DNA from: an uncultured Phycisphaerales bacterium
GTDB lineage: Bacteria; Planctomycetota; Phycisphaerae; Tepidisphaerales; Tepidisphaeraceae
Direction: 5' to 3'
DNA length: 64,000 bases
NCBI GenBank assembly: GCA_963755915.1
Contig: CAVWLP010000002.1
Coordinates: 2,560,001-2,624,000 of the forward strand
In this document: one piece after another, positions 1 to 64,000 of the stretch
Layout: every line of letters begins with the position of its first letter
Position numbering within the stretch: the first letter of the stretch is position 1
Position numbers and translations under genes: made by a program
The notes under the pieces: generated by a model
Told to the model about the DNA's origin: nothing
Databases searched by the model: none
Seen by the model: the letters and a program-made list of their open reading frames with translations, nothing else

Positions 1-63
1 GGCGCAGGCGGCAAGGGGGAGGGTCAGGATGCAGAGGAGGATATGGGTAGCCGCGGGACGCAT
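1..63 (-). CDS. 5' end of a probable lipoprotein running off the left edge
   Basis: ATG at 63 on the minus strand reads MRPAATHILLCILTLPLAACA, a hydrophobic signal with LAAC lipobox; divergent from the ABC operon. Confidence 0.5.
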   Translation of the reverse strand, partial: MRPAATHILLCILTLPLAACA

Positions 64-141
64 TTGTTAGTGAATACTATCTTACAAATGCGGAAGCGTC
101 AAGGGGGGAATTGGGCGAGGGCTGGAGGCTCTGGGCGTAGC

Positions 142-162
142 AGATGCAATTGAGTTGCATCT
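142..162. promoter_or_regulatory. Palindromic operator, candidate Zur/Fur-family box
   Basis: AGATGCAA-TTGAG-TTGCATCT, perfect 8-bp arms with 5-bp spacer, about 50 bp upstream of the metal ABC operon; a Fur-family gene lies in the same cluster. Confidence 0.65.
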
Positions 163-212
163 TTAAAAGATCGAGGCTATGCTTCGATGGTCAACTTTCA
201 AAGGACAAGGCC

Positions 213-1124
213 ATGCGATTGCGAATTGGTTTGGGGTTGGCAGGAGTTGCCGGTTTGGTCGTGTTCGCTGTGTTGTGGATGACTTCGGCAGGTGCGATAG
301 GGGATGCAACCGGCGGGAAGATCAAAGTTGTGGCGGCGGAGAATTTTTATGGGGACATTGCCGGCCAGATCGGAGGTGACCACGTGCAGGTGGTCAGCAT
401 CATGAACGATCCCAATGTGGATCCGCACGAATATGAGGCGGATCCGAAGGATGCCATTGCCGTGGCGGGGGCGGATGTGGTGATTCAGAACGGGTCGGAC
501 TACGACAACTGGATGCCTCGGCTGCTGGCCGCTTCGCCAAGCTCATCGCGGGTGGTGCTGACGGGGGCGGATATCAGTCAGGATTTGCTGAAGGAGAATC
601 CGCATGTGTGGTATAGTTTGAAGAACGTGCGGACAATTGCGGAGCAGATTGCCAAGACGTACGAAGGATTGGACGCGGCGGATAAGGGGGATTTTGAGAA
701 GAATTTGAAAGCGTTTGAGGACTCACTGGAGCCGATCGAGAAGGAGATGGATTCGATTCGGGATGAATTTGGGGGCACTCCGGTTGGATTGACGGAGACG
801 ATTTACCTGTACCAGGCGGAGCCGATGAAACTGAACGTACTGACGCCGTGGGAATTTCAACATGCAATTGCGGAGGGGAATGATCCGCCGGCCCAGAGCA
901 TTGCCACGGCCAACACGCAGGTGACGGGAAACCAGGTTAAGGTGCTGATTTATAATGTGCAGACGATTACGCCGATTACGACGCATTTGCAGGACGAAGC
1001 GAAGGCTTCCGGGATTCCAATTGTGGGGGTGAGTGAAACTATGCCGCTGGACAAGCATTATCAATCGTGGATGCTTGGTCAGCTTCAGGCTTTGCACGAG
1101 GCACTGAAGCAAAGCGGCAAATGA
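213..1124 (+). CDS. znuA: Zn/Mn ABC transporter substrate-binding protein (ZnuA/TroA family)
   Basis: Motifs VVAAENFYGDIA, DPHEYE, NPHVWY; likely ATG at 213 after AAGGA; ATGA overlap with next gene. Confidence 0.9.
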   Translation: MRLRIGLGLAGVAGLVVFAVLWMTSAGAIGDATGGKIKVVAAENFYGDIAGQIGGDHVQVVSIMNDPNVDPHEYEADPKDAIAVAGADVVIQNGSDYDNWMPRLLAASPSSSRVVLTGADISQDLLKENPHVWYSLKNVRTIAEQIAKTYEGLDAADKGDFEKNLKAFEDSLEPIEKEMDSIRDEFGGTPVGLTETIYLYQAEPMKLNVLTPWEFQHAIAEGNDPPAQSIATANTQVTGNQVKVLIYNVQTITPITTHLQDEAKASGIPIVGVSETMPLDKHYQSWMLGQLQALHEALKQSGK

Positions 1125-1960
1125 AATCCGCAGTGGTAAACGAGATTCCTGAAACACGAGTGGTTGAGAGCCGGGCTGCGGTCGAAGGGTCGCGGCAAGA
1201 ACCGCTGATTGCGCTGGATCAGGTGACAATCACGCTGGGGGGCAGGCGGATTTTGGATGGGTTGTCGGGGACGATATGGGCAGGCGAATTTGTATCGGTG
1301 CTGGGGCCGAATGGGGCAGGAAAGAGCACTTTGCTGAAGCTGCTTCTGGGGCTGCTGAAGGCGGATTCGGGGACGATTCGAGTATTGGGTAGGGCGCCGC
1401 GGCGGGGCAATTCGGCGATTGGTTATGTGCCGCAGCATCGGGTGCTGGAAGTGGATCACGCACTGCGGGCGCGGGACGTGGTGGGGTTTGGGCTGGATGG
1501 GAATCGGTGGGGAATTTCCTGGCCGAGCCGCAAGCGAAGCGAAAGGATTGAGAAGGCGCTGGCGGAGGTGAACGCGCTGCATTTGAAAAATGAACCCATT
1601 GGGCATTTGTCGGGCGGGGAGCAGCAGCGGCTGCTCATTGCGCAGGCGCTGATCAGCGATCCGAAGATGCTGCTTTTTGACGAACCGTTTTCAAATCTGG
1701 ATTTGGCGCATGAGAGGGAGATCGTGAGTCAGATTTCGCGGCTGGCGCGGGAGCGGAATATCACGGTGCTGCTGGTATCGCACGATGTCAATCCGCTGCT
1801 GAAGGTGACGGATCGGGTGCTGTTTTTGTCGAACGGACAAGCGGCGCTGGGGCCGCCCGCGGAGGTGATCAGTTCGCAGACGTTGAGCCGGCTCTATCAC
1901 GCACAGGTGGAGGTGGCGCATGTTTCCGGGCGGATTTTCGTGCTGGGTGTGGAGACTTGA
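1121..1960 (+). CDS. znuC: Metal ABC transporter ATP-binding protein
   Basis: Walker A GPNGAGKS, IGYVPQ, signature LSGGEQQR, Walker B LLFDEP, H-loop VSHD. Confidence 0.92.
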   Translation: MKSAVVNEIPETRVVESRAAVEGSRQEPLIALDQVTITLGGRRILDGLSGTIWAGEFVSVLGPNGAGKSTLLKLLLGLLKADSGTIRVLGRAPRRGNSAIGYVPQHRVLEVDHALRARDVVGFGLDGNRWGISWPSRKRSERIEKALAEVNALHLKNEPIGHLSGGEQQRLLIAQALISDPKMLLFDEPFSNLDLAHEREIVSQISRLARERNITVLLVSHDVNPLLKVTDRVLFLSNGQAALGPPAEVISSQTLSRLYHAQVEVAHVSGRIFVLGVET

Positions 1961-1961
1961 A

Positions 1962-2804
1962 ATGGATCTGCGCTCGATGCTGGAATTTCCGGCGTTTCAG
2001 AACGCCTTTATGGCGGGGACGCTGGTGGGGATTGTGGCGGGATGCGTCGGGTATTTTTTGCTGCTGCGGGGTCTGACGTTTGCGGGACATGCGCTTTCGC
2101 ACGTTGGGTTTGCCGGGGCGGCCGGAGCGCTGGTGGTGGGGGTTGAGCCGATCTTCGGCCTGCTCGTGTTTACGCTGCTGGGGGGGATCGCGATCGGGGC
2201 GATGGGGAAACGGCTCGACGAGCGCGACGTCACGATCGGTGTGATCATGACGCTGCTGCTGGCGTTTGGGTCGCTCTTCATCGCAATGTACCACGGGTAT
2301 GCGGAGCAGGCGTATAGCGTTTTGTTCGGGACGGTGATGGGCATCAGCCGGACGGACGTGGGGGTGACGGCGGTTTTGTGCCTGATTGTGCTGGCGGGGC
2401 TGCTGGGGGTTTTTCGGATGCTGCTGTTCAGTTCCTACGACCCGCAGTTGGCGGAGGCGCAGGGGGTGCCGGTGAAGCTGCTGGCAATGGTGTTCATGGT
2501 GTTTGTGGCGGTGACCGTTTCGCTGTCGGTGCAGGTGGTGGGGGTACTACTGATTTTTACGCTTCTGGTGGGCCCTGCGGCGGCGGCGATGCTGCTTTCG
2601 GCCAGTCCGGCGCGGGCGATCTTCATCTCGGTGGCGCTGGCGGTGGCCTATACGTGGTCGGGGATCTACTGGGCGATTCGGGATAATTATCCCGTGACGT
2701 TTTGCATTACGGCAATTGCGTTTGCTGTGTATCTGATCGTGAAAATTGTGGGGGCGCCGATTGCCAGACGCATTTCGGCCATGGGGCGGGGGAGCGCGGC
2801 GTAA
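1962..2804 (+). CDS. znuB: Metal ABC transporter permease (ZnuB/ABC-3 family), copy 1
   Basis: Highly hydrophobic; FAGHALSHVGFAGAAG and DPQLAEAQGVP motifs. Confidence 0.9.
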   Translation: MDLRSMLEFPAFQNAFMAGTLVGIVAGCVGYFLLLRGLTFAGHALSHVGFAGAAGALVVGVEPIFGLLVFTLLGGIAIGAMGKRLDERDVTIGVIMTLLLAFGSLFIAMYHGYAEQAYSVLFGTVMGISRTDVGVTAVLCLIVLAGLLGVFRMLLFSSYDPQLAEAQGVPVKLLAMVFMVFVAVTVSLSVQVVGVLLIFTLLVGPAAAAMLLSASPARAIFISVALAVAYTWSGIYWAIRDNYPVTFCITAIAFAVYLIVKIVGAPIARRISAMGRGSAA

Positions 2805-3718
2805 TGGATCTGTTCCACCAGGAATTCATCCGCAATGCGTTTGTGGCGGGCACGATGGTGGCCGTGCTGACCGCGATCATTGGATATTTCGTCGTAATGC
2901 GCGCGGAAGCGTTCGCGGCGCATGCGCTGTCGCATATCGGATTTGCAGGGGCGACAGGCGCGGCGCTGCTTGGGATCAATTCGCTTTTGGGAATGCTGGG
3001 ATTCACGGCGGGTGCGGCGCTGGTGATCGGGGCGATGGAAAAGCGGCTGCGGGGGCGGCACGTGGAGATCGGCATGGTGCTGGCATTTTCGCTGGGGCTG
3101 GGGGTGCTGTTTCTGCACCTGTACACGCGTGGGGCGACCGAGGCGGTGGCGATTTTATTCGGCTCGATTTTAAGCGTGGATTCGCAGGAAATTCGCCTGA
3201 TTCTGGTGCTGGGAAGTTTGGCGCTGGTGGCGCTGGCGGCGATGTTTCGGCCGCTGACGTTTTCGTCGGTCGATCCGGAAACCGCCGAGGCGCGGGGGGT
3301 GCCGGTCAGATTTGTTTCCGTGGCATTCATGCTGCTGCTGGCCGTAACGGTCGCGGAAGTGGTGCAGGTGGTGGGGATTCTGCTGATGTTTGCCCTGCTG
3401 ATCGCCCCGCCGGCGATCGCGCAGCATCTCTTTCGGCGGCCGGCACTGGTGATTGCCGCGGCGGCAATAATGGGGGTTGCGTTTACGTGGTTCGGTCTAT
3501 TGCTGGCGATCTGGACGCCGTATCCGGTGAGTTTTTATATCGCGGGGAGCGCGACGGCGACCTATCTCGTGGTGATTGGGCTGAGTCATCTGATACGGCC
3601 ACATCGGTATCGTCCGCCGGAGCATCCGGATCGGGAGTTTGTGGATCATCCACATCATCAGCATGCACATCCGCATGAGCATGGGCATACCCATTCGCAT
3701 GGCCATGAGCATGATTGA
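2804..3718 (+). CDS. znuB: Metal ABC transporter permease, copy 2, with His-rich C-terminal tail
   Basis: FAAHALSHIGFAGATG, DPETAEARGVP; TAATG coupling to copy 1; tail DHPHHQHAHPHEHGHTHSHGHEHD. Confidence 0.9.
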   Translation: MDLFHQEFIRNAFVAGTMVAVLTAIIGYFVVMRAEAFAAHALSHIGFAGATGAALLGINSLLGMLGFTAGAALVIGAMEKRLRGRHVEIGMVLAFSLGLGVLFLHLYTRGATEAVAILFGSILSVDSQEIRLILVLGSLALVALAAMFRPLTFSSVDPETAEARGVPVRFVSVAFMLLLAVTVAEVVQVVGILLMFALLIAPPAIAQHLFRRPALVIAAAAIMGVAFTWFGLLLAIWTPYPVSFYIAGSATATYLVVIGLSHLIRPHRYRPPEHPDREFVDHPHHQHAHPHEHGHTHSHGHEHD

Positions 3719-3730
3719 CGTGCGCCGAGT

Positions 3731-4462
3731 CTAAAAGTGCAGGGGTGAAAGATAGGGGTCATCCGGCGTGGGAATCGGCTCGATCTTATCGGCCATGATG
3801 ACAGGCACGGCGTTGCCATCCTTCAGCTCGGTTTTAAGCGTTCCGGTGACGCGGATCCAGTCATCCGGCTTGAACGCGGAGGTTTTAGGGGACTGGACGA
3901 CGACCTCGACGGGCATTGCGTCGGCGGCGCAGCAGACGATGACGAAACGAAAGATGACGATCTGGCCCGGCGGCAGCGAATCGTCAACGGAGACGCGGCC
4001 TTCGGTGATGATGCGTGAGCCGGTGAGGCGGTGCATGTGCCACGCGACGTAGCCGAGGTTCATGGGGGCATTGGTGTCGATCACCGAGGTGTCGGTGGAT
4101 TCGGGCATGGAATTGAAGCTGGAGGAGGCGCCGAGGCCCAGGGAGCGTTTTTGGAGGGCGAAGCTGTTTAGACCTGAGGCGGCATCCCCGAAGACGAGGG
4201 AACCCATGTAGAGCAGCGGGAGCAGGAGCATTCCGCCGCGCACCCAGGCGGCCAGCGAGATTGGCCGCGCGGCGCCGTGGACGGGGCGGAAGAACATCGC
4301 GATCAAAAATAGCGCGAGGATGAGAATGTTGCAGAGGACCAGCGGCCAAAGCGTGGAGCGGATGAAGAGGGAATAGCGGCCGAAACCAAGGAGCAGAGCC
4401 AGACCCAGGGTCCAGGCGGTAAGCACCAGCCCGCGGAATTTGCCGGCGGAAAGGAATTTCAT
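3731..4462 (-). CDS. TIGR03943/YcgQ (DUF1980) family membrane protein
   Basis: N-terminal TM helices, RFVIVCCAADA motif, DDWIRVTG, C-terminal PDDPYL. Confidence 0.85.
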   Translation of the reverse strand: MKFLSAGKFRGLVLTAWTLGLALLLGFGRYSLFIRSTLWPLVLCNILILALFLIAMFFRPVHGAARPISLAAWVRGGMLLLPLLYMGSLVFGDAASGLNSFALQKRSLGLGASSSFNSMPESTDTSVIDTNAPMNLGYVAWHMHRLTGSRIITEGRVSVDDSLPPGQIVIFRFVIVCCAADAMPVEVVVQSPKTSAFKPDDWIRVTGTLKTELKDGNAVPVIMADKIEPIPTPDDPYLSPLHF

Positions 4463-5797
4463 TAGAGGCCTCCCACGGCAGATAGATAGTGCCAGAGAAT
4501 CATGCTGCAGAAGACCATGGTGTAGACGAGGACCATCAGGACCAGGAAGGCGCGCTTGGAGATGAAGCTGAGGTACATCGCGGACAGTTTAGTGTCGAGC
4601 ATGGGGCCAAGGAGCATAAAGCCCATCTGCGCCGACAGCGGCAGAGCCCCTCGGAAAGACGCGGCGACGAAGGCATTGGCGCCGGAGCAGAGATTCAAGG
4701 CAACGGCCAGACCCATCATGACGAGGATGGCGACCGCGGGTGCGTGCGCGACCGCGACGAAAGCCCCGCGGGGAATAATGGTCTGGCAGATGGCGGCGAC
4801 GAAGGCGCCTATCACCAGGAATTGGCCAACCTGCAGAAAATCGTCGCCGGCATGATTGATGGATTCGGCCAGACGGAGCTTGAAGAGCGGCTTGGATTTC
4901 GTCTCCTCATGGTGGTGATCGTGCGCGTGATCGTGGTCATGTCCGTGATCATGGTCATGCGCGTGGTCGTGATGTTCATGATCGTGTTCGTGCCCGTGGT
5001 CGTGATCCTGACAGCATGTTGAGCCTTCGGCGTGAGAATGCTCGTGGTGATGGTCGTGATCATGGTCGTGATCGTGGTCGTGATCATGGTCATGATCGCA
5101 CCCGCAGGCGTGGGATTGGACGCCATCCATGGCCGGGTCCAGCAGTGCCGAGTGGCCCGGGAAAATGCGGTCGACGATGAAGGCGACGACGACGGCGATG
5201 AAATAGGCAAAGCCCATGCGTGCGATGAGGATGTGCCAGGAGAGTCCGGGCATCATGGGGCTGTGATAGGCCAGAAGTGTCGATGAGCCCGTGAGAACGT
5301 TGACGGTGGGGCCGGCCAGGAGATAGGCGACGGCTGTGGAAAAGGGGACGCCTTTGCGGACGAGCCGGCGCGTGAAGGGGATGACGGCGCACTCGCACAC
5401 GGGAACCAGCAGCCCAAGGCTGGCCGCGGCGAGGATACCCAGAAGTTTTCGCTGCGGAAGAAGCCTGGCGACGGCTTCCTTGGGAACAAATACCTCGATG
5501 ACGCCCGAGACGAGTGAACCGAGAATGACAAAGGGGAGTGCTTCAAGAACGATGCTGACGAACGAGACGCCCATCGCGATGCCCGCCGGGGCGCTGCGCG
5601 GCGACGAGCAAGGCGACTGCCAGGAGGAGGAAAACGACGCCGGCGATGGTCCACGCGGAGGTTTTGGTCTGCGTCCGGGCGGGTTTGCGCGGCACGTAAC
5701 GGTATTGAAGTTTCGGACCGGCGGCGGGCTCCAATATTTGCAGAGAAACAGAGCCCGGCTGATTGGCGGTTGTAAGTGATGAATTAGTGTCCAGCAT
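4462..5797 (-). CDS. DUF318/YcgR-like permease with long His/Asp-rich loop (probable frameshift near 5580)
   Basis: FVSIVLEALPF, PVCECAVIP, LNLCSGANAFVAASF, GPMLDTK; upstream ORF 5543-5830 supplies a TM-bearing N-terminus in another frame. Confidence 0.8.
4905..5097 (-). repeat. Coding tandem repeat giving (HD)n/His-rich tract
   Basis: Repeated GTGATC/ATGGTC/GTGGTC hexamers encoding HDHDHDHDHDHDHDHHHEHSH...CCQDHDHGHEHDHEHHDH. Confidence 0.85.
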
Positions 5798-5820
5798 AAT
5801 TTTTATCGTTGAGTGCGATT

Positions 5821-6249
5821 TTAGCGGCAATCGGGACAGGCCCCATGGACGAGTACCTCGGAATAATCGACACGATAGCCCGCGCGCACCCCGGCCCGCT
5901 TGGGAGCGGGGGGGGCAGGCTGCTCAGATAAACATTCGACCGTGCCGCATTTGTCGCAAACAAAATGTGCGTGGGAATGGCGGGCGTGGGCGTCAGCCTG
6001 GCCGAAACCGTAGCGCCAGACCTGATCGTCGCCGCGCACGCGGTGGAGGAGCTTTTTGCCGGTCAGGGTGTTTAGGGTCCGGTAAAGGGTGACACGGTCG
6101 ATTCCATCTTGCAAAAGTTCCAAAATTTGCGGTGCGCCGAGGGGTTGATGGCTTTGCTGGAGAATTTCCAGGACGGCAACGCGGACGGTTGTCCGTCGCA
6201 GGCCGGCCTCGTGCAGGAGCCGATCGGGGGATTTTTCGGGCCTGGCCAC
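5821..6249 (-). CDS. Fur-family metalloregulator (probably Zur)
   Basis: GLRRTTVRVAVLEIL, DRVTLYRTLNTL, HSHAHFVCDKCG, C-terminal GACPDC; start uncertain (GTG 6249 or ATG 6273). Confidence 0.88.
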   Translation of the reverse strand: MARPEKSPDRLLHEAGLRRTTVRVAVLEILQQSHQPLGAPQILELLQDGIDRVTLYRTLNTLTGKKLLHRVRGDDQVWRYGFGQADAHARHSHAHFVCDKCGTVECLSEQPAPPAPKRAGVRAGYRVDYSEVLVHGACPDCR

Positions 6250-6413
6250 GACAATATTATATACGGTGTGCATCCAAAGGGCAGGAGGTAATGGAGAAGC
6301 ACGAATTTGAGTCCTAAATGCGGGTGCGGGAGCGCACCAACGGTATTTTAGGATAATTGTTCCTTCCGTGAGTGGGGCGGGTCTGGTACTTTCTATAGGT
6401 AGGGTGGTTCTCC

Positions 6414-7082
6414 ATGCCGGACGATGAAATGACACGGCAAACAACGATTCTCCTGGTTGATGACCATCCGATTTTGCGATCGGGGATCCGGGCGCTGCTG
6501 GGTGCGGAACACTCGCTGCGGGTCGTGGGGGAAGCCTCCAATGGAAGGGTTGCGGTAGTGCTCGCCAGGGAGCTGCGGCCGGACGTGATCGTGATGGACG
6601 TTTGCATGCCCGATTTAAATGGGGTGGACGCGACCCGCCGGGTGCTGGACGCGTTGCCGGAGACGAAAGTCGTCGCCCTGTCGGCGAGGTGCGATGAGCG
6701 GACGGCAAAGGAAATGCTCAGTGCGGGGGCGATGGGTTTTATCGGCAAGGATGCGGTGTATGAGGACCTGGTCGCGGCCATCGTGGCGGTGATGAGCGGG
6801 CGGGTCTATACCCGGCTGCCAAAAGTCTCCCGGCGCGGGGGCAATGGGCATGAAGTTGGATCGTTGCCGTCGGCGTATGAGCGCCTGTCGATGCGGGAGC
6901 GGGAGACGCTGCAACTGATCGCCGAGGGAAAGGCGACCAAGGAGGTCGCGAATATATTGAGCGTGAGCCTGAAGACGGCGGAGACGCATCGGCGGAATAT
7001 CATGCAGAAACTGCAGTTGGACACGGTGGCGGCGCTGACGAAGTTTGCGATTCGCGAAGGGCTGACGACAGCCGATGCATAG
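6414..7082 (+). CDS. NarL/LuxR-family response regulator
   Basis: ILLVDDHPILRSG, VMDVCMPDLNG receiver; LSMRERETLQLIAEG...TAETHRRNIMQKL HTH. Confidence 0.93.
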   Translation: MPDDEMTRQTTILLVDDHPILRSGIRALLGAEHSLRVVGEASNGRVAVVLARELRPDVIVMDVCMPDLNGVDATRRVLDALPETKVVALSARCDERTAKEMLSAGAMGFIGKDAVYEDLVAAIVAVMSGRVYTRLPKVSRRGGNGHEVGSLPSAYERLSMRERETLQLIAEGKATKEVANILSVSLKTAETHRRNIMQKLQLDTVAALTKFAIREGLTTADA

Positions 7083-7096
7083 GAAGGCGGCGGGGA

Positions 7097-8700
7097 TTAT
7101 TTGCTGCGGCGGCGGGCGAGAAGATCGTTGATTCTCTCCAGAAGGTAATCGAAATCGACGGGCTTGCCGATGTGCTCCCAGAAGCCGGCGTCGATGGCCA
7201 TGCGCTTGTCGGTTTCGCGGGCGAAGGCAGTAAGGGCGATCGCGGGAATGGGGCTGAGTTTCCTTTCCTTTTCCAAAAGTCGAACCGAGCGGATGAAGGC
7301 GTAGCCGTCTTCGTCGGGCATGGCGATGTCGCCGACGAGAATATCGGGACGCGAATGCCGCAGCAGCTTGCGCGGCGTCGGCGGAATCTGCTTCGAGGAC
7401 CTTCATGCCGGCACGGCTAAACAGGGCGTTCAGGGCGCTGCGGGTTTCGCGGTCATCGTCGACGAAGAGGATGGTGGCGCCGGCGAGGTTAGCGAGCCTG
7501 GAAGGTTGCGACGATTTGGTTTTGGAGGTGGAAGCCCGCTGGCGCGGACGGCGGTCCGTTACCAGGGGCAGGGGCAGGCGCACAATGAAGGTGGCGCCTT
7601 GGCCCAAGCCGGGGCTTTCGGGAGCGATGGTACCGCCGTGAAGTTCGACAAGTTGTCTGGCGATGGCCAAACCGAGACCGATTCCAGAGATGGATCGGGT
7701 GTTGGAAACATCCGCCTGGCGGAAGGGCTGGAAGACGTAGGGGAGGAAATCGGGGCTGATTCCGGCCCCTGAGTCGGCGACGCGGATTTCGACTTCGTTG
7801 TTTCGGCGCTTCAGAGCGACGTCGACCTTCCCGCCGGGTGGGGTGAACTTGACGGCGTTGGTCAGAAGATTCCAGACGATTTGGCGAAGGCGATCGGGGT
7901 CGGCGTGGACGACGCCGGCGCGGTCGTCGAGCCTGGGGCGCACGGCGATATCGCGCGGAGGCGGCGGGCTTGATGGCGTCGAGCGCGTCGCGGATCACCG
8001 GCAGCAGATCGATGTCCCGCGGCTTGAGGCGCAGATTTCCCGTGGTGATGCGCGACATATCCAGCAGGTCTTCGATGAGCTCTTTCTGTGCCTCGGCACT
8101 GAGTTTGATGGCGCTGATTCCCTCGCGCGCCTGTTCGGGGGTGACGGTCTTTCCCTCAAGGATCTTGGTCCAGAGAAGAATGGCGCCCAGGGGCGTTCGC
8201 AGCTCGTGGGAGAGGGTGGCCAGAAACGCGTCTTTGACGCGGTTGGCGTCTTCGGCGGCGGCCTTGGAGGCGCGCAGTTCCGCCTCCACTTTTTTGCGGT
8301 CGCTGATGTCAATGCAATATTGGACGACGGTGCCGTCGCCCAGGCTTGCGCCGGCGACGTGCATCCAGGATCGCGAGCCGTCCCTGCGGAAATATTCTTT
8401 ATCAATAGGCCCGATGCGGCCGGTTTTCGCGAGCTTGCGCATCTGCTGCTCGCTCTGGAGAATATATTCCGGCGGGGTCGTCATCCGCCAATGGATCTGC
8501 CGGGCGGCGATCTGCCCGCGGGTGTATCCGGTCATGGCCAGGAAGGCGTCGTTGGCTTCGATGAGATAGCCACCGCTGTCGAAGATGAGCACACCGACGC
8601 CGCTGATGTTCATCATCTTCTTGAGCCGTTCCTCGCTGTGCGCCATGGATCGGCCGGCCGGCTTTTCGTCCTTCAGCGGTTTGGAGGATTGCTTAGACAT
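7097..8700 (-). CDS. Hybrid sensor histidine kinase PAS-HisKA-HATPase-REC (about 2 frameshifts)
   Basis: PAS (EANDAFLAMTGY), H-box FLATLSHELRTPL, N-box QIVWNLLTNAVKFTP, G-box GIGLGLAIA and receiver DIAMPDEDG...KP spread over ORFs 7489-8841, 6615-7943, 7097-7321. Confidence 0.85.
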
Positions 8701-8910
8701 TTTGGGAATACCGTGAAACGGGAATCGTCCAGGGCGTCTGGCCGAGCGTGTCCGGCGATTGTAGTGAGGGGACGGGTGCAGGGGAAACGAACGGGGATGG
8801 GGGGAGAGTTTTTCCAGCCTTCCCCATCTAAATCCCGCCATTGATCGCTCCGAATTCCATCGGTAGCATTTTCAACAACTTCATACGTTCAGGCAGGAAG
8901 GGACAGAAAA

Positions 8911-9374
8911 ATGCTCACCCGCCATCTAATCGCCATCATAGGCCTCGTCGCGATCCTTTTGCCTTCGCGGACATTTGCGCGGGACCTTCGCCCCACCCCG
9001 CTGGACGATCAGAACCAACCGGCCGGCCAGAACACCGCCGCTAAGGACGACATCGTGCTCAGCTCCAATGACGACAGCTACGACAATGACGCCCACCAGG
9101 AGAAGTTCAGCTACAAATACAAGAACATCGGGAGCAAAACCATCAATGTAGGAATCACAGTGAAAGCCCAGCATCACGGCTTTTACCAAAGCAAGCCCCC
9201 TCCCGCGCCGTTCCGCACCGAGATATTCCGCTTCATCCTCGCCCCGGGCGAAGAACACGAAGTTTCCGCGCCTGGACCATCGACAAACCCGCCGGCGAGG
9301 GGGACCCGGAAATGCAATACGGCGACGACGACAACCCGGAATTAATCCAGGCGGTGTACGCGGATCAAAACTGA
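8911..9374 (+). CDS. Secreted hypothetical protein (probable frameshift near 9270)
   Basis: Signal peptide MLTRHLIAIIGLVAILLPSRTFA; annotated frame stops at 9345, the alternative frame gives an acidic C-terminus ending TGA 9374. Confidence 0.55.
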
Positions 9375-9447
9375 GGGACGAGATGGGGATTTCAGGCTTC
9401 GGGCAGAAAAATGTCACAATCCCCCGGCGTCGGCTACTTCAATTCAA

Positions 9448-11349
9448 ATGCCCGCCACCGACCACGAGCTTCTGCTACAGCACCACGCCGGCGATAAAGC
9501 CGCCTTTGCCGAACTGACCAGTCGCCACATTCACTGGATCTATTCCGCGGCCCTTCGCCGGGCGAAAAATCCACAGCTTGCCGAAGACATCACCCAGGCG
9601 GTCCTGCTGGCCCTGGCCACCAACCGTCGCGCCTTAAGCGCCAAACTTCTCGCCGCCTGGATTTTTGGCGTCGTCCGCTATTCCACCGCCAGCGCTCTCC
9701 GCTCCGAATCCCGCCGCTGGCGTCACGAAACCGCCGCGGCCCAGCTTCAACAATCTCAAAACCCCACTCCATCTGCCATGAGCACAACGCCCGACTGGCA
9801 ATCCCTGGCTCCGCAATTGGAAGATGCCGTCGCGGCGCTGCCCACTGCCGACCGCCAGCTTATTCTCCTTCGCTTTTACCAGCAGCTATCTTTTGCGCAG
9901 GTCGCCTCCGCGCTTGGCATAACCGAGAGCGCCGCCCGCCAGCGTCTGGGCCGTGCCCTGGGCAAACTTCGCGCCCGCTTCCTCGCCGCCAACCTGGCCA
10001 TCTCCGCCGAATCGCTCGGGGGGATCATTTTGCAAAACTGCACGCACCCGGCCCCCGCGCATCTTGCCGCCTCCCCAGCCTCCGCCCATGCGTCCGATTT
10101 ATTCCGATCATGGCTCCGCCATCTTCGCCGCCGGCTCGTCGTGCAATTTGCCACCGTCGCCGCTGCGCTGGTGGTCATCGCGGCGGTCACGACCGAACTG
10201 CTCGTCGATCACCAACCTTCGCCCGCGCGGGTCCAAAACATTCCTCTCACTGAGGCGGCGCCCGCGCCTGCACCAGCACCTGCAACGGTCGATGCCGCAA
10301 CGCGCCCCTCCGACATGACATTCGCCCAGGTCATCGCCGCGATAAAACAAACCGAGCACCTGTTCCAGAACGTCCACGTCAAAAATTTCCAAACCACCAC
10401 TGAACACCAGCCCTCGGGCCAGGTCGCCTGGACCCCCACGCCCGTTCGTTACACAGGCTCCGCATGTTTCGACGCCGACCCCGAAGGGCAAGCCCGGCAA
10501 TACCTGACCTCTGAAGTCCTCCCCCGGGCGAGCGGCACCTCACCCCTTATGGAACAAATCGTCGATCGAAGCTGGGATGGCAAACATTGCGTCCAACTGG
10601 AGCTTGCCCAAGGAAACCTTGGACAATTGCACCGAATCGCAAGCGCACAGATCACGCGCGAGCGGCCGCTGGAACTGGGCCCCTATTACCGGCAGTTTGC
10701 CGGCCTCGGTTTCACCGCGCAGTACTACTTTATGTATGAGGAACTCAGTAATCCTCCACAGCCCCGCCCGACTTTCTCCGAAATGCTTCAATCCTACGCG
10801 AAGCGCCTCGGAAAACCGCCGGACGTTTGGCAGCAGACGATCAACGGCCTGAGCGCCATCCGCCTCCATTACCACCGCGAAGTCCCCGGCAAACTCTCTG
10901 CTGATTTCAGCTATTGGTTCGCCCCCTCCCGCGGGTTTGCCTATTTAAAAGAGGAATCGATCCTGAACGAGCCCAACTTCTCCAAAACCGAAAGCACCGA
11001 CGTCCTCGCCTTCAGGCAGCTCGCCCCCAATATTTGGTTTCCCACACGAGTCACCTGGATCAAGCGAGCCGGCATCAAAGGCGGCTACATGCGCTATACC
11101 TACCGCGCCAACGACATCACCGTGAACGACCCCAACTTCGACCCCAAGATCTTTCACCCCGCCATCCCCACCGCCTGGGTCGTCGACGACTTCACCGGCC
11201 CCGCCCGCCAAAATTATTTCACAATGCCCGACGGCTCGCACCTCCAGCTCCACCCCGGCACAGATATCCCGCACATAAAACCCGCCGTCTCCACCCGTCC
11301 CGACGGCGACGACCCTCCGATCACGCACGAGGGATGGGCAGCGTGGTAG
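9448..11349 (+). CDS. ECF sigma-70 factor fused to a TM helix and large extracytoplasmic C-terminal domain
   Basis: Region 2 AFAELTSRHIHWIYSAALRR..AEDITQAV; region 4 DRQLILLRFYQQLSFAQVASALGITESAARQRLGRAL; TM FATVAAALVVIAAV. Confidence 0.88.
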   Translation: MPATDHELLLQHHAGDKAAFAELTSRHIHWIYSAALRRAKNPQLAEDITQAVLLALATNRRALSAKLLAAWIFGVVRYSTASALRSESRRWRHETAAAQLQQSQNPTPSAMSTTPDWQSLAPQLEDAVAALPTADRQLILLRFYQQLSFAQVASALGITESAARQRLGRALGKLRARFLAANLAISAESLGGIILQNCTHPAPAHLAASPASAHASDLFRSWLRHLRRRLVVQFATVAAALVVIAAVTTELLVDHQPSPARVQNIPLTEAAPAPAPAPATVDAATRPSDMTFAQVIAAIKQTEHLFQNVHVKNFQTTTEHQPSGQVAWTPTPVRYTGSACFDADPEGQARQYLTSEVLPRASGTSPLMEQIVDRSWDGKHCVQLELAQGNLGQLHRIASAQITRERPLELGPYYRQFAGLGFTAQYYFMYEELSNPPQPRPTFSEMLQSYAKRLGKPPDVWQQTINGLSAIRLHYHREVPGKLSADFSYWFAPSRGFAYLKEESILNEPNFSKTESTDVLAFRQLAPNIWFPTRVTWIKRAGIKGGYMRYTYRANDITVNDPNFDPKIFHPAIPTAWVVDDFTGPARQNYFTMPDGSHLQLHPGTDIPHIKPAVSTRPDGDDPPITHEGWAAW

Positions 11350-11733
11350 AAACCCTCCTAGGCACTCATTCCTTCGTTAGGGAGCGAGCGGTTGGATGCC
11401 CCGGTTCTGGCAAACCTGCCGCACATGCATCGCAAGTGTGCGAAGTAGAGTGTCGTCACTTTTAATCCATATATGTAGTCAAATAATGTCAAAATCCCCT
11501 TCTTTGCGTTACCCATTTTGCCCACCTCCCCCATCTTGTTGCGGACTGTCCAGTTTTGTAAAGCATGCCCCAAGCCCCAAAAAATCCTGCCGCAGGCAAA
11601 ACAGATGGTATACCGCCCGCATTTCACCGCGGGCTCGCAGCTTGACACCCCGAGATGCGCAGGAGTAGCGTGATTGGATGAGCAATGCCGAGTTGCTCAT
11701 CCACATTTCTAACCAACCGATCGGAGTCCTCTC

Positions 11734-12129
11734 ATGCGCAACCTCTTTTTGCTTTTGATCGCCGGCTCTTTGCTGGCGGTTGTTTCCGCGTGTTCGTCTT
11801 CGCCGAAACAGACCGATTCGAATTCGATGCAGAATTCGATCTCCGGCATCCTGATCGACCAGTCCTGCGGAGCGGGCATGATGACCAAGGACGATCCCGA
11901 AACAGCCGCGGCGGCTCATCCCAGGTCCTGCGCGATGAAGGAGTCCTGTGCCGCTTCCGGATATGCGGTGATCAGCGGCAAGGAGATGATCAAGTTTGAC
12001 GACAACGGCAACAAGCTGGCCAAGGACTTCCTGGCCAACACCGACAAGACGGACAACCTGCGGGTGACCGTCCAGGGTGTCCGCTCCGGCGATACGATCG
12101 CGGTTACCGCGATCAATCCGGCCAGCTAG
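11734..12129 (+). CDS. Small exported lipoprotein with conserved cysteines
   Basis: GGAG RBS; lipobox VSAC; GILIDQSC...HPRSCAMKESCAASGY. Confidence 0.75.
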   Translation: MRNLFLLLIAGSLLAVVSACSSSPKQTDSNSMQNSISGILIDQSCGAGMMTKDDPETAAAAHPRSCAMKESCAASGYAVISGKEMIKFDDNGNKLAKDFLANTDKTDNLRVTVQGVRSGDTIAVTAINPAS

Positions 12130-12182
12130 CGCGCGTGATGCGCGTTACCGTGCAATAAGGGCGGGACGGAAAAGAGGCGCGT

Positions 12183-13163
12183 GTGAAGGAATTGCCTGAT
12201 GGGGATGAGGCGTGGTGCGGAGTGCGCGCGAGAGTCGGGCTGATTTCGCTGGCGCTGTCGCCGTTTGTGCTGCTGGCGGGGTTGATTGGATTTGGCATTT
12301 CGCAGGGAACGATGCTGGGGAGCCTGCTGGGGGATCTGCTGATTTTTGGCGCGCTGGCGGTGCTTGCGTTTGGGAAAGACGATGGGATTTCGGCCGAAGG
12401 GAGACGGACCTTGCGGTGGGCCCTGTTGGTCGGGCTGCTGGCGCCTGCGGGACTGGCGCTGCATTTTATGCCGGCGGTTTCGGTGCACGGGGGCGGTGGA
12501 AACAGCGTGGTGAGGCTGGATCCTCCGCCGCATCCGATGCCGGCGATTGGGGCGGCGGTGTTGCGTGGGCTCAGCGTCAAGGATGGGGTGATGATTCTAA
12601 AGGAGGACCCGACTCTTGTACCCAATGAACCGTCGCCCTACAGCGCCTGCGACAATCAGGATTGGAACTTTCCCGGGTCGCATTTTGTGGATCCCGACGG
12701 CAATGGAATGGACTTTAAGTTGACGGGCCCGGACCTGCTTCATTTTCAGGACGACCGCGGCGGATTTGCGGACGTGAAGTGGGACGGGACGCAGTTCATC
12801 CTTGTGGCGAGCAACTCGGCCGGGCAGGCGGCCAGCGCGCAGTCGCCCAGCGCGTCGGCGGTGACAACGGCGCGGATGGGGGATGTGCTGCTTATCGTCT
12901 GTCCGATGGTGGCGTGGCTATTCATCACGCGATTCGCCCAGCAGGAGCGCCGCAGTCGCGGGACCGGCGCGTTGCTGGTCGGGGGAATGGTCCTCCAGAT
13001 TATCGCGATTGTCGGGGTGATCTTTGTCGTGACTTCAGAGCCGGCGAGTCTCGACGAAGTTTCGGGGGGATTGCTGGTGCTGTTTTCAGGGGTGATTGTG
13101 ATTTGCTTTGGGCTTGGGGTGGGGATTGCGGCGCCGAGCTTGGTGAGGATCAGCCGTGGTTGA
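12183..13163 (+). CDS. Hypothetical multi-pass membrane protein
   Basis: About 3 N-terminal and 3 C-terminal hydrophobic helices flanking a soluble loop. Confidence 0.6.
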   Translation: MKELPDGDEAWCGVRARVGLISLALSPFVLLAGLIGFGISQGTMLGSLLGDLLIFGALAVLAFGKDDGISAEGRRTLRWALLVGLLAPAGLALHFMPAVSVHGGGGNSVVRLDPPPHPMPAIGAAVLRGLSVKDGVMILKEDPTLVPNEPSPYSACDNQDWNFPGSHFVDPDGNGMDFKLTGPDLLHFQDDRGGFADVKWDGTQFILVASNSAGQAASAQSPSASAVTTARMGDVLLIVCPMVAWLFITRFAQQERRSRGTGALLVGGMVLQIIAIVGVIFVVTSEPASLDEVSGGLLVLFSGVIVICFGLGVGIAAPSLVRISRG

Positions 13164-13244
13164 TCAGCTCCTCGCCGACGCGAAAGAAAATCAGGTGGGG
13201 ATCTTTTCGATTGTCCCGCTTTATGGGTCGTGGACAGCGACGCG

Positions 13245-13390
13245 TTAGACCAGGCTCTTCAGGAACGCATCGAACTCGTCGTCTTTCATTTTCAGGAGGT
13301 GTTTTTCCTCGGGAAAAGCGCCGCTGTGGACATCGGTGCTCAGGGCTTTCAAGGCTTCGACTCGCAGGCGTTGGACGCGTGCCTCAGCCA
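13245..13390 (-). pseudogene. panB: 3' remnant of a ketopantoate hydroxymethyltransferase-like gene
   Basis: RVEALKALSTDVHSGAFPEEKHLLKMKDDEFDAF resembles the PanB C-terminus; no upstream catalytic region. Confidence 0.55.
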
Positions 13391-13475
13391 ATTGGGTCTT
13401 GGCTGGCGTTGCCCCCACATTGTCACACATCGCGGCTTCGGAACACTTTGGAAGCCGACATCGGCAAAATGGGAG

Positions 13476-14691
13476 TCAGGTCAAAAGGCTTAGGGCTGAT
13501 TCTGCGAAGGTGGCGCGCAGCTCGTTCACGTCTTTCGCGGTCAGATCGCGCATGATCAGCGGAAGTTTCTTATCGCGCTTCAAAAAATACCGGAACGCAG
13601 CCAGGAACAAATCCGGCTGCGCGTTGCTTTCAACTTCAAGCGTTTCGGGAAACGATGCATCAAGGATCGTGACGCCTGCATCCGACATTTCCATCAGCTC
13701 CTCTACCCAGCGCAGGACGACAGCGACCGGTGCTTCCCTCGGAAAGCGCTGAGCCACAAGCGAGAGCAGATCGTCGCGCGTGGGAGCGTTCATCAGCAAT
13801 GCAAGGAAGAACCGATGCTCGGGCTCAATGATCGTTGCGCAAGCTCTTGATGACGCTCCGACGGACGTCTTCCCGCAGGGTCGTTGCAACGCCGGCGGCG
13901 ACGTTGCCGTGCTTCTTTTCGAATATCTGAAGCACCGGTTCCCATTGCTCGAGATGCTGCAGAGATTCGATGCAGTGATGCAGGACAGAAAAGCCGCGCT
14001 CGAAGTCCAGGTCGGCGATCATCTCCATCACCCGTTCGACGTATCCGGCGTCATTCGCCTGATCCAGCAAATCGAGCAGTTGCATGCGGCGCATCATGAG
14101 TGTGTCCCTGAAATGCGGATCAATCGCGATGTGCGGCGGCAGGTAATTGAGCTGCGGTCCCGTTCCTGGATCATGTTGCGTGCGCACGACCACCGTGGCC
14201 GACGGTGAATCCAGATGGAAAAGGGAATGAATATCCTGTTGGCCGGAGACGATCGGCACCGTGCGCCCTGATTCCAGGATCTCCATCTTCTTCATCCGAA
14301 GGTTGCCGACGCGGATATAGGGAGTAACTGGCCGGGCCTTTTCAAATTCATAATGTGCGTGAATGCTCGACCCATGCATCACATGAAACGCGCCGGAGAA
14401 TTCGTGTTGATGAATGGCTGTTGTTCCGTCCATCCAAAACAGGAGTTGGATGTAAAACCGCGGATGGCTGTACGCCACCAGTTCGGGTTCTCCGAAAGGC
14501 GAATCGGTCTGAACCGGCTGCTCTTCGCTGAGCAGGAAATCCCGCATGAGGGCAGGAAGTTTCACGATCTTCGCAGGCGGCTGCGCATCCAGCGCCCAGC
14601 AGGCAATGTCCGGGAACTTCGCGAGAGAAAAGTTTTCCCGCTTCCAGCGCTGAAGGACAGTGTCCCCCAACTTTTTGAACAATGCATGCAT
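13476..14691 (-). CDS. Hypothetical protein with cysteine-dioxygenase-like cupin motif (frameshift near 13830)
   Basis: FWMDGTTAIHQHEFSGAFHVMHG...QQDIHSLFHL (HxH...H); ORFs 13825-14712 and 13476-13889 join. Confidence 0.65.
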
Positions 14692-14713
14692 CCGCTCACT
14701 GTACCCCCGCACG

Positions 14714-15988
14714 CTACGGCGACGCCAGTGTCGCAGCCGCGCGCCCAGCGAGGAAGCCCGTTGCCCACGCCCATTGGAAGTTGAATCCGCCGATCCTGCC
14801 GTCGCAGTCGAGCACCTCGCCGGCCAGGTACAAGCCCGAAACTTTCCGCGACTGCATCGTGCGGAAGTCGATTTCGCTCAGCGGAACGCCGCCGGCCGTC
14901 ACCTCCGCGTAGTTCCAACCACGATGCTGCGCAACCGGCAGCACGAGGGCCGTCAGCACGTGAACGAGCGAGCGCCGCAGCCCGCGCGTCAACTGGCCGG
15001 CCACTGTTGCTGGATCAATCCCGGCGTGCCGCAGCAGCGCCGCCGCCGTGCGTTCATTAAGCCGTTGCGACAAATGGGTGAGTATCGAAGCCCTCGGTCG
15101 ATTCGAGGTTGACTGAATTAACCATTGCTCGACCTGCTGAAAGCTCTCGCCGGGCAGCAGGTTGCACAGCAACGTCGGCGCAACGCCGGTTGACTGAGCG
15201 GTTTCGTGCGCCGTCGTCCAGTGTCGGCTCGCATCCATCACCACCGGGCCGCTGATGCCGAAGTGAGTCCAGAGGAGACTGCCGGTTCGATCATCGATCC
15301 GCTTCCCGCCCAGGAATACCGACAACTGCACATCCTGCGAAACGCCGGCAAGTTCAGCGTGAAACATCGGCTGCGACAGGACCAAGGGGACGAGCGCGGC
15401 GTACGTCGGGGTAACGGTGTGGCCCAATCCACGAACGATTTCCCAGCCCAATCCATCGCTGCCGCTTAGCGGGAGCGATCGCCCACCTGTCGAGACGATT
15501 ACCCGCCCACACTTCAACGTCCCGTTGTTGTGCAGGATCTGAAAGGAGTGGTCGGCGTCCGAAGGCGGGCCAATTCCCGTCACCCTGTGGCTCGTCAAAA
15601 TTGTCACCTTCAGCGCATCGCACTCATCCAGCAAAGCCTTGAGCACGACCCGCGCCGAGTTGGCGACCGGAAAGAGTTTTCCCGACGGCTCACGTTTGAG
15701 CTCAACGCCGAGCGACGCGAACCAGCGAATCGTCGCCGCCACATCGAACGCCGAGAGAATATTGCGAACGATATTCTGCGACCCGTTAAAATCTCTGGGG
15801 AATACTTCGTGATGTGTGACATTACATCGCCCGCCGCCGGAGACGAGAATTTTCGCACCGAGCATCTTGGCCCCATCCAGAACAACGATCCGAAGTCCTG
15901 CCGGCGCCGCCTTGGCGGCAAAAATCGCCGCCGCCAGGCCCGCGGCGCCGCCACCGACAATCGCAAGATCCGCGGTATCGCTTTGCAT
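14714..15988 (-). CDS. HI0933/BaiN-family NAD(P)/FAD-dependent flavoprotein
   Basis: IVGGGAAG, KILVSGGGRCNVT, LLWTHFGISGP, AEVTAGGV, GLYLAGEVLDCDGRIGGFNFQWAWATG. Confidence 0.93.
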   Translation of the reverse strand: MQSDTADLAIVGGGAAGLAAAIFAAKAAPAGLRIVVLDGAKMLGAKILVSGGGRCNVTHHEVFPRDFNGSQNIVRNILSAFDVAATIRWFASLGVELKREPSGKLFPVANSARVVLKALLDECDALKVTILTSHRVTGIGPPSDADHSFQILHNNGTLKCGRVIVSTGGRSLPLSGSDGLGWEIVRGLGHTVTPTYAALVPLVLSQPMFHAELAGVSQDVQLSVFLGGKRIDDRTGSLLWTHFGISGPVVMDASRHWTTAHETAQSTGVAPTLLCNLLPGESFQQVEQWLIQSTSNRPRASILTHLSQRLNERTAAALLRHAGIDPATVAGQLTRGLRRSLVHVLTALVLPVAQHRGWNYAEVTAGGVPLSEIDFRTMQSRKVSGLYLAGEVLDCDGRIGGFNFQWAWATGFLAGRAAATLASP

Positions 15989-15989
15989 C
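15652..15989. repeat. About 338-bp direct repeat, copy 1 (5' third of the HI0933-family gene)
   Basis: Nearly identical to 20120-20457 (about 8 mismatches by eye). Confidence 0.92.
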
Positions 15990-16505
15990 GGCAGAAATAC
16001 CAAAGAGAATCCAGGCACAGGCAACCGGCAGAAGGGCTATGCAATCACCGGCAGAAAACAGGAGGCTTGTTCCAGTCACCGTACTGGAGTTAACTGCCAA
16101 GCGATGAGAAGTGTAATCGTGCGGGCGGGACGTTCAAACCGATTGGTGGTATTGGGGCCAGCGGGACGCCAGTGAAACTCGCAATCGCGTTTTTCGAGGG
16201 ATTTCGCGGATTTCCTGCCATTTTGACGCGGGCGTTTGCTCTGCTCGTGCAAAGTAAATTCGAGAGCGCCGCCGTCCGACGCTCGGTATGTTGAGGAGGT
16301 CCAACGCCCCCGCAGCCGTCGGAGTTGTACGCGACGTTTCCGCCGCTTGATGCAAGACCTCCGGCCGGCGCGCCTTGCCGTGCGCGATAGTACCGAGGAA
16401 CGATACTGGCCGAATACTCCTATGACTGCGTTCAAGCTGAAAAACCGGCCGCGCAGCGTGGGCCGACACTGATTTGCCAATTCACGGCTGCGCGGCTCGG
16501 TGCGG

Positions 16506-16961
16506 CTATCGCGAAACGCCAATCTTCGCGACCATTTGATCCACCATGGACGTTTCCGTCTCGGTGGGGGACCAATCCTGGCCCAGGCCGCCGACGAAAC
16601 GGCCGTTCACCTTGACCCTGAAATAATTCTCATCACCGGCGTGCTGCGTGAATTCCACCGCCAGAACGTGCGGATCAAGGCCCAGCGCCTCGATACATGC
16701 GTCGAAAATCGCCGCCGCCAAACGCTCCCGCTGCTCCGGTGGACGGCCGCGGCGAACTTCGCAGCTCACCACGGCTCCGGGCACCGGCTCGGCATCGCGA
16801 CAACGCCACATGTTGCCTTCTCCCAACTCTCGGAAGGCAACCGCCACGAGGTCGGGCGTGGTCTGCATGATCTCGGCGTACAGATTTCCCAATTTCCGCG
16901 CCAGATCACGCTTCACGGCAAACGGATAACTCCTCGGCAGGTCCAGTTGCAGGTACGGCAT
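16506..16961 (-). CDS. Tautomerase/MIF superfamily protein
   Basis: Catalytic Pro1 (MPYLQLD), two beta-alpha-beta units, EVRRGRPPEQRERLA; AGGAG RBS. Confidence 0.85.
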   Translation of the reverse strand: MPYLQLDLPRSYPFAVKRDLARKLGNLYAEIMQTTPDLVAVAFRELGEGNMWRCRDAEPVPGAVVSCEVRRGRPPEQRERLAAAIFDACIEALGLDPHVLAVEFTQHAGDENYFRVKVNGRFVGGLGQDWSPTETETSMVDQMVAKIGVSR

Positions 16962-17035
16962 AACAATCTCCTTTTCAGGTGCAGGCTTGCACCTTTACTG
17001 TCCCGTCAATCACGCCCATCACGCGACGGGCTAAG

Positions 17036-17075
17036 TTGACAGTGTCAATATATCGGCAGATATGGGCAGTGTCAA
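17036..17075 (-). promoter_or_regulatory. sigma70 promoter overlapped by tandem TetR operators (tautomerase gene)
   Basis: TTGAC-AGT-GTCAA (17036-17048) plus a degenerate site 27 bp away; minus strand TTGACA-17bp-TATATT. Confidence 0.8.
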
Positions 17076-17118
17076 CGTATAAATCAAAAAAATACTGGCA
17101 CGCGTTCCAACCAGGCCG

Positions 17119-17766
17119 TCAGCGCCGCATCATCCCCTGGCAGACGATCCGCGACAGCTTTTCAGCCAGATGGTCCAGCGCCTTGCGCGGAATCGCCGGC
17201 AGCCGGTCCAGCGCCAGCATCGTCAGCCCGTGCACCGCGGACCATGCCGTCAGCACCGCCGCCTCGAGCTCCTCTTCACGCTTCATCGTGCTGGAGAAAA
17301 CGCCTTCGTGCGCCCCCCGGCGGAGAATCGATTCCAGCACCGACCGGCTCTGGCCGGCCGCCTGAAGCACCACGTCGGGACGTCCCTCAACGCCGGCTAG
17401 CTCGGAACTGAACATGAGGCGGTAATATCCCGGATTTTCCAGGCCAAATCTAACGTACGCAACGCCGCACTTGATCAGCGCCTTGTCGGGTGGATTATCA
17501 GCGGAAAACGAAGCTTGGAGCTTGTCGCGCAGGGCATCATATCCCGCGGCCGCAACCGCGGCCAGCAATTCGCGCTTGTCGGTAAAGTGGTTGTACGGGG
17601 CGTTGTGGCTGACACCGGCGCGGCGGGCCACCTCGCGCAGCGAAAAGGCCCAATTCTGCTCCTCCGTGACCAGCGCCATTGCAGCGTCAACCAGCGCCCG
17701 ACGCAAATCCCCATGGTGATACCCATCCGCCGCCGCAGTCCTGGTTGCTTCATTCATCATCGACAA
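17119..17766 (-). CDS. TetR/AcrR regulator with WHG-type C-terminal domain
   Basis: YHHGDLRRALVDAA, SLREVARRAGVSHNAPYNHF, AWSAVHG. Confidence 0.93.
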   Translation of the reverse strand: MSMMNEATRTAAADGYHHGDLRRALVDAAMALVTEEQNWAFSLREVARRAGVSHNAPYNHFTDKRELLAAVAAAGYDALRDKLQASFSADNPPDKALIKCGVAYVRFGLENPGYYRLMFSSELAGVEGRPDVVLQAAGQSRSVLESILRRGAHEGVFSSTMKREEELEAAVLTAWSAVHGLTMLALDRLPAIPRKALDHLAEKLSRIVCQGMMRR

Positions 17767-17778
17767 TTATGCGAGATA

Positions 17779-17797
17779 ATATTGACATTGTCAATAT
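17779..17797. promoter_or_regulatory. TetR autoregulatory operator
   Basis: ATATTGAC-ATT-GTCAATAT palindrome immediately upstream of the tetR start. Confidence 0.8.
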
Positions 17798-17926
17798 ACA
17801 CGAATTTAAAGGGACACAACCCCGGCGACCTGACCGAACAGCTCCGCACCCTCATCAGCGTGAGCAAGGCCTATAAAGCAAACGCCCGCGATGGCTAAAA
17901 ACCGTCGCGGGCGCTGTGCTATTTTT

Positions 17927-17966
17927 CCCCCTCTCCCACTAGTCTGGGAGAGGGTTGGGGTCAGGG
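17927..17966. repeat. REP-like palindromic element
   Basis: CCCTCTCCCA..TGGGAGAGGG-TTGGGGTCAGGG, matching the widespread CCCTCTCCC/GGGAGAGGG intergenic repeat type. Confidence 0.6.
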
Positions 17967-18068
17967 CCGAGCTCGAACTGGATGAATCGCACTTTGCCAT
18001 CGCTTCCAGCCAGCGTTTCCCAGCATCCGTATGTGCGGCAATTCGAGACCAAGCAGATCGGCTTCGCA

Positions 18069-19676
18069 TTATTGCGAAACCGCGCCGACCGGCACCAGTG
18101 GCGGTGGCCCCTGGAAGGTGGCTGAATCCTTTAAGGCCTTGGCAACTTCCGGCACCGGCGCGTAATTGCGCAGTAAAAGATAGAATGGACCTCCAGGCGC
18201 AGGCAGCCAATTTGCTTCTCGGTCCGGGCCCGGATCGTTCTGTTGGACGTAAAGCGTGATCGATCCGTCCGGATTCGCCTTGAGATCGTCGTCGCTCCCG
18301 AGGGAGTACCGATTGATCGGATTGGGAACGGTCAGCGAGGTGCCGCTGTCATACATGGTTAGCGACCAGAAACCAGGCGGTATCGGCTTGGCATATTGCA
18401 TATCCCCCGTCAATCTCAACGTGTATTGCCTCTTTCCGGTCAACGGCTGCGCGTTGGAGTCCAGAAGTCCGGAATAGTAGATTGCCTCCACAGGTGTATT
18501 GGCCGTAAGGCCAAACACCGCGACGGCGGCGCGCGACAGGTAGTCGTTACCGGCGAAACCCACATTGTACGGGGGGATAACCCATCCGTTGGCAAATTTC
18601 CCACCAAGGGGGAGGCATCCCACGAGCGTCGAACCGATCTCGCTGGCGGCCTCCTTCATTTGCTCCCGGATCAGCGGATTCACGCTTTCGGGCGTCCACT
18701 GTTTGCCCAACTCGATTCCCAGGTACTTGAACTGCGGTAGAACCGCCTCAATCTCGTTCTGGGGCGGCGGGTTTTCGTTCATGGCCGCTGAGAAGATCGA
18801 CCAGAATTGCAATGGGTCGTCAAACTTCATCTGGCTGCTGGCGACTTTCGGATCGATCATAGGCGACGGGTAATCGTACGTCAGTGCTTCCGGCGCGGGC
18901 CCACCATTGTATTGTGCCAGCCCTTGCACTGTAATTGCCTCCAGCACTTGCTTGGCGGCCGCAAGATCCGCTTCATCCTTCACATGCACGCGCGGTTGAA
19001 GTTCAACCCAGCGGGTCGGGCAGTCGATTCGTGTTACGCCGGCCGGCAACTGGCCGTTCCAGCCGCGTTCCACCAAGGCGAATTTGCCCCCCTTGTAACC
19101 CGTGGCCGTACCGCCTGCGTAAGCGAACGCATTCGTCCACATGTCAACAAGTTCGACCATATAGTAACGCCCGCCGGAGTCGGGAACGCTGAGGATGAAG
19201 GGCTGCTGGCCGAGGTCCAGAAAACCGAAGCGGTACAGCGTATTCACATTCGGCGAAACGTACCCGGCCTCTTCGGCCATCTTTGGCGTTGCGATGTCCT
19301 CCAGACGCCAGATTTCGCCGGGTGGCGCCTTGGCATTGGCTCCGATGCACACCGTTTGCCGCAGGTTGTACATCGCCACGATCGGAGCGCCGTAGGTTGC
19401 GGCTTGAAAGGCTAGCGAGCGAACCCATCCCGTCATGGCCGCCAATTGCTGGGGCGACACCTGAGGATGATTTGCGGAACCCGCTTGCGCGGGGTTAGGA
19501 ATCCCGGATTCGACAACATTGGGTTGGTTTACATTTCCGACGCTCCGCGCGATAGCTGCGCCGTCCCCCAGTCCGCCGCACCCCAGCGCCAAAGCAAATG
19601 GGATGCTCGGAAGCAGGCAGAGCGCAGTCACCTCTCTCAACCTCGGGAGCCGATGTTTGAAATTACCGATTCTCAT
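18069..19676 (-). CDS. DUF1254/DUF1214 domain lipoprotein
   Basis: SPNVNTLY, GRYYMVELVDMWTNAF, DYLSRAAVA, GFWSLTMYD, NWLPAPGGPFYLLLRNY; lipobox LALGC. Confidence 0.88.
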   Translation of the reverse strand: MRIGNFKHRLPRLREVTALCLLPSIPFALALGCGGLGDGAAIARSVGNVNQPNVVESGIPNPAQAGSANHPQVSPQQLAAMTGWVRSLAFQAATYGAPIVAMYNLRQTVCIGANAKAPPGEIWRLEDIATPKMAEEAGYVSPNVNTLYRFGFLDLGQQPFILSVPDSGGRYYMVELVDMWTNAFAYAGGTATGYKGGKFALVERGWNGQLPAGVTRIDCPTRWVELQPRVHVKDEADLAAAKQVLEAITVQGLAQYNGGPAPEALTYDYPSPMIDPKVASSQMKFDDPLQFWSIFSAAMNENPPPQNEIEAVLPQFKYLGIELGKQWTPESVNPLIREQMKEAASEIGSTLVGCLPLGGKFANGWVIPPYNVGFAGNDYLSRAAVAVFGLTANTPVEAIYYSGLLDSNAQPLTGKRQYTLRLTGDMQYAKPIPPGFWSLTMYDSGTSLTVPNPINRYSLGSDDDLKANPDGSITLYVQQNDPGPDREANWLPAPGGPFYLLLRNYAPVPEVAKALKDSATFQGPPPLVPVGAVSQ

Positions 19677-19759
19677 TTGTCACGTCCTTTCCTGTTTTCA
19701 ATCTCGATCGTCCCGGACGCGACGGCGAATTACCGGCGCTACGATCCGCGACCTCTATG

Positions 19760-19799
19760 TTGACGCTGTCAATATAGCGGCGAATGTAGGCAGCGTCAA
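19760..19799 (-). promoter_or_regulatory. sigma70 promoter overlapped by tandem TetR operators (DUF1254 gene)
   Basis: TTGAC-GCT-GTCAA (19760-19772) plus a degenerate site 27 bp away; minus strand TTGACG-17bp-TATATT. Confidence 0.8.
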
Positions 19800-19818
19800 T
19801 ATACTTGTGCAAATTATT

Positions 19819-20119
19819 TTAAGAAATCGCCGGACACCTGGTTTTGATCGGATCGTGCGCTTGAAGTCCGCGGCATACGATGCGCGAGAGCTTATCGGCG
19901 ATGTGGTCAATCGTGCGGCGCGGCACGGCGGGGAGACCATCGATCGCGAGCATCGCGAGGCCATGGACGGCGGACCAGGCGGTCAGCACGGCGGATTGCA
20001 GTTCGCACCTTCGGGCCAGCGCCGCGGCAAAGACGCCGGCGCGTGCGCCCCGGCGAATAGTGGATTCGAGCACTTCCCGGGTGCGAGCCCCGGTGTCCTC
20101 CACGACGTCGGGGCGTCCG
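19819..20119 (-). pseudogene. 3' half of a second TetR/WHG paralog lacking its HTH
   Basis: GRPDVV...VLESTIRRGARAGVF...AVLTAWSAVHGLAMLAIDGLP...KLSRIVCRG aligns to the C-terminus of 17119-17766. Confidence 0.8.
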
Positions 20120-20457
20120 GCGCCGAGTTGGCGACCGGAAAGAGTTTTCCCGACGGCTCACGTTTGAGCTCAACGCCGAGCGACGCGAACCAGCGAATTG
20201 TCGCCGCCACATCGAACTCCGAGAGAATGTTGCGAACGATGTTCTGCGACCCGTTAAAATCTGTGGGGAATACTTCGTGATGTGTGACATTACATCGCCC
20301 GCCGCCGGAGACGAGAATTTTCGCACCGAGCATCTTGGCCCCATCCAGAACAACGATCCGAAGCCCTGACGGCGCCGCCTTGGCGGCAAAAATCGCCGCT
20401 GCCAGGCCCGCGGCGCCGCCACCGACAATCGCAAGATCCGCGGTATCGCTTTGCATT
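20120..20457 (-). pseudogene. Truncated duplicate 5' third of the HI0933-family gene (direct repeat copy 2)
   Basis: MQSDTADLAIVGGGAAG...KLFPVANSA, then an abrupt out-of-frame junction to the TetR fragment. Confidence 0.85.
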
Positions 20458-20705
20458 CGACTCGCTGCTTTTTGTTTTTATATGTTTTCCACCCTGAAGG
20501 GCAATCGTATGTCGATCGCCGGCCTGCCGGCGAACCCTATAGCGTCATGTTCCAGGGATCTCAATACCAAGGTATGGCCAATACCATCGTCCAATAGCTT
20601 TGCCGGCGCATATCGGCTCCAATCTGTCCATAGCTGCCGCTTCGAACCGTAGAGTGACTTAAAAAACCGGTCCAGCCCCACCGCTGGCCCCACAGGAGAA
20701 AAACC

Positions 20706-21227
20706 ATGAGTATTATCGATAAAGCGCTGGAAGCAAACCGCAATTATGCAAAGAGCTACAACCCAGCTCTGGGGAAGCATCCGACCCCAAAAATCGTAGT
20801 TGTAACCTGCATGGATCCACGGCTCTCAGACCTCCCTGGAATCCTGGGGCTGCCGGAAGCTGATATCGACGTGATCCGAACCGGCGGACCCGCCGTAACC
20901 GAAGATGTTCTGGGGGAGCTTATTGTCTCCAACCGGATACTCGGAACCACCGAGATACTGCTTCTCAACCACACCGGCTGCGGGTTCACGACATTCACGG
21001 ATGCCGATTTGAACGCGAAGCTGAGCGCTTCGACCGGCGATGCGTCGCCGGCTCCAATGCGATTCTTCTCCTACAAGGACCCCGAGGAAAATACCCGGGA
21101 GCAGATCAAGAAAGTCAGGTCGCATCCCTGGATTGCCAAAGACGTCCCCGTGCGCGGCGTCGTTTTCGATGTGAACACGGGTAGACTGCACGAAGTCAAA
21201 GTACTTGAACACAAACGCGGCGCCTGA
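20706..21227 (+). CDS. Beta-class carbonic anhydrase
   Basis: Zn ligands in VTCMDPR and NHTGCG; AGGAG RBS. Confidence 0.92.
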   Translation: MSIIDKALEANRNYAKSYNPALGKHPTPKIVVVTCMDPRLSDLPGILGLPEADIDVIRTGGPAVTEDVLGELIVSNRILGTTEILLLNHTGCGFTTFTDADLNAKLSASTGDASPAPMRFFSYKDPEENTREQIKKVRSHPWIAKDVPVRGVVFDVNTGRLHEVKVLEHKRGA

Positions 21228-21511
21228 CTCACGATCACTTTTGCTTGCTGCACGGCCGCTCGATTCTTGCTTCCGGCCAGGCGGTGATGAATTGGCGCGA
21301 GGAGTTCCGCAGACTGGATGTTCAGTCGGAGAGCATTTGCCGCGCTGCCAGGGTAATTCTCCAGGGTCTATAAAGAGCGAATCATTGAACCAAAGTCTGC
21401 TTTAGACTGATTTCCATAACACTTTTCTGTATGGCGGCTATCAAGTCATCGGTCGTAGCCATTCCGTGTCCGGTATTGATACCACGCCGGCAAAGATTGC
21501 GACGCTTTTGT

Positions 21512-21579
21512 GTATGCGGTAATGCCGCACGTACGGATCTGTGCGGGGGGCCGTTCGCAAGGGCGGTCCCTACCGCGAC
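21512..21579 (+). mobile_element. Group II intron 3' remnant (domain V and VI)
   Basis: GTATGCGGTAATGCCGCACGTACGGATCTGTGCGGGGGG...CCCTACCGCGAC matches the D5-D6 consensus and 3' AC end; the 5' AGC triad, D1-D4 and RT ORF are absent. Confidence 0.8.
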
Positions 21580-21605
21580 CCTCCCGACCCCCCTTTAGTC
21601 TCTGT

Positions 21606-22355
21606 TCAATTTCCCAACCGCAAGCGCAGGCGCCTGTATGCCAGCACCGCGATGCCGAGCGCGACCGCGATAGCCCACGTCGACGGCTCGGGGACCGACG
21701 TCAGAATCAGTGCATTGAGCTGACCCCCAACATCAGGATCGCCGTCGTTAACGGGCGGCTGCGCATTTTGGCATAAGATCTGGAACGGCTGTGTCGTCGC
21801 ATCCGCCACAAATGTGCCGATCGCATAGGCGCCAATCGCCGGCGAACCATTGGCAAACGCATAGGTTTCAGTGAGCGACGGCGTCGAGCCATTGGACTGC
21901 GAAATTGTGAAGAGCCGGCCAATGTACACGGGGCGCGTGTCGGCCAACAGGACTTCAAATTCGTATGAATTCCCGATTGTCAGATTGTTGAGCGTATAGG
22001 TGATCTCATGGGTAAATGCACTTGGAAAATCGGCGGTATTCAATACGCTGTCGAACGCGGCGTCTCCCGTGGTGGCGGACATGAATACCGCGTTGGTGGA
22101 GACCCCTTCGCTCGACGACTCAGTTAGATTCGTACCATTGTCAGCACCAAAAATGATGCCGGTCGCCGAATCCGTCACGGCCGAAGAGGAACCAACATCG
22201 ACCGCGTACACCACGTTCGAGGTCAGCTCAACGCTGTTACTGGTAAACGTCCCCGAAGTCGGATACGCAATTACCGCGGCTTGCGTCCGTCCCGTGGCCA
22301 GCATGCCCATGAGAACCAACGAACATACGGCAGCCTTATGAATAAATCGACGCAT
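21606..22355 (-). CDS. PEP-CTERM exosortase-target protein
   Basis: Signal peptide MRRFIHKAAVCSLVLMGMLA; C-terminal VPEPSTWAIAVALGIAVLAYRRLRLR. Confidence 0.88.
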   Translation of the reverse strand: MRRFIHKAAVCSLVLMGMLATGRTQAAVIAYPTSGTFTSNSVELTSNVVYAVDVGSSSAVTDSATGIIFGADNGTNLTESSSEGVSTNAVFMSATTGDAAFDSVLNTADFPSAFTHEITYTLNNLTIGNSYEFEVLLADTRPVYIGRLFTISQSNGSTPSLTETYAFANGSPAIGAYAIGTFVADATTQPFQILCQNAQPPVNDGDPDVGGQLNALILTSVPEPSTWAIAVALGIAVLAYRRLRLRLGN

Positions 22356-22679
22356 TTTTTTCTCCTTTCGATGACCCCATCGCGTCAGCCAGCAATGGTG
22401 TGTCGCAGACTTCAACCCTCATCGTTCAAACTGAGAGGTGAAATCACGGGGCGGAACAATACAAAAATCGCAATAACGTTTTCAACCAAATTCGCCGAAG
22501 TCTGCGCAAAAATAGAAAATATTTCGTTGGTCATTTTGTTGCAACCGATTACAACGAATATAGGAAAAATGGGTTCCAAAGTATCCGTCGAAGCGGTTGT
22601 CGCAATGCACGCCGATCTCGACGCAAAGCACATCTTCCGCATTTGATAAGCTCGGCAAGATGACGGCTCGTGCTTGGGC

Positions 22680-22830
22680 TCGCGCCCGCGTTGCGGGGTA
22701 CCGTGTTGTTGAAGAAGTTGCTGAGGTTGGCGGACGTCAGGGTGTAAGTTCCGGTCTCGGTGGTGCCGGCACCTTCCGCCCCCGTCGGCTGGCCGTTGTC
22801 CAGCCAGTTGGCAAAGCGGCAGTCCGCCGA
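22680..22830 (-). pseudogene. Internal fragment of an FGE/SUMF1-domain exoprotein gene
   Basis: RFANWLDNGQPTGAEGAGTTETGTYTL resembles the motif of planctomycete SUMF1-domain PEP-CTERM proteins; no start or rest of gene. Confidence 0.55.
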
Positions 22831-23119
22831 GAACCTCTGATCGCGCCACCCCGCGATCTGCTCCATAAGACTACAAACGGTTCCATTGCGCGCCCATCGC
22901 CCGAAAAAGCCGATTCTTGCTTTCCTATTCTGCCCAAACCCCCCATTTTGTTGCCGAGTGTTACCTTTTGTACCGAAGGGGTCCGCGGCAAATTTTTTAG
23001 GGTTCCGTTCGTAATTTCGCCCCTGATCAAGCCTTCAATTCATCCAAACCCAATTCAATTTGACTTGCCCCCGCCGCGCGAGGAAAATGAACTCTCTAGC
23101 CTGTTGGAGAGTCAATCGA

Positions 23120-24830
23120 ATGCTTAAGTTGAAGGCAGTATTCAGTACATTGGCAGCGGTTTCTCTGTGCGCCTGGTTTTGGGCCTATCCGGCTGCGGCA
23201 GTGCCGCCACCGCTGATCGGGCGGCCAAGGACTCGCTCGACGAAGTCGATCGCGAGCGGGCGCAGGATTCCAGCCTGGAAAACCTCGACCGCGTGCAGGC
23301 GACGCTCGACTCGCTGGCCAGCAACAGCAACCTTTCCGATGTGATGCAGATTCTCGTCCGCTCGCGGCAGGCGCAGGTGCGGCTGGAGCGGATTCAGCTC
23401 ATGATCGCCGACCTGCGGTCGCAGGAGCTGACCATCACCCGCAACATCGACGATATGGAGAATCTGGCGATGCAGGTCGCCTCGGCGCAGGCCAGTGCCG
23501 AGGCCCTCAAGGCGTATGAGCCGACCGGGCAGGTCGAGAAGCTCAAAGCCCAGGAAGCACAAATCGGCGGCTCGGAAACGCAAGCGACCTGGCAGATGGC
23601 CGGCGGCAGCGGAACGCTTCCCACGCTCTTCGCTATCAAAGCGCAGATTCAGAGCCTTACCCAGCAGATTCAGGATAATCAATCGCAGACCGATGCGGCT
23701 CACAAGCTTAGCGCGGCCAAGGGAGATGAGGCGGAGCAATATCTTCGCCGGGCCGAGGGAGAGCTGGGCGACAAGCAGGTTGCCGACACGGTTAGCGCCG
23801 CCACCGATCGCCGCGACGCGGCTTTGGCTGATTCGAAGGCGGCGGGTCTTGCCAATGAGCTCACCAAGCTTCAGGCTTCTCTCGACGAGGCCAAGGTGCA
23901 GGAGGCGGCGCTGGAATCGGCCATCACTTCACTCGAGGCGCAGATCCAGGCGCAGAACGACCGGTGGACGAGTATTTCGCAGCAGATCGATGCCGAGCGG
24001 AAGGTGCAGTCGGACCTGATCGTTCCCAGCGGCGAGCCGGGGAGCGTGTCGATCGACATTCTGGCGACGAGCCTGGCGGTTTCTCTGCAGGAAGCGGCGA
24101 AGATGCGCGATACCGTGAACGACCAGCTCAATGCCGTCATTCCGCAGCTCAATACGATCATCACCCACTGCAACGCTCTGCGCACCACCTGGCGTCAGGA
24201 CGAGATGGAAAAACAGGACAGCCCGGATGTGGCTATCTGGCACGAGACCGAGGAAATCCTGCATCCGATGTATTTCAACCTGCAAATGGCGACGGCACTG
24301 GAAGCGCGGGCATCGGTGGCGGCGGCGAAGACGCGCATCGACCTGATGATCGAGCGCATGTTCGACGGATTTACCGGTGCGGCGGCGGCGGGAAACCAGG
24401 GCGTCGTCGTTCCGGGACTGACGGCGCTGCTGGATAAGAATAAAACCGGTGTCGATGTTCCCAAAGCGGTGGGAGATTTGCAGCCGCTTGATCCGGATGC
24501 ACTGAAGCAGGAAGAAGACGACGCGAACAAGGCATTCAGTGAAGCCGCCGATGCGTACGGCGAGCAGCGTTTCGGAGCGACCGACACAGGCGCCCGGCCG
24601 CGGAGCGGCGCAACGTGGCGCTGCTGGGGACGGCGCAATTGAATCGGCAGTGGGCGGATTTCGCGTCGTTCATCGGCGACGCCAGCGGTGCCGCCGAACA
24701 CGAGCACGCGGCCGAAGACGCGCAGACGCAGATCGACCCGACGTTCTCGCTGGCGGCCACAGTGCTGCCGCCCGCGCCGCCGACATCGACTGGCGGTTCG
24801 TCTTCAAGCGGCGGGAATGCCAACCCCTAA
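23120..24830 (+). CDS. Long coiled-coil lipoprotein of unknown function (about 2 frameshifts)
   Basis: GGAG RBS and ATG 23120; signal joins to LGLSGC lipobox after a frameshift; Ala/Gln/Glu-rich heptads; C-terminus continues in ORF 24615-24830. Confidence 0.6.
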
Positions 24831-24913
24831 AAAGCGACAACGGATTCCCCGCAATCGACAAAAAATAACATTCCACCCATTGACAGCGGACGCAAAGTTT
24901 GCTTTTTTATGTT

Positions 24914-25095
24914 GAGCAGGCGTCAGGGAAGGCGGTGAAAATCCGCCGCGGACGCGCCGCTGTGAGTGACCGATGCGTGAGTGAGCATTGTGCGGGCCGT
25001 TTTTTGGGGCCCGATCGGTTCTGAAAAAGTCACTGGTGCAAGAGCGCCGGGAAGACTCAGGGCCGGAAGTCACGAGCCAGAAGACCTGCCTGCCA
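24914..25095 (+). ncRNA. Cobalamin (B12) riboswitch
   Basis: AGGGAAGGCGGTGAAAATCCGCCGCGG..CCGCTGTGA, GTCACTG...GGGAAG, B12 box GAGCCAGAAGACCTGCC; P1 GCAGGC/GCCTGC; TTGACA at 24880. Confidence 0.93.
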
Positions 25096-25252
25096 TGCGA
25101 GCCGCGCTGAAGCGCGAACTCGAAGCCATGTCCGAACGGGCCGCGCGAATCGGCGATCGGAAAGCCAATTTCACAATCTGGTTGGGCCGAATTTTTGCGC
25201 GGGAGCTTTCTCGTTGCGCGAATGTCGGCATTTCCGAAATTGGAGGAAGATC

Positions 25253-26293
25253 ATGCGTCATGTTTCCCGTATTTTTCGAGCGGTTTTTTTCTGCGGTTTG
25301 CTTCTGAAATTTGCTGCGGGGTATGCGCTGGGCCAAATCCAGGCGCCCGCGGGTTATCAGGTTGTTCCGCTGGTCGATTCTTCGGATCAGCCGTTTTCTC
25401 CGGACGGGCTGGCGGTGAGCTCGACGGGAGAGCTGGCGGCGACGAATGGGTCGACGGTTACGCTTTACAACACTTGGCAGAACGGCCGGACGGTGGTTGC
25501 CACGGCGACCGACCCTAATTGGGTTTTCGATACTGATCCGGTTTTCCTCAACAGTTCGACGATTGTCTTCGGCGAAGACGGGAACACCGACGCGCTGTGG
25601 GAAGTGAACTTCGCGACGCCGACGCCGACGATTACGCAGATTACGGCGAACAACAGTCTGCCGGCGGTTCAGGGCGTGGCGCTGATCAACTCGACCACCG
25701 CCCTGGTCTCCGGCGCGACCTCTTCGTTTGGGAGCGGCGGAGGGCTTTATCTTGACTCGGTGAATCTGACGCAGACATCCAGCAACATTTCGCCGGTGGT
25801 GCAGAACGTCGGCAGTGGGTATGTGGGCGCTGCCGGTGTGTCGCCGGGCGGGGCGGATTTGCTTTTGGAGGACTCGATCAGCGGACCTTCGCTGGTCCAC
25901 TATTACGACAGCAACACGTCGTCAGCCATTGATCTGACCGATGGCGGCGGGTCGGGCGCCTACGGAATTACCTTCGATTCCGCTGGGATCGCTTATGTCA
26001 CCACTACCGACACGATCACCGCGATCTCGGGAATCGATTCTGCCTCGCCACAGGTGAGCGAGTTTGCCTCGGATTATGCGAATTCGGAGAATCCGTTCCC
26101 TTTCCTGACGAGCATTTCGTTTACCGGCGGGGGGTTCAATCCGAATCTTCCGCTCAGCGAAGGCACCGGCGCGTTGATCTTCAACGACGCTGACGCAGGG
26201 CAGGCGTATGCGATCGTCGTTCCCGAGCCGGCATGCGCGGGACTGCTCGCGGTGCTGTGTGCCGGAGGGCTCATGCGACGGAAAACACGATGA
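25253..26293 (+). CDS. PEP-CTERM surface protein, probable beta-propeller, first gene under the B12 riboswitch
   Basis: GGAGG RBS; signal peptide; blade-like repeats PDGLAVSSTGEL / VQGVALINSTTALV / AYGITFDSAGIAYV; VPEPACAGLLAVLCAGGLMRRK. Confidence 0.82.
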   Translation: MRHVSRIFRAVFFCGLLLKFAAGYALGQIQAPAGYQVVPLVDSSDQPFSPDGLAVSSTGELAATNGSTVTLYNTWQNGRTVVATATDPNWVFDTDPVFLNSSTIVFGEDGNTDALWEVNFATPTPTITQITANNSLPAVQGVALINSTTALVSGATSSFGSGGGLYLDSVNLTQTSSNISPVVQNVGSGYVGAAGVSPGGADLLLEDSISGPSLVHYYDSNTSSAIDLTDGGGSGAYGITFDSAGIAYVTTTDTITAISGIDSASPQVSEFASDYANSENPFPFLTSISFTGGGFNPNLPLSEGTGALIFNDADAGQAYAIVVPEPACAGLLAVLCAGGLMRRKTR

Positions 26294-28902
26294 CACGCAG
26301 GCGACAATTTGCATCCTTCGGCACGGCGGCGCTTTAACAGCGCCGCCGTGCGCGCCTGCGCCGATCAGTTTTTCGCGTCCCAGGTGATCAGCACCAACAG
26401 CGGAGAGGGCGAGCAGGGAGAATTCGCCGACCCGACCGTCGCCCTCGGCGGCCCCACGGGTGAAGGCGATTTTATGCAGACGCTGAATGTTTATCGCCTT
26501 GGGTACGGTGGCTCAGCGACTTTCGGTTTCGGCGATGAGGCCATCACTGACGGGGCCGGCGCAGATTTCGTCGTGTATGCGAATGCGTTCTACGTGAATG
26601 GAGATTCCAGCGAGGATTACGCGGAGTTGAGTTATGTCTCGGTGTCCAGCGATGGGGTTCATTTTGCAACCTTCCCCAACGTCTCCCAGACCCCCCAGTC
26701 TGTCGGGATGTACGGGAACATCAACCCCGCCTGCGTCAGCGGCTACGCCGGGGTGACGCCGGTCTACGCGAACGTCACGACCAATGCGATCGATCCGTTC
26801 GATCCCGCAGTGGCCGGGGGCGATGCGTTTGATCTTTCGGAGCTGGATGATTCGCCCCTCATCGCCGAGGGATATCTGAATCTCAACGATATTCGCTACG
26901 TGCAGCTTACCGACGCGGTGAGCGGCACGAGCGTCGATTCGGATGGTCACACGATTTACGATCCGGGGCTGTGCGAAAACGTGAACTCGATCGCTGTCAT
27001 CAGCGGGGCGTATTCCTCGGGGGGCGGGGGGATCACCTGGTCGGATGGTTCGGGGGATAACCAATGGAATGCAACCAGCACAAACTGGAACGGCGGGGGG
27101 GGCATACAAATTATTCGGATGGGAGCAACGTCATTCTCGATGACAGCTCCGGGAAATATGCGGTCACTTTGAACACCGTCGTGAATCCGGGTTCAGTTAC
27201 TGTCAGCGACAGCGGCGGCGATTATTTGATAAGCGGAACGGGCGGCATCTCCGGGACGGGAAGCCTGGTGAAAACGGGCAGCCGGACGCTTACGCTGGAC
27301 ACGGTGAATTCGTACAGCGGCGGAACTTCGGTTTATGCCGGGACGCTGGTCGCTGGAGTGAGCGGTGCTCTTCCAGATGGGGAGGTGACAGTCACTGGGG
27401 GTGAGTTGCAGCTTGCGGCCGGGACGGGAATGACACAATTGAGTTCGCTCGTTGTCGCCGGGGCGGGCGTGGTCGATGTCGGGAAAAATGGATTGATGAT
27501 CGACTACGGGGACGGGAGCGATCCGATCGGAGCGATCTCGCAATACATCGCGAACGGTTACAACAACGGGGGCTGGAACGGGCCGGGAATTGTCTCGTCG
27601 GCAGCTCGATCGCCGACGGACGGTTTGTATTACGGCGTTGGATATGCCGATGGGGCTGATGGCGTCGTCAACGGGTTGGGATCGGGATTTATCGAGGTTA
27701 AATACACGCTGCTGGGGGATGCGAATCTTGACGGAGTGGTTAACGGCAGCGACTTCAGCATTCTTGCCTCCAATTTTGGGGAAGGGGTTACCAACTGGGA
27801 TCAGGGGAATTTTTTGTTCACGTCGTCGGTGAATGGCTCGGATTTTTCGGTGCTGGCGGCGAATTTCGGGCAGGGATCGACAGCGCCGGCAGACCGCGCG
27901 GCGCTGGAGGCTTTTGCGGCGGCCAATGGGCTGATGGCGGAGTTGCCGGAACCTGGTGGGGTGGCGTTGGTTGCGATTGGGGTGCTTGGGGTGATGCGAA
28001 GAAAACGCGCTTCCCTTCGGGTTGCGGCTAAACGGGGCGGTTTTACTCTCGTCGAGCTGCTCGTTGTCATCGGAATCATCGCGATTCTTGTCGGGCTTAT
28101 CCTGCCGGCGCTGGGCATTGCGCGGCAGCAGGCGCAATCTGCGTTTTGCCAGAATAATCTGCGCCAATATGTGATTGCCTCGCTGACGTATGCGCAGGAT
28201 TGGCACGGCTATTGGCCGCCGGTTGCGGTCGATATGTTGCGCACTAACCTCAACCGGTGGGGCGGCACACGCCTCACCACAAGCGATCCCTTGACATTTT
28301 TCCCCAGCACCAAGTCTCCAAACCAGTCGCCAGGTTCCTGCCTCCTGCCGTATCTACGGAACGCAGCGGTATTGTCATGTCCAAATTTTCAGCCCGCAGT
28401 GACCTCCGGCATCCTTGCGTTTGAGGCAACATCCGGCGCCTATCCCGGCGGATATGGATACAACGGTTACTATCTCGGCGCGAGCACAGACATTCCGCAG
28501 CTCGTGATCACCGCCAAGACCGCTGCGCAGATGGACGTGCTTGTGGGGAATGTTCCGGCCAAGCTGACGATGATCCGGCACTCCTCGGCGAAGATTGCCT
28601 TCGCGGATGCGGCGATGGGGCAGCAGGGAAATCTGCTGATTGAGTATTCGTTTCTTGAACCGCCGATGGATATCACTTCTTACGAATACGGGGTTGTTTC
28701 ATCGGTGATGTGGGGCGAGGCGTCGCCGTCGATCCATTTTCGGCATCGGGGATACGCCAACGTGGCGTGGGCGGACGGGCATGTCACAAGCGAGAAATTC
28801 CAGTGGACCTATCCGGGAACCAACAACTACGGAGCGAACAATAATCTGCTCCAACTGGGCTATTTCGGCCCTCAGGACAACTCGCTATTCTCGCGAGATT
28901 GA
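26290..28902 (+). CDS. BtuH-like domain + beta-strand stalk + dockerin-like + PEP-CTERM, continuing in frame into a DUF1559 prepilin (frameshifts near 26335 and 27100)
   Basis: ATGA coupling at 26290; [82 protein letters not shown]...[18 protein letters not shown]...CQNNLRQ...[15 protein letters not shown]. Confidence 0.78.
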
Positions 28903-28930
28903 AGCGTGTAGAATTGAGGGAGGAGAGGTG

Positions 28931-29922
28931 ATGACCATCGGCTTCGCGCGGAGCCTGGCCGTGTTCGATAGTCTTGCTCTGGGAATGTTGTGGTCCACCA
29001 AGGGATTGAAGTCCTAAAGCGGAACATTCAGTCGGTATTTTTTGGGCACGGCCGGTCGGTGGATCTTCTGCTGACGGCGCTGTTCGCGCGCGGGCATGTG
29101 CTGATCGAGGATGTGCCTGGTGTCGGCAAAACGGTGCTGGCGCGGTCGCTGGCGCGGAGCCTGGACTGTAAATTCAGCCGGATTCAGCTTACGCCCGATC
29201 TGCTGCCCAGCGACGTTCTGGGGGTTTCGGTGTTCAATGGGCGGACCCAGGCCTTTGAATTCAAGCCCGGCCCTATTTTTGCCAATTTTCTGCTTGCTGA
29301 CGAAATCAACCGCACGACGCCTCGAACGCAGTCGGCCCTGCTGGAAGCGATGAGCGAAGAGCAGGTGAGCGTGGAGAACCAGACGCTGCCGCTGCAGCGG
29401 CCGTTCATGGTGGTGGCCACGCAAAATCCTTTTGAGTTTGAGGGAACCTATTATCTTCCGGAGAACCAGCTCGACCGATTTTTGCTGCGGATATCGCTGG
29501 GATATCCGGGTCGGACGGCCGAGCAGAGAATTGTCACGACGCAGCCGGGCCGGGCGGCGCTGGAGCAGCTCAAGCCGGTGATGACCGCGGCGGAAGTCGT
29601 GGCGATACAGGATATGGTGGCCCGCATTCGCATTGACTCGTCGATCGTCGATTACGTGCTGGATCTCGTCGAAGCCACTCGGCATCACGAGCAACTTCAC
29701 CTGGGGGTTTCCCCGCGCGGCGCGCTGGCGCTGACGCAGGCGATCCAGGCGACGGCCGTGGTCGGCGGGCGCGATTACGTTACGCCTGACGACGTCAAAA
29801 CCCTGTTCATTCCCGTCTGCGCCCACCGGGTTTTGAGCAAGACGTATATACACAACGGCGACGCAGTGACGACCGGGCGGGTGCTTCAGTCGATTCTGGA
29901 TATCACCCCGGCGCCGAGATAA
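28931..29922 (+). CDS. moxR: MoxR-family AAA+ ATPase
   Basis: GHVLIEDVPGVGKT, RIQLTPDLLPSD, LLADEINRTTPRTQSALLEAM, ATQNP, GVSPR; strong RBS before 28931 suggests a 5' frameshift (ORF track start 28990). Confidence 0.93.
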
Positions 29923-29948
29923 TGTCTGGTTAGAGCCGGAAGCCGGTC

Positions 29949-31244
29949 ATGGCCACGCTGAGCGATACCAACCTGTATGAACGCCTGCGGCCGCACGTGG
30001 CGGCGGTTTGGCGCTGGCTGACCGCGCAAAACGGGCACGGGGAGGACGGCGATTCCGCGACCCCCATCCGCCGCCGGCCCGGCGTCGATTTTTCGCTCAC
30101 CGGCCTCATTTACTGCGCGATGATGCTGTTCATGGGTCTGGCCGCCATCACCAGCCAGGCGAATCTTCTGTTCGCGGTTTTTGGGTTAATGATCGGCATC
30201 CTGCTGATCAGCGCGATGATCTGCCGGCTGGTGCTGATGCGGCTGCACGTCGAGCGGGTGATTCCCGAATCGACATGCGTCGGCCAGCCGGCGACGATTC
30301 GATACGATTTTCTTAACGCCAAGCGATTCTGGCCCAGTCTGTCGGTCTGCCTCGCGGAGCTGGAAGGGGCAGAGGCGTTCACGCGGCAGCCGCACGCTTA
30401 CATGCTTCACGCGGCGGCAGGAAAATCGGCGCAAGTGCCGATTACGGTAATTCCCAAGCGGCGGGGCAAGCACAAGCTCAGCAGTTTTCAGATCAGCACG
30501 AGTTTCCCGTTCGGGTTTGTGAAGCGGGCCATGATGGGCCGCCGCGACGATACGATCCTGATTTACCCCGCAATGGGCGCGGTGAGCGCGCGTCTGCTGG
30601 CGCTTTGCCAGTCGGCGGAGCGCGGCGGCGCCAACATGCAGCCGCGGCCCAACGGCGCCGATGAGTTTTACGGCGTAAAGGAATTCCGCTGGGGCGACAA
30701 CCCGCGCTGGATTTACTGGAAGCGAAGCGCCCGCACGGGCGAGCTGGTGAGCCGCGAGATGGTGCAGATCTCTCCGCCGCGCCTGCTGATCCTTGTGGAT
30801 ACGTTTCTGGAAACCGCGACGCTCAGCGGTCACGCCGACGTGGAGCGCGCCATCGCGATGGCGGCGTCCCTGGCGAACCGGGCGCTGGATTCCGGCATGG
30901 CGGTGGGTCTTTGCGCCTGGAACGGAAAGTGGACGAGCATCGCTCCACAGCGGGGGAAGCGCCATTGTCGCGACATCCTCGCGGAACTGGGCGGTTTGCC
31001 GCTGAATCGCACGGCTCCGACGGCGCAGCTCATCGAGCAGGGGCAAAACCTCCTGGCCGAAGGGGTGACCCCGGTTCTCATCACCGCCAGCGGCGCCCAT
31101 CCGACGAAGGGGGGACGATCGCGGGGCGGGATGATCGTGGTTGCCGTCAAGTCTGAACAGGCGCAAAGCTGGTTTCAGTTCGATCCGGCGGTCGATTTCA
31201 CGCGATGCTCCCCGGCCGATCAGATGTCCGCGCTGTCGAGCTGA
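29949..31244 (+). CDS. DUF58 domain protein
   Basis: Two N-terminal TMs, TSFPFGF, EFYGVKEFRWGDNPRWIYWKRSARTGELVSRE. Confidence 0.9.
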   Translation: MATLSDTNLYERLRPHVAAVWRWLTAQNGHGEDGDSATPIRRRPGVDFSLTGLIYCAMMLFMGLAAITSQANLLFAVFGLMIGILLISAMICRLVLMRLHVERVIPESTCVGQPATIRYDFLNAKRFWPSLSVCLAELEGAEAFTRQPHAYMLHAAAGKSAQVPITVIPKRRGKHKLSSFQISTSFPFGFVKRAMMGRRDDTILIYPAMGAVSARLLALCQSAERGGANMQPRPNGADEFYGVKEFRWGDNPRWIYWKRSARTGELVSREMVQISPPRLLILVDTFLETATLSGHADVERAIAMAASLANRALDSGMAVGLCAWNGKWTSIAPQRGKRHCRDILAELGGLPLNRTAPTAQLIEQGQNLLAEGVTPVLITASGAHPTKGGRSRGGMIVVAVKSEQAQSWFQFDPAVDFTRCSPADQMSALSS

Positions 31245-31247
31245 ATT

Positions 31248-33506
31248 ATGTATGACATCCGCCAATTTCGTCCGACCCTCTACGTCCTGCTGATGCTGGG
31301 CGTGACGGGATTCTGCCTCGCGGCCGAAGCGCCGGGGCTTTGGATCATGGCAGCGGGGGGAATCATGCTAAACGCCTGGTTGGTGAAGACCAATCGCTTC
31401 GCCCCGATGCCGCGGTTTCTGGCCAGCATCATTACGCTGGGCGCATTGGCGCTGGTGACGGTGGAAGTTCGGGCCGGCGGAGCGCCGCCGATCCTGACGG
31501 TGGGGCAGTTCATCGTTCTGCTTCACCTGGTAAAGCTTTTTGAGCTGCGCTCCAACCGCGACTATGCGCAGCTCCTGATCCTCAGTCTGCTACTGGTGGT
31601 GGCGGCGGCGATCAGCACGGCGAGCCTGCTGTTCGGGATCATCTTCATTATCTACATGTTTCTGTCCCTGCACTGCTCGCTGCTGTTCCACCTGAAAGTG
31701 GAGATGGACCAGGCCCGGGAGCTGTATCGCCAGCCGCAGGATCGTGTGAACCCAGCGCTGCTGCGGCAGGACGCGCGCGATCTGCCGCGCTCGATGCGCC
31801 GGCTGACCAGCCTGATCGCGCTCTTCGGGATCGCGACGGCGGTGGCGGTCTTTCTCTTCTTCCCGCGCGGCGCCGGGCAATCGATCCTCGGCCCGCTTCA
31901 GGCGCCCGCCTCGCGGGCGCTGTCCGGATTCAACGATCAGGTGGGTTTCCAGAACATCGCTAAAATCACCCGCAGCGACGATGTGGTCGCCCGGGTCGAG
32001 CTGTACAAAAGTGGCGTAAAGATTACGCATTCCATGCCGCTGCTGCTGCGCGGCTCGACGCTGGACGTTTACAGCGGCAATGACCCGGAGCGCGGGCGCT
32101 GGCAATGGTCGCGCTCGCAGTTGCTCGATCGATTCGACGACGCTGGAGATACCAGCTCGGAGGATGCCCATCGGACGCTGTACGACACCGGCGTCCCCGG
32201 AATCTGGACACAGGTGATCAACCTCCAGCCCACGGCGACGAACAAGCTCTTTGCGATGGCCGGCCCTACGGGGATTTCGTCCCCGCACGAAATGGAGATC
32301 CATTTCTCGAAGGAAGATGGGGTGCTGGAGACGGCGCCGCCGGTGCTGGAGCCGATCACCTATACCGTCACGTCGTCCGGCGAGCTGGACGTGCCCGATT
32401 CTCCGCCCGACCAGTCGGCGGAGCGGTCGGTCATCGATCCTGCGATCGCCGCCTACGTTCGCCAGGCGGGGGTGTGCGGAACCGACGCGCTCGGCCAGCC
32501 GCTGGCGCGGTATCCCACCAGTGGAAATCACATCTACGACCACCAGATCGCCGCGAACATCGAGCAGCACCTGCGGTCCAAGTTCACCTACACGACCGAC
32601 CTGACCAACCTCGGCTCCCTGGGCGATCGCGATCCGCTGGCGGCGTTTCTGACCGATTTCAAGCGCGGCCACTGCGAATATTTCGCAGGCGCGATGACTC
32701 TCATGTGCCAGAGCCTGAATATTCCCGCGCACCTGGTGGTCGGTTTCCGCTGCGCTCCCGAGGATTTCAACACCATGGGCGACTATTTCGTGGTCAAGCA
32801 GTCCGACGCGCACGCGTGGTGTGAGGTTTTCACGGGCCAGAAATGGGAAACATTCGATCCCACGTCCGGCCGAGGCGTTGAGGGTACGGGCGCGAATCCG
32901 TACGTGACGATAGTCAAGCAGTTCGTCGATTACCTGGAATTCAAATGGGCGGTCAGTGTGGTCGCTTACGACACAGGCAACCGAAAGAATTTCATGGACG
33001 GGCTGACCATCGCGATGGACAAAACCGCGGTCGACGGCAGCCAGAACCTCGCCGACTGGCTCGACAGATTCCAGAACCAGATCGCCTCGCCGACGGCGCT
33101 CAGTTGCGTGATCGCGGCCATGATCAGTTCGTGCTTTGGGCTGGTGGGATGGTTTCTGGTCGAGCGCTGGCGTCTTCATCGCCGCGCCAGACGCATCGGA
33201 ATCAGCGCCATCGACTCCGCCGAGCAGATGCGCCTGGTGCGCCAGCTTGGCTTTTATGACGATCTGCTGCGAATCCTTTCGCGATACCAGATCGAGCGTC
33301 CGCGCAACCAGACGCCGCTGGAATTCAGCCGCTCCCTGGCCTACCTGCCGGCTGATGTCTACCACGATATTTTTCGCCTGACGCAGGCGTTTTATCGCAT
33401 CCGCTACGGCGGCGGTAAACTTCCATCGCACCCCCGGCGACATCTGGCCAATGCCGTCTATCGCATCCAACTGGCGCTGGATGCGCTCCATCACGAACTG
33501 CAATGA
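31248..33506 (+). CDS. TgpA-like DUF3488/transglutaminase/DUF4129 membrane protein
   Basis: Multi-TM N-terminus; catalytic triad RGHCEYFA, AHAWCEV, WETFDPT; QTPLEF...FYRIRYG tail. Confidence 0.9.
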   Translation: MYDIRQFRPTLYVLLMLGVTGFCLAAEAPGLWIMAAGGIMLNAWLVKTNRFAPMPRFLASIITLGALALVTVEVRAGGAPPILTVGQFIVLLHLVKLFELRSNRDYAQLLILSLLLVVAAAISTASLLFGIIFIIYMFLSLHCSLLFHLKVEMDQARELYRQPQDRVNPALLRQDARDLPRSMRRLTSLIALFGIATAVAVFLFFPRGAGQSILGPLQAPASRALSGFNDQVGFQNIAKITRSDDVVARVELYKSGVKITHSMPLLLRGSTLDVYSGNDPERGRWQWSRSQLLDRFDDAGDTSSEDAHRTLYDTGVPGIWTQVINLQPTATNKLFAMAGPTGISSPHEMEIHFSKEDGVLETAPPVLEPITYTVTSSGELDVPDSPPDQSAERSVIDPAIAAYVRQAGVCGTDALGQPLARYPTSGNHIYDHQIAANIEQHLRSKFTYTTDLTNLGSLGDRDPLAAFLTDFKRGHCEYFAGAMTLMCQSLNIPAHLVVGFRCAPEDFNTMGDYFVVKQSDAHAWCEVFTGQKWETFDPTSGRGVEGTGANPYVTIVKQFVDYLEFKWAVSVVAYDTGNRKNFMDGLTIAMDKTAVDGSQNLADWLDRFQNQIASPTALSCVIAAMISSCFGLVGWFLVERWRLHRRARRIGISAIDSAEQMRLVRQLGFYDDLLRILSRYQIERPRNQTPLEFSRSLAYLPADVYHDIFRLTQAFYRIRYGGGKLPSHPRRHLANAVYRIQLALDALHHELQ

Positions 33507-34768
33507 TCGCCATTGTCCTTTCGATCGGCGATGAACTGGTCCTGGGCCAAACCGTGGACACCAATTCGGCGTGGCTGAGCGCGCAGCTCGCGACGATCGG
33601 CTGGCAGGTGGCGGCGCACGTGACCGTGGGGGACGACCAACGCGCCATCGAAGCGGCGATTTTCGATTCCGCATCCCGGTGCGATGCCCTGATCGTCAGC
33701 GGCGGGCTTGGTCCGACGAAGGACGATCTCACTCGCTTCGCCGTGGCGGGCGTGCTTTCCCAGCCGCTGGAAATGAATGCCCGGTGGCTCGAGCAGATGG
33801 AACAGATGTTTCGCCGCCGCGGACGGGTGATGGCGGAATCAAATCGCAGCCAGGCGATGATTCCGCGCATGCGCGACTGATCGACAACCCCGCCGGGACC
33901 GCGGCCGGAATCGACGCCGATCTGAATTCAACGCCGATGCATGCCTGCCGTGCTTTCGTTCTTCCCGGCGTCCCGCGGGAAATGCAGATTATGTTTGAGC
34001 GTTCGATCAAGCCGCTCCTCGCCGACATGGGCGGCGGGGGGGTGATCCTCGCGCACGCTCCACACCTTCGGCCTGGGCGAAAGCAACATCGGCGAGATGC
34101 TGGGGGAGCTGATGGACCGCGGACGCGATCCATCCGTGGGAACGACGGTTTCCGGCGGCGTGGTTTCGGTGCGCATTGCCGCGCGATACCCGCAACGACA
34201 GGAGGCCGAAAAAAAAACTTGAGGAAACATCTGCCGAGTGCGGCCGCCGGCTTGGGGATCTGATCTACGGAACCGGGGAGCAAACCCTGGCCTCGGTCGT
34301 CGCCGGGCTGCTGACGAAAAATCTGGTTCGAACTGTCGCCACTGCCGAAAGCTGCACGGGGGGCTTGCTGGCCAAAATGCTGACCGACATTCCCGGCTCG
34401 AGCCGGTATTTTCAGCGCGGTTGGATCACCTACAGCAACGAGGCCAAGACGCAGCTTCTTGGGGTCGATCCCGCGCTGCTCGAAACCCACGGCGCCGTCA
34501 GCGAGCCGGTCGTCAAGGCGATGGCCCAGTCCGCGCGGGAAAAAAGTGGGGCCGATTTCGCCCTGGCCATCAGCGGAATCGCCGGCCCCGACGGCGGGAC
34601 GCCCCAAAAACCCGTCGGTACTGTTTGCATTGCGCTTGATCACGAGGGGGGTACGGTTACCCGCACGTTCAATTTTCCCGGCGACCGGGAGGGCGTGCGC
34701 GATCGCAGCGCCAAATGGCGCTGGCGATGCTCCGTTTCCAGCTTCTTGCTAAGCACATGCCGTTTTAG
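33503..34768 (+). CDS. cinA: CinA competence/damage-inducible protein (MoCF + PncC domains; several frameshifts)
   Basis: [68 protein letters not shown] across three frames. Confidence 0.85.
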
Positions 34769-34911
34769 GGTTGGACCAAGGTTAGTGTGGGTTAATCTGG
34801 CTAATCTGCGAGCCGAGGCCCGGTTGTCTAGACCATAATTTTAACCGACTTTAACATGAATTATTTATGTCCCTCAGCGGCCATGTGATACTGTTAAACG
34901 GGCAATAGATA

Positions 34912-36585
34912 ATGCGCTCAAAAGGGAGAAAGTGCTGTCTCGGAGTGGGTCTCTGTGCCGTTATGGGCGCGGCGTCGTCCGTTGCCCGGGGGATCATTGT
35001 TTGGGGCGGTAACGGCTATAACAACTCCGCGACGACTCCCGCCCCGGACAACCTTCAGAACTTCGAGGGATACTTCCAAAACACGTATAGCGGTACGCCC
35101 ATTTCTCCAAACTTCGTCATCGCCGCCGCCCACACCGTCGAGGGCCCCACGGAGATCTTCACCTACGATAACGGCACCGGCACGCCGACGGTCTACAACA
35201 TGGTCGAAGTTGCCACCGAGGACGACATGGTCCTTTGGGAAATCGAGCCCAATCAGTCCGCATCCTTCTCCACCTACACGTCGGTCTATACCGGCAACAG
35301 TGAGGTCAATTCCCCAATTGTCGATCTCGGGGAGGGCTACTCGCGCGGCAGCGTCATCAGCTCCGTCCAGGGGAATCAGACCGTCGACCAGGGCTGGAAC
35401 TGGAGTGGGCTGTCCCTCGGCAATTTCTCCTGGGGAGAGAATTTCATTTCCGCCATCGACGAAGGGTCGCCGGGCACCGCGTACGGCGGCGATTTCCTCC
35501 AATACGATTTCCAAAACAATCCCATCTACCCTAATGGCGTTGCCGATACCAACGAATGCATCCTCAGCATCGGCGACAGCGGCGGGGGGGTCTTCATCGA
35601 CGTCAATGGAACATGGGAACTCGCGGGCGTGAACTACGGCTTTGACGGTGTCACCACCGATTCGGCGGGAAAAGACCTGCTCTACGCCTCGCTGTATAAC
35701 GAATACGGGTATTACAGCGAGGATCCCGATGGAACCTATACGCTGGTGACCAACAACTCGCAGTACGAGAGTTCCTTCGCCACTCGGTTATCCTCAAAAA
35801 CAAGCCTGATCGATCTGGCCGACGGCGCGGCTTCTGTTGCAGACGCCAATGAATATCGAATCAACGATGATGGCATCGTCGACATCCTCCAGAACATGAC
35901 GACCGGAGCGGTCATCGGCGGCGCCGCGCTTGAGGTGGGCATTTCCTATGCCACTGCGACCATGCAAATCGCCCCCAACAGCGGCACCAGTTGGATATCC
36001 TCACTCTCGATAGTAAACAACTCGAAACTCGATCTCACCAACAACGAAATCGTCATCACCTACACCGGCAGCGATCCGATCTCCACCATCTTTGGATACC
36101 TCAAATCGGGTTTTAACAACGGGGGATGGAACGGCCCGGGGATTATTTCCTCCGAAGCGCAATCGCGTGTAAATGGCTACGCCTACGGTGTCGGCTGGGC
36201 GGATGGCGCAGACGGCGTGGTCGCGGGACTGAGCAGCGGGCAAATCGAAGTGCGCTTCACTCTGCTCGGCGACGCCAACCTCGACGGCGACGTCAACGGA
36301 TCCGACTTCAGCATCCTTGCCGCCAACTTCGGGTTGGGCTCCACCAACTGGGACCAGGGGAATTTTCTTTACACCAGCTCAGTCAATGGCGCCGACTTCG
36401 CCGTCCTGGCAGAGAATTTTGGGCAAGGGGTCACCACCGGCCTGAAGAACGCCGACATCGCCGCCCTCGATGCCTTTGCGGTCGCCAATGGCCTAACCAG
36501 CGATCTTCCCGAACCGGCAGCCGGCGTTCTCTTAATTGCTACGGCGCTGGGGGCCTGCGGCCATCGGCGGCGAAAACCCACCTGA
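34912..36585 (+). CDS. Trypsin-like (S1) serine protease with dockerin-like tail and PEP-CTERM
   Basis: IAAAH, DDMVL, GDSGGGVF triad motifs; GDANLDGDVNGSDF; LPEPAAGVLLIA..RRRK. Confidence 0.85.
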   Translation: MRSKGRKCCLGVGLCAVMGAASSVARGIIVWGGNGYNNSATTPAPDNLQNFEGYFQNTYSGTPISPNFVIAAAHTVEGPTEIFTYDNGTGTPTVYNMVEVATEDDMVLWEIEPNQSASFSTYTSVYTGNSEVNSPIVDLGEGYSRGSVISSVQGNQTVDQGWNWSGLSLGNFSWGENFISAIDEGSPGTAYGGDFLQYDFQNNPIYPNGVADTNECILSIGDSGGGVFIDVNGTWELAGVNYGFDGVTTDSAGKDLLYASLYNEYGYYSEDPDGTYTLVTNNSQYESSFATRLSSKTSLIDLADGAASVADANEYRINDDGIVDILQNMTTGAVIGGAALEVGISYATATMQIAPNSGTSWISSLSIVNNSKLDLTNNEIVITYTGSDPISTIFGYLKSGFNNGGWNGPGIISSEAQSRVNGYAYGVGWADGADGVVAGLSSGQIEVRFTLLGDANLDGDVNGSDFSILAANFGLGSTNWDQGNFLYTSSVNGADFAVLAENFGQGVTTGLKNADIAALDAFAVANGLTSDLPEPAAGVLLIATALGACGHRRRKPT

Positions 36586-36816
36586 GAAATCCCATACTTT
36601 TCCCTGCCATGCTGGCAGCCGAAATCTCCCTGCCGCTGGCTTTGGCAGGAATCCCCTTGACAGCCGCTCTTTTCCCGCAATTTTGTGCGGGTGGCCACAG
36701 GCGTCTAACCTGTTGACATATTTCGGCTTACCGCGTTTCTTTCCCGTCGCTTTGATCCGTCTCTTTCCGGCACGGCGATTGTTTATGGACCTTTACGGGA
36801 AACCGAGGTAGCGCAC

Positions 36817-37224
36817 ATGGTTCAGACGCAACCAATAAATCGGTTTACGGTTCTTCTGGCTAATGAGCAGGAGGAATGGCATCAGACGGTTCGCGGACTT
36901 TTGCAGCCGCAGGGCGTGCAGACAGTCAGCGCCCACAGCGGCCGCGAGGCGCTGGATTTAATCGAATCCACGCCGGTCCACGTTGCCGTGCTTGATGCCC
37001 AGATGCCGCAGCTTGGTGGAATGCAGGTGATCCGTGTCTTGCGCGAATTGCACAAGGCGACGCCGGCAATCCTGCTGGCCAATCATCTGACCAACCACTT
37101 GCTTCAGGAGGCGCTGGGAATGCAGGTTTTCAGCGTTCTCAGCAAGCCGGTGGATTTTAATGTGCTTTTGGATGCCCTGGCCCGCGTGCTGCGGAGATAT
37201 CACGAGAATCGCTGGCCCGGATGA
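36817..37224 (+). CDS. Stand-alone response regulator receiver
   Basis: AVLDAQMPQLGG, LSKPVD; GAGG RBS. Confidence 0.85.
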   Translation: MVQTQPINRFTVLLANEQEEWHQTVRGLLQPQGVQTVSAHSGREALDLIESTPVHVAVLDAQMPQLGGMQVIRVLRELHKATPAILLANHLTNHLLQEALGMQVFSVLSKPVDFNVLLDALARVLRRYHENRWPG

Positions 37225-37294
37225 AGGATGAGAAACAAAATCGTTACGTCGCTGATTCGTCATTTAAACCCAACACTTTTTCAGGAGCCATGCC

Positions 37295-37583
37295 ATGGCC
37301 AAGCTGCGTCCTCTCGGTGACAAAATCCTCGTCAAGCGCGTCGAGGCGGAAACCAAGACCAAATCCGGGATCGTTCTTCCCGACACCGCCAAGGAAAAAC
37401 CCAGGCGCGGGAAGGTCCTCAGCGTCGGCGAAGGCAAACGCCTCGACACCGGCGAACGCGCCCCGTCGAAGTCAAAAAGGGCGACGAAGTGATCTTCGCC
37501 AGCTACGCCGGCACCGAAATCAAGCTCGACGGCGAAGAACTCATGATCATGTCCGAGGACGAGTCCTGGCGGTCGTGGAGTAA
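37295..37583 (+). CDS. groES: Co-chaperonin GroES (frameshifted in this assembly)
   Basis: [66 protein letters not shown] in the next frame. Confidence 0.92.
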
Positions 37584-37630
37584 TCGAGTTTTTTGCTCGT
37601 ACCTAACAACTCGCAAAATTTAAGGAGTAA

Positions 37631-39280
<1,650 letters not shown>

Positions 39281-39322
39281 GGATTGAGAATTGGCCACGA
39301 GGGCCAACTGACTTGTCTGTTT

Positions 39323-39357
39323 GAAGGCCGGCTGGTATCCCCAGCCGGCCCTTCTAT
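39323..39357 (+). terminator. Probable intrinsic terminator after groEL
   Basis: GGCCGGCTGG-tatcc-CCAGCCGGCC hairpin followed by a short T-rich stretch. Confidence 0.6.
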
Positions 39358-39368
39358 TGGGAGCTTAA

Positions 39369-40496
39369 ATGTCTTTTCAACCGTCGATTCCACTGCAAAA
39401 GATCGAGAATTCGCCCGTTCCTCCCGGCCACGAATCTCCTCCGCAGACGCAAGTGCTAATTCAAGGTCGTATCCTGTTGGACAGGACAGCGTTCGTGGGC
39501 CATCGCTTCTGTGATGCCGATCAGGAGGTGATAGATTTTTTTAAGGCGTTCCTCGCGGAATGTTCGGTCAAGACTATCAGCGGTGAGGAAGCGACCGTTG
39601 GATCCGTTTCTCAAAAAGTTAAGGATAGAATTGCTCTCGCGGAACTCTTTGTCGGAATACTCACTCGATTGGAAGAGAAAGCTACGGGTGTGTGGAGCAC
39701 AAGCGAGTGGGTCCTTCAAGAGAGAACACACGCAGCCGCCCTGGGCAAGAAAATAATCCTGTTAAAGGAGAAGGGTGTGGAACTTCAGGGCGGGTTGCAT
39801 GGCGATCACGAGTATATCGAGTTTGACCGCGAGAAGATGCACCGAGCGACGATAAAGCTAATGCAAATGATTTGGAGCCTGAACCCCGGAAAAATGACCC
39901 TAAATAAACAAGGCGGTCCGCAAATTAGCATAGACTTTATCGAAGCAGCGGTTGCAGCCCAACCGAACGAGCCCATGCTTCGCGTCCAGCTTGCGCAACT
40001 CCGCAACCAAGCCGGGCAGACCAACGCGGCAATCCAGGAACTCACTCGCGTTTTAGAAACGCACCCTGATTTCTCGCCGGCGCGCCTCGAACTTGTAAAG
40101 GCGCTGCGTATGGTTGGAAGGATGACGGACGCGCACCGAGAAGTCCAGCGATTGATGTCTGTGAATCCGCTCGACGGACAGGCCCATCATCAGTTCGCAC
40201 ATATTCTCGCCGCGAAAGGCAAATCTCTGGAGGCCCTTGATGAATTTGCAAAGGCTGAGAGCTGCCAGCCGGGCGACTGGGGTCACGGCAAATGCCACGC
40301 CGAATTACTGCTGACGATCTCTGGCGGAGACCGCAAACGACTACTTGAAGCTCGCGACCTGATCGCAATCGCCGTTGAACTCGGCGGTTCAAACGCGGAG
40401 GGACAACTGAAGGGACATATGATGGAAATACACAGGAGATTGTCTAAAACGCGTCCGGAGCGCCAGAAAAAGAAAAAGTCAAAAAAGCGACGGTGA
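39369..40496 (+). CDS. TIR-like nucleotide-binding domain + TPR repeat protein
   Basis: AFVGHRF...VSQKVKDRIALAELFVGILT...SEWVLQE..AAALGKKIILLKEKGV..GGLHGDHEYIEF, followed by about 4 TPR-like helical pairs; more AT-rich codons than neighbours. Confidence 0.7.
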   Translation: MSFQPSIPLQKIENSPVPPGHESPPQTQVLIQGRILLDRTAFVGHRFCDADQEVIDFFKAFLAECSVKTISGEEATVGSVSQKVKDRIALAELFVGILTRLEEKATGVWSTSEWVLQERTHAAALGKKIILLKEKGVELQGGLHGDHEYIEFDREKMHRATIKLMQMIWSLNPGKMTLNKQGGPQISIDFIEAAVAAQPNEPMLRVQLAQLRNQAGQTNAAIQELTRVLETHPDFSPARLELVKALRMVGRMTDAHREVQRLMSVNPLDGQAHHQFAHILAAKGKSLEALDEFAKAESCQPGDWGHGKCHAELLLTISGGDRKRLLEARDLIAIAVELGGSNAEGQLKGHMMEIHRRLSKTRPERQKKKKSKKRR

Positions 40497-40818
40497 TGGC
40501 GCCTCAAGTTGTGTCCTTCAGTTCGGAACAAAAAACGTGGATGTTATTACAGATTAACTCAGAATCGCGGCAGCTTTAACTTACTCGCCTGGAGTTGTTA
40601 TTCCCCTTCTCACCATCTCATTCATCATCACCCCCCGCCCCCACGCCCAAATTGATTGAATCCGCCCTCCCGCTCATCGCCAGCTTCACCATCGTCTCGC
40701 ACATCGCCCGGCATGCATCCAACAATCCGCGTCATTCCTCGCCCACGACAATCGCCACGCGCGGCCACGGGCCCACCCCCCCAAAAAATTTTTCAGAAAA
40801 ATCCGCCGATTTCCCAAA

Positions 40819-40850
40819 ATAGGTCCAAAACGTACACCTTTTGGACCTAT
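40819..40850. repeat. Perfect 12-8-12 inverted repeat
   Basis: ATAGGTCCAAAA-CGTACACC-TTTTGGACCTAT. Confidence 0.85.
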
Positions 40851-41106
40851 ATATGGATGTATCGTATTTTCGACCCAATTTCTCCCGCTTTCTTCCCCGA
40901 CAGATCAAATCCGCCGAGGGAATAAAAATTCCATCGACGAATCCCGGGAATTTCCGGACATTTTCGGACATGCCGCTCCGAAGCGGATTTATTTCGGGGG
41001 AACAGTGTTCCGGCGGTGTAAACACCACCGGCTTTGGTAACGGGGTCGATTTGGGGGAACGGTGTCTGCGTTGAAATGGGGGCGGATTTTTGGGAGAGTT
41101 TTGTTC

Positions 41107-41670
41107 GTGGCGGGGCGCGAGCCGAATCTTCAAAACGCCTGGAATCACTGGTTTCACTGCATGGGACATACCTACGGAACTTGGTTGCCGGGGGATCCGC
41201 GCGGGTTTCGGACGCAACAGCATCGCGAGCATGTGGAAGGGGATTACAAGAAGCCCCCGCCGGCCGGGCGGTACGAGGGTTTGTACAAATACTCAAAATC
41301 GATCATGCGCCGTGAGCCGGTGTTTTTGAAACCGAAGCAGCGCCAACTTTGCGCCCGATTTCTGGCCGAATCACTATTGCGCCGCAGACTTGATGTTGTC
41401 GTCGTCAGCGTCGACTCGAATCATTTTCACATTCTCGCGAGGTTCCTGGATTCACGAGCCGACCACTGGATCGGCGTCGCGAAGCGCGAGACGTCGCACT
41501 ATGTGAAGCTCGAAGGTAAATGTCCGCCGGGCGGACTTTGGGCCCGCAACGGAAAGGCGCAACCGATCACCGACCGGGAGCATCAATTGTCAACGGTGCG
41601 CTACATTCTCAAGCACAGAAAATTTGGTGCTGCGGTTTGGTTCCAGGGAAAGTTATTGGCGCCGTTATGA
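41107..41670 (+). mobile_element. Y1 HUH tyrosine transposase (RAYT/IS200-like)
   Basis: TYGTWLPGDPRG, HUH motif NHFHIL, LWAR, catalytic Tyr in VRYILKH; start uncertain (41062-41161). Confidence 0.75.
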
Positions 41671-41704
41671 AAGCTGTTGGAGCTTGCTCCCACAGAACCG
41701 ATTT

Positions 41705-42106
41705 TCACTCCTCCATCTCTCGCAAATACTCCCCCAACGGTCCCCAGTAATACCTCTTCCACCCATCCGTGACCCCCGCATGATCCTGCTCGGGGACATT
41801 TACGTGCACCAGGTCAATCCGCCCCTTCTTCCCTTCATCTGAGAACGTCAAAATCAAAATCGAATCCATGTCCCCCTTGTGAAAATTCTCGCTGCGCCAG
41901 CGCTGCACGATCAGCTTTCCCGGAATAACCGAAACCGTCGTTCCCTCCAGCATGCCGCCGAATGCCTCAAAGCGTGTGCCGGGCTTGGGGCTGATCTTCA
42001 CCGGCGCGCCGGTTACTGCGGCATGACGTTTGGGGTTCATATAAAGGTCGTAAAGCTCTTTCGCTGATGCGTTAAACTTTGCCGTTTGTACGATGGGCCT
42101 GGTCAT
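41705..42106 (-). CDS. SRPBCC/AHSA1 (START-like) domain protein
   Basis: FNASAKELYDLYM, PGKLIVQRWR, GVTDGWKRYYWGPL. Confidence 0.88.
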   Translation of the reverse strand: MTRPIVQTAKFNASAKELYDLYMNPKRHAAVTGAPVKISPKPGTRFEAFGGMLEGTTVSVIPGKLIVQRWRSENFHKGDMDSILILTFSDEGKKGRIDLVHVNVPEQDHAGVTDGWKRYYWGPLGEYLREMEE

Positions 42107-42300
42107 TATCGGATGTTATGAAAATTGCGGCCCGCACGCTATTTTCGGCTCTTTATTCGTCACAAACCCTCCGGCCGTCATAACCGGCATATCGATTAGC
42201 GCGGAAGCCCGGCAAAACTTTTCGGATCGCTCCGGTTGTTTGGTTTTGAGGGCGATCTATCGGATATGAGGATGCAAGCAGTACTTGGGAGGAGTCCGGT

Positions 42301-43772
42301 GTGGAAATCCCGTTAAGCATCTATGAAGAAATAACCGGCCAGGGCGAACTTCCGCCGCCGGTCGATGAAGCAGACTTCGAGCGCCGCAAACATCGGCGTG
42401 TTCCGTTCGGATGCCGCGCGACGATTTTTCCCGAACGCAAGACCGGCGACAACACGCCCAGCGTGGTCATGGTTCGCGACATGTCGGTCGCAGGCCTGAG
42501 CATTCTCAATACCGAGCCGCTTAAACCTGGCACGCCATTCCTTGTCGAGTTTCGGGGGCGCCAGGATCGTCCCGTAAAAATCCGCTGCGCCGCTGCCCGC
42601 TGCGAAGCAGGTGGAGTCGGTGGATCGCAGTTTCTCGTGGGTGCAACGTTCGAAGCGCTGCTCACCGAAGAATTGAAGCCCACGGAAACCAAACCCCCGG
42701 AAACAACATCCGCGGAAACAACACCCCCGGAAACAGAGCCCCAACCATTGGACCCGTCGCCAGAAGAGCTGGTTGCCGCCACCACAGAGGAAACAGGCGA
42801 TCCTGTCGATGAAGACGCCATCGCCGAAGCGCTCCAGCCAGATGAAGCCGCGCCGGAACCGGTGGATGCGGTGGAAGCGCTGGAAGCGCCGCAAGAGGTG
42901 GATGCGCTGGCAGCGCTGGAAGCGCTGGACGCGCCGGAGGCCGAGCAGGCGCAACCGCAGGAGGAAGAAATTGCAGCGCCCGTGGAAGAATCACAACCTG
43001 CTGAGGAGACGGAAGAATCTGAACCCAACCCGGGCCCCGAGCCCGAGCCTGAACCGGAATTTGAACTAATAGATCAGGAATCGGAGGAACAAGTGACACC
43101 GCCCCCTACGCCCGCTGAACCAGCGCCTGTAAAGCCCATTGCCGCTAAACCTGCACCCGCGCCCGCCCCCAAGCCGGCCGCGCCGGCGGCAGCGCCTGCC
43201 CCGCGGCAAAACCGAAAACGTCTTCGCTCTTCAGCGGCGGCGCCAAGATCAAACCGCTGTCGGAACTTCCCGACGGGGATTACGGATCCGGTGAAGCTGC
43301 CGCTCCTAAGGCCGCCGCGGCGGCTCCTCCGCCGGAGGCGGCGCAGCCTCAGTTCCGCGTCATCGCGATGCCCATGCCCGAGCCGCAAAAGCACGCTGGG
43401 ACGGAAATGGAGCTAGGGCCTCAGGACTCTGACACGTCGGGCAGTGACGAGAGCCAGGAGACCCAGGAGACGCAGGAGACTCACGAAATCCGTCATGCGC
43501 CCATCGGCGCTGGAATGCACCACGAAATCCTGGCCCGCGCAAAGCAAACGCTGCTCGCCCAAAGCTCGACGATCAAGACCCAGCAGCAGCAGATCTTTGA
43601 ACAGCGGAAACAGATGAAGAAACTGGCCGACGAACTGGCTGCCCTGAAGCACAACATCCAGGACCTGCAGGGCAGAGTCACCGAGGACGACAGCGCGTTT
43701 GCCGAGCTGGCCGATGTGCTGGACCAGACCAAGCCACCGGAATCCCGGCCGAAAGCCAGCGAAGCCGCCTGA
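42301..43772 (+). CDS. PilZ-domain protein with acidic/Pro-rich linker and C-terminal coiled coil (frameshift near 43200-43370)
   Basis: c-di-GMP motifs RRKHRR (RxxxR) and DMSVAG (DxSxxG); GGAGGAG RBS; ORF 43368-43772 is the coiled-coil end. Confidence 0.72.
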
Positions 43773-43811
43773 CCTGCCGAAGGAGCGGTCTATCCGGTAT
43801 CATCTAAACCG

Positions 43812-44774
43812 ATGGAATACCGCGTCCTGGGCAATACGGGCCTGAAAATCTCGGCGTTAAGTTTCGGCGCATCATCGCTGGGCGGCGTCTTTCGCGACGT
43901 GAAGGAAGAAGAGGCCATCCGAGCCGTTCGTGTTTCGCTCGACAACGGAATCAATTTCATCGACACCTCCCCCTTTTACGGGCTGACGAAATCTGAAACG
44001 GTTCTGGGAAAGGCCCTGAAAGGCGTTCGCCGGGATCGGTACGTGCTGGCGACCAAGGTGGGCCGGTATGGCCAGGAAATGGCCGACTTCGATTTTTCGG
44101 CGAAGCGCGTGATTGCCGGCGTCGATGAAAGCCTGGCCCGCCTGGGCGTCGATCACGTCGATTTCATTCAAGCTCACGACATCGAGTTCGGCAACCTCGA
44201 CCAGGTCATCAGCGAAACGATTCCCGCGCTGCGGAAAGTGCAGGAAGCCGGCAAAGCGCGATTTGTGGGGGTGACTGGGCTGCCGATGAAATCCATCCGC
44301 CGGGTGGTTGAATCGGTCGCGGTCGACACGATTCTGAGCTACTGCCATTTCGAGCTGAACGACACGGCCCTGGCTGACCATATCCCGCTCTTTAAACGCT
44401 GCGGCGTGGGGATTATCAACGCCTCGCCGTTGGGAATGGGCCTGCTGAGCAACCGCGGCACGCCGGACTGGCATCCCGCGCCGAAAGAATTGAAAGAGGT
44501 CTGCGCGGGCGGCCGCGCATTGCAAGGCGCGGGCGCGAGCATCGAAAAGCTCGCGGTTCAATATTCCCTTTCGAATCCGGAAATCACCACGACGATCGTC
44601 GGCTCTGCCGACCCGGCCAACATGCTGCGCAACATCCAGTGGGCGGGGGAAGCGATCGACCGCAATCTGCTCGGCGAGGTGCTGGGGATTTTGAAACTGG
44701 TCCACAACCTCACCTGGATCTCCGGCGCGAGGAGAACAACTGACGTCGCGCGCAGTGCACGGAGGCGATTATGA
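43812..44774 (+). CDS. Aldo/keto reductase, L-galactose dehydrogenase-like
   Basis: MEYRVLGNTGLKISALSFGASSLG, GINFIDTSPFYG, ATKVGRY, QAHDIEF, INASPLGMGLL. Confidence 0.88.
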   Translation: MEYRVLGNTGLKISALSFGASSLGGVFRDVKEEEAIRAVRVSLDNGINFIDTSPFYGLTKSETVLGKALKGVRRDRYVLATKVGRYGQEMADFDFSAKRVIAGVDESLARLGVDHVDFIQAHDIEFGNLDQVISETIPALRKVQEAGKARFVGVTGLPMKSIRRVVESVAVDTILSYCHFELNDTALADHIPLFKRCGVGIINASPLGMGLLSNRGTPDWHPAPKELKEVCAGGRALQGAGASIEKLAVQYSLSNPEITTTIVGSADPANMLRNIQWAGEAIDRNLLGEVLGILKLVHNLTWISGARRTTDVARSARRRL

Positions 44775-45601
44775 TCATCGACTCACACAATCATTTCTGG
44801 AAATACGATCCGGCCGACTACGCGTGGATCGATGACTCGATGTCGATCATCCGCCGGGATTTTTTGCCCGCCGATCTGCGCGACCCGATGCAGGCCGCGG
44901 GCGTCGATGGCACAATTGCCGTGCAGGCGCGGCAATCCCTGGAAGAGACGCACTGGCTGCTGAACCTCGCGGCCGAGAATGCGTCGATTCGCGGAGTCGT
45001 CGGCTGGGTGCCGCTGGTTTCCGAGCATGTGCGGCGCGAATTGGAAACCGTGGGCGCCGACCCGAAACTGCGCGGCGTGCGTCACGTGCTGCAGGGCGAA
45101 TCCGAAGACCACTTCATGCTGCGCGACGATTTCAACCGCGGCGTGGGAATTCTCAAGGAATTCGGCCTTGCCTACGACATCCTGATCTTCGAGCGGCATC
45201 TGCCGGTCGCGGGGCGGTTCGTCGATCGCCATCCCGAGCAGATTTTCATCCTCGATCATCTGGCCAAGCCGAAGATCAAATCGGCCGAGCGCGAGCCCTG
45301 GGCGAAAAATTTGCAGGAGCTGGCCAAGCGCCCCAACGTCTATTGCAAGGCATCCGGAATTGTCACGGAAGCCGACTGGCAATCCTGGACCCCGCCGGGT
45401 TTGCGCGAATACTTCGACATCGCCCTGGAAGCGTTCGGACCCGATCGCATCATGGCGGGCTCCGATTGGCCCGTCTGCCTGGTCGCCTGCGGGTATAAGC
45501 GCTGGTGGGACATTCTTCGCGAATGGATTTCGGCACTGAGCGAAACGGAACAGTCAAAAATTCTCGGCGACAATGCCGTCAGGGCGTACAAACTGAAATG
45601 A
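44771..45601 (+). CDS. Amidohydrolase-2 family sugar lactonase (L-fucono/L-galactono-1,5-lactonase-like)
   Basis: IIDSHNHFW, GVRHVLQ, ILDHLAKP, VYCKASG, GSDWPV. Confidence 0.88.
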   Translation: MIIDSHNHFWKYDPADYAWIDDSMSIIRRDFLPADLRDPMQAAGVDGTIAVQARQSLEETHWLLNLAAENASIRGVVGWVPLVSEHVRRELETVGADPKLRGVRHVLQGESEDHFMLRDDFNRGVGILKEFGLAYDILIFERHLPVAGRFVDRHPEQIFILDHLAKPKIKSAEREPWAKNLQELAKRPNVYCKASGIVTEADWQSWTPPGLREYFDIALEAFGPDRIMAGSDWPVCLVACGYKRWWDILREWISALSETEQSKILGDNAVRAYKLK

Positions 45602-46617
45602 AAACCATCGTCCTTGAAAAGCCCGGCGAGTTGCGACGAACGGAGACGACCGCGCCGGCGGATGTGCCGCGGGGAAATGCGCTGGTTCGCGTCGGCCGAA
45701 TCGGAATCTGCGGGACCGACTGGCACGCCTTCCGCGGCAAGCAGCCGTTCTTCACTTATCCGCGCGTGCTTGGGCACGAGCTGGGCGTCATCGTCGAATC
45801 GGTCAACGATGCCTCGACGGATCTGAAGCCGGGCGACAAATGCGTGGTCGAGCCCTATCTGAACTGCGGCGCCTGCATCGCCTGCCGGCGCGGCAAACCG
45901 AATTGCTGCGTGAACCTGAGAGTCATGGGCGTTCACGTCGACGGCGGGATGCGGGAGCAGATGATCGTGCCGGCAGCCAAGCTCCACCGCTCGAAAAGTT
46001 TGTCGCTGGAAGAGCTTGCCCTAGTCGAGCCGCTGGGCATCGGCTGCCATGCCGTGGATCGCGCCGGGATTTCCGCCGGCGAATGGGTGGCGGTTATCGG
46101 CGCAGGGCCGATTGGACTCTCGGTCATGCCGTTCGCGCGGGCGGCGGGGGCAAATGTCATCGTACTGGACATCAGTTCCACCCGGCTTGAGTTTTGCCGC
46201 AAGAGCATGGGCATCCAGCACACGATCGACGTCTCAACCGCCGATGCGCAAAGTGAATTGAAAAACCTCACCAGCGGCGATTTGCCGACGTGCGTCATCG
46301 ACGCAACGGGAAACGCTCAGTCGATGGCCCGGTGTTTCGAACTTGTCGGGGGCGGCGGTAGGATCGTCTTCGTCGGTTTGTTTCAGGGCGATCTGACCTT
46401 CAACGATCCGAATTTTCACCGCCGGGAATTGACCATCCTGGCATCGCGCAATTCCCGGCCCCAGGATTTCGAGAAGATCATCGGGATGGCCGAGCGCGGG
46501 GAAATCGATACTAGGCCCTGGATCACCCACCGCATTGGAATCGACGCCGTGCCGGACAAATTCGCGGCGCTGCTTGCGCCGGAATCGGGCGTGCTCAAGG
46601 CGATCATCGAAGTCTGA
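45598..46617 (+). CDS. Zn-dependent alcohol dehydrogenase, L-galactonate dehydrogenase-like
   Basis: GICGTDWH, LGHE, CGACIACRRGKPNCC, GAGPIG, FHRRELTILASRN. Confidence 0.88.
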   Translation: MKTIVLEKPGELRRTETTAPADVPRGNALVRVGRIGICGTDWHAFRGKQPFFTYPRVLGHELGVIVESVNDASTDLKPGDKCVVEPYLNCGACIACRRGKPNCCVNLRVMGVHVDGGMREQMIVPAAKLHRSKSLSLEELALVEPLGIGCHAVDRAGISAGEWVAVIGAGPIGLSVMPFARAAGANVIVLDISSTRLEFCRKSMGIQHTIDVSTADAQSELKNLTSGDLPTCVIDATGNAQSMARCFELVGGGGRIVFVGLFQGDLTFNDPNFHRRELTILASRNSRPQDFEKIIGMAERGEIDTRPWITHRIGIDAVPDKFAALLAPESGVLKAIIEV

Positions 46618-46623
46618 TCCAAC

Positions 46624-47531
46624 TCACTCATGCGGGGGCGGCAAGGTTCCAAGCACTGAGACCACCGCGATGATCGCGATCGCGCAGATGATCTCGATGA
46701 GAGTCGTGATCTGCATCAGCAGCGCCGCTCGCGACGGATTCGGATGACGAGCGGCCATTCGCGGTTTCAGCAGCAGCAGGTTCACGGCCCCGATCGCAAC
46801 GGCGACGGAGAAAATGCAAATCTTTTCGAGCAACGTGCGGCCGTAGGCGGTTTTGGAGAGATCACTGAGGGAATTCAGCATGAAGCAGGAGTTCAGCAGG
46901 CCGGACGCGATAAGCCCTGCGACGCTGAGAAGGCTCATCATGGAAAAACGCCGGGTGATTTTTGCGAGCGATTGCCACTGTGCGCCGCGGCGGAGGCTCC
47001 AGAGCATCAGGGCAAACGGGATTAGCCCGATTGGCCACGCCGCGGCGATCAGCAGGTGCAGGCTGTCAGCGAGAAGGTGCAACCGATTCGATCCGTACCG
47101 TCCATGGCCGGACCAGGCCAGGCTCCCAAGCAGGATCACGCCAAGCAGAGTGACAAGAAGGCGTCTCAATTTCGGCGGCCGCAAGACGAGGGAAATCGAA
47201 AGCCCGATGAAGACAACGGAGCGCAATTGCCAAAGCTGGCCGAATTTTGTATCCCGCCAGACCATTCCCATGATGTGGGGCTGCATCGCTTGCTCGAATG
47301 GGAATCCGCTCATTCCCATCACGATCAATGCGAACCACATCACGCCCGACAGCGCCGCCGCCGGCAGGCGCAAAACACAAGCCATCGCTCGATTTTTGCC
47401 CACGCCGCCGGCGGCGAGCCGATTTCGCCGCGCATCACCAGCAAATCAAGCCAGCAGACCGACACGAGCAGCAGGCACGCGCCAAAATGAACGGCCCGCG
47501 CGATCACCAGCGGCAAATCGCTCTGATTCAT
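46624..47531 (-). CDS. copD: Copper resistance inner-membrane protein CopD (frameshift near 47410)
   Basis: ARAVHFGACLLL, TKFGQLWQLR, LAWSGHG, LHLLIAAAWPIGL, RRFS, TAYGRTLLEK, LGTLPP. Confidence 0.85.
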
Positions 47532-47534
47532 CGA

Positions 47535-47905
47535 TCACTTCCCCGCTTTGACGGTGAATTTAAAATCTCCCTGCGTGTGGTGCGTATCGACCGATACGAC
47601 TTTCCAGGAGACCGAATATTCGCCGTCGGGAAGACTCGGCAGCGAGACAATCAGTAGCTTCTCGTCGTCGCTATCGACGTGCGAATCCTGCTTGTCCACC
47701 TCCTTTCCGTGGCTGTCGGTCACTTCGATCACGCTGAAATCCGGCTCGATTTCCTGCGTGTACCAGATTTTCACGACGGTCGGCGAAACGCTCACGACTG
47801 ACCCGACTTTCGGATCGGCATGATCCAGAAACGCATGCGCCGAGCGCCGGGGGAAAGGATCAGCAACGCCGAAATCGCGAGGGTTGGGAGCAATGAAGTT
47901 TTCAT
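47535..47905 (-). CDS. copC: Periplasmic copper-binding protein CopC (frameshift in the signal peptide)
   Basis: AHAFLDHADPKVG, EIEPDFS, YSVSWKVVSVDTHHTQGDFKFTV. Confidence 0.88.
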
Positions 47906-47907
47906 AA

Positions 47908-48816
47908 TTAGTCCTTTCCAAAAATGGGATTGCCAAAGATTTTGGGAAACAGATCGTCGATAAAAATCCAGGTGTTAAGGACGAAGCCAACGTTTGAACC
48001 GCTTTTGCCATTGACCGGAATAACCGCCTCGACACCCAATTCGCAAACGGGCGTCTCCCAAAGAACGCCGGGGTTGATCGTGCCGGTGGTGAAGCCGCGG
48101 TTGCCGCGGTTTTCATTGGTAGCCAGGTTGAATTCGACGAGTGGGATCATGTCTTTGAAGGGCTCCGGCAGGCCGACGTCCTTCACGTTCTCCTGAAGAT
48201 AGGGCAGGCTGTATTCGACGGCGAAACCCCACTGAAACTGGTTGGCATCGCTGGCGAGCGTGGGAAAGGTCTGCCCCAGGACGCCCGTGACAGCCAGCGG
48301 CCTGAGGAAGTCGACCGAGTCGGGCAAATCGCCAAAGCCCTTCCCAAAGTAGAATGTTGGGGTAAGGATCGAAGATGGATCAGCCACGTTGGAGCTGCCG
48401 GTCTTGCCAAGGTCGCTGACCAATCCCACGGAAACGATTGCTTCATGGGGGTCGTTTTGCCAGAGCTGGTACTTGGCGGAGATCTCGATGTCGTCCCAGC
48501 CATAATTCGAAGGTTGGCCTCGGCCGCTTTGGGAAACGTAATCATCCGAGATTCCAATGGCGAAATGGGGGAGAATCTCTTTGTCGAATTCCATGCCCCA
48601 GTCCGTTTCACGGCTGCCGGGGACTCCATCGTCGGCTGGGTCGCCAAAGGCTGTGAAGGAGGGAAGATCCAGCTCGTCTACTGCGAACGGATCGTCTGTA
48701 GCAATCGTCGGCGGAAAAAAACGGTCGCCGACAAAACCGTGCGCGGAGCAAAAGACGGGACAAGCCAGCAGCACGGCCAGCGCAATGGCCGCGGCGGCGG
48801 ATCGTTTGGCAAACAT
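47908..48816 (-). CDS. Putative outer-membrane beta-barrel with N-terminal His, cop-associated
   Basis: Signal peptide ending CSA|HGFVGDRFFPPTIATDDP; alternating aromatic beta-strands; directly upstream of copC. Confidence 0.68.
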   Translation of the reverse strand: MFAKRSAAAAIALAVLLACPVFCSAHGFVGDRFFPPTIATDDPFAVDELDLPSFTAFGDPADDGVPGSRETDWGMEFDKEILPHFAIGISDDYVSQSGRGQPSNYGWDDIEISAKYQLWQNDPHEAIVSVGLVSDLGKTGSSNVADPSSILTPTFYFGKGFGDLPDSVDFLRPLAVTGVLGQTFPTLASDANQFQWGFAVEYSLPYLQENVKDVGLPEPFKDMIPLVEFNLATNENRGNRGFTTGTINPGVLWETPVCELGVEAVIPVNGKSGSNVGFVLNTWIFIDDLFPKIFGNPIFGKD

Positions 48817-48880
48817 GTGAAGATGCCTTGGCGCAGGCGCCGGTAAGACAATCGTCAGTGCGAAATCGCGATGAGATGGA

Positions 48881-49243
48881 TCAGACGATGGCTGGCGGGC
48901 CGCGACCGTCGAAGGGGATCAGGGTGATGCGGGCAATCGCTCGCCGCGCTATTTCCGCCTCGGCGGGGCCGAGAAGCTTCAGCGGTGGGGGGGTGAAATC
49001 GACTGCTGGCGGCACGCTCAGGTGGGCCGCGAAATTGCAGATCGCGCAAGTGCTTGCGGGGCCGCCCTGGGGATCGTGCTTTGGATCACCAGGATGAGAA
49101 GGTGTCGCCTCCCCGCAGCAGCAGCAGGGGCAGACGGCTGCCCCGGGCATTTGGACGATGCCCCGCCTATGGCCCGGTACGATGACGTTGAGCCAGATCG
49201 CTTCGAAGATTGCCAGGGCGATGCAAAGCCCCCGCTGGCGCAT
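48881..49243 (-). CDS. DUF2946-like leader protein (CXXC + C-terminal RGPP)
   Basis: N-terminal hydrophobic segment, CPCCCC, CAIC, Pro-rich spacer, ends DGRGPPAIV 64 bp before the cop genes. Confidence 0.75.
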   Translation of the reverse strand: MRQRGLCIALAIFEAIWLNVIVPGHRRGIVQMPGAAVCPCCCCGEATPSHPGDPKHDPQGGPASTCAICNFAAHLSVPPAVDFTPPPLKLLGPAEAEIARRAIARITLIPFDGRGPPAIV

Positions 49244-49279
49244 GGGCCCAAAGCCTAACCCGTGTTGATTGAAAAGCAA

Positions 49280-51055
49280 TTAAGCGCGCCGGCGGCGACA
49301 GACCAGGATCAATCCGCCGGCGGCCAGAATTCCCACGGAAATTGGCTCGGGCACGTCGGCGGTGAGGCCATTGGCGATGGCGAACTGGTCGAGGGCCTGG
49401 ACATCCGCGCCGCTGTCGCCCTGGCCGAAGTTGGCCGCGAGGGCGCTGAAATCGGATCCGTTCACGCTGGAGGTGAAGAGGAAATTGCCCTGGTCCCAGT
49501 TGGTGGCGCCGGATCCGAAGTTGGCGGCGAGGATGCTGAAGTCTGAGCCGTTCACGGAGCCGTCGAGGTTCGCGTCGCCGAGCAGGGTATATTTCAGCTC
49601 GATCTGGCCGCTGCTCAGGCCCGTGACGACTTTGTCGGCGCCGTCGGCGAAGCCGATGCCATAGTGGCTGTTGGCTGCCGCGGCGGAGCTGATGATTCCC
49701 GGGCCGTTCCAGTGTCCGTTATTGAATCCGGTGAGGAGATATCCGCGGATGGCGGCGATCGGATCGCTGCCGCTGGTGTAATTGAGGATGATGTGGTTGT
49801 TTTCGATATCGAGCGCGGCGGTTGAGGCGATGGTGAGCGACGAGAAGGTTTCCAGGCCGGTGTTGGTCGCGAGTTGGACGAGGGCGGAATTGTTGATCGT
49901 CAGGGGCTCATTTGTCGAGAGGGCGTTCTGGGCGGCGACGATCAGATCTCCGGCGTCCACGATGGTTCCGCCGGTGAAACTGTTTTTCGTGGAGATCGTC
50001 AGGGTGCTGGTTCCCTCCTTGAGGATGTTGGCTCTTCCGCTGATCGCGCCGGTTCCGGTGATGGTAAAGTTATTGGTGTTGCTGTTTACCGTGACGAGAT
50101 CGGGAGAGACGGTGGTGTTGAGGGTTACGCTGGTGGGAATGCCGGCGCCGTCGGCGAAGGTGACGAAATCGGGGTCGGCGTAGGTGGTGCTGGAGCCGTT
50201 GGTCCAGTTGGCGGTGCCGGTGTTCCAGGCGGCGCTTGAGCTTCCGGTCCAGGTGATGGAGGGGGCGATGTAGACTGCCAATACGCTGGAGTCGAACGTC
50301 GTATTGTTGGGGATTCCAGTTTGGCCATAGGTTGGGTCATTGGCGGGAGAGCTTGTCTCGTAGTACCAATCGTTCACTCCACCACCCTGGGTAACAAGGG
50401 GCTCAAGTCCAACGAGGCCTGTACTGACAGTCTGATATTGCAACTGGCTGAAAAACGCGCTGGCCGCGCTGGGGGAGGCCGTCGCGCCGCCCCACAACGC
50501 CAGGCGTTGAATGCCCGATGGAGTCTGCGAACTCGGCGAGGTGTAAGTTAGTTGGTAGATGAACTGGTTATCTACTCCCACCATTCCGTTGCCCGCTTCG
50601 ACGTCCCCGGTTTCGGTAATCGTATTTGAAGAGACGTTCTGGAGGACATCGGTGGCGTCGTATAAGCCACTGCCGAGACTAGCCCCCAAGACCGGCGCAA
50701 GCATCGATGCGGTCGTATCGGTCGACGCAACCTCGTATTGGCAACTGGCCAGCCCGAGATACGCCGGTTGTCCCGGATCCGCCGCGTCGCCATTCACGTT
50801 TCCGGCCAGGATAGTAGATACGCCGAATTCAAAATAATCGCCCAAAGGAACGAAGACGGTCGGCGAAGTCGGCGAGAGGGAGACGGTCTGGGCGCCGCTG
50901 AATGACGAATTCGTGGAGATTTCCCCGGAGATGAAGTAAGTGCCAAGCGTAACCTGCCCATCGGCGGTACGGGCGTAAAGTCCGGCAACACTTGCGACAG
51001 CAAGAGACAAAGCGGTCCTAGATAAAGTCGCCTTGGGGGACTTGCGCATCCTCAC
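49280..51055 (-). CDS. PEP-CTERM exoprotein: unknown N-domain + autotransporter-associated beta-strand repeat + dockerin-like tail
   Basis: LSLAVASVAG signal; [58 protein letters not shown]. Confidence 0.85.
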   Translation of the reverse strand: MRMRKSPKATLSRTALSLAVASVAGLYARTADGQVTLGTYFISGEISTNSSFSGAQTVSLSPTSPTVFVPLGDYFEFGVSTILAGNVNGDAADPGQPAYLGLASCQYEVASTDTTASMLAPVLGASLGSGLYDATDVLQNVSSNTITETGDVEAGNGMVGVDNQFIYQLTYTSPSSQTPSGIQRLALWGGATASPSAASAFFSQLQYQTVSTGLVGLEPLVTQGGGVNDWYYETSSPANDPTYGQTGIPNNTTFDSSVLAVYIAPSITWTGSSSAAWNTGTANWTNGSSTTYADPDFVTFADGAGIPTSVTLNTTVSPDLVTVNSNTNNFTITGTGAISGRANILKEGTSTLTISTKNSFTGGTIVDAGDLIVAAQNALSTNEPLTINNSALVQLATNTGLETFSSLTIASTAALDIENNHIILNYTSGSDPIAAIRGYLLTGFNNGHWNGPGIISSAAAANSHYGIGFADGADKVVTGLSSGQIELKYTLLGDANLDGSVNGSDFSILAANFGSGATNWDQGNFLFTSSVNGSDFSALAANFGQGDSGADVQALDQFAIANGLTADVPEPISVGILAAGGLILVCRRRRA

Positions 51056-51312
51056 ACTCTCCGCGATTGGGTTATTATACCCGTAAAAGTGGGCTGGGGG
51101 CGGGGCTTAACGTCCTCAAAACCGAATGGGAATCTGGGTAAGCACGTTTCTCCAACTCGGCAGGTTATCGAACACCAACCTCAACCTTTTTGGCTGAAAA
51201 ACCCCCAAAATTTATGCAAATCTTCATGCCGCATTGAGGTTCATGAGGTATGCTGGCGAACCCCGCTGCTCGGGCATAAGTAACATTCGGCGGGGATTGG
51301 CGGAACAGAGAA

Positions 51313-53181
51313 ATGCACGGCGTTTTTGTACACCGGTCGCGGGGCCTCCATCCACGGCGCCGCGCGGTTATTCCCAGATTCCTGAAACTCGCCTGCCCGG
51401 CGATCGCGCTGGTGGATCTCGGTGCATCCGCTGCAAGTGCCTTAACCGAATCCACGAACTGGTCGGGCTATGCCGCCACGTCCGGCACTGCCTTTACCGA
51501 TGTTTCGGATACCTTCGTGGTTCCGTCGCTGACGGCGCCTTCGTCGGGGACGAGTTATTCATCGTTTTGGGTCGGTCTGGACGGGGCAACGGGCACGTTG
51601 GATCCGACGGTGGAGCAGTGTGGTATCCAGGGAACGATCAGCGCGGGGCAGTCTTCCGGGACATATTACCCGTGGTTCGAATTTGCCCCAGCCGGCCAGG
51701 AGGAGATCGAAAACTTCAGCATTAATGCCGGCGATACGATCCATCTGGATGCGACCTATGAACCCTCCGAGAGCACGACTGGAAATTACGCGTATTTGTT
51801 CGACATAGACGACGAGTCGACCGGCCAGTCGTTCGACCAGACGGAGTTCACTTCGACTGAGGATCAGCGTTCCTCGGCGGAATGGATCGCTGAGGCGACA
51901 TCGCTGAAGCAGGGCACGATGGTTGTGGTGCAAACCCTGGCCAACTTTGGGAGCGTGACATTAACGAACTGCGTGGCAGCGCTTAATGGGGGAGCCGACC
52001 AGTCGGCGGCATCGCTTGGCGGCACCGGATACGAAATAATCCAGGCAAATGAAGTGGTGGCGATTCCCAGCAATCTGAATTCGACCGGCGAGATATTCAC
52101 GGATTACTGCGCGTCAAGCCTGCCGAACCTGGTTTGGAAGGATTCCACCGGAAATAAGCAATGGGATTTAACCAGTGCGAACTGGAATGACGGGACGGCC
52201 ACCACGGCTTACGGGGATGCCTGCCCGGTTACGTTTAACGACAGCAACGGGGGCAGCGGAAATTATGCGGTGACCCTCAACGCCCTGGTAAGCCCGGCAT
52301 CGGTGACTGTCAGCAACAGTTCGGGCAATTACGTGATCAGCGGCTCCGGGGGAATTGCCGGCGGGGCGGCGCTGAGCAAGTCCGGGTCGGATACGATCAC
52401 GCTTGATACGGCGAACTCGTTTACCGGAGGCGTGACTGTCAGTGCCGGGACGCTGGTGGCGGGCGTGAGCGGGGCACTGCCGGATGGGGCGGTGAAGATT
52501 ACCGGTGGTACGCTGCGGCTGGGCACTAACACCGGTAACCCGACAGTTTCGTCGCTGTCGATTTCCAGCGGGGAGATGGACATTGGCAACAACACGCTGT
52601 TCATCACGTACGGATCGAGCGATCCGATTTCGACGATCGCGGGGTATATCAAGACGGGATATAACTCCGGCAACTGGAACGGGACCGGGATTATCTCCTC
52701 CAGCGCCCGGACAAAAACCAACGGCCTGGTGTATGGCGTGGGGTGGGCGGATGGAAAGGATAATGTAGTCAGCGGGTTGAATTCGGGGACGATCGAGTTG
52801 AAATACACGCTGCTGGGGGATGCGAATCTGGATGGGACGGTGAACGGGAGCGATTTCAGCATCCTCGCGGCGAATTTTGGTTTGGGGGTGACGAACTGGG
52901 ACCAGGGTAATTTTTTGTTTTCGTCTTCGGTGAATGGGTCGGATTTTTCGGCGTTGGCGGCGAATTTTGGGCAGGGGGATTCCGGGGCGGATGTGGGCGT
53001 TTCTGTGGCCGACATTGCGGCGCTGGATGTGTTTGCGGAGGCAAATGGGTTGGCGTTGCCGAGCATAGGGGTGGTGCCGGAGCCTGTTAGCGCCGGGATA
53101 GTGATCCTGTCCGGACTTGGCATGCTGGCCCTGCGGCGGCGGCGCGGACGAGCCGGGCGAATTAGCCCGAATCAACTTTGA
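51313..53181 (+). CDS. G1-family glutamic peptidase with beta-strand stalk, dockerin-like tail and PEP-CTERM
   Basis: ESTNWSGY, SSFWVGLDG, VEQCG (catalytic Q), YYPWFEF, SSAEWIAE (catalytic E), LANFGSV; VPEP..RRRR. Confidence 0.87.
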   Translation: MHGVFVHRSRGLHPRRRAVIPRFLKLACPAIALVDLGASAASALTESTNWSGYAATSGTAFTDVSDTFVVPSLTAPSSGTSYSSFWVGLDGATGTLDPTVEQCGIQGTISAGQSSGTYYPWFEFAPAGQEEIENFSINAGDTIHLDATYEPSESTTGNYAYLFDIDDESTGQSFDQTEFTSTEDQRSSAEWIAEATSLKQGTMVVVQTLANFGSVTLTNCVAALNGGADQSAASLGGTGYEIIQANEVVAIPSNLNSTGEIFTDYCASSLPNLVWKDSTGNKQWDLTSANWNDGTATTAYGDACPVTFNDSNGGSGNYAVTLNALVSPASVTVSNSSGNYVISGSGGIAGGAALSKSGSDTITLDTANSFTGGVTVSAGTLVAGVSGALPDGAVKITGGTLRLGTNTGNPTVSSLSISSGEMDIGNNTLFITYGSSDPISTIAGYIKTGYNSGNWNGTGIISSSARTKTNGLVYGVGWADGKDNVVSGLNSGTIELKYTLLGDANLDGTVNGSDFSILAANFGLGVTNWDQGNFLFSSSVNGSDFSALAANFGQGDSGADVGVSVADIAALDVFAEANGLALPSIGVVPEPVSAGIVILSGLGMLALRRRRGRAGRISPNQL

Positions 53182-53580
53182 TTCAGCGCCAGTGGAATCG
53201 GCGATCCGGCAGGCAGCCGCCAAATGGTGGCGAATTCGCGGTCATAGGTCCACACCCGGCAGTTTCGGATTCGCCCGGCGAGAACGGCGTCCGTCCAATC
53301 GGGATCGTGGTCCGCGTATTTCAGCAGCCAGGAAAATACATCCGTCCAGAATCCCGGGTCTGCGGTAGCTGGACACGGCTGAAAACTGAGGGCCTCGATC
53401 ACGGCGCAAGCACGCCCGTCCCGGTTGTGAGACGACCAGCGCCAGCGCCTCGGTCAAAACCTCCTGGGTCAGCATCATCGGGTGTGGGACCAGCCGCCGA
53501 AGATCGGATATTGCTCTGCGGTTCAGCGCATCCCGCGGATTGGATAGAGCCACCAGTACGTTGGTGTCGAGGAGGATCAT
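53172..53580 (-). CDS. vapC: PIN-domain toxin VapC (frameshift near 53400)
   Basis: MILLDTNVLVAL, VLTEA, DWTDA, VWTYDREF: four acidic PIN residues across two frames. Confidence 0.8.
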
Positions 53581-53861
53581 TTCGATTTGCGGCGCAAGCG
53601 TTTGCGGATGGCCCGGGCGACGGCCTGGCGATCCCTAAGATCAAGCTCAGTTTTTTTTTCGCCGGGTCGATGGGGATAACGCTGGTAAATTCCCTTCAAA
53701 ACCGGGTCCACGTCGGATGGCTTCTTGATTAAACCGTTGCGTCCGTTGGACTGCCGTGCGATTGCCTCCCGGACCAGAGAAGAAATTTCCACCCCCTGCC
53801 GGCGCAAAGCGGCGACCCTTTGGGCATCCTGCTCGTTCAAACGCACGGTGAGCATTTTCAT
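53577..53861 (-). CDS. Ribbon-helix-helix antitoxin (VapB-like)
   Basis: MKMLTVRLNEQDAQRVAALRRQGVEISSLVREAI; ATGA overlap with the PIN gene. Confidence 0.75.
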   Translation of the reverse strand: MKMLTVRLNEQDAQRVAALRRQGVEISSLVREAIARQSNGRNGLIKKPSDVDPVLKGIYQRYPHRPGEKKTELDLRDRQAVARAIRKRLRRKSK

Positions 53862-53868
53862 GGCATGA

Positions 53869-53889
53869 GTATATACGCATTGTATATAC
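53869..53889. promoter_or_regulatory. Candidate TA autoregulatory operator
   Basis: Two self-palindromic GTATATAC boxes separated by GCATT, 8 bp upstream of the antitoxin start. Confidence 0.7.
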
Positions 53890-53904
53890 AATCAACGACC
53901 GGAC

Positions 53905-54267
53905 ATGCTTCGGACGGAGGCGGGAGTGAACGGCTTCGAATACGGCGTCGGCTGGTCGGACAGGAAAGACGGGATGGTTTCGGGGCTTTCGTCGGAGGAG
54001 ACGGAAATCAAATACACGTTGCCTGGGGATGCGAACCTGGACGGGGCCGTGAATGGGTCGGATTTTTCTGCGCTGGCGGCGAATTTTGGGCAGGGGGATT
54101 CGGGGGCGGATGTGGGCGTTTCTGTGGCCGACATTGCGGCGCTGGATGCGTTTGCGGGGGCGAATGGGTTGGCGTTGCCGGTTGCCGGGGCGGTGCCTGA
54201 ACCGGGGGCAGGGGGGATGGTAATCGGGGCGATTTCCGCGGGGTTTTGCGTCGGGGGCGTCGGGTGA
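53905..54267 (+). pseudogene. Orphan dockerin-like/PEP-CTERM tail cassette with internal deletion
   Basis: [50 protein letters not shown]; no signal peptide or N-domain, one half-repeat missing, basic tail out of frame. Confidence 0.75.
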
Positions 54268-54462
54268 GGTAATTGGAGGTGACGTTGAGCTGTTGGGGGG
54301 AACAGCGCCGTGCAAGCACGGCGGCTACACGGGGAGAAGTCGGCGACGGGCGGGGGTGATTTTTGGCTTGAAATTGCGGAGGGGGGGCGTATCTTGGGGT
54401 TGGGAGAAGTGTTCATTTCTGCCGTATTTGGTTGGGAATAATGGAAAAGCATTGAGGGCGTT

Positions 54463-57400
54463 ATGCGCTCAGCGAAGAAATCGTCGCGTATTGCTCTGAT
54501 TCTTGGGCTGGCGGCGTCGGTGACGCTGGGTGGAATCGTCATGGGGGCCACCGATACGGAGACGGGGGCGAATGGGTCGAACGGAACGAACGGGCAGACG
54601 CCGGGGGCAAATGGAACGAGCGGGGGCGACGGGGGGCAGGCGACGGCGACGGCTATCAGCACGGATTCTTCGAACACGGCGACGGCGACGGGTGGGACCG
54701 GGGGCAATGGGGGTAACGGGGGCGCGAGCACGGGGCAGACCAACGGGGGCTCGGGGGGAAACGGGGGGTCGGGCGGGAACGCGACCGCCACTGCGGGGAC
54801 GACGGCGGGCGCGGTTGCGGCTTCGTCAACCGCGTCGGCGACGGCGGGTGGTGGGGGAACGAATGGGGATTGCGGGAACCCATCGCAGCCGGGGCCGGGG
54901 CTTAACGATGGGGAGCCGGGGGTTCCCGGGCTCGCGGGGGTTGCGCAGGCGACGGCGACGGGGAGCAATACGGGCGCGGGAAATACACTGACGATCAGCG
55001 CGACTGCAGAGGGAGGGGCGGGCGGGGCGTTCGTGTCGCACAACAACGGAACGTATAACCCGGGCGGGCAGGAAGGGGGGGAAGGGACTGCCGAGGCGCA
55101 GGGAACTGCGCAGGGGGCGAGCGATGTGTCGGTGACGGCGGACGCGACCGGGGGGGAGGGAGGGGAAAGCTCGACGGATTATGGGGGGACGAATGGGCCG
55201 GGGGGAGTGGGAGGGGCGGCGAACGCGATCGCCACGGCGGCGTCGGTGGGGGCAGGGAATATTACGATTAACGTAGAAGCAACCGGCGGGGAGGGGGGAG
55301 CGGGGGCGGTGGGAGAAACGGAGGGATCGACGGCGGGGGCGGGAGGAACGGCTAATTTTGGGAATTCGAATTATCCGGTGATCAGCGGGACGACTGGGTC
55401 GGGAAATGTGACGATCACGGCGCAGTTCAACGGTGGGGCGGGGGGGCCGGGAGATGATTCCAACGGTGGAAGCGGGGCGAGCGAAAATATCGTGAACGCG
55501 CTGAATGCGACGACAACGGGAACGATTGCGCTGACCCAGACGGCCGTGGGGGGCGACGGCGGGTCGGGGGCGCTTTCGGGTGGAGGCATTGGGGGGAACG
55601 CCGGGGCGGGCACGAGTTCGCTGTCGCTGTCGAGCAGCGCGGCGTCGCTGACGATTACAACCAACGCCACGGGAGGCAACGGGGGGACCGGATGGCAAGT
55701 GAACGGATTTCAGGACAGTGCCAACGGGGGCGCGGCGACGTCGTATGCCAGCGCGACGAACAGTGCCGGTCCGGCGACGGCGAATGCCAACGCGACGGGG
55801 CAGAGCGGCGGGGATGGGGCGACGGGAGGGGCGGCGTCGGCGACGGCGATTGCGGCGACGAGCGGGACGAACAACGCAGTCGCGGCCAGTGCCATCACGA
55901 ATCCGGCGATGGTGGTGGAAAATGGGTTTGGAGGCAACGGAACGGCGAGCGCGATGGGGACGGCGGACGGGAACAGCGCGGTGAACGTGACGGCGAGCGC
56001 CGGCGGGCAGGCCGGAGGGCCGCAGGATCCGGGTTCGGGCAGCGGATATGCGGGGGGCGGGGCAAGCGCGAGCGCGAGCGGATCGAACGCGGGTTCGGCG
56101 AGCGTCATGGTGAGCGCGACGGCGCTGGGAGGGGAGGGGGGTGACAGCACTGGGGCCGTTAGCGGGGCGGGGGGGAGTGCGAGCGCGAGCGCTTCGGGCT
56201 CATCATCCGGCGGGGGAGCTGTTAGCGTCACGGCAATGCAGACGGGCGGGGAGGGAGGGTTGGCGCAGGGGGGGTTGGCAACCGAGGGGAGCGGGGCGAA
56301 TTCGTTCATGACCAATGCGGTTTCGGGGTCCACGAGCGGCGCGTTGACGCTGACGCAAACATCGGTCGCCGGGGATGCGGGATTTCCGGGGCTGGGGGTT
56401 GGGATTTCGGCGATGCCGGGGAATGCGACGTCTTCGTTGACGGCTTCGAACCCGGGCGGGGGGAGTCTGATCGCGACCGTTAGCGCGACGGGGGGATCGG
56501 TTGGAAATGCTACAAATGGAAACGCTGATGACGGGGGGACGGCCAGTGCGGCATTGGTGTTGACCAACGGCAATACGATCACCGGCTCGGCCAGCGCGGT
56601 TGGCGGGAACGGAGGGTCGTTTACTTCTGTTTCTGGCGCTACCGGGAACGGCGGAAATGGGGGTTCGGCCACGCTGGGTACGGTTATCGCGAACTCGACC
56701 GCGGATGCGGTGACGATCACGGGCTCGATCACCGGAGGTAACGGCGGGAGCGCCACCATGGGAGGAAGCGGGACGATTCCCAGCGGTAACGGGGGCAGCG
56801 GCGAGAGCGAAACGCTGGATGACCAGGTTGATGGCAACAGCCCAACGTCGGTCACGCTTTCGCAAATTGCCATTGGTGGAAATGGCGGGGAGACGACGGG
56901 CGGAGCGCCCGGTGCGGCGGGGATGGCCATGTCAACTTTGACGAGCACCAAATCAATCCCTTTCCTGAGCATCACGAGCAGCGCGACCGGCGGAGCGGGG
57001 GGCGAGCAGGATGTCGGCGGGAGCGGCGACTTAGGGGGATCGGCACTCGCGTCTGCCAGCGGGCAAAACACGGGGGCGGTGACGGTGGTTTCCACGGCGA
57101 CCGGGGGTGCGGGTGGTGCGGGCGGGAGTGTTATCGGTGAGACGGGGGGAGGCGTCGGGGATGTTGGCGGGACGGCCACCGCGAACGCGTCGGGCATATC
57201 GACTTCCGGCGGGAGCGTGAATGTGACGGCCACGCAAGTCGGGGGGGCGGGTGGGGCGGCGGTTTCCGGCGGCTCTGGGGCGGGGGCGGCATCGACGATG
57301 AGCAACGCTGTCGGCGGGGCAACGACCGGCTCACTCACGCTGACCCAGAATTCCACGGGCGGCATCGGCGGGATGGAGACTTCGGGATCGATACAGGCCG

Positions 57401-58662
57401 GCGCGGGCGGAAACGCTACCAGCACGCTGGCGTTTACCGACACGAGCTCCGCGGCCGTGATCGGCAACAGCAATGCTACGGGGGGGACGGGCGGTGATCC
57501 GGGCCGGGGCGGCGGCGGCCCGCCGGGCGGGAATGGCGGGGCGGCGAATGCGTTGTGCAGCCTTTTCGGAGGGACCAATGCTCTGACCGCAAACGCGACG
57601 GCGCAGGGAGGGGCGGGGGGGTTTGGCAATCCGGCTGGCAATGGGGGGAATGCGGTGGCGGTGGCGATGGTCTCCATAAACACGCGTCCGGCTTCAGCCA
57701 ATGCGCTGGCGACGGGCGGCACGGGCACAACCAATGGGACAGCCACGGCAACGGCGGGACTTGCGGGGATTATCGCGAGCGATTTTGTCCCGGCGACGAC
57801 CAGCGCTTCGGCGGAAGCGCAATTGACGTGGAATTCGGCTTCGGGGGCGACCGTCGTTTTCGGCCCCGCCGGAGATAACAGCGGCCAGGGGACGATTACG
57901 GGCACGATGGCGCTGATGAATACGGCCAGCGGGAGTGGATCGATTACGATCGGGAACGGGACGAATCCTACGACGCTTCGTCTGAGCGGGGACGGATCGC
58001 AGGGGTCGATCGTGGTTTCCACGAATTCGACGTTCGACATCAGCAATGATCATTTCTTCATCGATTACGGGATTGGCGGCGATCCGATCGCGTCGATCCG
58101 GTCGTGGCTGGTTTCGGGGTTCAATAACGGGGGATGGAATGGGACGGGGATTATTTCTTCGTCTGCGCAGACGGCGACGAACGGATTGAAATATGGGGTG
58201 GGGTGGGCGGATGGGGCGGATGGGACGGGTGCGGTGGCGGGGCTTTCGTCGGGTCAGATCGAATTGAAATATACGCTGCTGGGGGATGCGAACCTGGATG
58301 GGACGGTGAATGGATCGGATTTCAGCATCCTCGCGGCGAATTTTGGGTTGGGAGTTACCAATTGGGACCAGGGGAATTTTCTTTTTTCTTCGTCGGTGAA
58401 TGGGTCGGATTTTTCAGCGCTGGCGGTGAATTTTGGGCAGGGGGATTCGGGGGCGGATGTGGTCGTTTCGTCGGCCGACATCGCGGCGCTGGATGCGTTT
58501 GCGACTGCGAACGGGTTGGCGTTGCCGAGCATCGGGGCGGTGCCGGAACCGGCGGGCGTCGCTCTGCTTCTGTGCGGGATTATAGGGCTCTTTCCGCGGC
58601 GGCGAAGAAGCGACCCGCCGCCTTCTGGTGACGGGACAAAGCGCTTGTCCGACACTTTGTGA
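54463..58662 (+). CDS. 1399-aa Gly/Ala/Ser/Thr-rich repeat surface protein with dockerin-like tail and PEP-CTERM
   Basis: Signal peptide; many repeats of A-T-A-x-GGxGG ... GGxGGxA-x-A-x-A; shared tail; VPEPAGVALLLCGIIGLFPRRRR. Confidence 0.85.
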   Translation: MRSAKKSSRIALILGLAASVTLGGIVMGATDTETGANGSNGTNGQTPGANGTSGGDGGQATATAISTDSSNTATATGGTGGNGGNGGASTGQTNGGSGGNGGSGGNATATAGTTAGAVAASSTASATAGGGGTNGDCGNPSQPGPGLNDGEPGVPGLAGVAQATATGSNTGAGNTLTISATAEGGAGGAFVSHNNGTYNPGGQEGGEGTAEAQGTAQGASDVSVTADATGGEGGESSTDYGGTNGPGGVGGAANAIATAASVGAGNITINVEATGGEGGAGAVGETEGSTAGAGGTANFGNSNYPVISGTTGSGNVTITAQFNGGAGGPGDDSNGGSGASENIVNALNATTTGTIALTQTAVGGDGGSGALSGGGIGGNAGAGTSSLSLSSSAASLTITTNATGGNGGTGWQVNGFQDSANGGAATSYASATNSAGPATANANATGQSGGDGATGGAASATAIAATSGTNNAVAASAITNPAMVVENGFGGNGTASAMGTADGNSAVNVTASAGGQAGGPQDPGSGSGYAGGGASASASGSNAGSASVMVSATALGGEGGDSTGAVSGAGGSASASASGSSSGGGAVSVTAMQTGGEGGLAQGGLATEGSGANSFMTNAVSGSTSGALTLTQTSVAGDAGFPGLGVGISAMPGNATSSLTASNPGGGSLIATVSATGGSVGNATNGNADDGGTASAALVLTNGNTITGSASAVGGNGGSFTSVSGATGNGGNGGSATLGTVIANSTADAVTITGSITGGNGGSATMGGSGTIPSGNGGSGESETLDDQVDGNSPTSVTLSQIAIGGNGGETTGGAPGAAGMAMSTLTSTKSIPFLSITSSATGGAGGEQDVGGSGDLGGSALASASGQNTGAVTVVSTATGGAGGAGGSVIGETGGGVGDVGGTATANASGISTSGGSVNVTATQVGGAGGAAVSGGSGAGAASTMSNAVGGATTGSLTLTQNSTGGIGGMETSGSIQAGAGGNATSTLAFTDTSSAAVIGNSNATGGTGGDPGRGGGGPPGGNGGAANALCSLFGGTNALTANATAQGGAGGFGNPAGNGGNAVAVAMVSINTRPASANALATGGTGTTNGTATATAGLAGIIASDFVPATTSASAEAQLTWNSASGATVVFGPAGDNSGQGTITGTMALMNTASGSGSITIGNGTNPTTLRLSGDGSQGSIVVSTNSTFDISNDHFFIDYGIGGDPIASIRSWLVSGFNNGGWNGTGIISSSAQTATNGLKYGVGWADGADGTGAVAGLSSGQIELKYTLLGDANLDGTVNGSDFSILAANFGLGVTNWDQGNFLFSSSVNGSDFSALAVNFGQGDSGADVVVSSADIAALDAFATANGLALPSIGAVPEPAGVALLLCGIIGLFPRRRRSDPPPSGDGTKRLSDTL

Positions 58663-58753
58663 ATTCATTTCCATCGCTGAAATTTGCTTGTTGAAGCTTC
58701 TAACGCGGAGTATATTGCGGGGTGTACGGCAAGCGCTTTCTGCGGAGGTTTTT

Positions 58754-61420
58754 GTGGCACTAAAAAGGGAGCGTGGGGCGGTTGCGATTGCTGGTGCGGC
58801 GGCGGGTTTTTTCTATCCGGGCTTGCGATCTTTTGGGCAGACCGCCGTCAACGTCAGTGTAAACGCCAATTCACCGATCACGTATGCCGACGGGGCGGCG
58901 ATCGCCACGATGCCGGCCACGGGGCTGGGGCTCTGCACGTCGGTTTATGCCAACATGTGGGGCGATCCGAATTTGCCTGGCGACATTGCCGCATCGGGTA
59001 TACAGATGTCGCGCTATCCTGGCGGAAGTTATGCGGACATCTACAATTGGTCATTAAACACGGCCAATGAGGGCGGGTACGTGGGGCCGGATGCGAACAT
59101 CGGCAATTTCTTCAACGTCATCAATGCCGCCGGGACGCAGGCGATGATTACCGTAAATTATGGCTCCAATACAACCGACACGATGGGTGCGCAGCCGCAG
59201 GAGGCGGCGGCGGAAGTTGCCTATGCGGATGCGCAGCCCGGAATTTACGGAACCAATTCGGACGTAAATCTGGGGAACGATGCGGCGGGGGTGGATTGGT
59301 ACACGGCGGGATATTGGGCACGATTGCGCGCTTCCACGCCGGCCGAGTACGAGCAGTGGGCGACCGCCGCCGGCGATTACAATCCGGCTTATTCCTTTCT
59401 GGCGATCGATCATCCGCAGCCGGAAAACATCCAGTACTGGGAAATCGGCAACGAGATCGGCGGCAACGGCTACTATGGGGATCAGTGGGAATACGATCTT
59501 CACGCACCCTATTACGAAGGCAACACGAACAGCAACGTCGGACGCTACATGAATCCGGCGCTTTCGCCGACGGCTTACGCGCAGAATCTCGTTCAGTTCG
59601 CAACGCTGATGAAGCAGGTCGATCCCAACATCAAAATCGGCGCCGGCTTTGATGCGGAGGCGAACAGCACCAACGATGCAGCCATCCTTCAAACTGCCGG
59701 GAACTACATCGACTTCGGTATCATTCACTGGTATCCGACGGGCTCGCTTCCGAGCATGATCACCAGCACGCTGCCGCAGGAGATCGCCAATCTGCGCACG
59801 AGCGTCGCCAACAATACGGACAAGGGTTACAACGGGATTGAGATCGACGTCACCGAATTCGGCGACGGAAATTCCTCTCCTCCGACGATCGAAAACGCGC
59901 TCTTCGCTGCCGACGCGTATGCGACCGGCTTCGAAAACGGGCTGCAAAACATGAATTTTCAGGAGATGAGCAGTTCGCATTATCTGAACGGGAACGGCAC
60001 CGCCGGGAATCCGGGCGAGGTTTATTACGCCATTCAGATGGTGAGCAAATTCGCGAGCACCGGCGATACGTTTGTCTCGACAACGTCGAGCAATTCGTCG
60101 CTGCGCATTCATGCGGTGACAAATCCGGATGGAACGGTGTCCCTGCTGCTGATCAACGACGGCACTACGTCGGCGGACAACGTCACCGTGAGCCTGAACG
60201 ATACCGTGCCGGTCGGCGGGAGCGGCACGCTTTATCTTTTCGGCAATTCGAATATCGGGACGACCGACACTCCGCCAAGCACGCAAACGCTCACGAATCT
60301 TGGGCCGTCATTTTCGCTTTCGATTCCCGCGGAAACCATCGGCACGCTGGTGATTCCCGAAGGGAATATTTACTGGGACAACGCCGGTGGCAGCGGCGAT
60401 GGAGTCACCTGGAACAGCGTGAGCCAAAACTGGCTGGAAGGTTCCGAGCCGCTGAGCTTCACGCCTGGCGTGGCAGTTGCGTTTACCGACACGAACAATG
60501 GTCACTATGGCGTGAGCCTCACCGCTACCGTCAGTCCGGCGTCGGTCCTGGTGAACAATAGCTTGGGCAACTACACGATCAGCGGCCCGGGGTTCATCGC
60601 GGGAACGGGAAGTCTTACCAAATCCGGCAGTGCGTCGCTGACGCTCAGCACGGTCAACACGTATACCGGCGGGACCGTCGTCAACGCCGGCGCCCTGATC
60701 GTCGGTGCAAACGGTGCGCTGCCCAATGCCTCGGTCACGATCAATGGGGGAACTCTCCGACTGGGAAACGGCACCGGGACTGCAAGCGTCTCGTCGCTCT
60801 CCATTTCCGGCAACGGAACCCTCGACATCACCAATAATCAATTGCTGATCGACTACGGCAACGGCCCGGACCCGATGGCGACGATCATTTCATACATTCA
60901 CAGCGGCTGGAACAGCAACTGGGGCAGTTCCGGAATCATTTTTTCTTCTCCGGAAGTCGTGAACGGCCACGAATACGGTATAGGCTGGTCGGACGGGAAA
61001 GACGGCGTGGTTTCGGGGCTTTCGTCGGGTCAGATTGAATTGAAATATACGCTGCTGGGTGATGCGAATCTGGATGGAACCGTCAATGGATCGGATTTCA
61101 GCATCCTCGCGGCGAATTTTGGGTTGGGGGTGACGAATTGGGACCAGGGGAATTTTCTGTTTTCGTCTTCGGTGAATGGGTCTGATTTTTCGGCGTTGGC
61201 GGCGAATTTCGGGCAGGGGGACAGCGGGGCGGATGTATCCATTTCGCAAGCCGATATCGCGGCGGTGGACGCGTTCGCCACAGCGAATGGATTGCCTTTG
61301 CCTACGATTGCGGCGGTGCCCGAACCTGCGTCGACCGGGGCGTTGTCGGCGATTGCCGGCGTGCTGGTCTTGCGAAGGCGGTGCGCGAATTTCCAAAACC
61401 TCATATACAATTTCTTGTAA
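58754..61420 (+). CDS. Clan GH-A glycoside hydrolase (GH51/GH44-like) with stalk, dockerin-like tail and PEP-CTERM
   Basis: RYPGGSYADIYNW, ITVNYG, YWEIGNE (acid/base), IHWY, VTEF (nucleophile); GGAGG before GTG 58754; VPEP..LRRR. Confidence 0.83.
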   Translation: MALKRERGAVAIAGAAAGFFYPGLRSFGQTAVNVSVNANSPITYADGAAIATMPATGLGLCTSVYANMWGDPNLPGDIAASGIQMSRYPGGSYADIYNWSLNTANEGGYVGPDANIGNFFNVINAAGTQAMITVNYGSNTTDTMGAQPQEAAAEVAYADAQPGIYGTNSDVNLGNDAAGVDWYTAGYWARLRASTPAEYEQWATAAGDYNPAYSFLAIDHPQPENIQYWEIGNEIGGNGYYGDQWEYDLHAPYYEGNTNSNVGRYMNPALSPTAYAQNLVQFATLMKQVDPNIKIGAGFDAEANSTNDAAILQTAGNYIDFGIIHWYPTGSLPSMITSTLPQEIANLRTSVANNTDKGYNGIEIDVTEFGDGNSSPPTIENALFAADAYATGFENGLQNMNFQEMSSSHYLNGNGTAGNPGEVYYAIQMVSKFASTGDTFVSTTSSNSSLRIHAVTNPDGTVSLLLINDGTTSADNVTVSLNDTVPVGGSGTLYLFGNSNIGTTDTPPSTQTLTNLGPSFSLSIPAETIGTLVIPEGNIYWDNAGGSGDGVTWNSVSQNWLEGSEPLSFTPGVAVAFTDTNNGHYGVSLTATVSPASVLVNNSLGNYTISGPGFIAGTGSLTKSGSASLTLSTVNTYTGGTVVNAGALIVGANGALPNASVTINGGTLRLGNGTGTASVSSLSISGNGTLDITNNQLLIDYGNGPDPMATIISYIHSGWNSNWGSSGIIFSSPEVVNGHEYGIGWSDGKDGVVSGLSSGQIELKYTLLGDANLDGTVNGSDFSILAANFGLGVTNWDQGNFLFSSSVNGSDFSALAANFGQGDSGADVSISQADIAAVDAFATANGLPLPTIAAVPEPASTGALSAIAGVLVLRRRCANFQNLIYNFL

Positions 61421-61567
61421 ATCGCCGCTGCGCCAATAGAATGAGGATCCAACGTATTTGTCCCGACGTCGGGCCGGGGCTTCAGCAGATTTTCAACTTA
61501 TTCCGAACAGGGAAGGTCGGAAAATGGATCGTTCAGGGAGGACGCACGCTTTTAACCCGCGGATCGC

Positions 61568-64000
61568 GTGCACAAAAGGGCCGGCGTCTGCGGGATTTCC
61601 AGGCGCGGCTGGAAGTTGGTTTGCGCGGCGGCGGGGCTGGCGGCGCTTCGGGCTCCTCGATTTGCAGCCGCGGGTGGGCTTTATATCTACAGCGGGACGC
61701 AAACCTTTACCACGAGCTATTCGATCAGCGGCGTTCCGGCGGGCCAGAGCGGGCTTGTGGTTGGGGACAACACGGCGCCAGCGGCGGTGTATATTGAGTC
61801 GGGCGACTTTTCGGTCGTGGACAACGGGAGCGACGATTCGAGCCTTATCAATGGGGAGGGATTTTTTGAATTGCAGGGGGGGGAGGCGCAATTTGGGGCG
61901 TTTTTCAGCGTTGCCGACTCGGCGGATGAGTCTGCCAGCGCGGTCGTGGAGGGGGGGACATTTACGGTTGCCAATACCTACTCGGGCAGCGTTCCCGACA
62001 TTTATGTGGGACGATTTGGCTCGGGCACGTTTACGCAGAGCGGCGGGTCTGTCAGCGCGGAGGAGGTGCTTTATCTCGCGTACGGAAACGGATCGAGCGG
62101 GTACTATAGCCTGAGCGGGGCGAACAGTTCGCTCAGCGCCGATGAGGAAATAATCGGCGACAGCGGAAGCGGGACGTTGGTTCAAAGCGGCGGGACGAAT
62201 TCGGCGAACAATTTGTATCTCGGGCTTTTGCAGTCATACGCCAGCGGTAGTTATACGCTCAGCGGGGCGGGCCTTTTGGAGATCAGCGTCGGGGAGAATG
62301 TTGGCAGTTACGGGGCCGGCACATTCAGTCAGATTGGGGGAGAGAATGCGACGGATTCGCTCAGCATCGGCACGCTGGGGACTTACGCGCAGAGCGGCGG
62401 AACGCTAACGACGGGCTCGATCAGCGTTTCGTCGGGCGGCGCGTTTTTGTGGACGGGGGGAACACTGAGCCTGACCAATTCGACGCTTACCATCGGGAGT
62501 GGGGGACCACTGGGGTCAAACTTTACGCTGGGAAATGGCCAGGCGCTGGAGGTGACAAATTCTTCGGGCTCGTTGCTGATTGAAAACGGGGCGATGGTGC
62601 AGAACTCGGGATCGTCGGTCTCGGTGCAGTATTACGAAGACATTGGAAACTCGGGGGTCGGAACCTATACGCAAAACGGGGGCGCTAATACGACGCCGTG
62701 GCTTTACCTTGGTTTTAACTCAAGCGCACAGGGAAGTTATGTGTTGACGGGCGGCAGCCTTTCGGTGGCCAACAGCGAATACATCGGCAGTTCGGGGAGT
62801 GCGACGTTTATTCAGCAGGGGGGCGTGAACACCTGTGGGGAAAGTCTTTCGATCGGCACGGCGGGGGCATACGCTTTATCCGGCGGGATTTTAAATGTTG
62901 CGGCGTTTTCGATCTCGGCGCCGGGCGACTTCGTCTGGACGGGCGGAGCGCTTGATCTGACTAATTCCGGGCTTACGGTCGGACCCGGTGGCGAGCTGGG
63001 GTCGGGCGTGACGGTCGGGTTCGGACAGACGCTGGAGATTTCAAGCGCGGGGCAGAGCCTTGCGGTTATGGGGACGTTGGCCATCGCTGCCGGGGGGATG
63101 GTGCAGACGCCGACGATTTCGCAATCGGGCGGAATGGTGGAGATGACGGGAGGGAGCCTTAGCGCAGACGCGGGAAATCTCGGCGGCGCGGGGACGCTTG
63201 TGCAGAGCGGCGGGGCTGCCTCGATCAGCGGGCTGACGATCGGGGGTGCGCTATATGATCTGCAGACGGGGACGCTGACGGCGAACACGATCACGATCAA
63301 CAGCGGCGGGGAATTGCGCGGGGGATATGAAAGCGGGTTTCAATTCGATCTTTTCGCGGGAACCGTAACGGTCAATTCCGGCGGCGCGCTGCACCTGGCC
63401 GACGGAGGGTTCAATGGGGGATGGAGCGACAGCATCGCGACACTTGACGTGAACGGGGGGACGGTGGCCGGCTCGATCCTTTCTGTCGGCAATTTTAATT
63501 ATGTGAGCGGAAACACTTCGGGATTGACGCTTCGGCTGACCGGATCGGGGAGCGTTTCAGATTGGAATCTGGCCGAGCTCGATTTGGACAGTGCGACTCC
63601 GCTGAACATTTCCGGGGGGGAAAGCCTTTCGGCGGGGACTGAAGCGGTGGGGGATCTTGGGTTGGGAACCGTCGATCAAAGCGGGGGGGCGAACAATGTT
63701 TCATCGCTCGAATTGGCGCTCAGTTCCGGGGCGGGCGGAACATACAGCCTCAGCGCCGGCATGCTGACGTGCGCCGGCTCGGAAAGCCTGGGGATCGGCG
63801 GAACCGGGACGTTTATTCAGAGCGGTGGTTTGAATACCATCAGTGGCGGCGCTGGGGGGCTTTATCTGGGCGCTTCGCCGTTCACGGCGGGGTATTACAC
63901 GCTGAGCGCGGGGGGCAGTTTGACCGTCAGCGGAGCGGAGGTTATTGGGGCGGGTGGGGCGGGGACGTTCACGCAAAATGGGGGGAACAATTTTGGGTCG
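61568..64000 (+). CDS. Large exported beta-solenoid repeat protein, truncated by the window end
   Basis: Not in the ORF track (no stop seen; frame spot-checked); from GTG 61568 a signal-like LVCAAAGLAAL, then repeats of E-x-I-G-x-x-G-x-G-T-F-x-Q-S-G-G-x-N / G-x-Y-x-L-S-G to the edge. Confidence 0.8.
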   Translation, partial: MHKRAGVCGISRRGWKLVCAAAGLAALRAPRFAAAGGLYIYSGTQTFTTSYSISGVPAGQSGLVVGDNTAPAAVYIESGDFSVVDNGSDDSSLINGEGFFELQGGEAQFGAFFSVADSADESASAVVEGGTFTVANTYSGSVPDIYVGRFGSGTFTQSGGSVSAEEVLYLAYGNGSSGYYSLSGANSSLSADEEIIGDSGSGTLVQSGGTNSANNLYLGLLQSYASGSYTLSGAGLLEISVGENVGSYGAGTFSQIGGENATDSLSIGTLGTYAQSGGTLTTGSISVSSGGAFLWTGGTLSLTNSTLTIGSGGPLGSNFTLGNGQALEVTNSSGSLLIENGAMVQNSGSSVSVQYYEDIGNSGVGTYTQNGGANTTPWLYLGFNSSAQGSYVLTGGSLSVANSEYIGSSGSATFIQQGGVNTCGESLSIGTAGAYALSGGILNVAAFSISAPGDFVWTGGALDLTNSGLTVGPGGELGSGVTVGFGQTLEISSAGQSLAVMGTLAIAAGGMVQTPTISQSGGMVEMTGGSLSADAGNLGGAGTLVQSGGAASISGLTIGGALYDLQTGTLTANTITINSGGELRGGYESGFQFDLFAGTVTVNSGGALHLADGGFNGGWSDSIATLDVNGGTVAGSILSVGNFNYVSGNTSGLTLRLTGSGSVSDWNLAELDLDSATPLNISGGESLSAGTEAVGDLGLGTVDQSGGANNVSSLELALSSGAGGTYSLSAGMLTCAGSESLGIGGTGTFIQSGGLNTISGGAGGLYLGASPFTAGYYTLSAGGSLTVSGAEVIGAGGAGTFTQNGGNNFGS

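Follow-up and report, generated by a model that had tools for sequence, protein, structure and literature searches.

A cobalamin riboswitch operon in a planctomycete joins a BtuH-like domain to a prepilin: a candidate cassette for corrinoid capture

Introduction

What does a cobalamin riboswitch govern when none of the usual vitamin B12 genes follow it? B12 is traded among microbes, and its uptake decides who depends on whom. To our knowledge, the outer-membrane step of uptake is known only as BtuB, a TonB-dependent transporter, and surface proteins that scavenge the vitamin have been described almost only in gut Bacteroidota. The locus considered here lies in the genome of a planctomycete, within a window of 64,000 nucleotides (the whole stretch of DNA that was analysed), and consists of a riboswitch and two genes. 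A first-pass annotation had stated that the unit contains no btuB, btuFCD, ECF, cob or metE gene, and indeed none of these families was matched among its ORFs; neither inner-membrane transporter genes nor pilus machinery genes were found within the window.

The reading that best explains the locus is that of a B12-repressed cassette for the capture and uptake of corrinoids, to which we give a probability of roughly 70%. The cassette points to an acquisition system that is widespread among the Planctomycetota and Hydrogenedentota of soil and water and is apparently undescribed; no published description of a riboswitch/BtuH-like/pilin cassette was found in the literature searched. Among the vastly expanded DUF1559 pilin-like proteins it offers one subfamily a first concrete function candidate; it also adds new phyla to the range of the BtuH fold and suggests new protein scaffolds for B12 binding. 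The precursor encoded by the second gene is itself unusual, in that an exosortase sorting signal abuts a prepilin signal.

Results

Riboswitch and gene order

An Rfam scan bears out the earlier claim that a cobalamin riboswitch heads the unit: RF00174 was matched over the full length of the model (positions 1–189 of 189) at 73.3 bits (gathering score 31.5; E 3.6e-16). It is the single RF00174 match found across the 6.63 Mb genome, with 150 of 527 candidates scored. The stretch from the aptamer to the gene 1 ATG has no terminator-like site, and repression by B12 is proposed as the regulatory mode. Gene 2 starts with the ATG at 26290, which forms an ATGA together with the gene 1 stop TGA; read from this overlap, which confirms what the first-pass annotation had claimed, the two genes are translationally coupled behind one riboswitch. 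The features of the locus are collected in Table 1.

Table 1. Features of the riboswitch operon, in window coordinates
Feature	Position	Strand	Basis or remark
Cobalamin riboswitch aptamer (RF00174)	24901-25107	+	Covariance-model match
Shine-Dalgarno-like GGAGGAAG	25241-25248	+	Sequence reading; 4 nt 5' of the gene 1 ATG
Gene 1: secreted six-bladed beta-propeller, PEP-CTERM end, 346 aa	25253-26293	+	ORF and predicted structure
Gene 2 start and signal peptide	26290-26368	+	ATGA overlap; frame break near 26330
BtuH-like domain, predicted corrinoid-binding jelly-roll	26369-27040	+	Predicted structure and profile; motifs of the first-pass annotation present
One-base gap breaking the gene 2 frame in the assembly	27102-27106	+	DNA alignment with G001; X1 contig
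PATR (autotransporter-type beta-helix) repeat of the stalk	27265-27351	+	PF12951, TIGR02601
Dockerin-like double repeat (D.N.DG.VN..DF)	27691-27850	+	PF00404, E 0.017, below cut-off
PEP-CTERM-type sorting signal (LPEP, helix, RRKR)	27946-28014	+	Motif read in sequence
Prepilin cleavage/methylation motif (GFTLVELL, cut between G and F)	28030-28101	+	PF07963, TIGR02532
Pilin globular domain, divergent DUF1559/H-X9-DG type	28126-28902	+	Sub-cut-off matches to PF07596 and TIGR04294

Gene 1 encodes a propeller of a generic type

The gene 1 protein carries a signal peptide at its N-terminal end and VPEP, a helix and RRK (VPEP..RRKTR) at its C-terminal end. Its predicted model (pLDDT 87.1, pTM 0.84) has 24 strands and therefore six blades, and its top structural matches are the six-bladed NHL, Pizza6 and PknD propellers (Z ~25, rmsd 2.6 Å, 245 residues aligned). 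No Pfam (E up to 0.01) or NCBIfam family was matched, and 34 homologues were found among 5.8 billion proteins; PF07589 (PEP-CTERM) is on record for two of them (P0029 and P0032) and falls below cut-off in the window. The protein had been described as BtuG-like. Like BtuG and BtuK of Bacteroides, it is a secreted propeller encoded beside a BtuH-type gene and behind a B12 riboswitch; unlike them, it has six blades, no sequence match, a PEP-CTERM signal in place of a lipid anchor and no BtuB gene nearby. Since the propeller of BtuG has seven blades (PMC10404256) and that of gene 1 is of the six-bladed NHL/PknD type, the description is at most an analogy: homology to BtuG is not supported, and no relation of the propeller to any known B12 binder was detectable.

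Gene 2 encodes a composite precursor

The precursor encoded by gene 2 is ~870 aa long and consists of a signal peptide, a BtuH-like domain, a PATR stalk, a dockerin-like part, a PEP-CTERM signal and a prepilin with a DUF1559-like domain; the prepilin, which is of type IV and belongs to a dedicated subfamily, makes up its C-terminal third. The PATR repeat scores 33–34 bits on PF12951 (cut-off 27) and 29.4 on TIGR02601 (cut-off 19.85), 10 of the 19 closest gene 2 homologues have PF00404 on record, and PF07589 reaches just 11 bits, below its cut-off, on the PEP-CTERM signal. That signal and the GFTLVELL of the prepilin lie in one frame, with no stop codon between them; the junction is identical in a contig from run X2 that spans 27842–28134, and the fusion is kept in two relatives (G001 and G011).

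Within the window, gene 2 is read as three frame pieces (26290–26337, 26309–27172 and 27064–28902). At the break near 27103, a contig from a soil-metagenome run (X1; contig of 1091 nt, depth 3.7) has an extra base after 27102, which restores the frame, together with two substitutions; the relative G001 is unbroken at this place. The break near 26330 is covered by none of the metagenome contig pieces listed for the window; here the homologues P0155 and P0156 read signal peptide and domain in a single frame (M[KN]RRRQ..AAVRA[SC]ADQFFAS), and the cleavage region of P0155 lacks a Cys. Because a short-read contig restores one break and intact relatives cover both, the two breaks look like assembly errors.

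The N-terminal domain of gene 2 is related to BtuH

The resemblance of the N-terminal domain to BtuH, proposed from motifs in the first-pass annotation, is upheld by fold as well as by sequence. In Foldseek, the predicted model (pLDDT 94.4) has 8blw_B (E 1.3e-4) and 7biz (E 8.9e-3) as its first-ranked matches. The same structures rank first in VIA-align: 7biz_A, BtuH2 with B12, at Z 13.1 (rmsd 3.0 Å, 156 residues aligned, 21% identity) and 8blw_B, the H-domain of BtuG1, at Z 12.6 (168 aligned, 23% identity), followed by generic CBM32-like folds (Z ≤11.4, ~125 aligned, ~12% identity). Against PDB sequences the family profile finds 8blw_B at a marginal E of 0.013 and 7biz_A at E 0.51. A transitive link is provided by G073, a planctomycete member of the family in which two PKD repeats precede the domain; it matches the family profile at E 1.3e-13 and, in phmmer, both 8blw_B (E 3.2e-14) and 7biz_A (E 2.7e-11). 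The domain also matches NF033170 (LIC_13355) at E 1.7e-17, below the cut-off of that model. The N-terminal domain and the B12-binding domain of Bacteroides BtuH are distant homologues.

In BtuH2, B12 is contacted by Gln333, Asn399, Phe401, His476, Tyr510, Trp511, Trp577 and Leu578 (PMC8941943). Asn399 and Phe401 fall on an N-A-F motif of the family, of which N72 is invariant and F74 is found in more than 90% of sequences; Gln333 aligns with a different residue, and Trp577 is probably absent, the alignment being weak there. This comparison leaves out His476, Tyr510 and Trp511, which could not be mapped, and uses an offset of 100 between chain index and published numbering that was inferred from four matching residues. 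As judged from the aligned residues, the BtuH2 pocket appears partly kept and is not clearly preserved; B12 binding by the domain is predicted from sequence and model.

The BtuH proteins of Bacteroides thetaiotaomicron (BtuH2/BT1956, BtuH1 and the H-domain of BtuG1/BtuGH) are surface B12-binding lipoproteins (PMC8941943; PMC10404256). The gene 2 domain shares with them its globular fold, a traceable sequence homology and the N-A-F motif, and like them it is encoded behind a cobalamin riboswitch and joined to stalk domains. The PKD repeats of G073 recall BtuH2, and the pairing of a propeller with a BtuH-like gene recalls BtuG1, whose domain combination recurs in another relative (G011) as a propeller and a BtuH-like domain fused in one reading frame. 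Unlike BtuH, to which it is 21–23% identical, the gene 2 protein has a Sec-type signal peptide and a PEP-CTERM signal in place of a lipid anchor, is fused to a prepilin, is encoded in an operon without btuB or any other TonB receptor gene and belongs to a family found in Planctomycetota and Hydrogenedentota; according to a 2026 review, BtuH homologues occur mainly in Bacteroidota and in three Firmicutes (PMC13616437).

The prepilin belongs to a distinct subfamily

The prepilin motif was matched by PF07963 (N_methyl; 27.2 bits against a cut-off of 21.2) and TIGR02532 (23 against 16.3). The C-terminal domain stays below cut-off on both PF07596 (DUF1559; 18.3 bits against 23.3) and TIGR04294 (H-X9-DG; 16.4 against 19), and the H-X9-DG motif is readable in its sequence. 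Many homologues have PF07596 on record, as have 26–78% of the members of neighbouring Atlas clusters, the nearest of which carry N_methyl and SBP_bac_10. The subfamily has 414 relatives in genome_contigs, whose best 80 loci were analysed, and its prepilin motif, including the Glu at +5, is nearly invariant. Among 80 long database proteins, 64 unite BtuH-like and pilin domains, while two (P0224 and P0225) are fusions of Peripla_BP_2 with the pilin.

Competence pili bring DNA into the cell; no report of a pilin taking part in vitamin uptake was found in the literature searched. The prepilin resembles type II secretion pseudopilins and type IV pilins in its motif with Glu+5 and in the presence of a peptidase, secretins and ATPases in the genome. 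It is unlike them in its globular domain of the DUF1559/H-X9-DG kind, in the predicted control of its gene by a riboswitch, and in its 'leader', the part before the cleavage site, which is a whole, presumably exported protein of ~580 aa.

The association with cobalamin riboswitches is conserved

Homologues of the propeller, the BtuH-like domain and the pilin stand behind cobalamin riboswitches in other genomes, in keeping with the first-pass annotation; related genomes in the counts that follow are not independent samples. A riboswitch lies upstream of the gene 1 homologue in all four relatives that have this gene. Of 401 genomes sampled from the phylum, 49 have the BtuH-like domain, and in 43 of the 48 other genomes RF00174 is found on the same strand, at most 2 kb upstream of it; these 43 cover 18 families and 38 genera, and in 31 of the 48 there is just one RF00174 match. 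As to the five exceptions, two do not fit (G066 and G165), one has a sub-threshold match (G362) and two are not judgeable (G209 and G147). Upstream of the pilin gene, RF00174 was found in 48 of the 80 best loci. For 61 loci the full 3.5 kb flank was at hand: 47 had the riboswitch and 14 were without it, and a rescan, at E up to 0.1, of eight of these 14 that have a BtuH-like domain gave no match.

The gene neighbourhoods agree with the earlier claim of a tie between the pilin and B12 uptake genes. In the best 80 loci, the BtuH-like domain is fused or adjacent to the pilin in 58, DUF4465 is present in 26 and a propeller in five. One locus (L061) has the order riboswitch, DUF4465 with PEP-CTERM, BtuH-like domain, pilin, Peripla_BP_2, ABC_tran and FecCD, the one case of btuFCD beside the pilin cassette; there, as in L108, the pilin directly precedes BtuF-like genes, and in L050 and L051 DUF4465 with PEP-CTERM, BtuH-like domain and pilin stand together. 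BtuJ/DUF4465 (PF14717) is a jelly-roll whose fold family is not that of the BtuH-like domain; in other lineages its gene, often with PEP-CTERM, takes the place of the propeller, and it has no match in the window or genome studied here. Eight members of DUF4465, one of them from a planctomycete, bind B12, according to PMC13398666. In Planctomycetota and Hydrogenedentota, cobalamin riboswitches are followed by a conserved triad of an accessory binder (the propeller here, DUF4465/BtuJ elsewhere), a BtuH-like protein and a pilin.

Discussion

Under the preferred reading, the riboswitch would open under B12 shortage. The BtuH-like domain, possibly together with the propeller, would be exported, held on its stalk at the envelope by way of the PEP-CTERM/exosortase route, and bind corrinoids. 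The PEP-CTERM helix and the pilin helix may form a hairpin in the inner membrane; the prepilin peptidase would then cut between G and F on the cytoplasmic side, so that each precursor yields one binder and one mature pilin. The pilin would either join a type II secretion or type IV pilus-like filament or remain membrane-anchored, and would pass the corrinoid inward, toward a BtuF/BtuC-like ABC importer encoded elsewhere in the genome. Candidates for these steps are present: three exosortase matches (PF09721) above cut-off, a prepilin peptidase (PF01478, 75.5 bits), secretins and T2SSE ATPases, and BtuC-like and BtuF-like genes on C2 at ~4.62 Mb. Putative riboswitch control of B12 uptake and a BtuF/BtuC-like importer in the genome, in L061 in the same operon, are shared with BtuB–BtuFCD of Escherichia coli; unlike in E. 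coli, no BtuB equivalog was found in the genome.

How the pilin would act can be read in two ways. In the bolder proposal, a pilus-type machine may import B12 in Planctomycetes and Hydrogenedentota in place of, or beside, TonB-dependent BtuB: a dedicated, riboswitch-controlled pilin would form or cap a filament of the type II secretion or type IV pilus kind, this filament would accept corrinoid from binders at the envelope (BtuH-like, BtuJ-like or propeller) and carry it by way of a secretin to BtuF, and the binder–pilin polyprotein would be resolved from its hairpin by prepilin peptidase and exosortase. We regard this as speculative and rather unlikely. That the operon serves the same capture function and its pilin never enters a filament, the pilin being instead a periplasmic corrinoid shuttle or docking site tethered to the inner membrane, with a role like that of BtuF, is a tentative possibility that we rate a little higher. 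It is favoured by the first name of DUF1559, SBP_bac_10 (Pfam), by the Peripla_BP_2 fusions, by the position of the pilin before BtuF-like genes in L108 and L061, and by the lack of a pilus machinery gene in the operon. Against it, the pilin occurs together with BtuF-like genes and does not take their place, and the full prepilin motif is nearly invariant in the subfamily. A motif with Glu+5 is typical of filament-forming pilins.

The capture had also been proposed to be independent of BtuB, and this part of the first-pass annotation is not borne out; the genome has two TonB-dependent receptors with Plug domains, both best matched by NF053590 of the TOL_0244 family (499 and 519 bits). The capture proteins might feed such a transporter elsewhere, as BtuH and BtuG feed BtuB, with the pilin as an accessory. 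This is unlikely in our view: neither receptor has a riboswitch, the one RF00174 match found in the genome being that of the operon, both reach at most 97 bits on the TonB-B12 model TIGR01779 (cut-off 599.7), and at phylum loci with the BtuH-like domain (60 ORFs scanned, 19 of the 20 fetched loci) there was no match to a Plug or TonB receptor family, whereas more than 80% of btuH homologues in a 313-species gut panel share an operon with btuB (PMC8941943). It is much less probable that the proteins have no role with corrinoids, being surface adhesins or envelope proteins for which B12 is a regulatory cue only. Planctomycete surface proteins commonly have PATR stalks, dockerin-like parts and PEP-CTERM signals, and a partly kept pocket would suit such a role; the BtuH homology of the N-terminal domain, the repeated neighbourhood of DUF4465, a B12-binding family (PMC13398666), and the neighbourhood of btuFCD speak against it. 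Least probable of all is that gene 2 is a decaying pseudogene whose frame breaks are real. To the two breaks in the window, this reading can add a break at the gene start in G001; it is opposed by the X1 contig, which restores the frame at 27103, by the 81% completeness of the three-contig assembly, and by the state of other genes in it, among which a histidine kinase (6615–8841), a secretin and a T2SSE ATPase in five pieces are broken likewise.

Other features of the genome also count in favour of the preferred reading. DUF1559 has 21 other matches, none of them at the riboswitch. CbiC and CobS were not found in the genome, which, at a completeness of 81%, is no proof of auxotrophy; the B12-binding domain has four matches above cut-off.

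The riboswitch and its leader

The window carries a riboswitch-headed operon that encodes a BtuH-type domain and a pilin of a dedicated subfamily. The linkage between these parts is conserved, as is their association with BtuJ-family genes and, now and then, with btuFCD. The one family found by cmscan across the 64 kb window was the cobalamin riboswitch, RF00174, with a complete aptamer at the head of the operon (Table), as the first-pass annotation had claimed. It was also the only RF00174 match found in the 6.63 Mb, 3-contig genome, in a search that scored 150 of 527 first-look candidates, so that weak matches may be missed. In the interval from aptamer to ATG a terminator-like site was not found, and the RNA fold of 25060-25270, checked as an expression platform, is no better than that of shuffled sequences (z +1.48). 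No sigma-70-like promoter was found. The TGA of gene 1 overlaps the ATG of gene 2 as ATGA. In three other genomes, tandem pairs of cobalamin aptamers lie upstream of a BtuH-like or pilin gene (G170:C200:1189-1372 and 1570-1767; L090:413-580 and 833-1032; L093:2600-2767 and 3050-3218).

Table. Features of the operon and its downstream neighbours, in window positions
Feature	Position	Strand	Evidence or content
Cobalamin riboswitch aptamer, complete	24901-25107	+	cmscan RF00174, 73.3 bits (gathering score 31.5), E 3.6e-16
SD-like GGAGGAAG	146 nt past aptamer, then ATG at 25253	+	sequence
Gene 1, 346 aa	from ATG 25253	+	C-terminal end VPEP, hydrophobic helix, RRKTR
Gene 2, frame piece 1	from 26290	+	signal-peptide-like start, then stop; window reading
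Gene 2, frame piece 2, 287 aa		+	holds the N-domain quoted in the first-pass annotation; window reading
Gene 2, frame piece 3, 612 aa		+	PATR repeat, dockerin-like double repeat, LPEP + helix + RRKR, 260-aa C-terminal domain
MoxR AAA ATPase, DUF58 and TgpA-like transglutaminase genes	28990-33506	+	downstream of operon

A BtuH-type domain and a six-bladed propeller

The N-domain of gene 2 matched only one NCBIfam family, the LIC_13355 lipoproteins, and this below threshold (E 1.7e-17; 63.5 bits against 120); none of the 47 members of its own family has a Pfam family over the domain. A model built from these 47 sequences (pLDDT 94.4, pTM 0.91) was compared with the PDB using Foldseek; the top hit was 8blw_B (E 1.3e-4) and the next two were to 7biz. 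Chain B of 8BLW is BtuG1, in which a BtuH domain makes up the C-terminal extension of ~250 residues, and 7BIZ is BtuH2 with bound B12 (PMC10404256). In VIA-align the domain superimposes on 7biz_A with Z 13.1 (rmsd 3.0 Å, 156 aligned, 21% identity) and on 8blw_B with Z 12.6 (168 aligned, 23% identity), followed by generic CBM32, PAPP-A and IFT25-type jelly rolls (Z ≤ 11.4, ~125 aligned, ~12% identity). Searched against PDB sequences, the family profile gives 8blw_B an E of 0.013 and 7biz_A an E of 0.51. The family's representative in a second planctomycete, G073, finds both chains by plain phmmer (E 3.2e-14 and 2.7e-11, respectively) and thus bridges the family to BtuH; like BtuH2, this protein has two PKD domains N-terminal to the domain. 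The resemblance to BtuH proposed in the first-pass annotation is supported both by structure search and by the phmmer matches of the G073 protein.

The B12 contacts of BtuH2 include Asn399 and Phe401 (PMC8941943, section 8). Both align with an N-A-F motif of the family in which N72 is invariant and F74 more than 90% conserved, taking the 7biz chain index as the paper numbering minus 100, an offset inferred from Q233, N299, F301 and W477/L478 (Gln333, Asn399, Phe401 and Trp577/Leu578). Gln333 is not kept and Trp577 is apparently absent, in a comparison that leaves out His476, Tyr510 and Trp511, which have no mapping. With the N-A-F motif kept, and with Gln333 and apparently Trp577 changed, the domain is of BtuH type with a predicted pocket that is partly different.

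For the product of gene 1, neither Pfam nor NCBIfam gave a match. Among 5.8 billion proteins a word-indexed search found 34 relatives, all unnamed metagenome proteins, and AlphaFold run on the alignment of these relatives gave a model (pLDDT 87.1, pTM 0.84) with 24 strands, making six four-stranded blades. Its top structural matches are the six-bladed NHL, Pizza6 and PknD propellers (Z ~25, rmsd 2.6 Å, 245 aligned), and chains of BtuG or BtuK are not among the 50 matches listed by Foldseek and VIA-align. BtuG is a seven-bladed propeller (PMC10404256, section 6; PMC13616437), whereas the model of gene 1 has six blades, and for this reason there is no sign of BtuG ancestry. The propeller proposed in the first-pass annotation is supported as a fold; its likeness to BtuG is at most an analogy.

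A prepilin fused to the sorting signal

The C-terminal third of gene 2 carries a prepilin motif above both curated cut-offs (PF07963, 27.2 against 21.2; TIGR02532, 23 against 16.3), while the matches of the domain that follows to DUF1559 (18.3 against 23.3) and H-X9-DG (16.4 against 19) are below theirs. The first-pass annotation was thus right about the prepilin, and its assignment to DUF1559/H-X9-DG is sub-cut-off. In the Atlas, the neighbours of the pilin are N_methyl and SBP_bac_10 clusters, only of generic pilin or DUF1559 kinds, and none of the 21 other DUF1559 matches in the genome is near the riboswitch. Together these results indicate that the pilin of gene 2 forms a distinct subfamily.

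BtuH-like and pilin domains occur in one chain in 64 of 80 database proteins matching the pilin part (466-1486 aa). Our own motif search placed a PEP-CTERM motif 20-45 residues ahead of [GA]F[TS]L[VI]ELL in 17 of the 19 closest proteins, the other two having no strict match to the prepilin motif. In some of these proteins just RRRR(K)A separates the sorting-signal helix from the Phe, too short a spacer to hold a start codon of its own. In the Hydrogenedentota forms this place is taken by a different hydrophobic anchor followed by basic residues. In P0224 (568 aa) and P0225 (619 aa), one of them titled Verrucomicrobiota, a BtuF-type Peripla_BP_2 domain is followed by the prepilin motif and this pilin domain. 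A predicted complex between the BtuH-like and pilin globular domains scored 0.09, 0.40 and 0.00, a spread that straddles the mark of 0.32 and speaks neither for nor against contact. Two or three exported modules occur in single reading frames in the database proteins P0164, P0168 and P0170 and at L009:3760-7368; these are a propeller or other domain with PEP-CTERM, a BtuH-like domain with PEP-CTERM, and the pilin, and at each junction a membrane helix is followed by a signal peptide or prepilin signal.

Conservation of the cassette

Gene 1 was found in 4 of 60 relatives, in all four with RF00174 directly upstream, and the order of riboswitch, propeller, BtuH-like domain and pilin is kept. The partition into genes varies: G031 has three separate genes, the last two are fused in G001, and all three form one 1202-aa frame in G011 (its locus is L070). 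More widely, in a sample of 401 genomes from the phylum the BtuH-like profile matched 49. The 48 other genomes represent 18 families and 38 genera and, by coordinate comparison, 43 of them have RF00174 within 2 kb upstream on the same contig and strand; a single RF00174 match was found in 31 of the 48, in a run with stricter filters. There are five exceptions. The match in G362 reaches no more than 25.9 bits, and in G209 and G147 the contig ends at the gene. G066 has riboswitches at distances of 7 kb upstream and 1.8 kb downstream, and in G165 the riboswitch is on a different contig.

An alignment of the pilin globular domain gathered 414 relatives from one-genome-per-species contigs. The best 80 of these loci carry titles of Phycisphaerae, Tepidisphaeraceae, Sedimentisphaerales, Pirellulales, Hydrogenedentota, Nitrospirales-labelled MAGs, Verrucomicrobia and Rhodothermaeota. 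Of these 80, 48 have RF00174 upstream and in the orientation of the gene: 47 of the 61 whose 3.5 kb flank is complete, and 1 of the 19 whose flank is shorter. It is absent from the other 14 full-flank loci, and an Rfam scan at E ≤ 0.1 found no weak RF00174 match in eight loci with BtuH-like domain and pilin and no riboswitch, which include the BtuH-like-bearing ones of those 14. The riboswitch association proposed for the homologues is supported by these surveys and is not universal. Our own HMMs place a BtuH-like domain in the same chain as the pilin, or next to it on the upstream side, in 58 of the best 80 loci; DUF4465 is found in 26, the propeller in five and BtuF/BtuC in one, the DUF4465 and Btu models being weak ones built from one to three sequences each.

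To survey neighbouring genes, 60 ORFs selected in 19 of 20 fetched loci were compared with Pfam and with our own HMMs. L061 reads riboswitch, DUF4465 with PEP-CTERM, BtuH-like, pilin, Peripla_BP_2, ABC_tran and FecCD, and L050 and L051 have DUF4465 with PEP-CTERM, a BtuH-like domain and the pilin. DUF4465 is the BtuJ family; B12 binding is on record for eight of its members, which are divergent and include a planctomycete one (PMC13398666). In L053 a PQQ-type propeller sits between BtuH-like gene and pilin, and in two families FG-GAP propellers or DUF6580 membrane proteins lie downstream of the BtuH-like gene. The first-pass annotation noted no btuB in the unit; Plug/TonB receptor families were found in 0 of the 60 ORFs of the 19 loci.

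Two further arrangements are each confined to a single family among those surveyed in the phylum. In the first, the gene between riboswitch and BtuH-like gene, where other loci have the propeller or DUF4465, is unannotated, encodes ~500 aa and matches nothing in Pfam (L044:648-2219, L049:725-2332, L059:687-2132). DUF6580 membrane protein and PF01902 (Diphthami_syn_2) genes follow the riboswitch-linked BtuH-like gene at L042:2123-3601, L047:2577-3137 and L047:1889-2587 and 4745-5419; in P0174, PF01902 is fused to this pilin domain.

Reading frames of gene 2

The three frame pieces of gene 2 overlap in the window, and the breaks between them are probably not real. In the relative G001, whose gene 1 is 84% identical, the second gene is a single 849-aa frame, and DNA alignment shows the window to be one base short just after a G8 run. 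A contig from soil metagenome run X1 (1091 nt, depth 3.7) has a base inserted behind 27102 and two substitutions, which restore the G001 reading. The break near 26330 is common to the window and G001, and the contig pieces listed for runs X1-X4 leave 26268-26339 outside their coverage; the closest database homologues, P0155 and P0156 from other assemblies, run from signal peptide into the domain without a frame change. The junction of PEP-CTERM and prepilin has no intervening stop codon between LPEP/helix/RRKR and the prepilin part, and an X2 contig running over 27842-28134 has this junction unchanged. The four runs are not fully independent, as they belong to a single study, and the genome's source sample may be among them. 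Other genes are broken alike in this assembly (completeness 81%, 3 contigs), among them a T2SSE ATPase (five pieces) and a secretin (two). At 6615-8841 (-), a histidine kinase is split over two overlapping frames (PAS and HisKA, 7489-8841; HATPase_c, 6615-7943), most likely by an assembly indel as with gene 2.

A possible route for corrinoids

The N-domain, and perhaps the propeller too, may bind corrinoids at the envelope. The precursor would form an inner-membrane hairpin, with the PEP-CTERM helix running out-to-in, a basic loop, and the pilin helix running in-to-out, and prepilin peptidase would cut it at G|F. The pilin might then help to move the vitamin inward, either as part of a filament or while tethered in the periplasm, with or without a TonB receptor. 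Riboswitch-controlled surface scavenging of B12 is a known kind of system, of which the operon is probably a variant; there is a real chance that its outer-membrane step is of a new kind. Our literature search found no paper in which B12 uptake is tied to DUF1559 pilins, to PEP-CTERM proteins or to planctomycetes, and nothing on DUF6580. BtuH homologues are placed mainly in Bacteroidota in section 28 of a 2026 review (PMC13616437), and section 11 of the DUF4465 paper lists transporter neighbours, 84 members without annotated neighbours and no pilin (PMC13398666).

The genome has three exosortase matches and four B12-binding-domain proteins above cut-off. It also encodes secretins, a prepilin peptidase and T2SSE ATPases in large number. 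CbiC, CobS and DUF4465 were not found in this 81% complete genome; DUF6580 gave 0 matches, a negative that carries no weight since the control search gave none either. Two TonB-dependent receptors are present, with the TOL_0244 family as best model and at most 97 bits on the BtuB model (cut-off 599.7). A BtuC-like permease and a BtuF-like binding protein, both under equivalog cut-offs, are encoded on contig C2 at ~4.62 Mb. The genes of this pair, which belong to the genome's only strong FecCD-type transporter, are separated by a group II intron reverse transcriptase/maturase gene (TIGR04416, 389.9 bits; L067:5980-7368 (-), G000:C2 ~4.62 Mb).

The MoxR, DUF58 and transglutaminase genes downstream adjoin the operon in G001, G011 and G031 as well. 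As their families were found in 0 of the 60 ORFs scanned in 19 more distant loci, they are treated as neighbours instead of operon members. A coiled-coil protein gene upstream (23167-24642) is also conserved. More surface proteins bearing PEP-CTERM and PATR are encoded in the window at 21606-22415 (-), 51313-53181 and 58628-61420, one of them with Peptidase_A4.

Follow-up and report, generated by a model that had tools for sequence, protein, structure and literature searches.

A conserved in-frame gene fusion joins a PEP-CTERM surface protein to a pilin-like protein in a soil planctomycete

A surface protein with a PEP-CTERM sorting signal and a pilin-like protein are encoded by one gene of a soil planctomycete, a genuine fusion that has been conserved. 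The gene lies at 26290..28902 (+ strand) of the window, the whole stretch of 64,000 nucleotides analysed here, and its product has about 865 aa, judged against the orthologue P0001 (861 aa). Since the joint between the two parts is kept in many related bacteria, cleavage of the fused product into two functional proteins is probable. PEP-CTERM proteins and DUF1559/H-X9-DG proteins are among the largest and least understood families in Planctomycetota and related phyla. The conserved in-frame fusion ties the two systems functionally, and a version in which the PEP-CTERM and pilin genes are neighbours, found in many genomes, ties them likewise.

The joint and the parts of the fused gene

The PEP-CTERM sorting signal at 27943..28008 (+) consists of LPEP (27943-27954), 14 hydrophobic residues (27955-27996), and RRKR, and scores 17.8 bits against TIGR02595 (PEP_CTERM; cut-off 16) in the window segment 27850-28020, with the alignment running over 27946-28008. 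Between 27943 and 28113 this signal continues without a stop into a prepilin-type N-terminal cleavage/methylation motif at 28030..28101 (+), which is recognized by TIGR02532 with 21.0 and 23.0 bits (cut-off 16.3) and by PF07963 with 25.2 and 27.2 bits (cut-off 21.2; residues 323-346 of the 612-aa ORF). The sequence here reads GG/FTLVE (the slash marks a cut), with Gly at -1, Phe at +1 (28042), and Glu at +5 (28054), so that a prepilin peptidase site is predicted at 28039..28044 (+). The basic loop of 15 residues at 27997..28041 (+) is PEP-CTERM tail and prepilin leader at once; this double use of the Arg/Lys cluster had been proposed in an earlier note made from the letters alone, and is borne out by models of both signals scoring above their cut-offs.

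The ORF at 27064..28902 (+, 612 aa) crosses the joint, a stretch of 51 residues as read here, in a single frame. As a result, neither signal stands where it is usually found. About 290-297 in-frame codons lie downstream of the PEP-CTERM signal, which would become C-terminal only after the putative G/F cut. Likewise, the prepilin signal begins near residue 585 of roughly 865 in the fused reading, and would follow a short N-terminal basic leader only if translation began at the in-frame ATG at 27994..27996 (+), which lies 15 codons upstream of the final leader residue.

A tblastn search with P0001 places its residues 1-15 at 26290-26334, 18-272 at 26339-27103, and 271-861 at 27097-28899, followed by the stop codon at 28900-28902; the gene is thus in three pieces in the assembly owing to two frame breaks. 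The first part is a Sec-type signal peptide at 26290..26362 (+), read as a run of 15 residues and then one of 12, and broken by a TAA at 26335-26337. The fused orthologues carry unbroken signal peptides at their N-termini, and these end in A/DQFF or A/AQFF, with no lipobox. An extracytoplasmic domain like that of LIC_13355 follows at 26363..26854 (+), with 63.5 bits and an E-value of 1.7e-17 against NF033170, below the cut-off of 120. Ten of the 12 fused relatives scanned have it, and the likeness to LIC_13355, as judged from sequence, is at the domain level only. Further along are an autotransporter-type beta-strand (PATR) repeat at 27262..27357 (+; TIGR02601 29.4 bits, cut-off 19.85; PF12951 33 bits, cut-off 27) and two dockerin-like repeats at 27712..27876 (+), seen in the sequence as segments of 15 and 14 residues. 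PF00404 is a precomputed match for orthologues and is absent from the matches of the window protein at E ≤ 0.01.

The mature pilin-like protein at 28042..28899 (+) is assigned to the DUF1559/H-X9-DG kind by similarity and by an H-x9-DG motif of 12 residues seen at 28744-28779. The scores of this half fall just below the cut-offs for both PF07596 (18.2 bits vs 23.3) and TIGR04294 (16.4 bits vs 19); PF07596 is precomputed for many orthologues, and 7518 relatives of near length are found at E ≤ 0.001. The ATG of the fused gene overlaps the stop codon of an upstream gene (ATGA). This neighbour, at 25214..26293 (+), encodes another PEP-CTERM protein (final 24 residues read here; TIGR02595, 16.7 bits). 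It shares 58% identity with the first P0010 module, and HMM scans returned no family for it besides TIGR02595. In an AlphaFold2 model of an orthologue (from A1, the alignment described below), the mean pLDDT is 53.6 with confidence only in the beta-rich PATR region, and the two helices are predicted with no further support for a hairpin. Searching the ESM Atlas with P0001 yielded no useful match, and a complex prediction between the outer domain (A1 positions 24-553) and the globular pilin (612-861) scored 0.00, which neither supports nor opposes binding.

Read-derived contigs match the joint exactly. A single Logan contig (X2 record 15) spans all of it (27842-28134), showing neither gaps nor differing letters (0 of each), and 0 differences are also seen in X4 record 23 (27640-28013), X1 record 8 (28014-28400), and X3 record 21 (27785-27982). 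The comparison covered 26900-28400; coverage in X3 and X4 is patchy, and gaps there carry no meaning. The Logan runs belong to one study, possibly the window's own source, with the platform unrecorded. An RNA run (X5) contains just 0.06 of the words and is uninformative on expression. Together with the ORF, these contigs, which have neither indel nor stop at the joint, confirm the earlier claim of a stop-free frame. The accompanying warning of indel errors in the assembly also proved well placed, as the same gene is broken near 26335 and at 27102. The latter break lies at a run of eight G (run and break together at 27095..27104, +), where an X1 contig (26900-27958) has one extra base after 27102, as well as the substitutions C>G at 27103 and A>C at 27104. 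The extra base, shared by the related genome G001, makes one frame of those beginning at 26309 and 27064, and this break is probably an assembly consensus error. The break near 26335, where the TAA follows a 2-base shortfall relative to G001, lies within the signal peptide and, if genuine, could make the window's copy a pseudogene.

The joint in related bacteria

The same joint occurs in the genomes G001 (93% identical), G011 (57%), and G014, and in the public loci L052 (G001), L053, and L054. A regular expression for PEP, hydrophobic stretch, basic cluster, and pilin finds it in no fewer than 36 of the 99 longer relatives from databases, and also in two fragments at contig ends. Independent contigs that carry it number in the dozens (JGI, ENA, NCBI, and Logan), and the database check proposed in the earlier note returned the fusion in many independent genomes and metagenome contigs. 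Further fusions are P0220, P0286, and, with the variant VPAP, one in G259. A complete genome titled Fontivita pretiosa B-254 holds a fusion ORF of at least 812 residues (L133), for whose joint TIGR02595 is not listed. Segments of Fontivita in L062 (internal) and L133 (fusion) are PEP-like by eye only, having no match to the PEP-CTERM HMM. The host genome of the window (G000) has a second fusion at about 1184000-1185688 of C3 on the minus strand, in which His replaces Glu at +5; by its sequence, a working class III signal is not kept in every such fusion. In addition, about 20 relatives from another clade have a plain helix and basic loop ahead of the pilin, without PEP.

Both signals are strongly conserved. 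Alignment A1 comprises 17 fused orthologues, all of full length and sharing 41-87% identity with the first, and in all 17 of them P554, E555, P556, F586, T587, E590, L591, and L592 are invariant. Of 43 fused rows, 23 have G and 20 have A at position -1, and none lacks Glu+5. The fused loop has a median length of 10 residues (≤10 in 22 of 43) and is often of 4-8 residues, for example RRRRA, which matches the leaders of stand-alone pilins (median 10, n = 108). TIGR02595 scores at or above its cut-off in six of 11 junction segments of relatives and is unlisted in the other five, and the alignments to the PEP-CTERM HMM reach the last model positions, stopping 1-2 residues short of Phe+1. Between the window and G001, the sole indel at the joint is a 24-base insertion in the loop of G001 that keeps the frame. 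On a tree of 132 pilin domains, the window's clade (SH-aLRT 97) unites 21 fused and 3 stand-alone rows, and the fused state requires 8 changes vs a mean of 25.8 for shuffled states (0 of 500 shuffles as low).

Several candidates were discarded. L080, L081, and L086 (Verrucomicrobiota, Kiritimatiellia) are not fusions, because the upstream translation in the pilin frame is an Arg-rich, off-frame reading of a neighbouring gene. In the three-module protein P0010 (G011), the first joint is probably an artefact, as another frame reads RRRGAKR followed by a stop with an ATGA overlap. In some relatives the two parts are split by a stop codon followed by another start, as in L011, which reads GRKRREA, a stop, and then MIRL. 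A preference of split PEP-CTERM/pilin pairs for the same frame, suggested by four of five pairs in G000, was rejected when a larger set gave 10 of 30, the chance level.

Proposed processing and its alternatives

Both kinds of enzyme are encoded in the host genome. There are three matches to PF09721 (Exosortase_EpsH) of 112-166 bits, with one exosortase homologue scoring 115 bits against TIGR02602 (cut-off 105.55), and a PilD-type peptidase in a 400-aa frame on C3 (A24_N_bact, 130 bits; Peptidase_A24, 23.9 bits); a second A24 match lies on C2 (75.5 bits). The same genome holds about 160-180 PEP-CTERM ORFs and 63 DUF1559/H-X9-DG genes.

With moderate confidence, we propose that prepilin peptidase acts on a two-helix precursor inserted by the Sec route and splits it into a PEP-CTERM protein and a pilin, each of the ordinary kind. 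The precursor of about 865 residues would carry, in order, the Sec signal peptide, the LIC_13355-like domain, the PATR beta-helix, the dockerin-like repeats, the PEP-CTERM signal, the short basic loop, the prepilin (class III) signal, and the DUF1559/H-X9-DG pilin-like domain. Its two hydrophobic helices would cross the inner membrane as a hairpin whose Arg/Lys loop faces the cytoplasm, leaving both large domains on the outer side. Prepilin peptidase would cut after the Gly or Ala at -1 on the cytoplasmic face, and this single cut would leave a PEP-CTERM protein with its usual basic tail, then open to exosortase, and a mature pilin with Phe as its first residue. This topology, the two cleavages, and their order are inferred. 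The earlier note had read the gene as one translation product cut by both membrane proteases, a reading that the signals and the enzymes support, with proteolysis itself still a prediction; the 1:1 ratio of surface protein to pilin that it envisaged would follow from the single ORF only if the pilin has no separate start. If cut as proposed, the product would be a bacterial envelope polyprotein in which two different intramembrane enzymes use a shared loop, and prepilin peptidase would accept an internal site. We know of no precedent for prepilin peptidase acting at a site preceded by both a further membrane helix and hundreds of residues, and a literature search returned neither such an internal site nor a paper on a PEP-CTERM–pilin fusion.

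The fusion may instead be real and its product uncut, a two-helix inner-membrane protein in which the PEP and class III motifs are relic anchors. This would suit the second fusion of the host genome without Glu+5, the TIGR02595 scores under threshold in five of 11 segments, and the relatives with a helix and basic loop but no PEP, which indicate that PEP is dispensable for the architecture. We consider it unlikely, however, because PEP, Phe+1, and Glu+5 are invariant in the 17 orthologues down to 41% identity, and a simple anchor needs neither these nor the G or A always found at -1 and the Glu+5 of all 43 rows. Furthermore, Glu+5 of type IV pilins probably pairs with the N-terminus of a neighbouring subunit, which must be free and would thus require cleavage. 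That assembly errors produced the joint, the error-prone long-read assembly having merged two neighbours through an indel or a lost stop, or that the gene is dead, is largely refuted already, and we give it hardly any weight. The two frame breaks in the same gene, a genome of 81% completeness in 3 contigs, and the fusion of the first and second modules of P0010, which resembles such an artefact, might suggest it; the exact match of the joint in read-derived contigs, the dozens of independent contigs and one complete genome sharing it, and the 24-base indel that preserves the frame all argue against it.

It is also conceivable, if rather improbable, that the pilin is made mainly from an internal start (here ATG 27994), with read-through arising from loss of a stop codon and tolerated as a by-product. 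An ATG at -15 in the window and at -23 in G001 gives a normal-looking leader (MRRKRAS...G/F), P0002 has MLRKRRG/F, and split versions exist, both that of L011 and ten further same-frame pairs. Yet the upstream frame has no stop, so that each ribosome on the surface protein must enter the pilin, and the fusion is kept through divergence to about 55% identity. The equivalent of ATG 27994 is found in the window and L052 and is missing at that place in L053, L054, and L025; a Met within the loop occurs in three of 43 fused rows, all three dubious. L054 has no ATG, GTG, or TTG from PEP to the cut site, and in L053, L025, and L133 start-type codons are confined to the first helix. No AGGAGG-like site is seen by eye ahead of 27994. 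The ATG noticed earlier is present; the case for its use as a separate pilin start is weakened by orthologues that mostly lack a loop Met and by L054; in the window's own lineage, separate initiation 15 codons before the site may still occur.

Returning to the proposed cut by prepilin peptidase, a wider and more speculative reading would make the cytoplasmic Arg tail of PEP-CTERM a general joint in these bacteria, serving as the positively charged start of a following prepilin signal or of a second Sec signal peptide, so that one ORF might yield two or three envelope proteins, with signal peptidase, exosortase, and prepilin peptidase as the up to three membrane proteases that release them. The conserved gene pair and the fusion would then act as a Rosetta stone, pairing DUF1559/H-X9-DG proteins as cognate partners with single exosortase cargo proteins, which they might bring to the surface as pseudopilins specific to each cargo. 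We put this forward only tentatively.

Comparison with known systems

The first half of the joint resembles the PEP-CTERM/exosortase (EpsH) system in its PEP motif, hydrophobic helix, and Arg-rich cluster, in a TIGR02595 score above cut-off, and in the exosortases of the genome. It differs in that the known signal by definition lies at the very C-terminus, while that of the window is internal. The available portions of one account of this system mention EpsH–CAAX-protease domain fusions and contain no mention of PEP-CTERM–pilin fusions (Haft et al., 2006; PMC1569441).

The second half shares with the class III signals of type IV pilins and type II secretion pseudopilins, which are cut and N-methylated by A24 peptidases of the PilD/GspO type, the G or A at -1, Phe+1, Glu+5, the hydrophobic alpha-1 helix, and a PilD-like gene. 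Known class III leaders are short N-terminal peptides of about 5-30 residues. In contrast, the 'leader' of the window would consist of an entire secreted protein together with a membrane helix, of which the last 4-15 residues alone would be cytoplasmic. By similarity and by the H-x9-DG motif, the C-terminal half belongs with the DUF1559/H-X9-DG 'PulG-like' proteins, although a typical member is a separate protein with a leader of the kind MRRA/FTL. Modular type IV pilins with extra domains, for example in Streptococcus sanguinis, likewise combine a pilin and a functional module in one polypeptide, and there the module is C-terminal to the pilin and stays attached. The module of the window, however, is N-terminal to the leader, stands behind its own helix and sorting signal, and would be expected to be cut off.

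The joint and its reading frame

In the 6.63-Mb, three-contig genome that contains the window, a single frame without a stop (27064..28902, plus strand) leads from a PEP-CTERM surface protein into a DUF1559/H-X9-DG pilin-like protein. The PEP-CTERM half of the joint matches TIGR02595 at 17.8 bits (cut-off 16), while the prepilin half matches TIGR02532 at 21.0 and 23.0 bits (cut-off 16.3) and PF07963 at 25.2 and 27.2 bits (cut-off 21.2). An Arg/Lys loop of 15 residues (27997-28041, plus strand) is common to both signals. The claim of the earlier note, that a stop-free frame passes from one signal to the other through a dual-use basic loop, is borne out as stated, with all three models above cut-off.

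Alignment to an 861-residue orthologue (P0001) places the whole fused gene between ATG 26290 and 28902 (plus strand), where it exists in three pieces corresponding to P0001 residues 1-15, 18-272, and 271-861. One frame break lies at a G8 run (27095-27104, plus strand), where a contig derived from public read run X1 carries one extra base that restores the frame, identical to that in the related genome G001. The other is a TAA in the signal peptide (26335-26337, plus strand), at which the window is 2 bases short relative to G001. An extra C near this site is peculiar to G001, and the GC-rich spot around 26335 may be error-prone in both long-contig assemblies. The suspected indel errors are thus real, in that the break near 27100 is contradicted by the X1 contig, and the assembly carries errors in the fused gene but none at the joint. 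There, record 15 of read run X2 spans 27842-28134 with 0 differences, revealing no indel or stop, and three more read-derived contigs overlap portions of the joint, also with 0 differences; these runs come from one study that is possibly the assembly's own source, and their agreement checks the assembler, not the biology.

Occurrence and history of the fusion

Among 41 related genomes, stop-free matches across the joint occur in G001 (93% identity), G011 (57%), and G014 (57%), and G003 has an in-frame TAA followed by an ATG in place of the open joint. G014 (loci L006 and L019) is unpublished; the public protein P0011 and locus L054 make every point that it makes. A search of 5.8 billion proteins yielded 99 longer relatives of the pilin half, 40 of which match a joint regex (PEP, hydrophobic stretch, basic cluster, and pilin motif), 36 of them credibly. 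P0054, P0058, P0077, and P0082 were dropped as fusions because the 'helix' was too short, too long, or charged. P0100 and P0101, among the best near-length matches, are contig-end fragments of the fusion. Fused relatives come from JGI, ENA, NCBI, and Logan, and several clusters are present on two to five contigs. The proposed database check for a PEP-CTERM-then-pilin architecture therefore finds the same fusion in independent genomes and contigs.

Of the best 150 matches in a profile search across 1.84 billion representatives, 5 span the joint (P0001, P0011, P0019, P0220, and P0286). Since 100 of the 146 newly returned proteins terminate in a PEP-CTERM signal at the point where the pilin of the fusion starts, only a minority of this very large family takes the fused form. 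Species-representative genomes contributed 80 loci, of which three (L052, L053, and L054) are fused, and 301 sampled genomes of the class add G259, with VPAP replacing VPEP, as a lower bound given that only 8 candidates per genome were scored.

Other fusions also occur. The record 'Fontivita pretiosa strain B-254 chromosome, complete genome' holds a paralogous one in an open frame given as 978 codons, comprising HAF repeats, a dockerin-like repeat, IPEP with 15 hydrophobic residues, an Arg-rich loop, a prepilin motif, and a DUF1559-like domain; the prepilin motif scores above cut-offs, and the PEP segment has no HMM match. A second PEP-CTERM to pilin-like fusion in the window's own genome lies outside the window (contig C3, about 1184000-1185688, minus strand) in an 870-codon open frame. 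Its joint reads DVPEPVSAALLGLCSSSLFLKRRRPDRKSASRPG|FSYIHLLALIAIVAL, with His at +5 where Glu is expected.

The history of the fusion was approached with 132 pilin domains from the window, P0001-P0046, and P0100-P0189, placed in a quick maximum-likelihood tree (LG+G4, with SH-aLRT as the only support measure); rows that lacked the motif, or whose domain was shorter than 200 or longer than 420 residues, were left out. The clade that contains the window has support 97 and comprises 21 fused and 3 stand-alone rows, and additional PEP-fused lineages sit elsewhere in the tree. The fused label requires 8 changes; shuffling gives a mean of 25.8, and none of 500 shuffles came down to 8. This makes the fusion old within the window's clade, with several gains or losses. 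Comparison of the window with G001 gives only one indel at the joint, 24 bases long.

Genomic neighborhood and related architectures

PEP-CTERM proteins abound in this genome: in 161 ORFs of at least 100 codons a PEP-CTERM-like motif lies no more than 12 residues from the end, and counting longer tails raises the number to about 180. Six of the genome's 63 pilin-like genes have a PEP-CTERM gene end no more than 400 bases upstream. Across the loci, 33 entries (some duplicates, all selected by likeness to the query) place a PEP-CTERM gene end within 300 bases of a pilin. The two genes are in different frames in 20 of these and share a frame interrupted by a stop in 10, and the remaining 3 are fused. 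Judging from the matched ranges of the query, with a few loci checked, about 39 of the 80 genome loci resemble it at both ends, the LIC_13355-like start as well as the pilin end; they belong to Phycisphaerae, Pirellulales, Verrucomicrobiota, Kiritimatiellia, and Fimbriimonadaceae. The Verrucomicrobiota loci were rejected as fusions, being neighboring genes instead. The LIC_13355-like domain is present in 10 of 12 fused proteins scanned.

Directly downstream of the fused gene are a MoxR-type AAA_3 ATPase, a DUF58 protein, and a TgpA-like transglutaminase (28990-33506). Upstream, another PEP-CTERM protein gene (25214-26293) shares an ATGA with the fused gene, its stop overlapping the latter's start, and the arrangement suggests translational coupling. 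The product of this upstream gene shares 58% identity with the first module of P0010 (from G011) and has no further family match. The window contains three additional paralogues of the PATR/dockerin-like/PEP-CTERM half (about 49244-50200, minus strand; 52204-53163 and 60464-61390, plus strand), and the genome holds dozens of copies of this family.

Other joins were also encountered. P0011 (NCBI) and P0017 (JGI) carry an additional upstream module whose PEP-CTERM signal, VPEP...LLLLRPTRRRNR, leads directly into a second signal-peptide-like stretch, ...IAAAAAMPVAGILPGIASA|SQFYAS, ahead of the LIC_13355-like domain, another PEP-CTERM signal, and the pilin. Such proteins suggest that a basic tail is able to join to different kinds of following signal. 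L054 groups with these two as a three-module case. Where module one meets module two in P0010 (L003/L053, about nt 640-700), the join is probably a frameshift artefact rather than a true fusion; the alternative frame ends ...CCWPRRRGAKR*, its TGA overlapping the next ATG, as in the window. At the syntenic Fontivita locus (L062, 2662-4728 of the B-254 record), the pilin is a separate, overlapping gene, and the pair is followed by a MoxR-type AAA_3 ATPase like the one downstream of the window's fused gene. The upstream ORF of this split pair contains an internal VPEPSSVSWLGSLALLARRR, then AAALAAALAMALLLARGTATA|D, an arrangement resembling a PEP-type signal that leads into another signal peptide; the internal PEP-like segment has no HMM match.

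About 20 proteins of one clade (P0021-P0040), some named Candidatus Hydrogenedentes, begin with a LIC_13355-like part and continue through a PEP-less helix and basic loop, often with P-x-P-L-like residues ahead of them, to G|FTLIELL and DUF1559; they may represent the same architecture with a different or no sorting motif. In P0047, P0049, P0052, P0061, P0064, P0067, and P0088, LacI/GntR-type regulator and periplasmic-binding-like domains (PF00356, PF00392, PF00532, and PF13377) are fused on the N-terminal side of the prepilin motif and the DUF1559 domain. Of these proteins, one comes from a complete genome with the name Rosistilla ulvae, and some, with Met right ahead of the leader, could represent merged gene calls. 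In Verrucomicrobiota and Kiritimatiellia MAGs (L080, L081, L083, L086, L092, and L096), short repeated units between the upstream gene and the pilin, translated in the pilin frame as ...FYVERKNF..., ...FHxVEK..., and ...FSTxWK..., look like an intergenic repeat family.

Proposed processing and its alternatives

In the simplest reading, based on the conserved motifs and the established behavior of both signal classes, Sec would export the first domain and the PEP-CTERM helix would stop transfer. The positive loop would remain inside, the pilin helix would restart export, and prepilin peptidase would cut at G/A|F, giving a PEP-CTERM protein with a normal tail and a normal pilin. By homology, the genome encodes both exosortase and prepilin peptidase.

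The rival that the product is an uncut hairpin protein has to be set beside the conservation of both signals. Seventeen full-length fused orthologues, with 41-87% identity to P0001, were aligned, and PEP (554-556), F586, T587, E590, L591, and L592 are invariant among them. Across 43 regex rows, the -1 residue is Gly in 23 and Ala in 20, none lacks Glu+5, and the first helix and loop have medians of 15 and 10 residues; the leader of stand-alone relatives likewise has a median of 10 (n=108). Of 11 junction segments, 6 score at or above the TIGR02595 cut-off and 5 have no listed match to this model. PEP-CTERM family models align through their final positions, ending one or two residues short of Phe+1, and a normal PEP-CTERM protein would therefore end exactly at the mature pilin start. 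Separate initiation of the pilin draws some support from the in-frame ATG at 27994, which is indeed present 15 codons ahead of the predicted cut site (23 in G001). In L053 (ATG and TTG), L025, and L133, start-type codons are confined to the first helix, L054 has none between PEP and the site, and Met occurs in the loop of 3 of 43 regex rows, all dubious. With no stop to end the upstream frame, translation must yield the fused chain, whatever happens at 27994. On artefact, the remaining rival, bear both the errors elsewhere in the gene and the clean joint shared with independent genomes.

A full-text literature search, with subscription journals outside its scope, found no paper describing a PEP-CTERM-pilin fusion, nor do the passages on pilin or fusion in Haft et al. 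(2006; PMC1569441) describe one. Database names of the fused proteins reflect one half or the other, either 'PEP-CTERM sorting domain-containing' or 'prepilin-type ...'.
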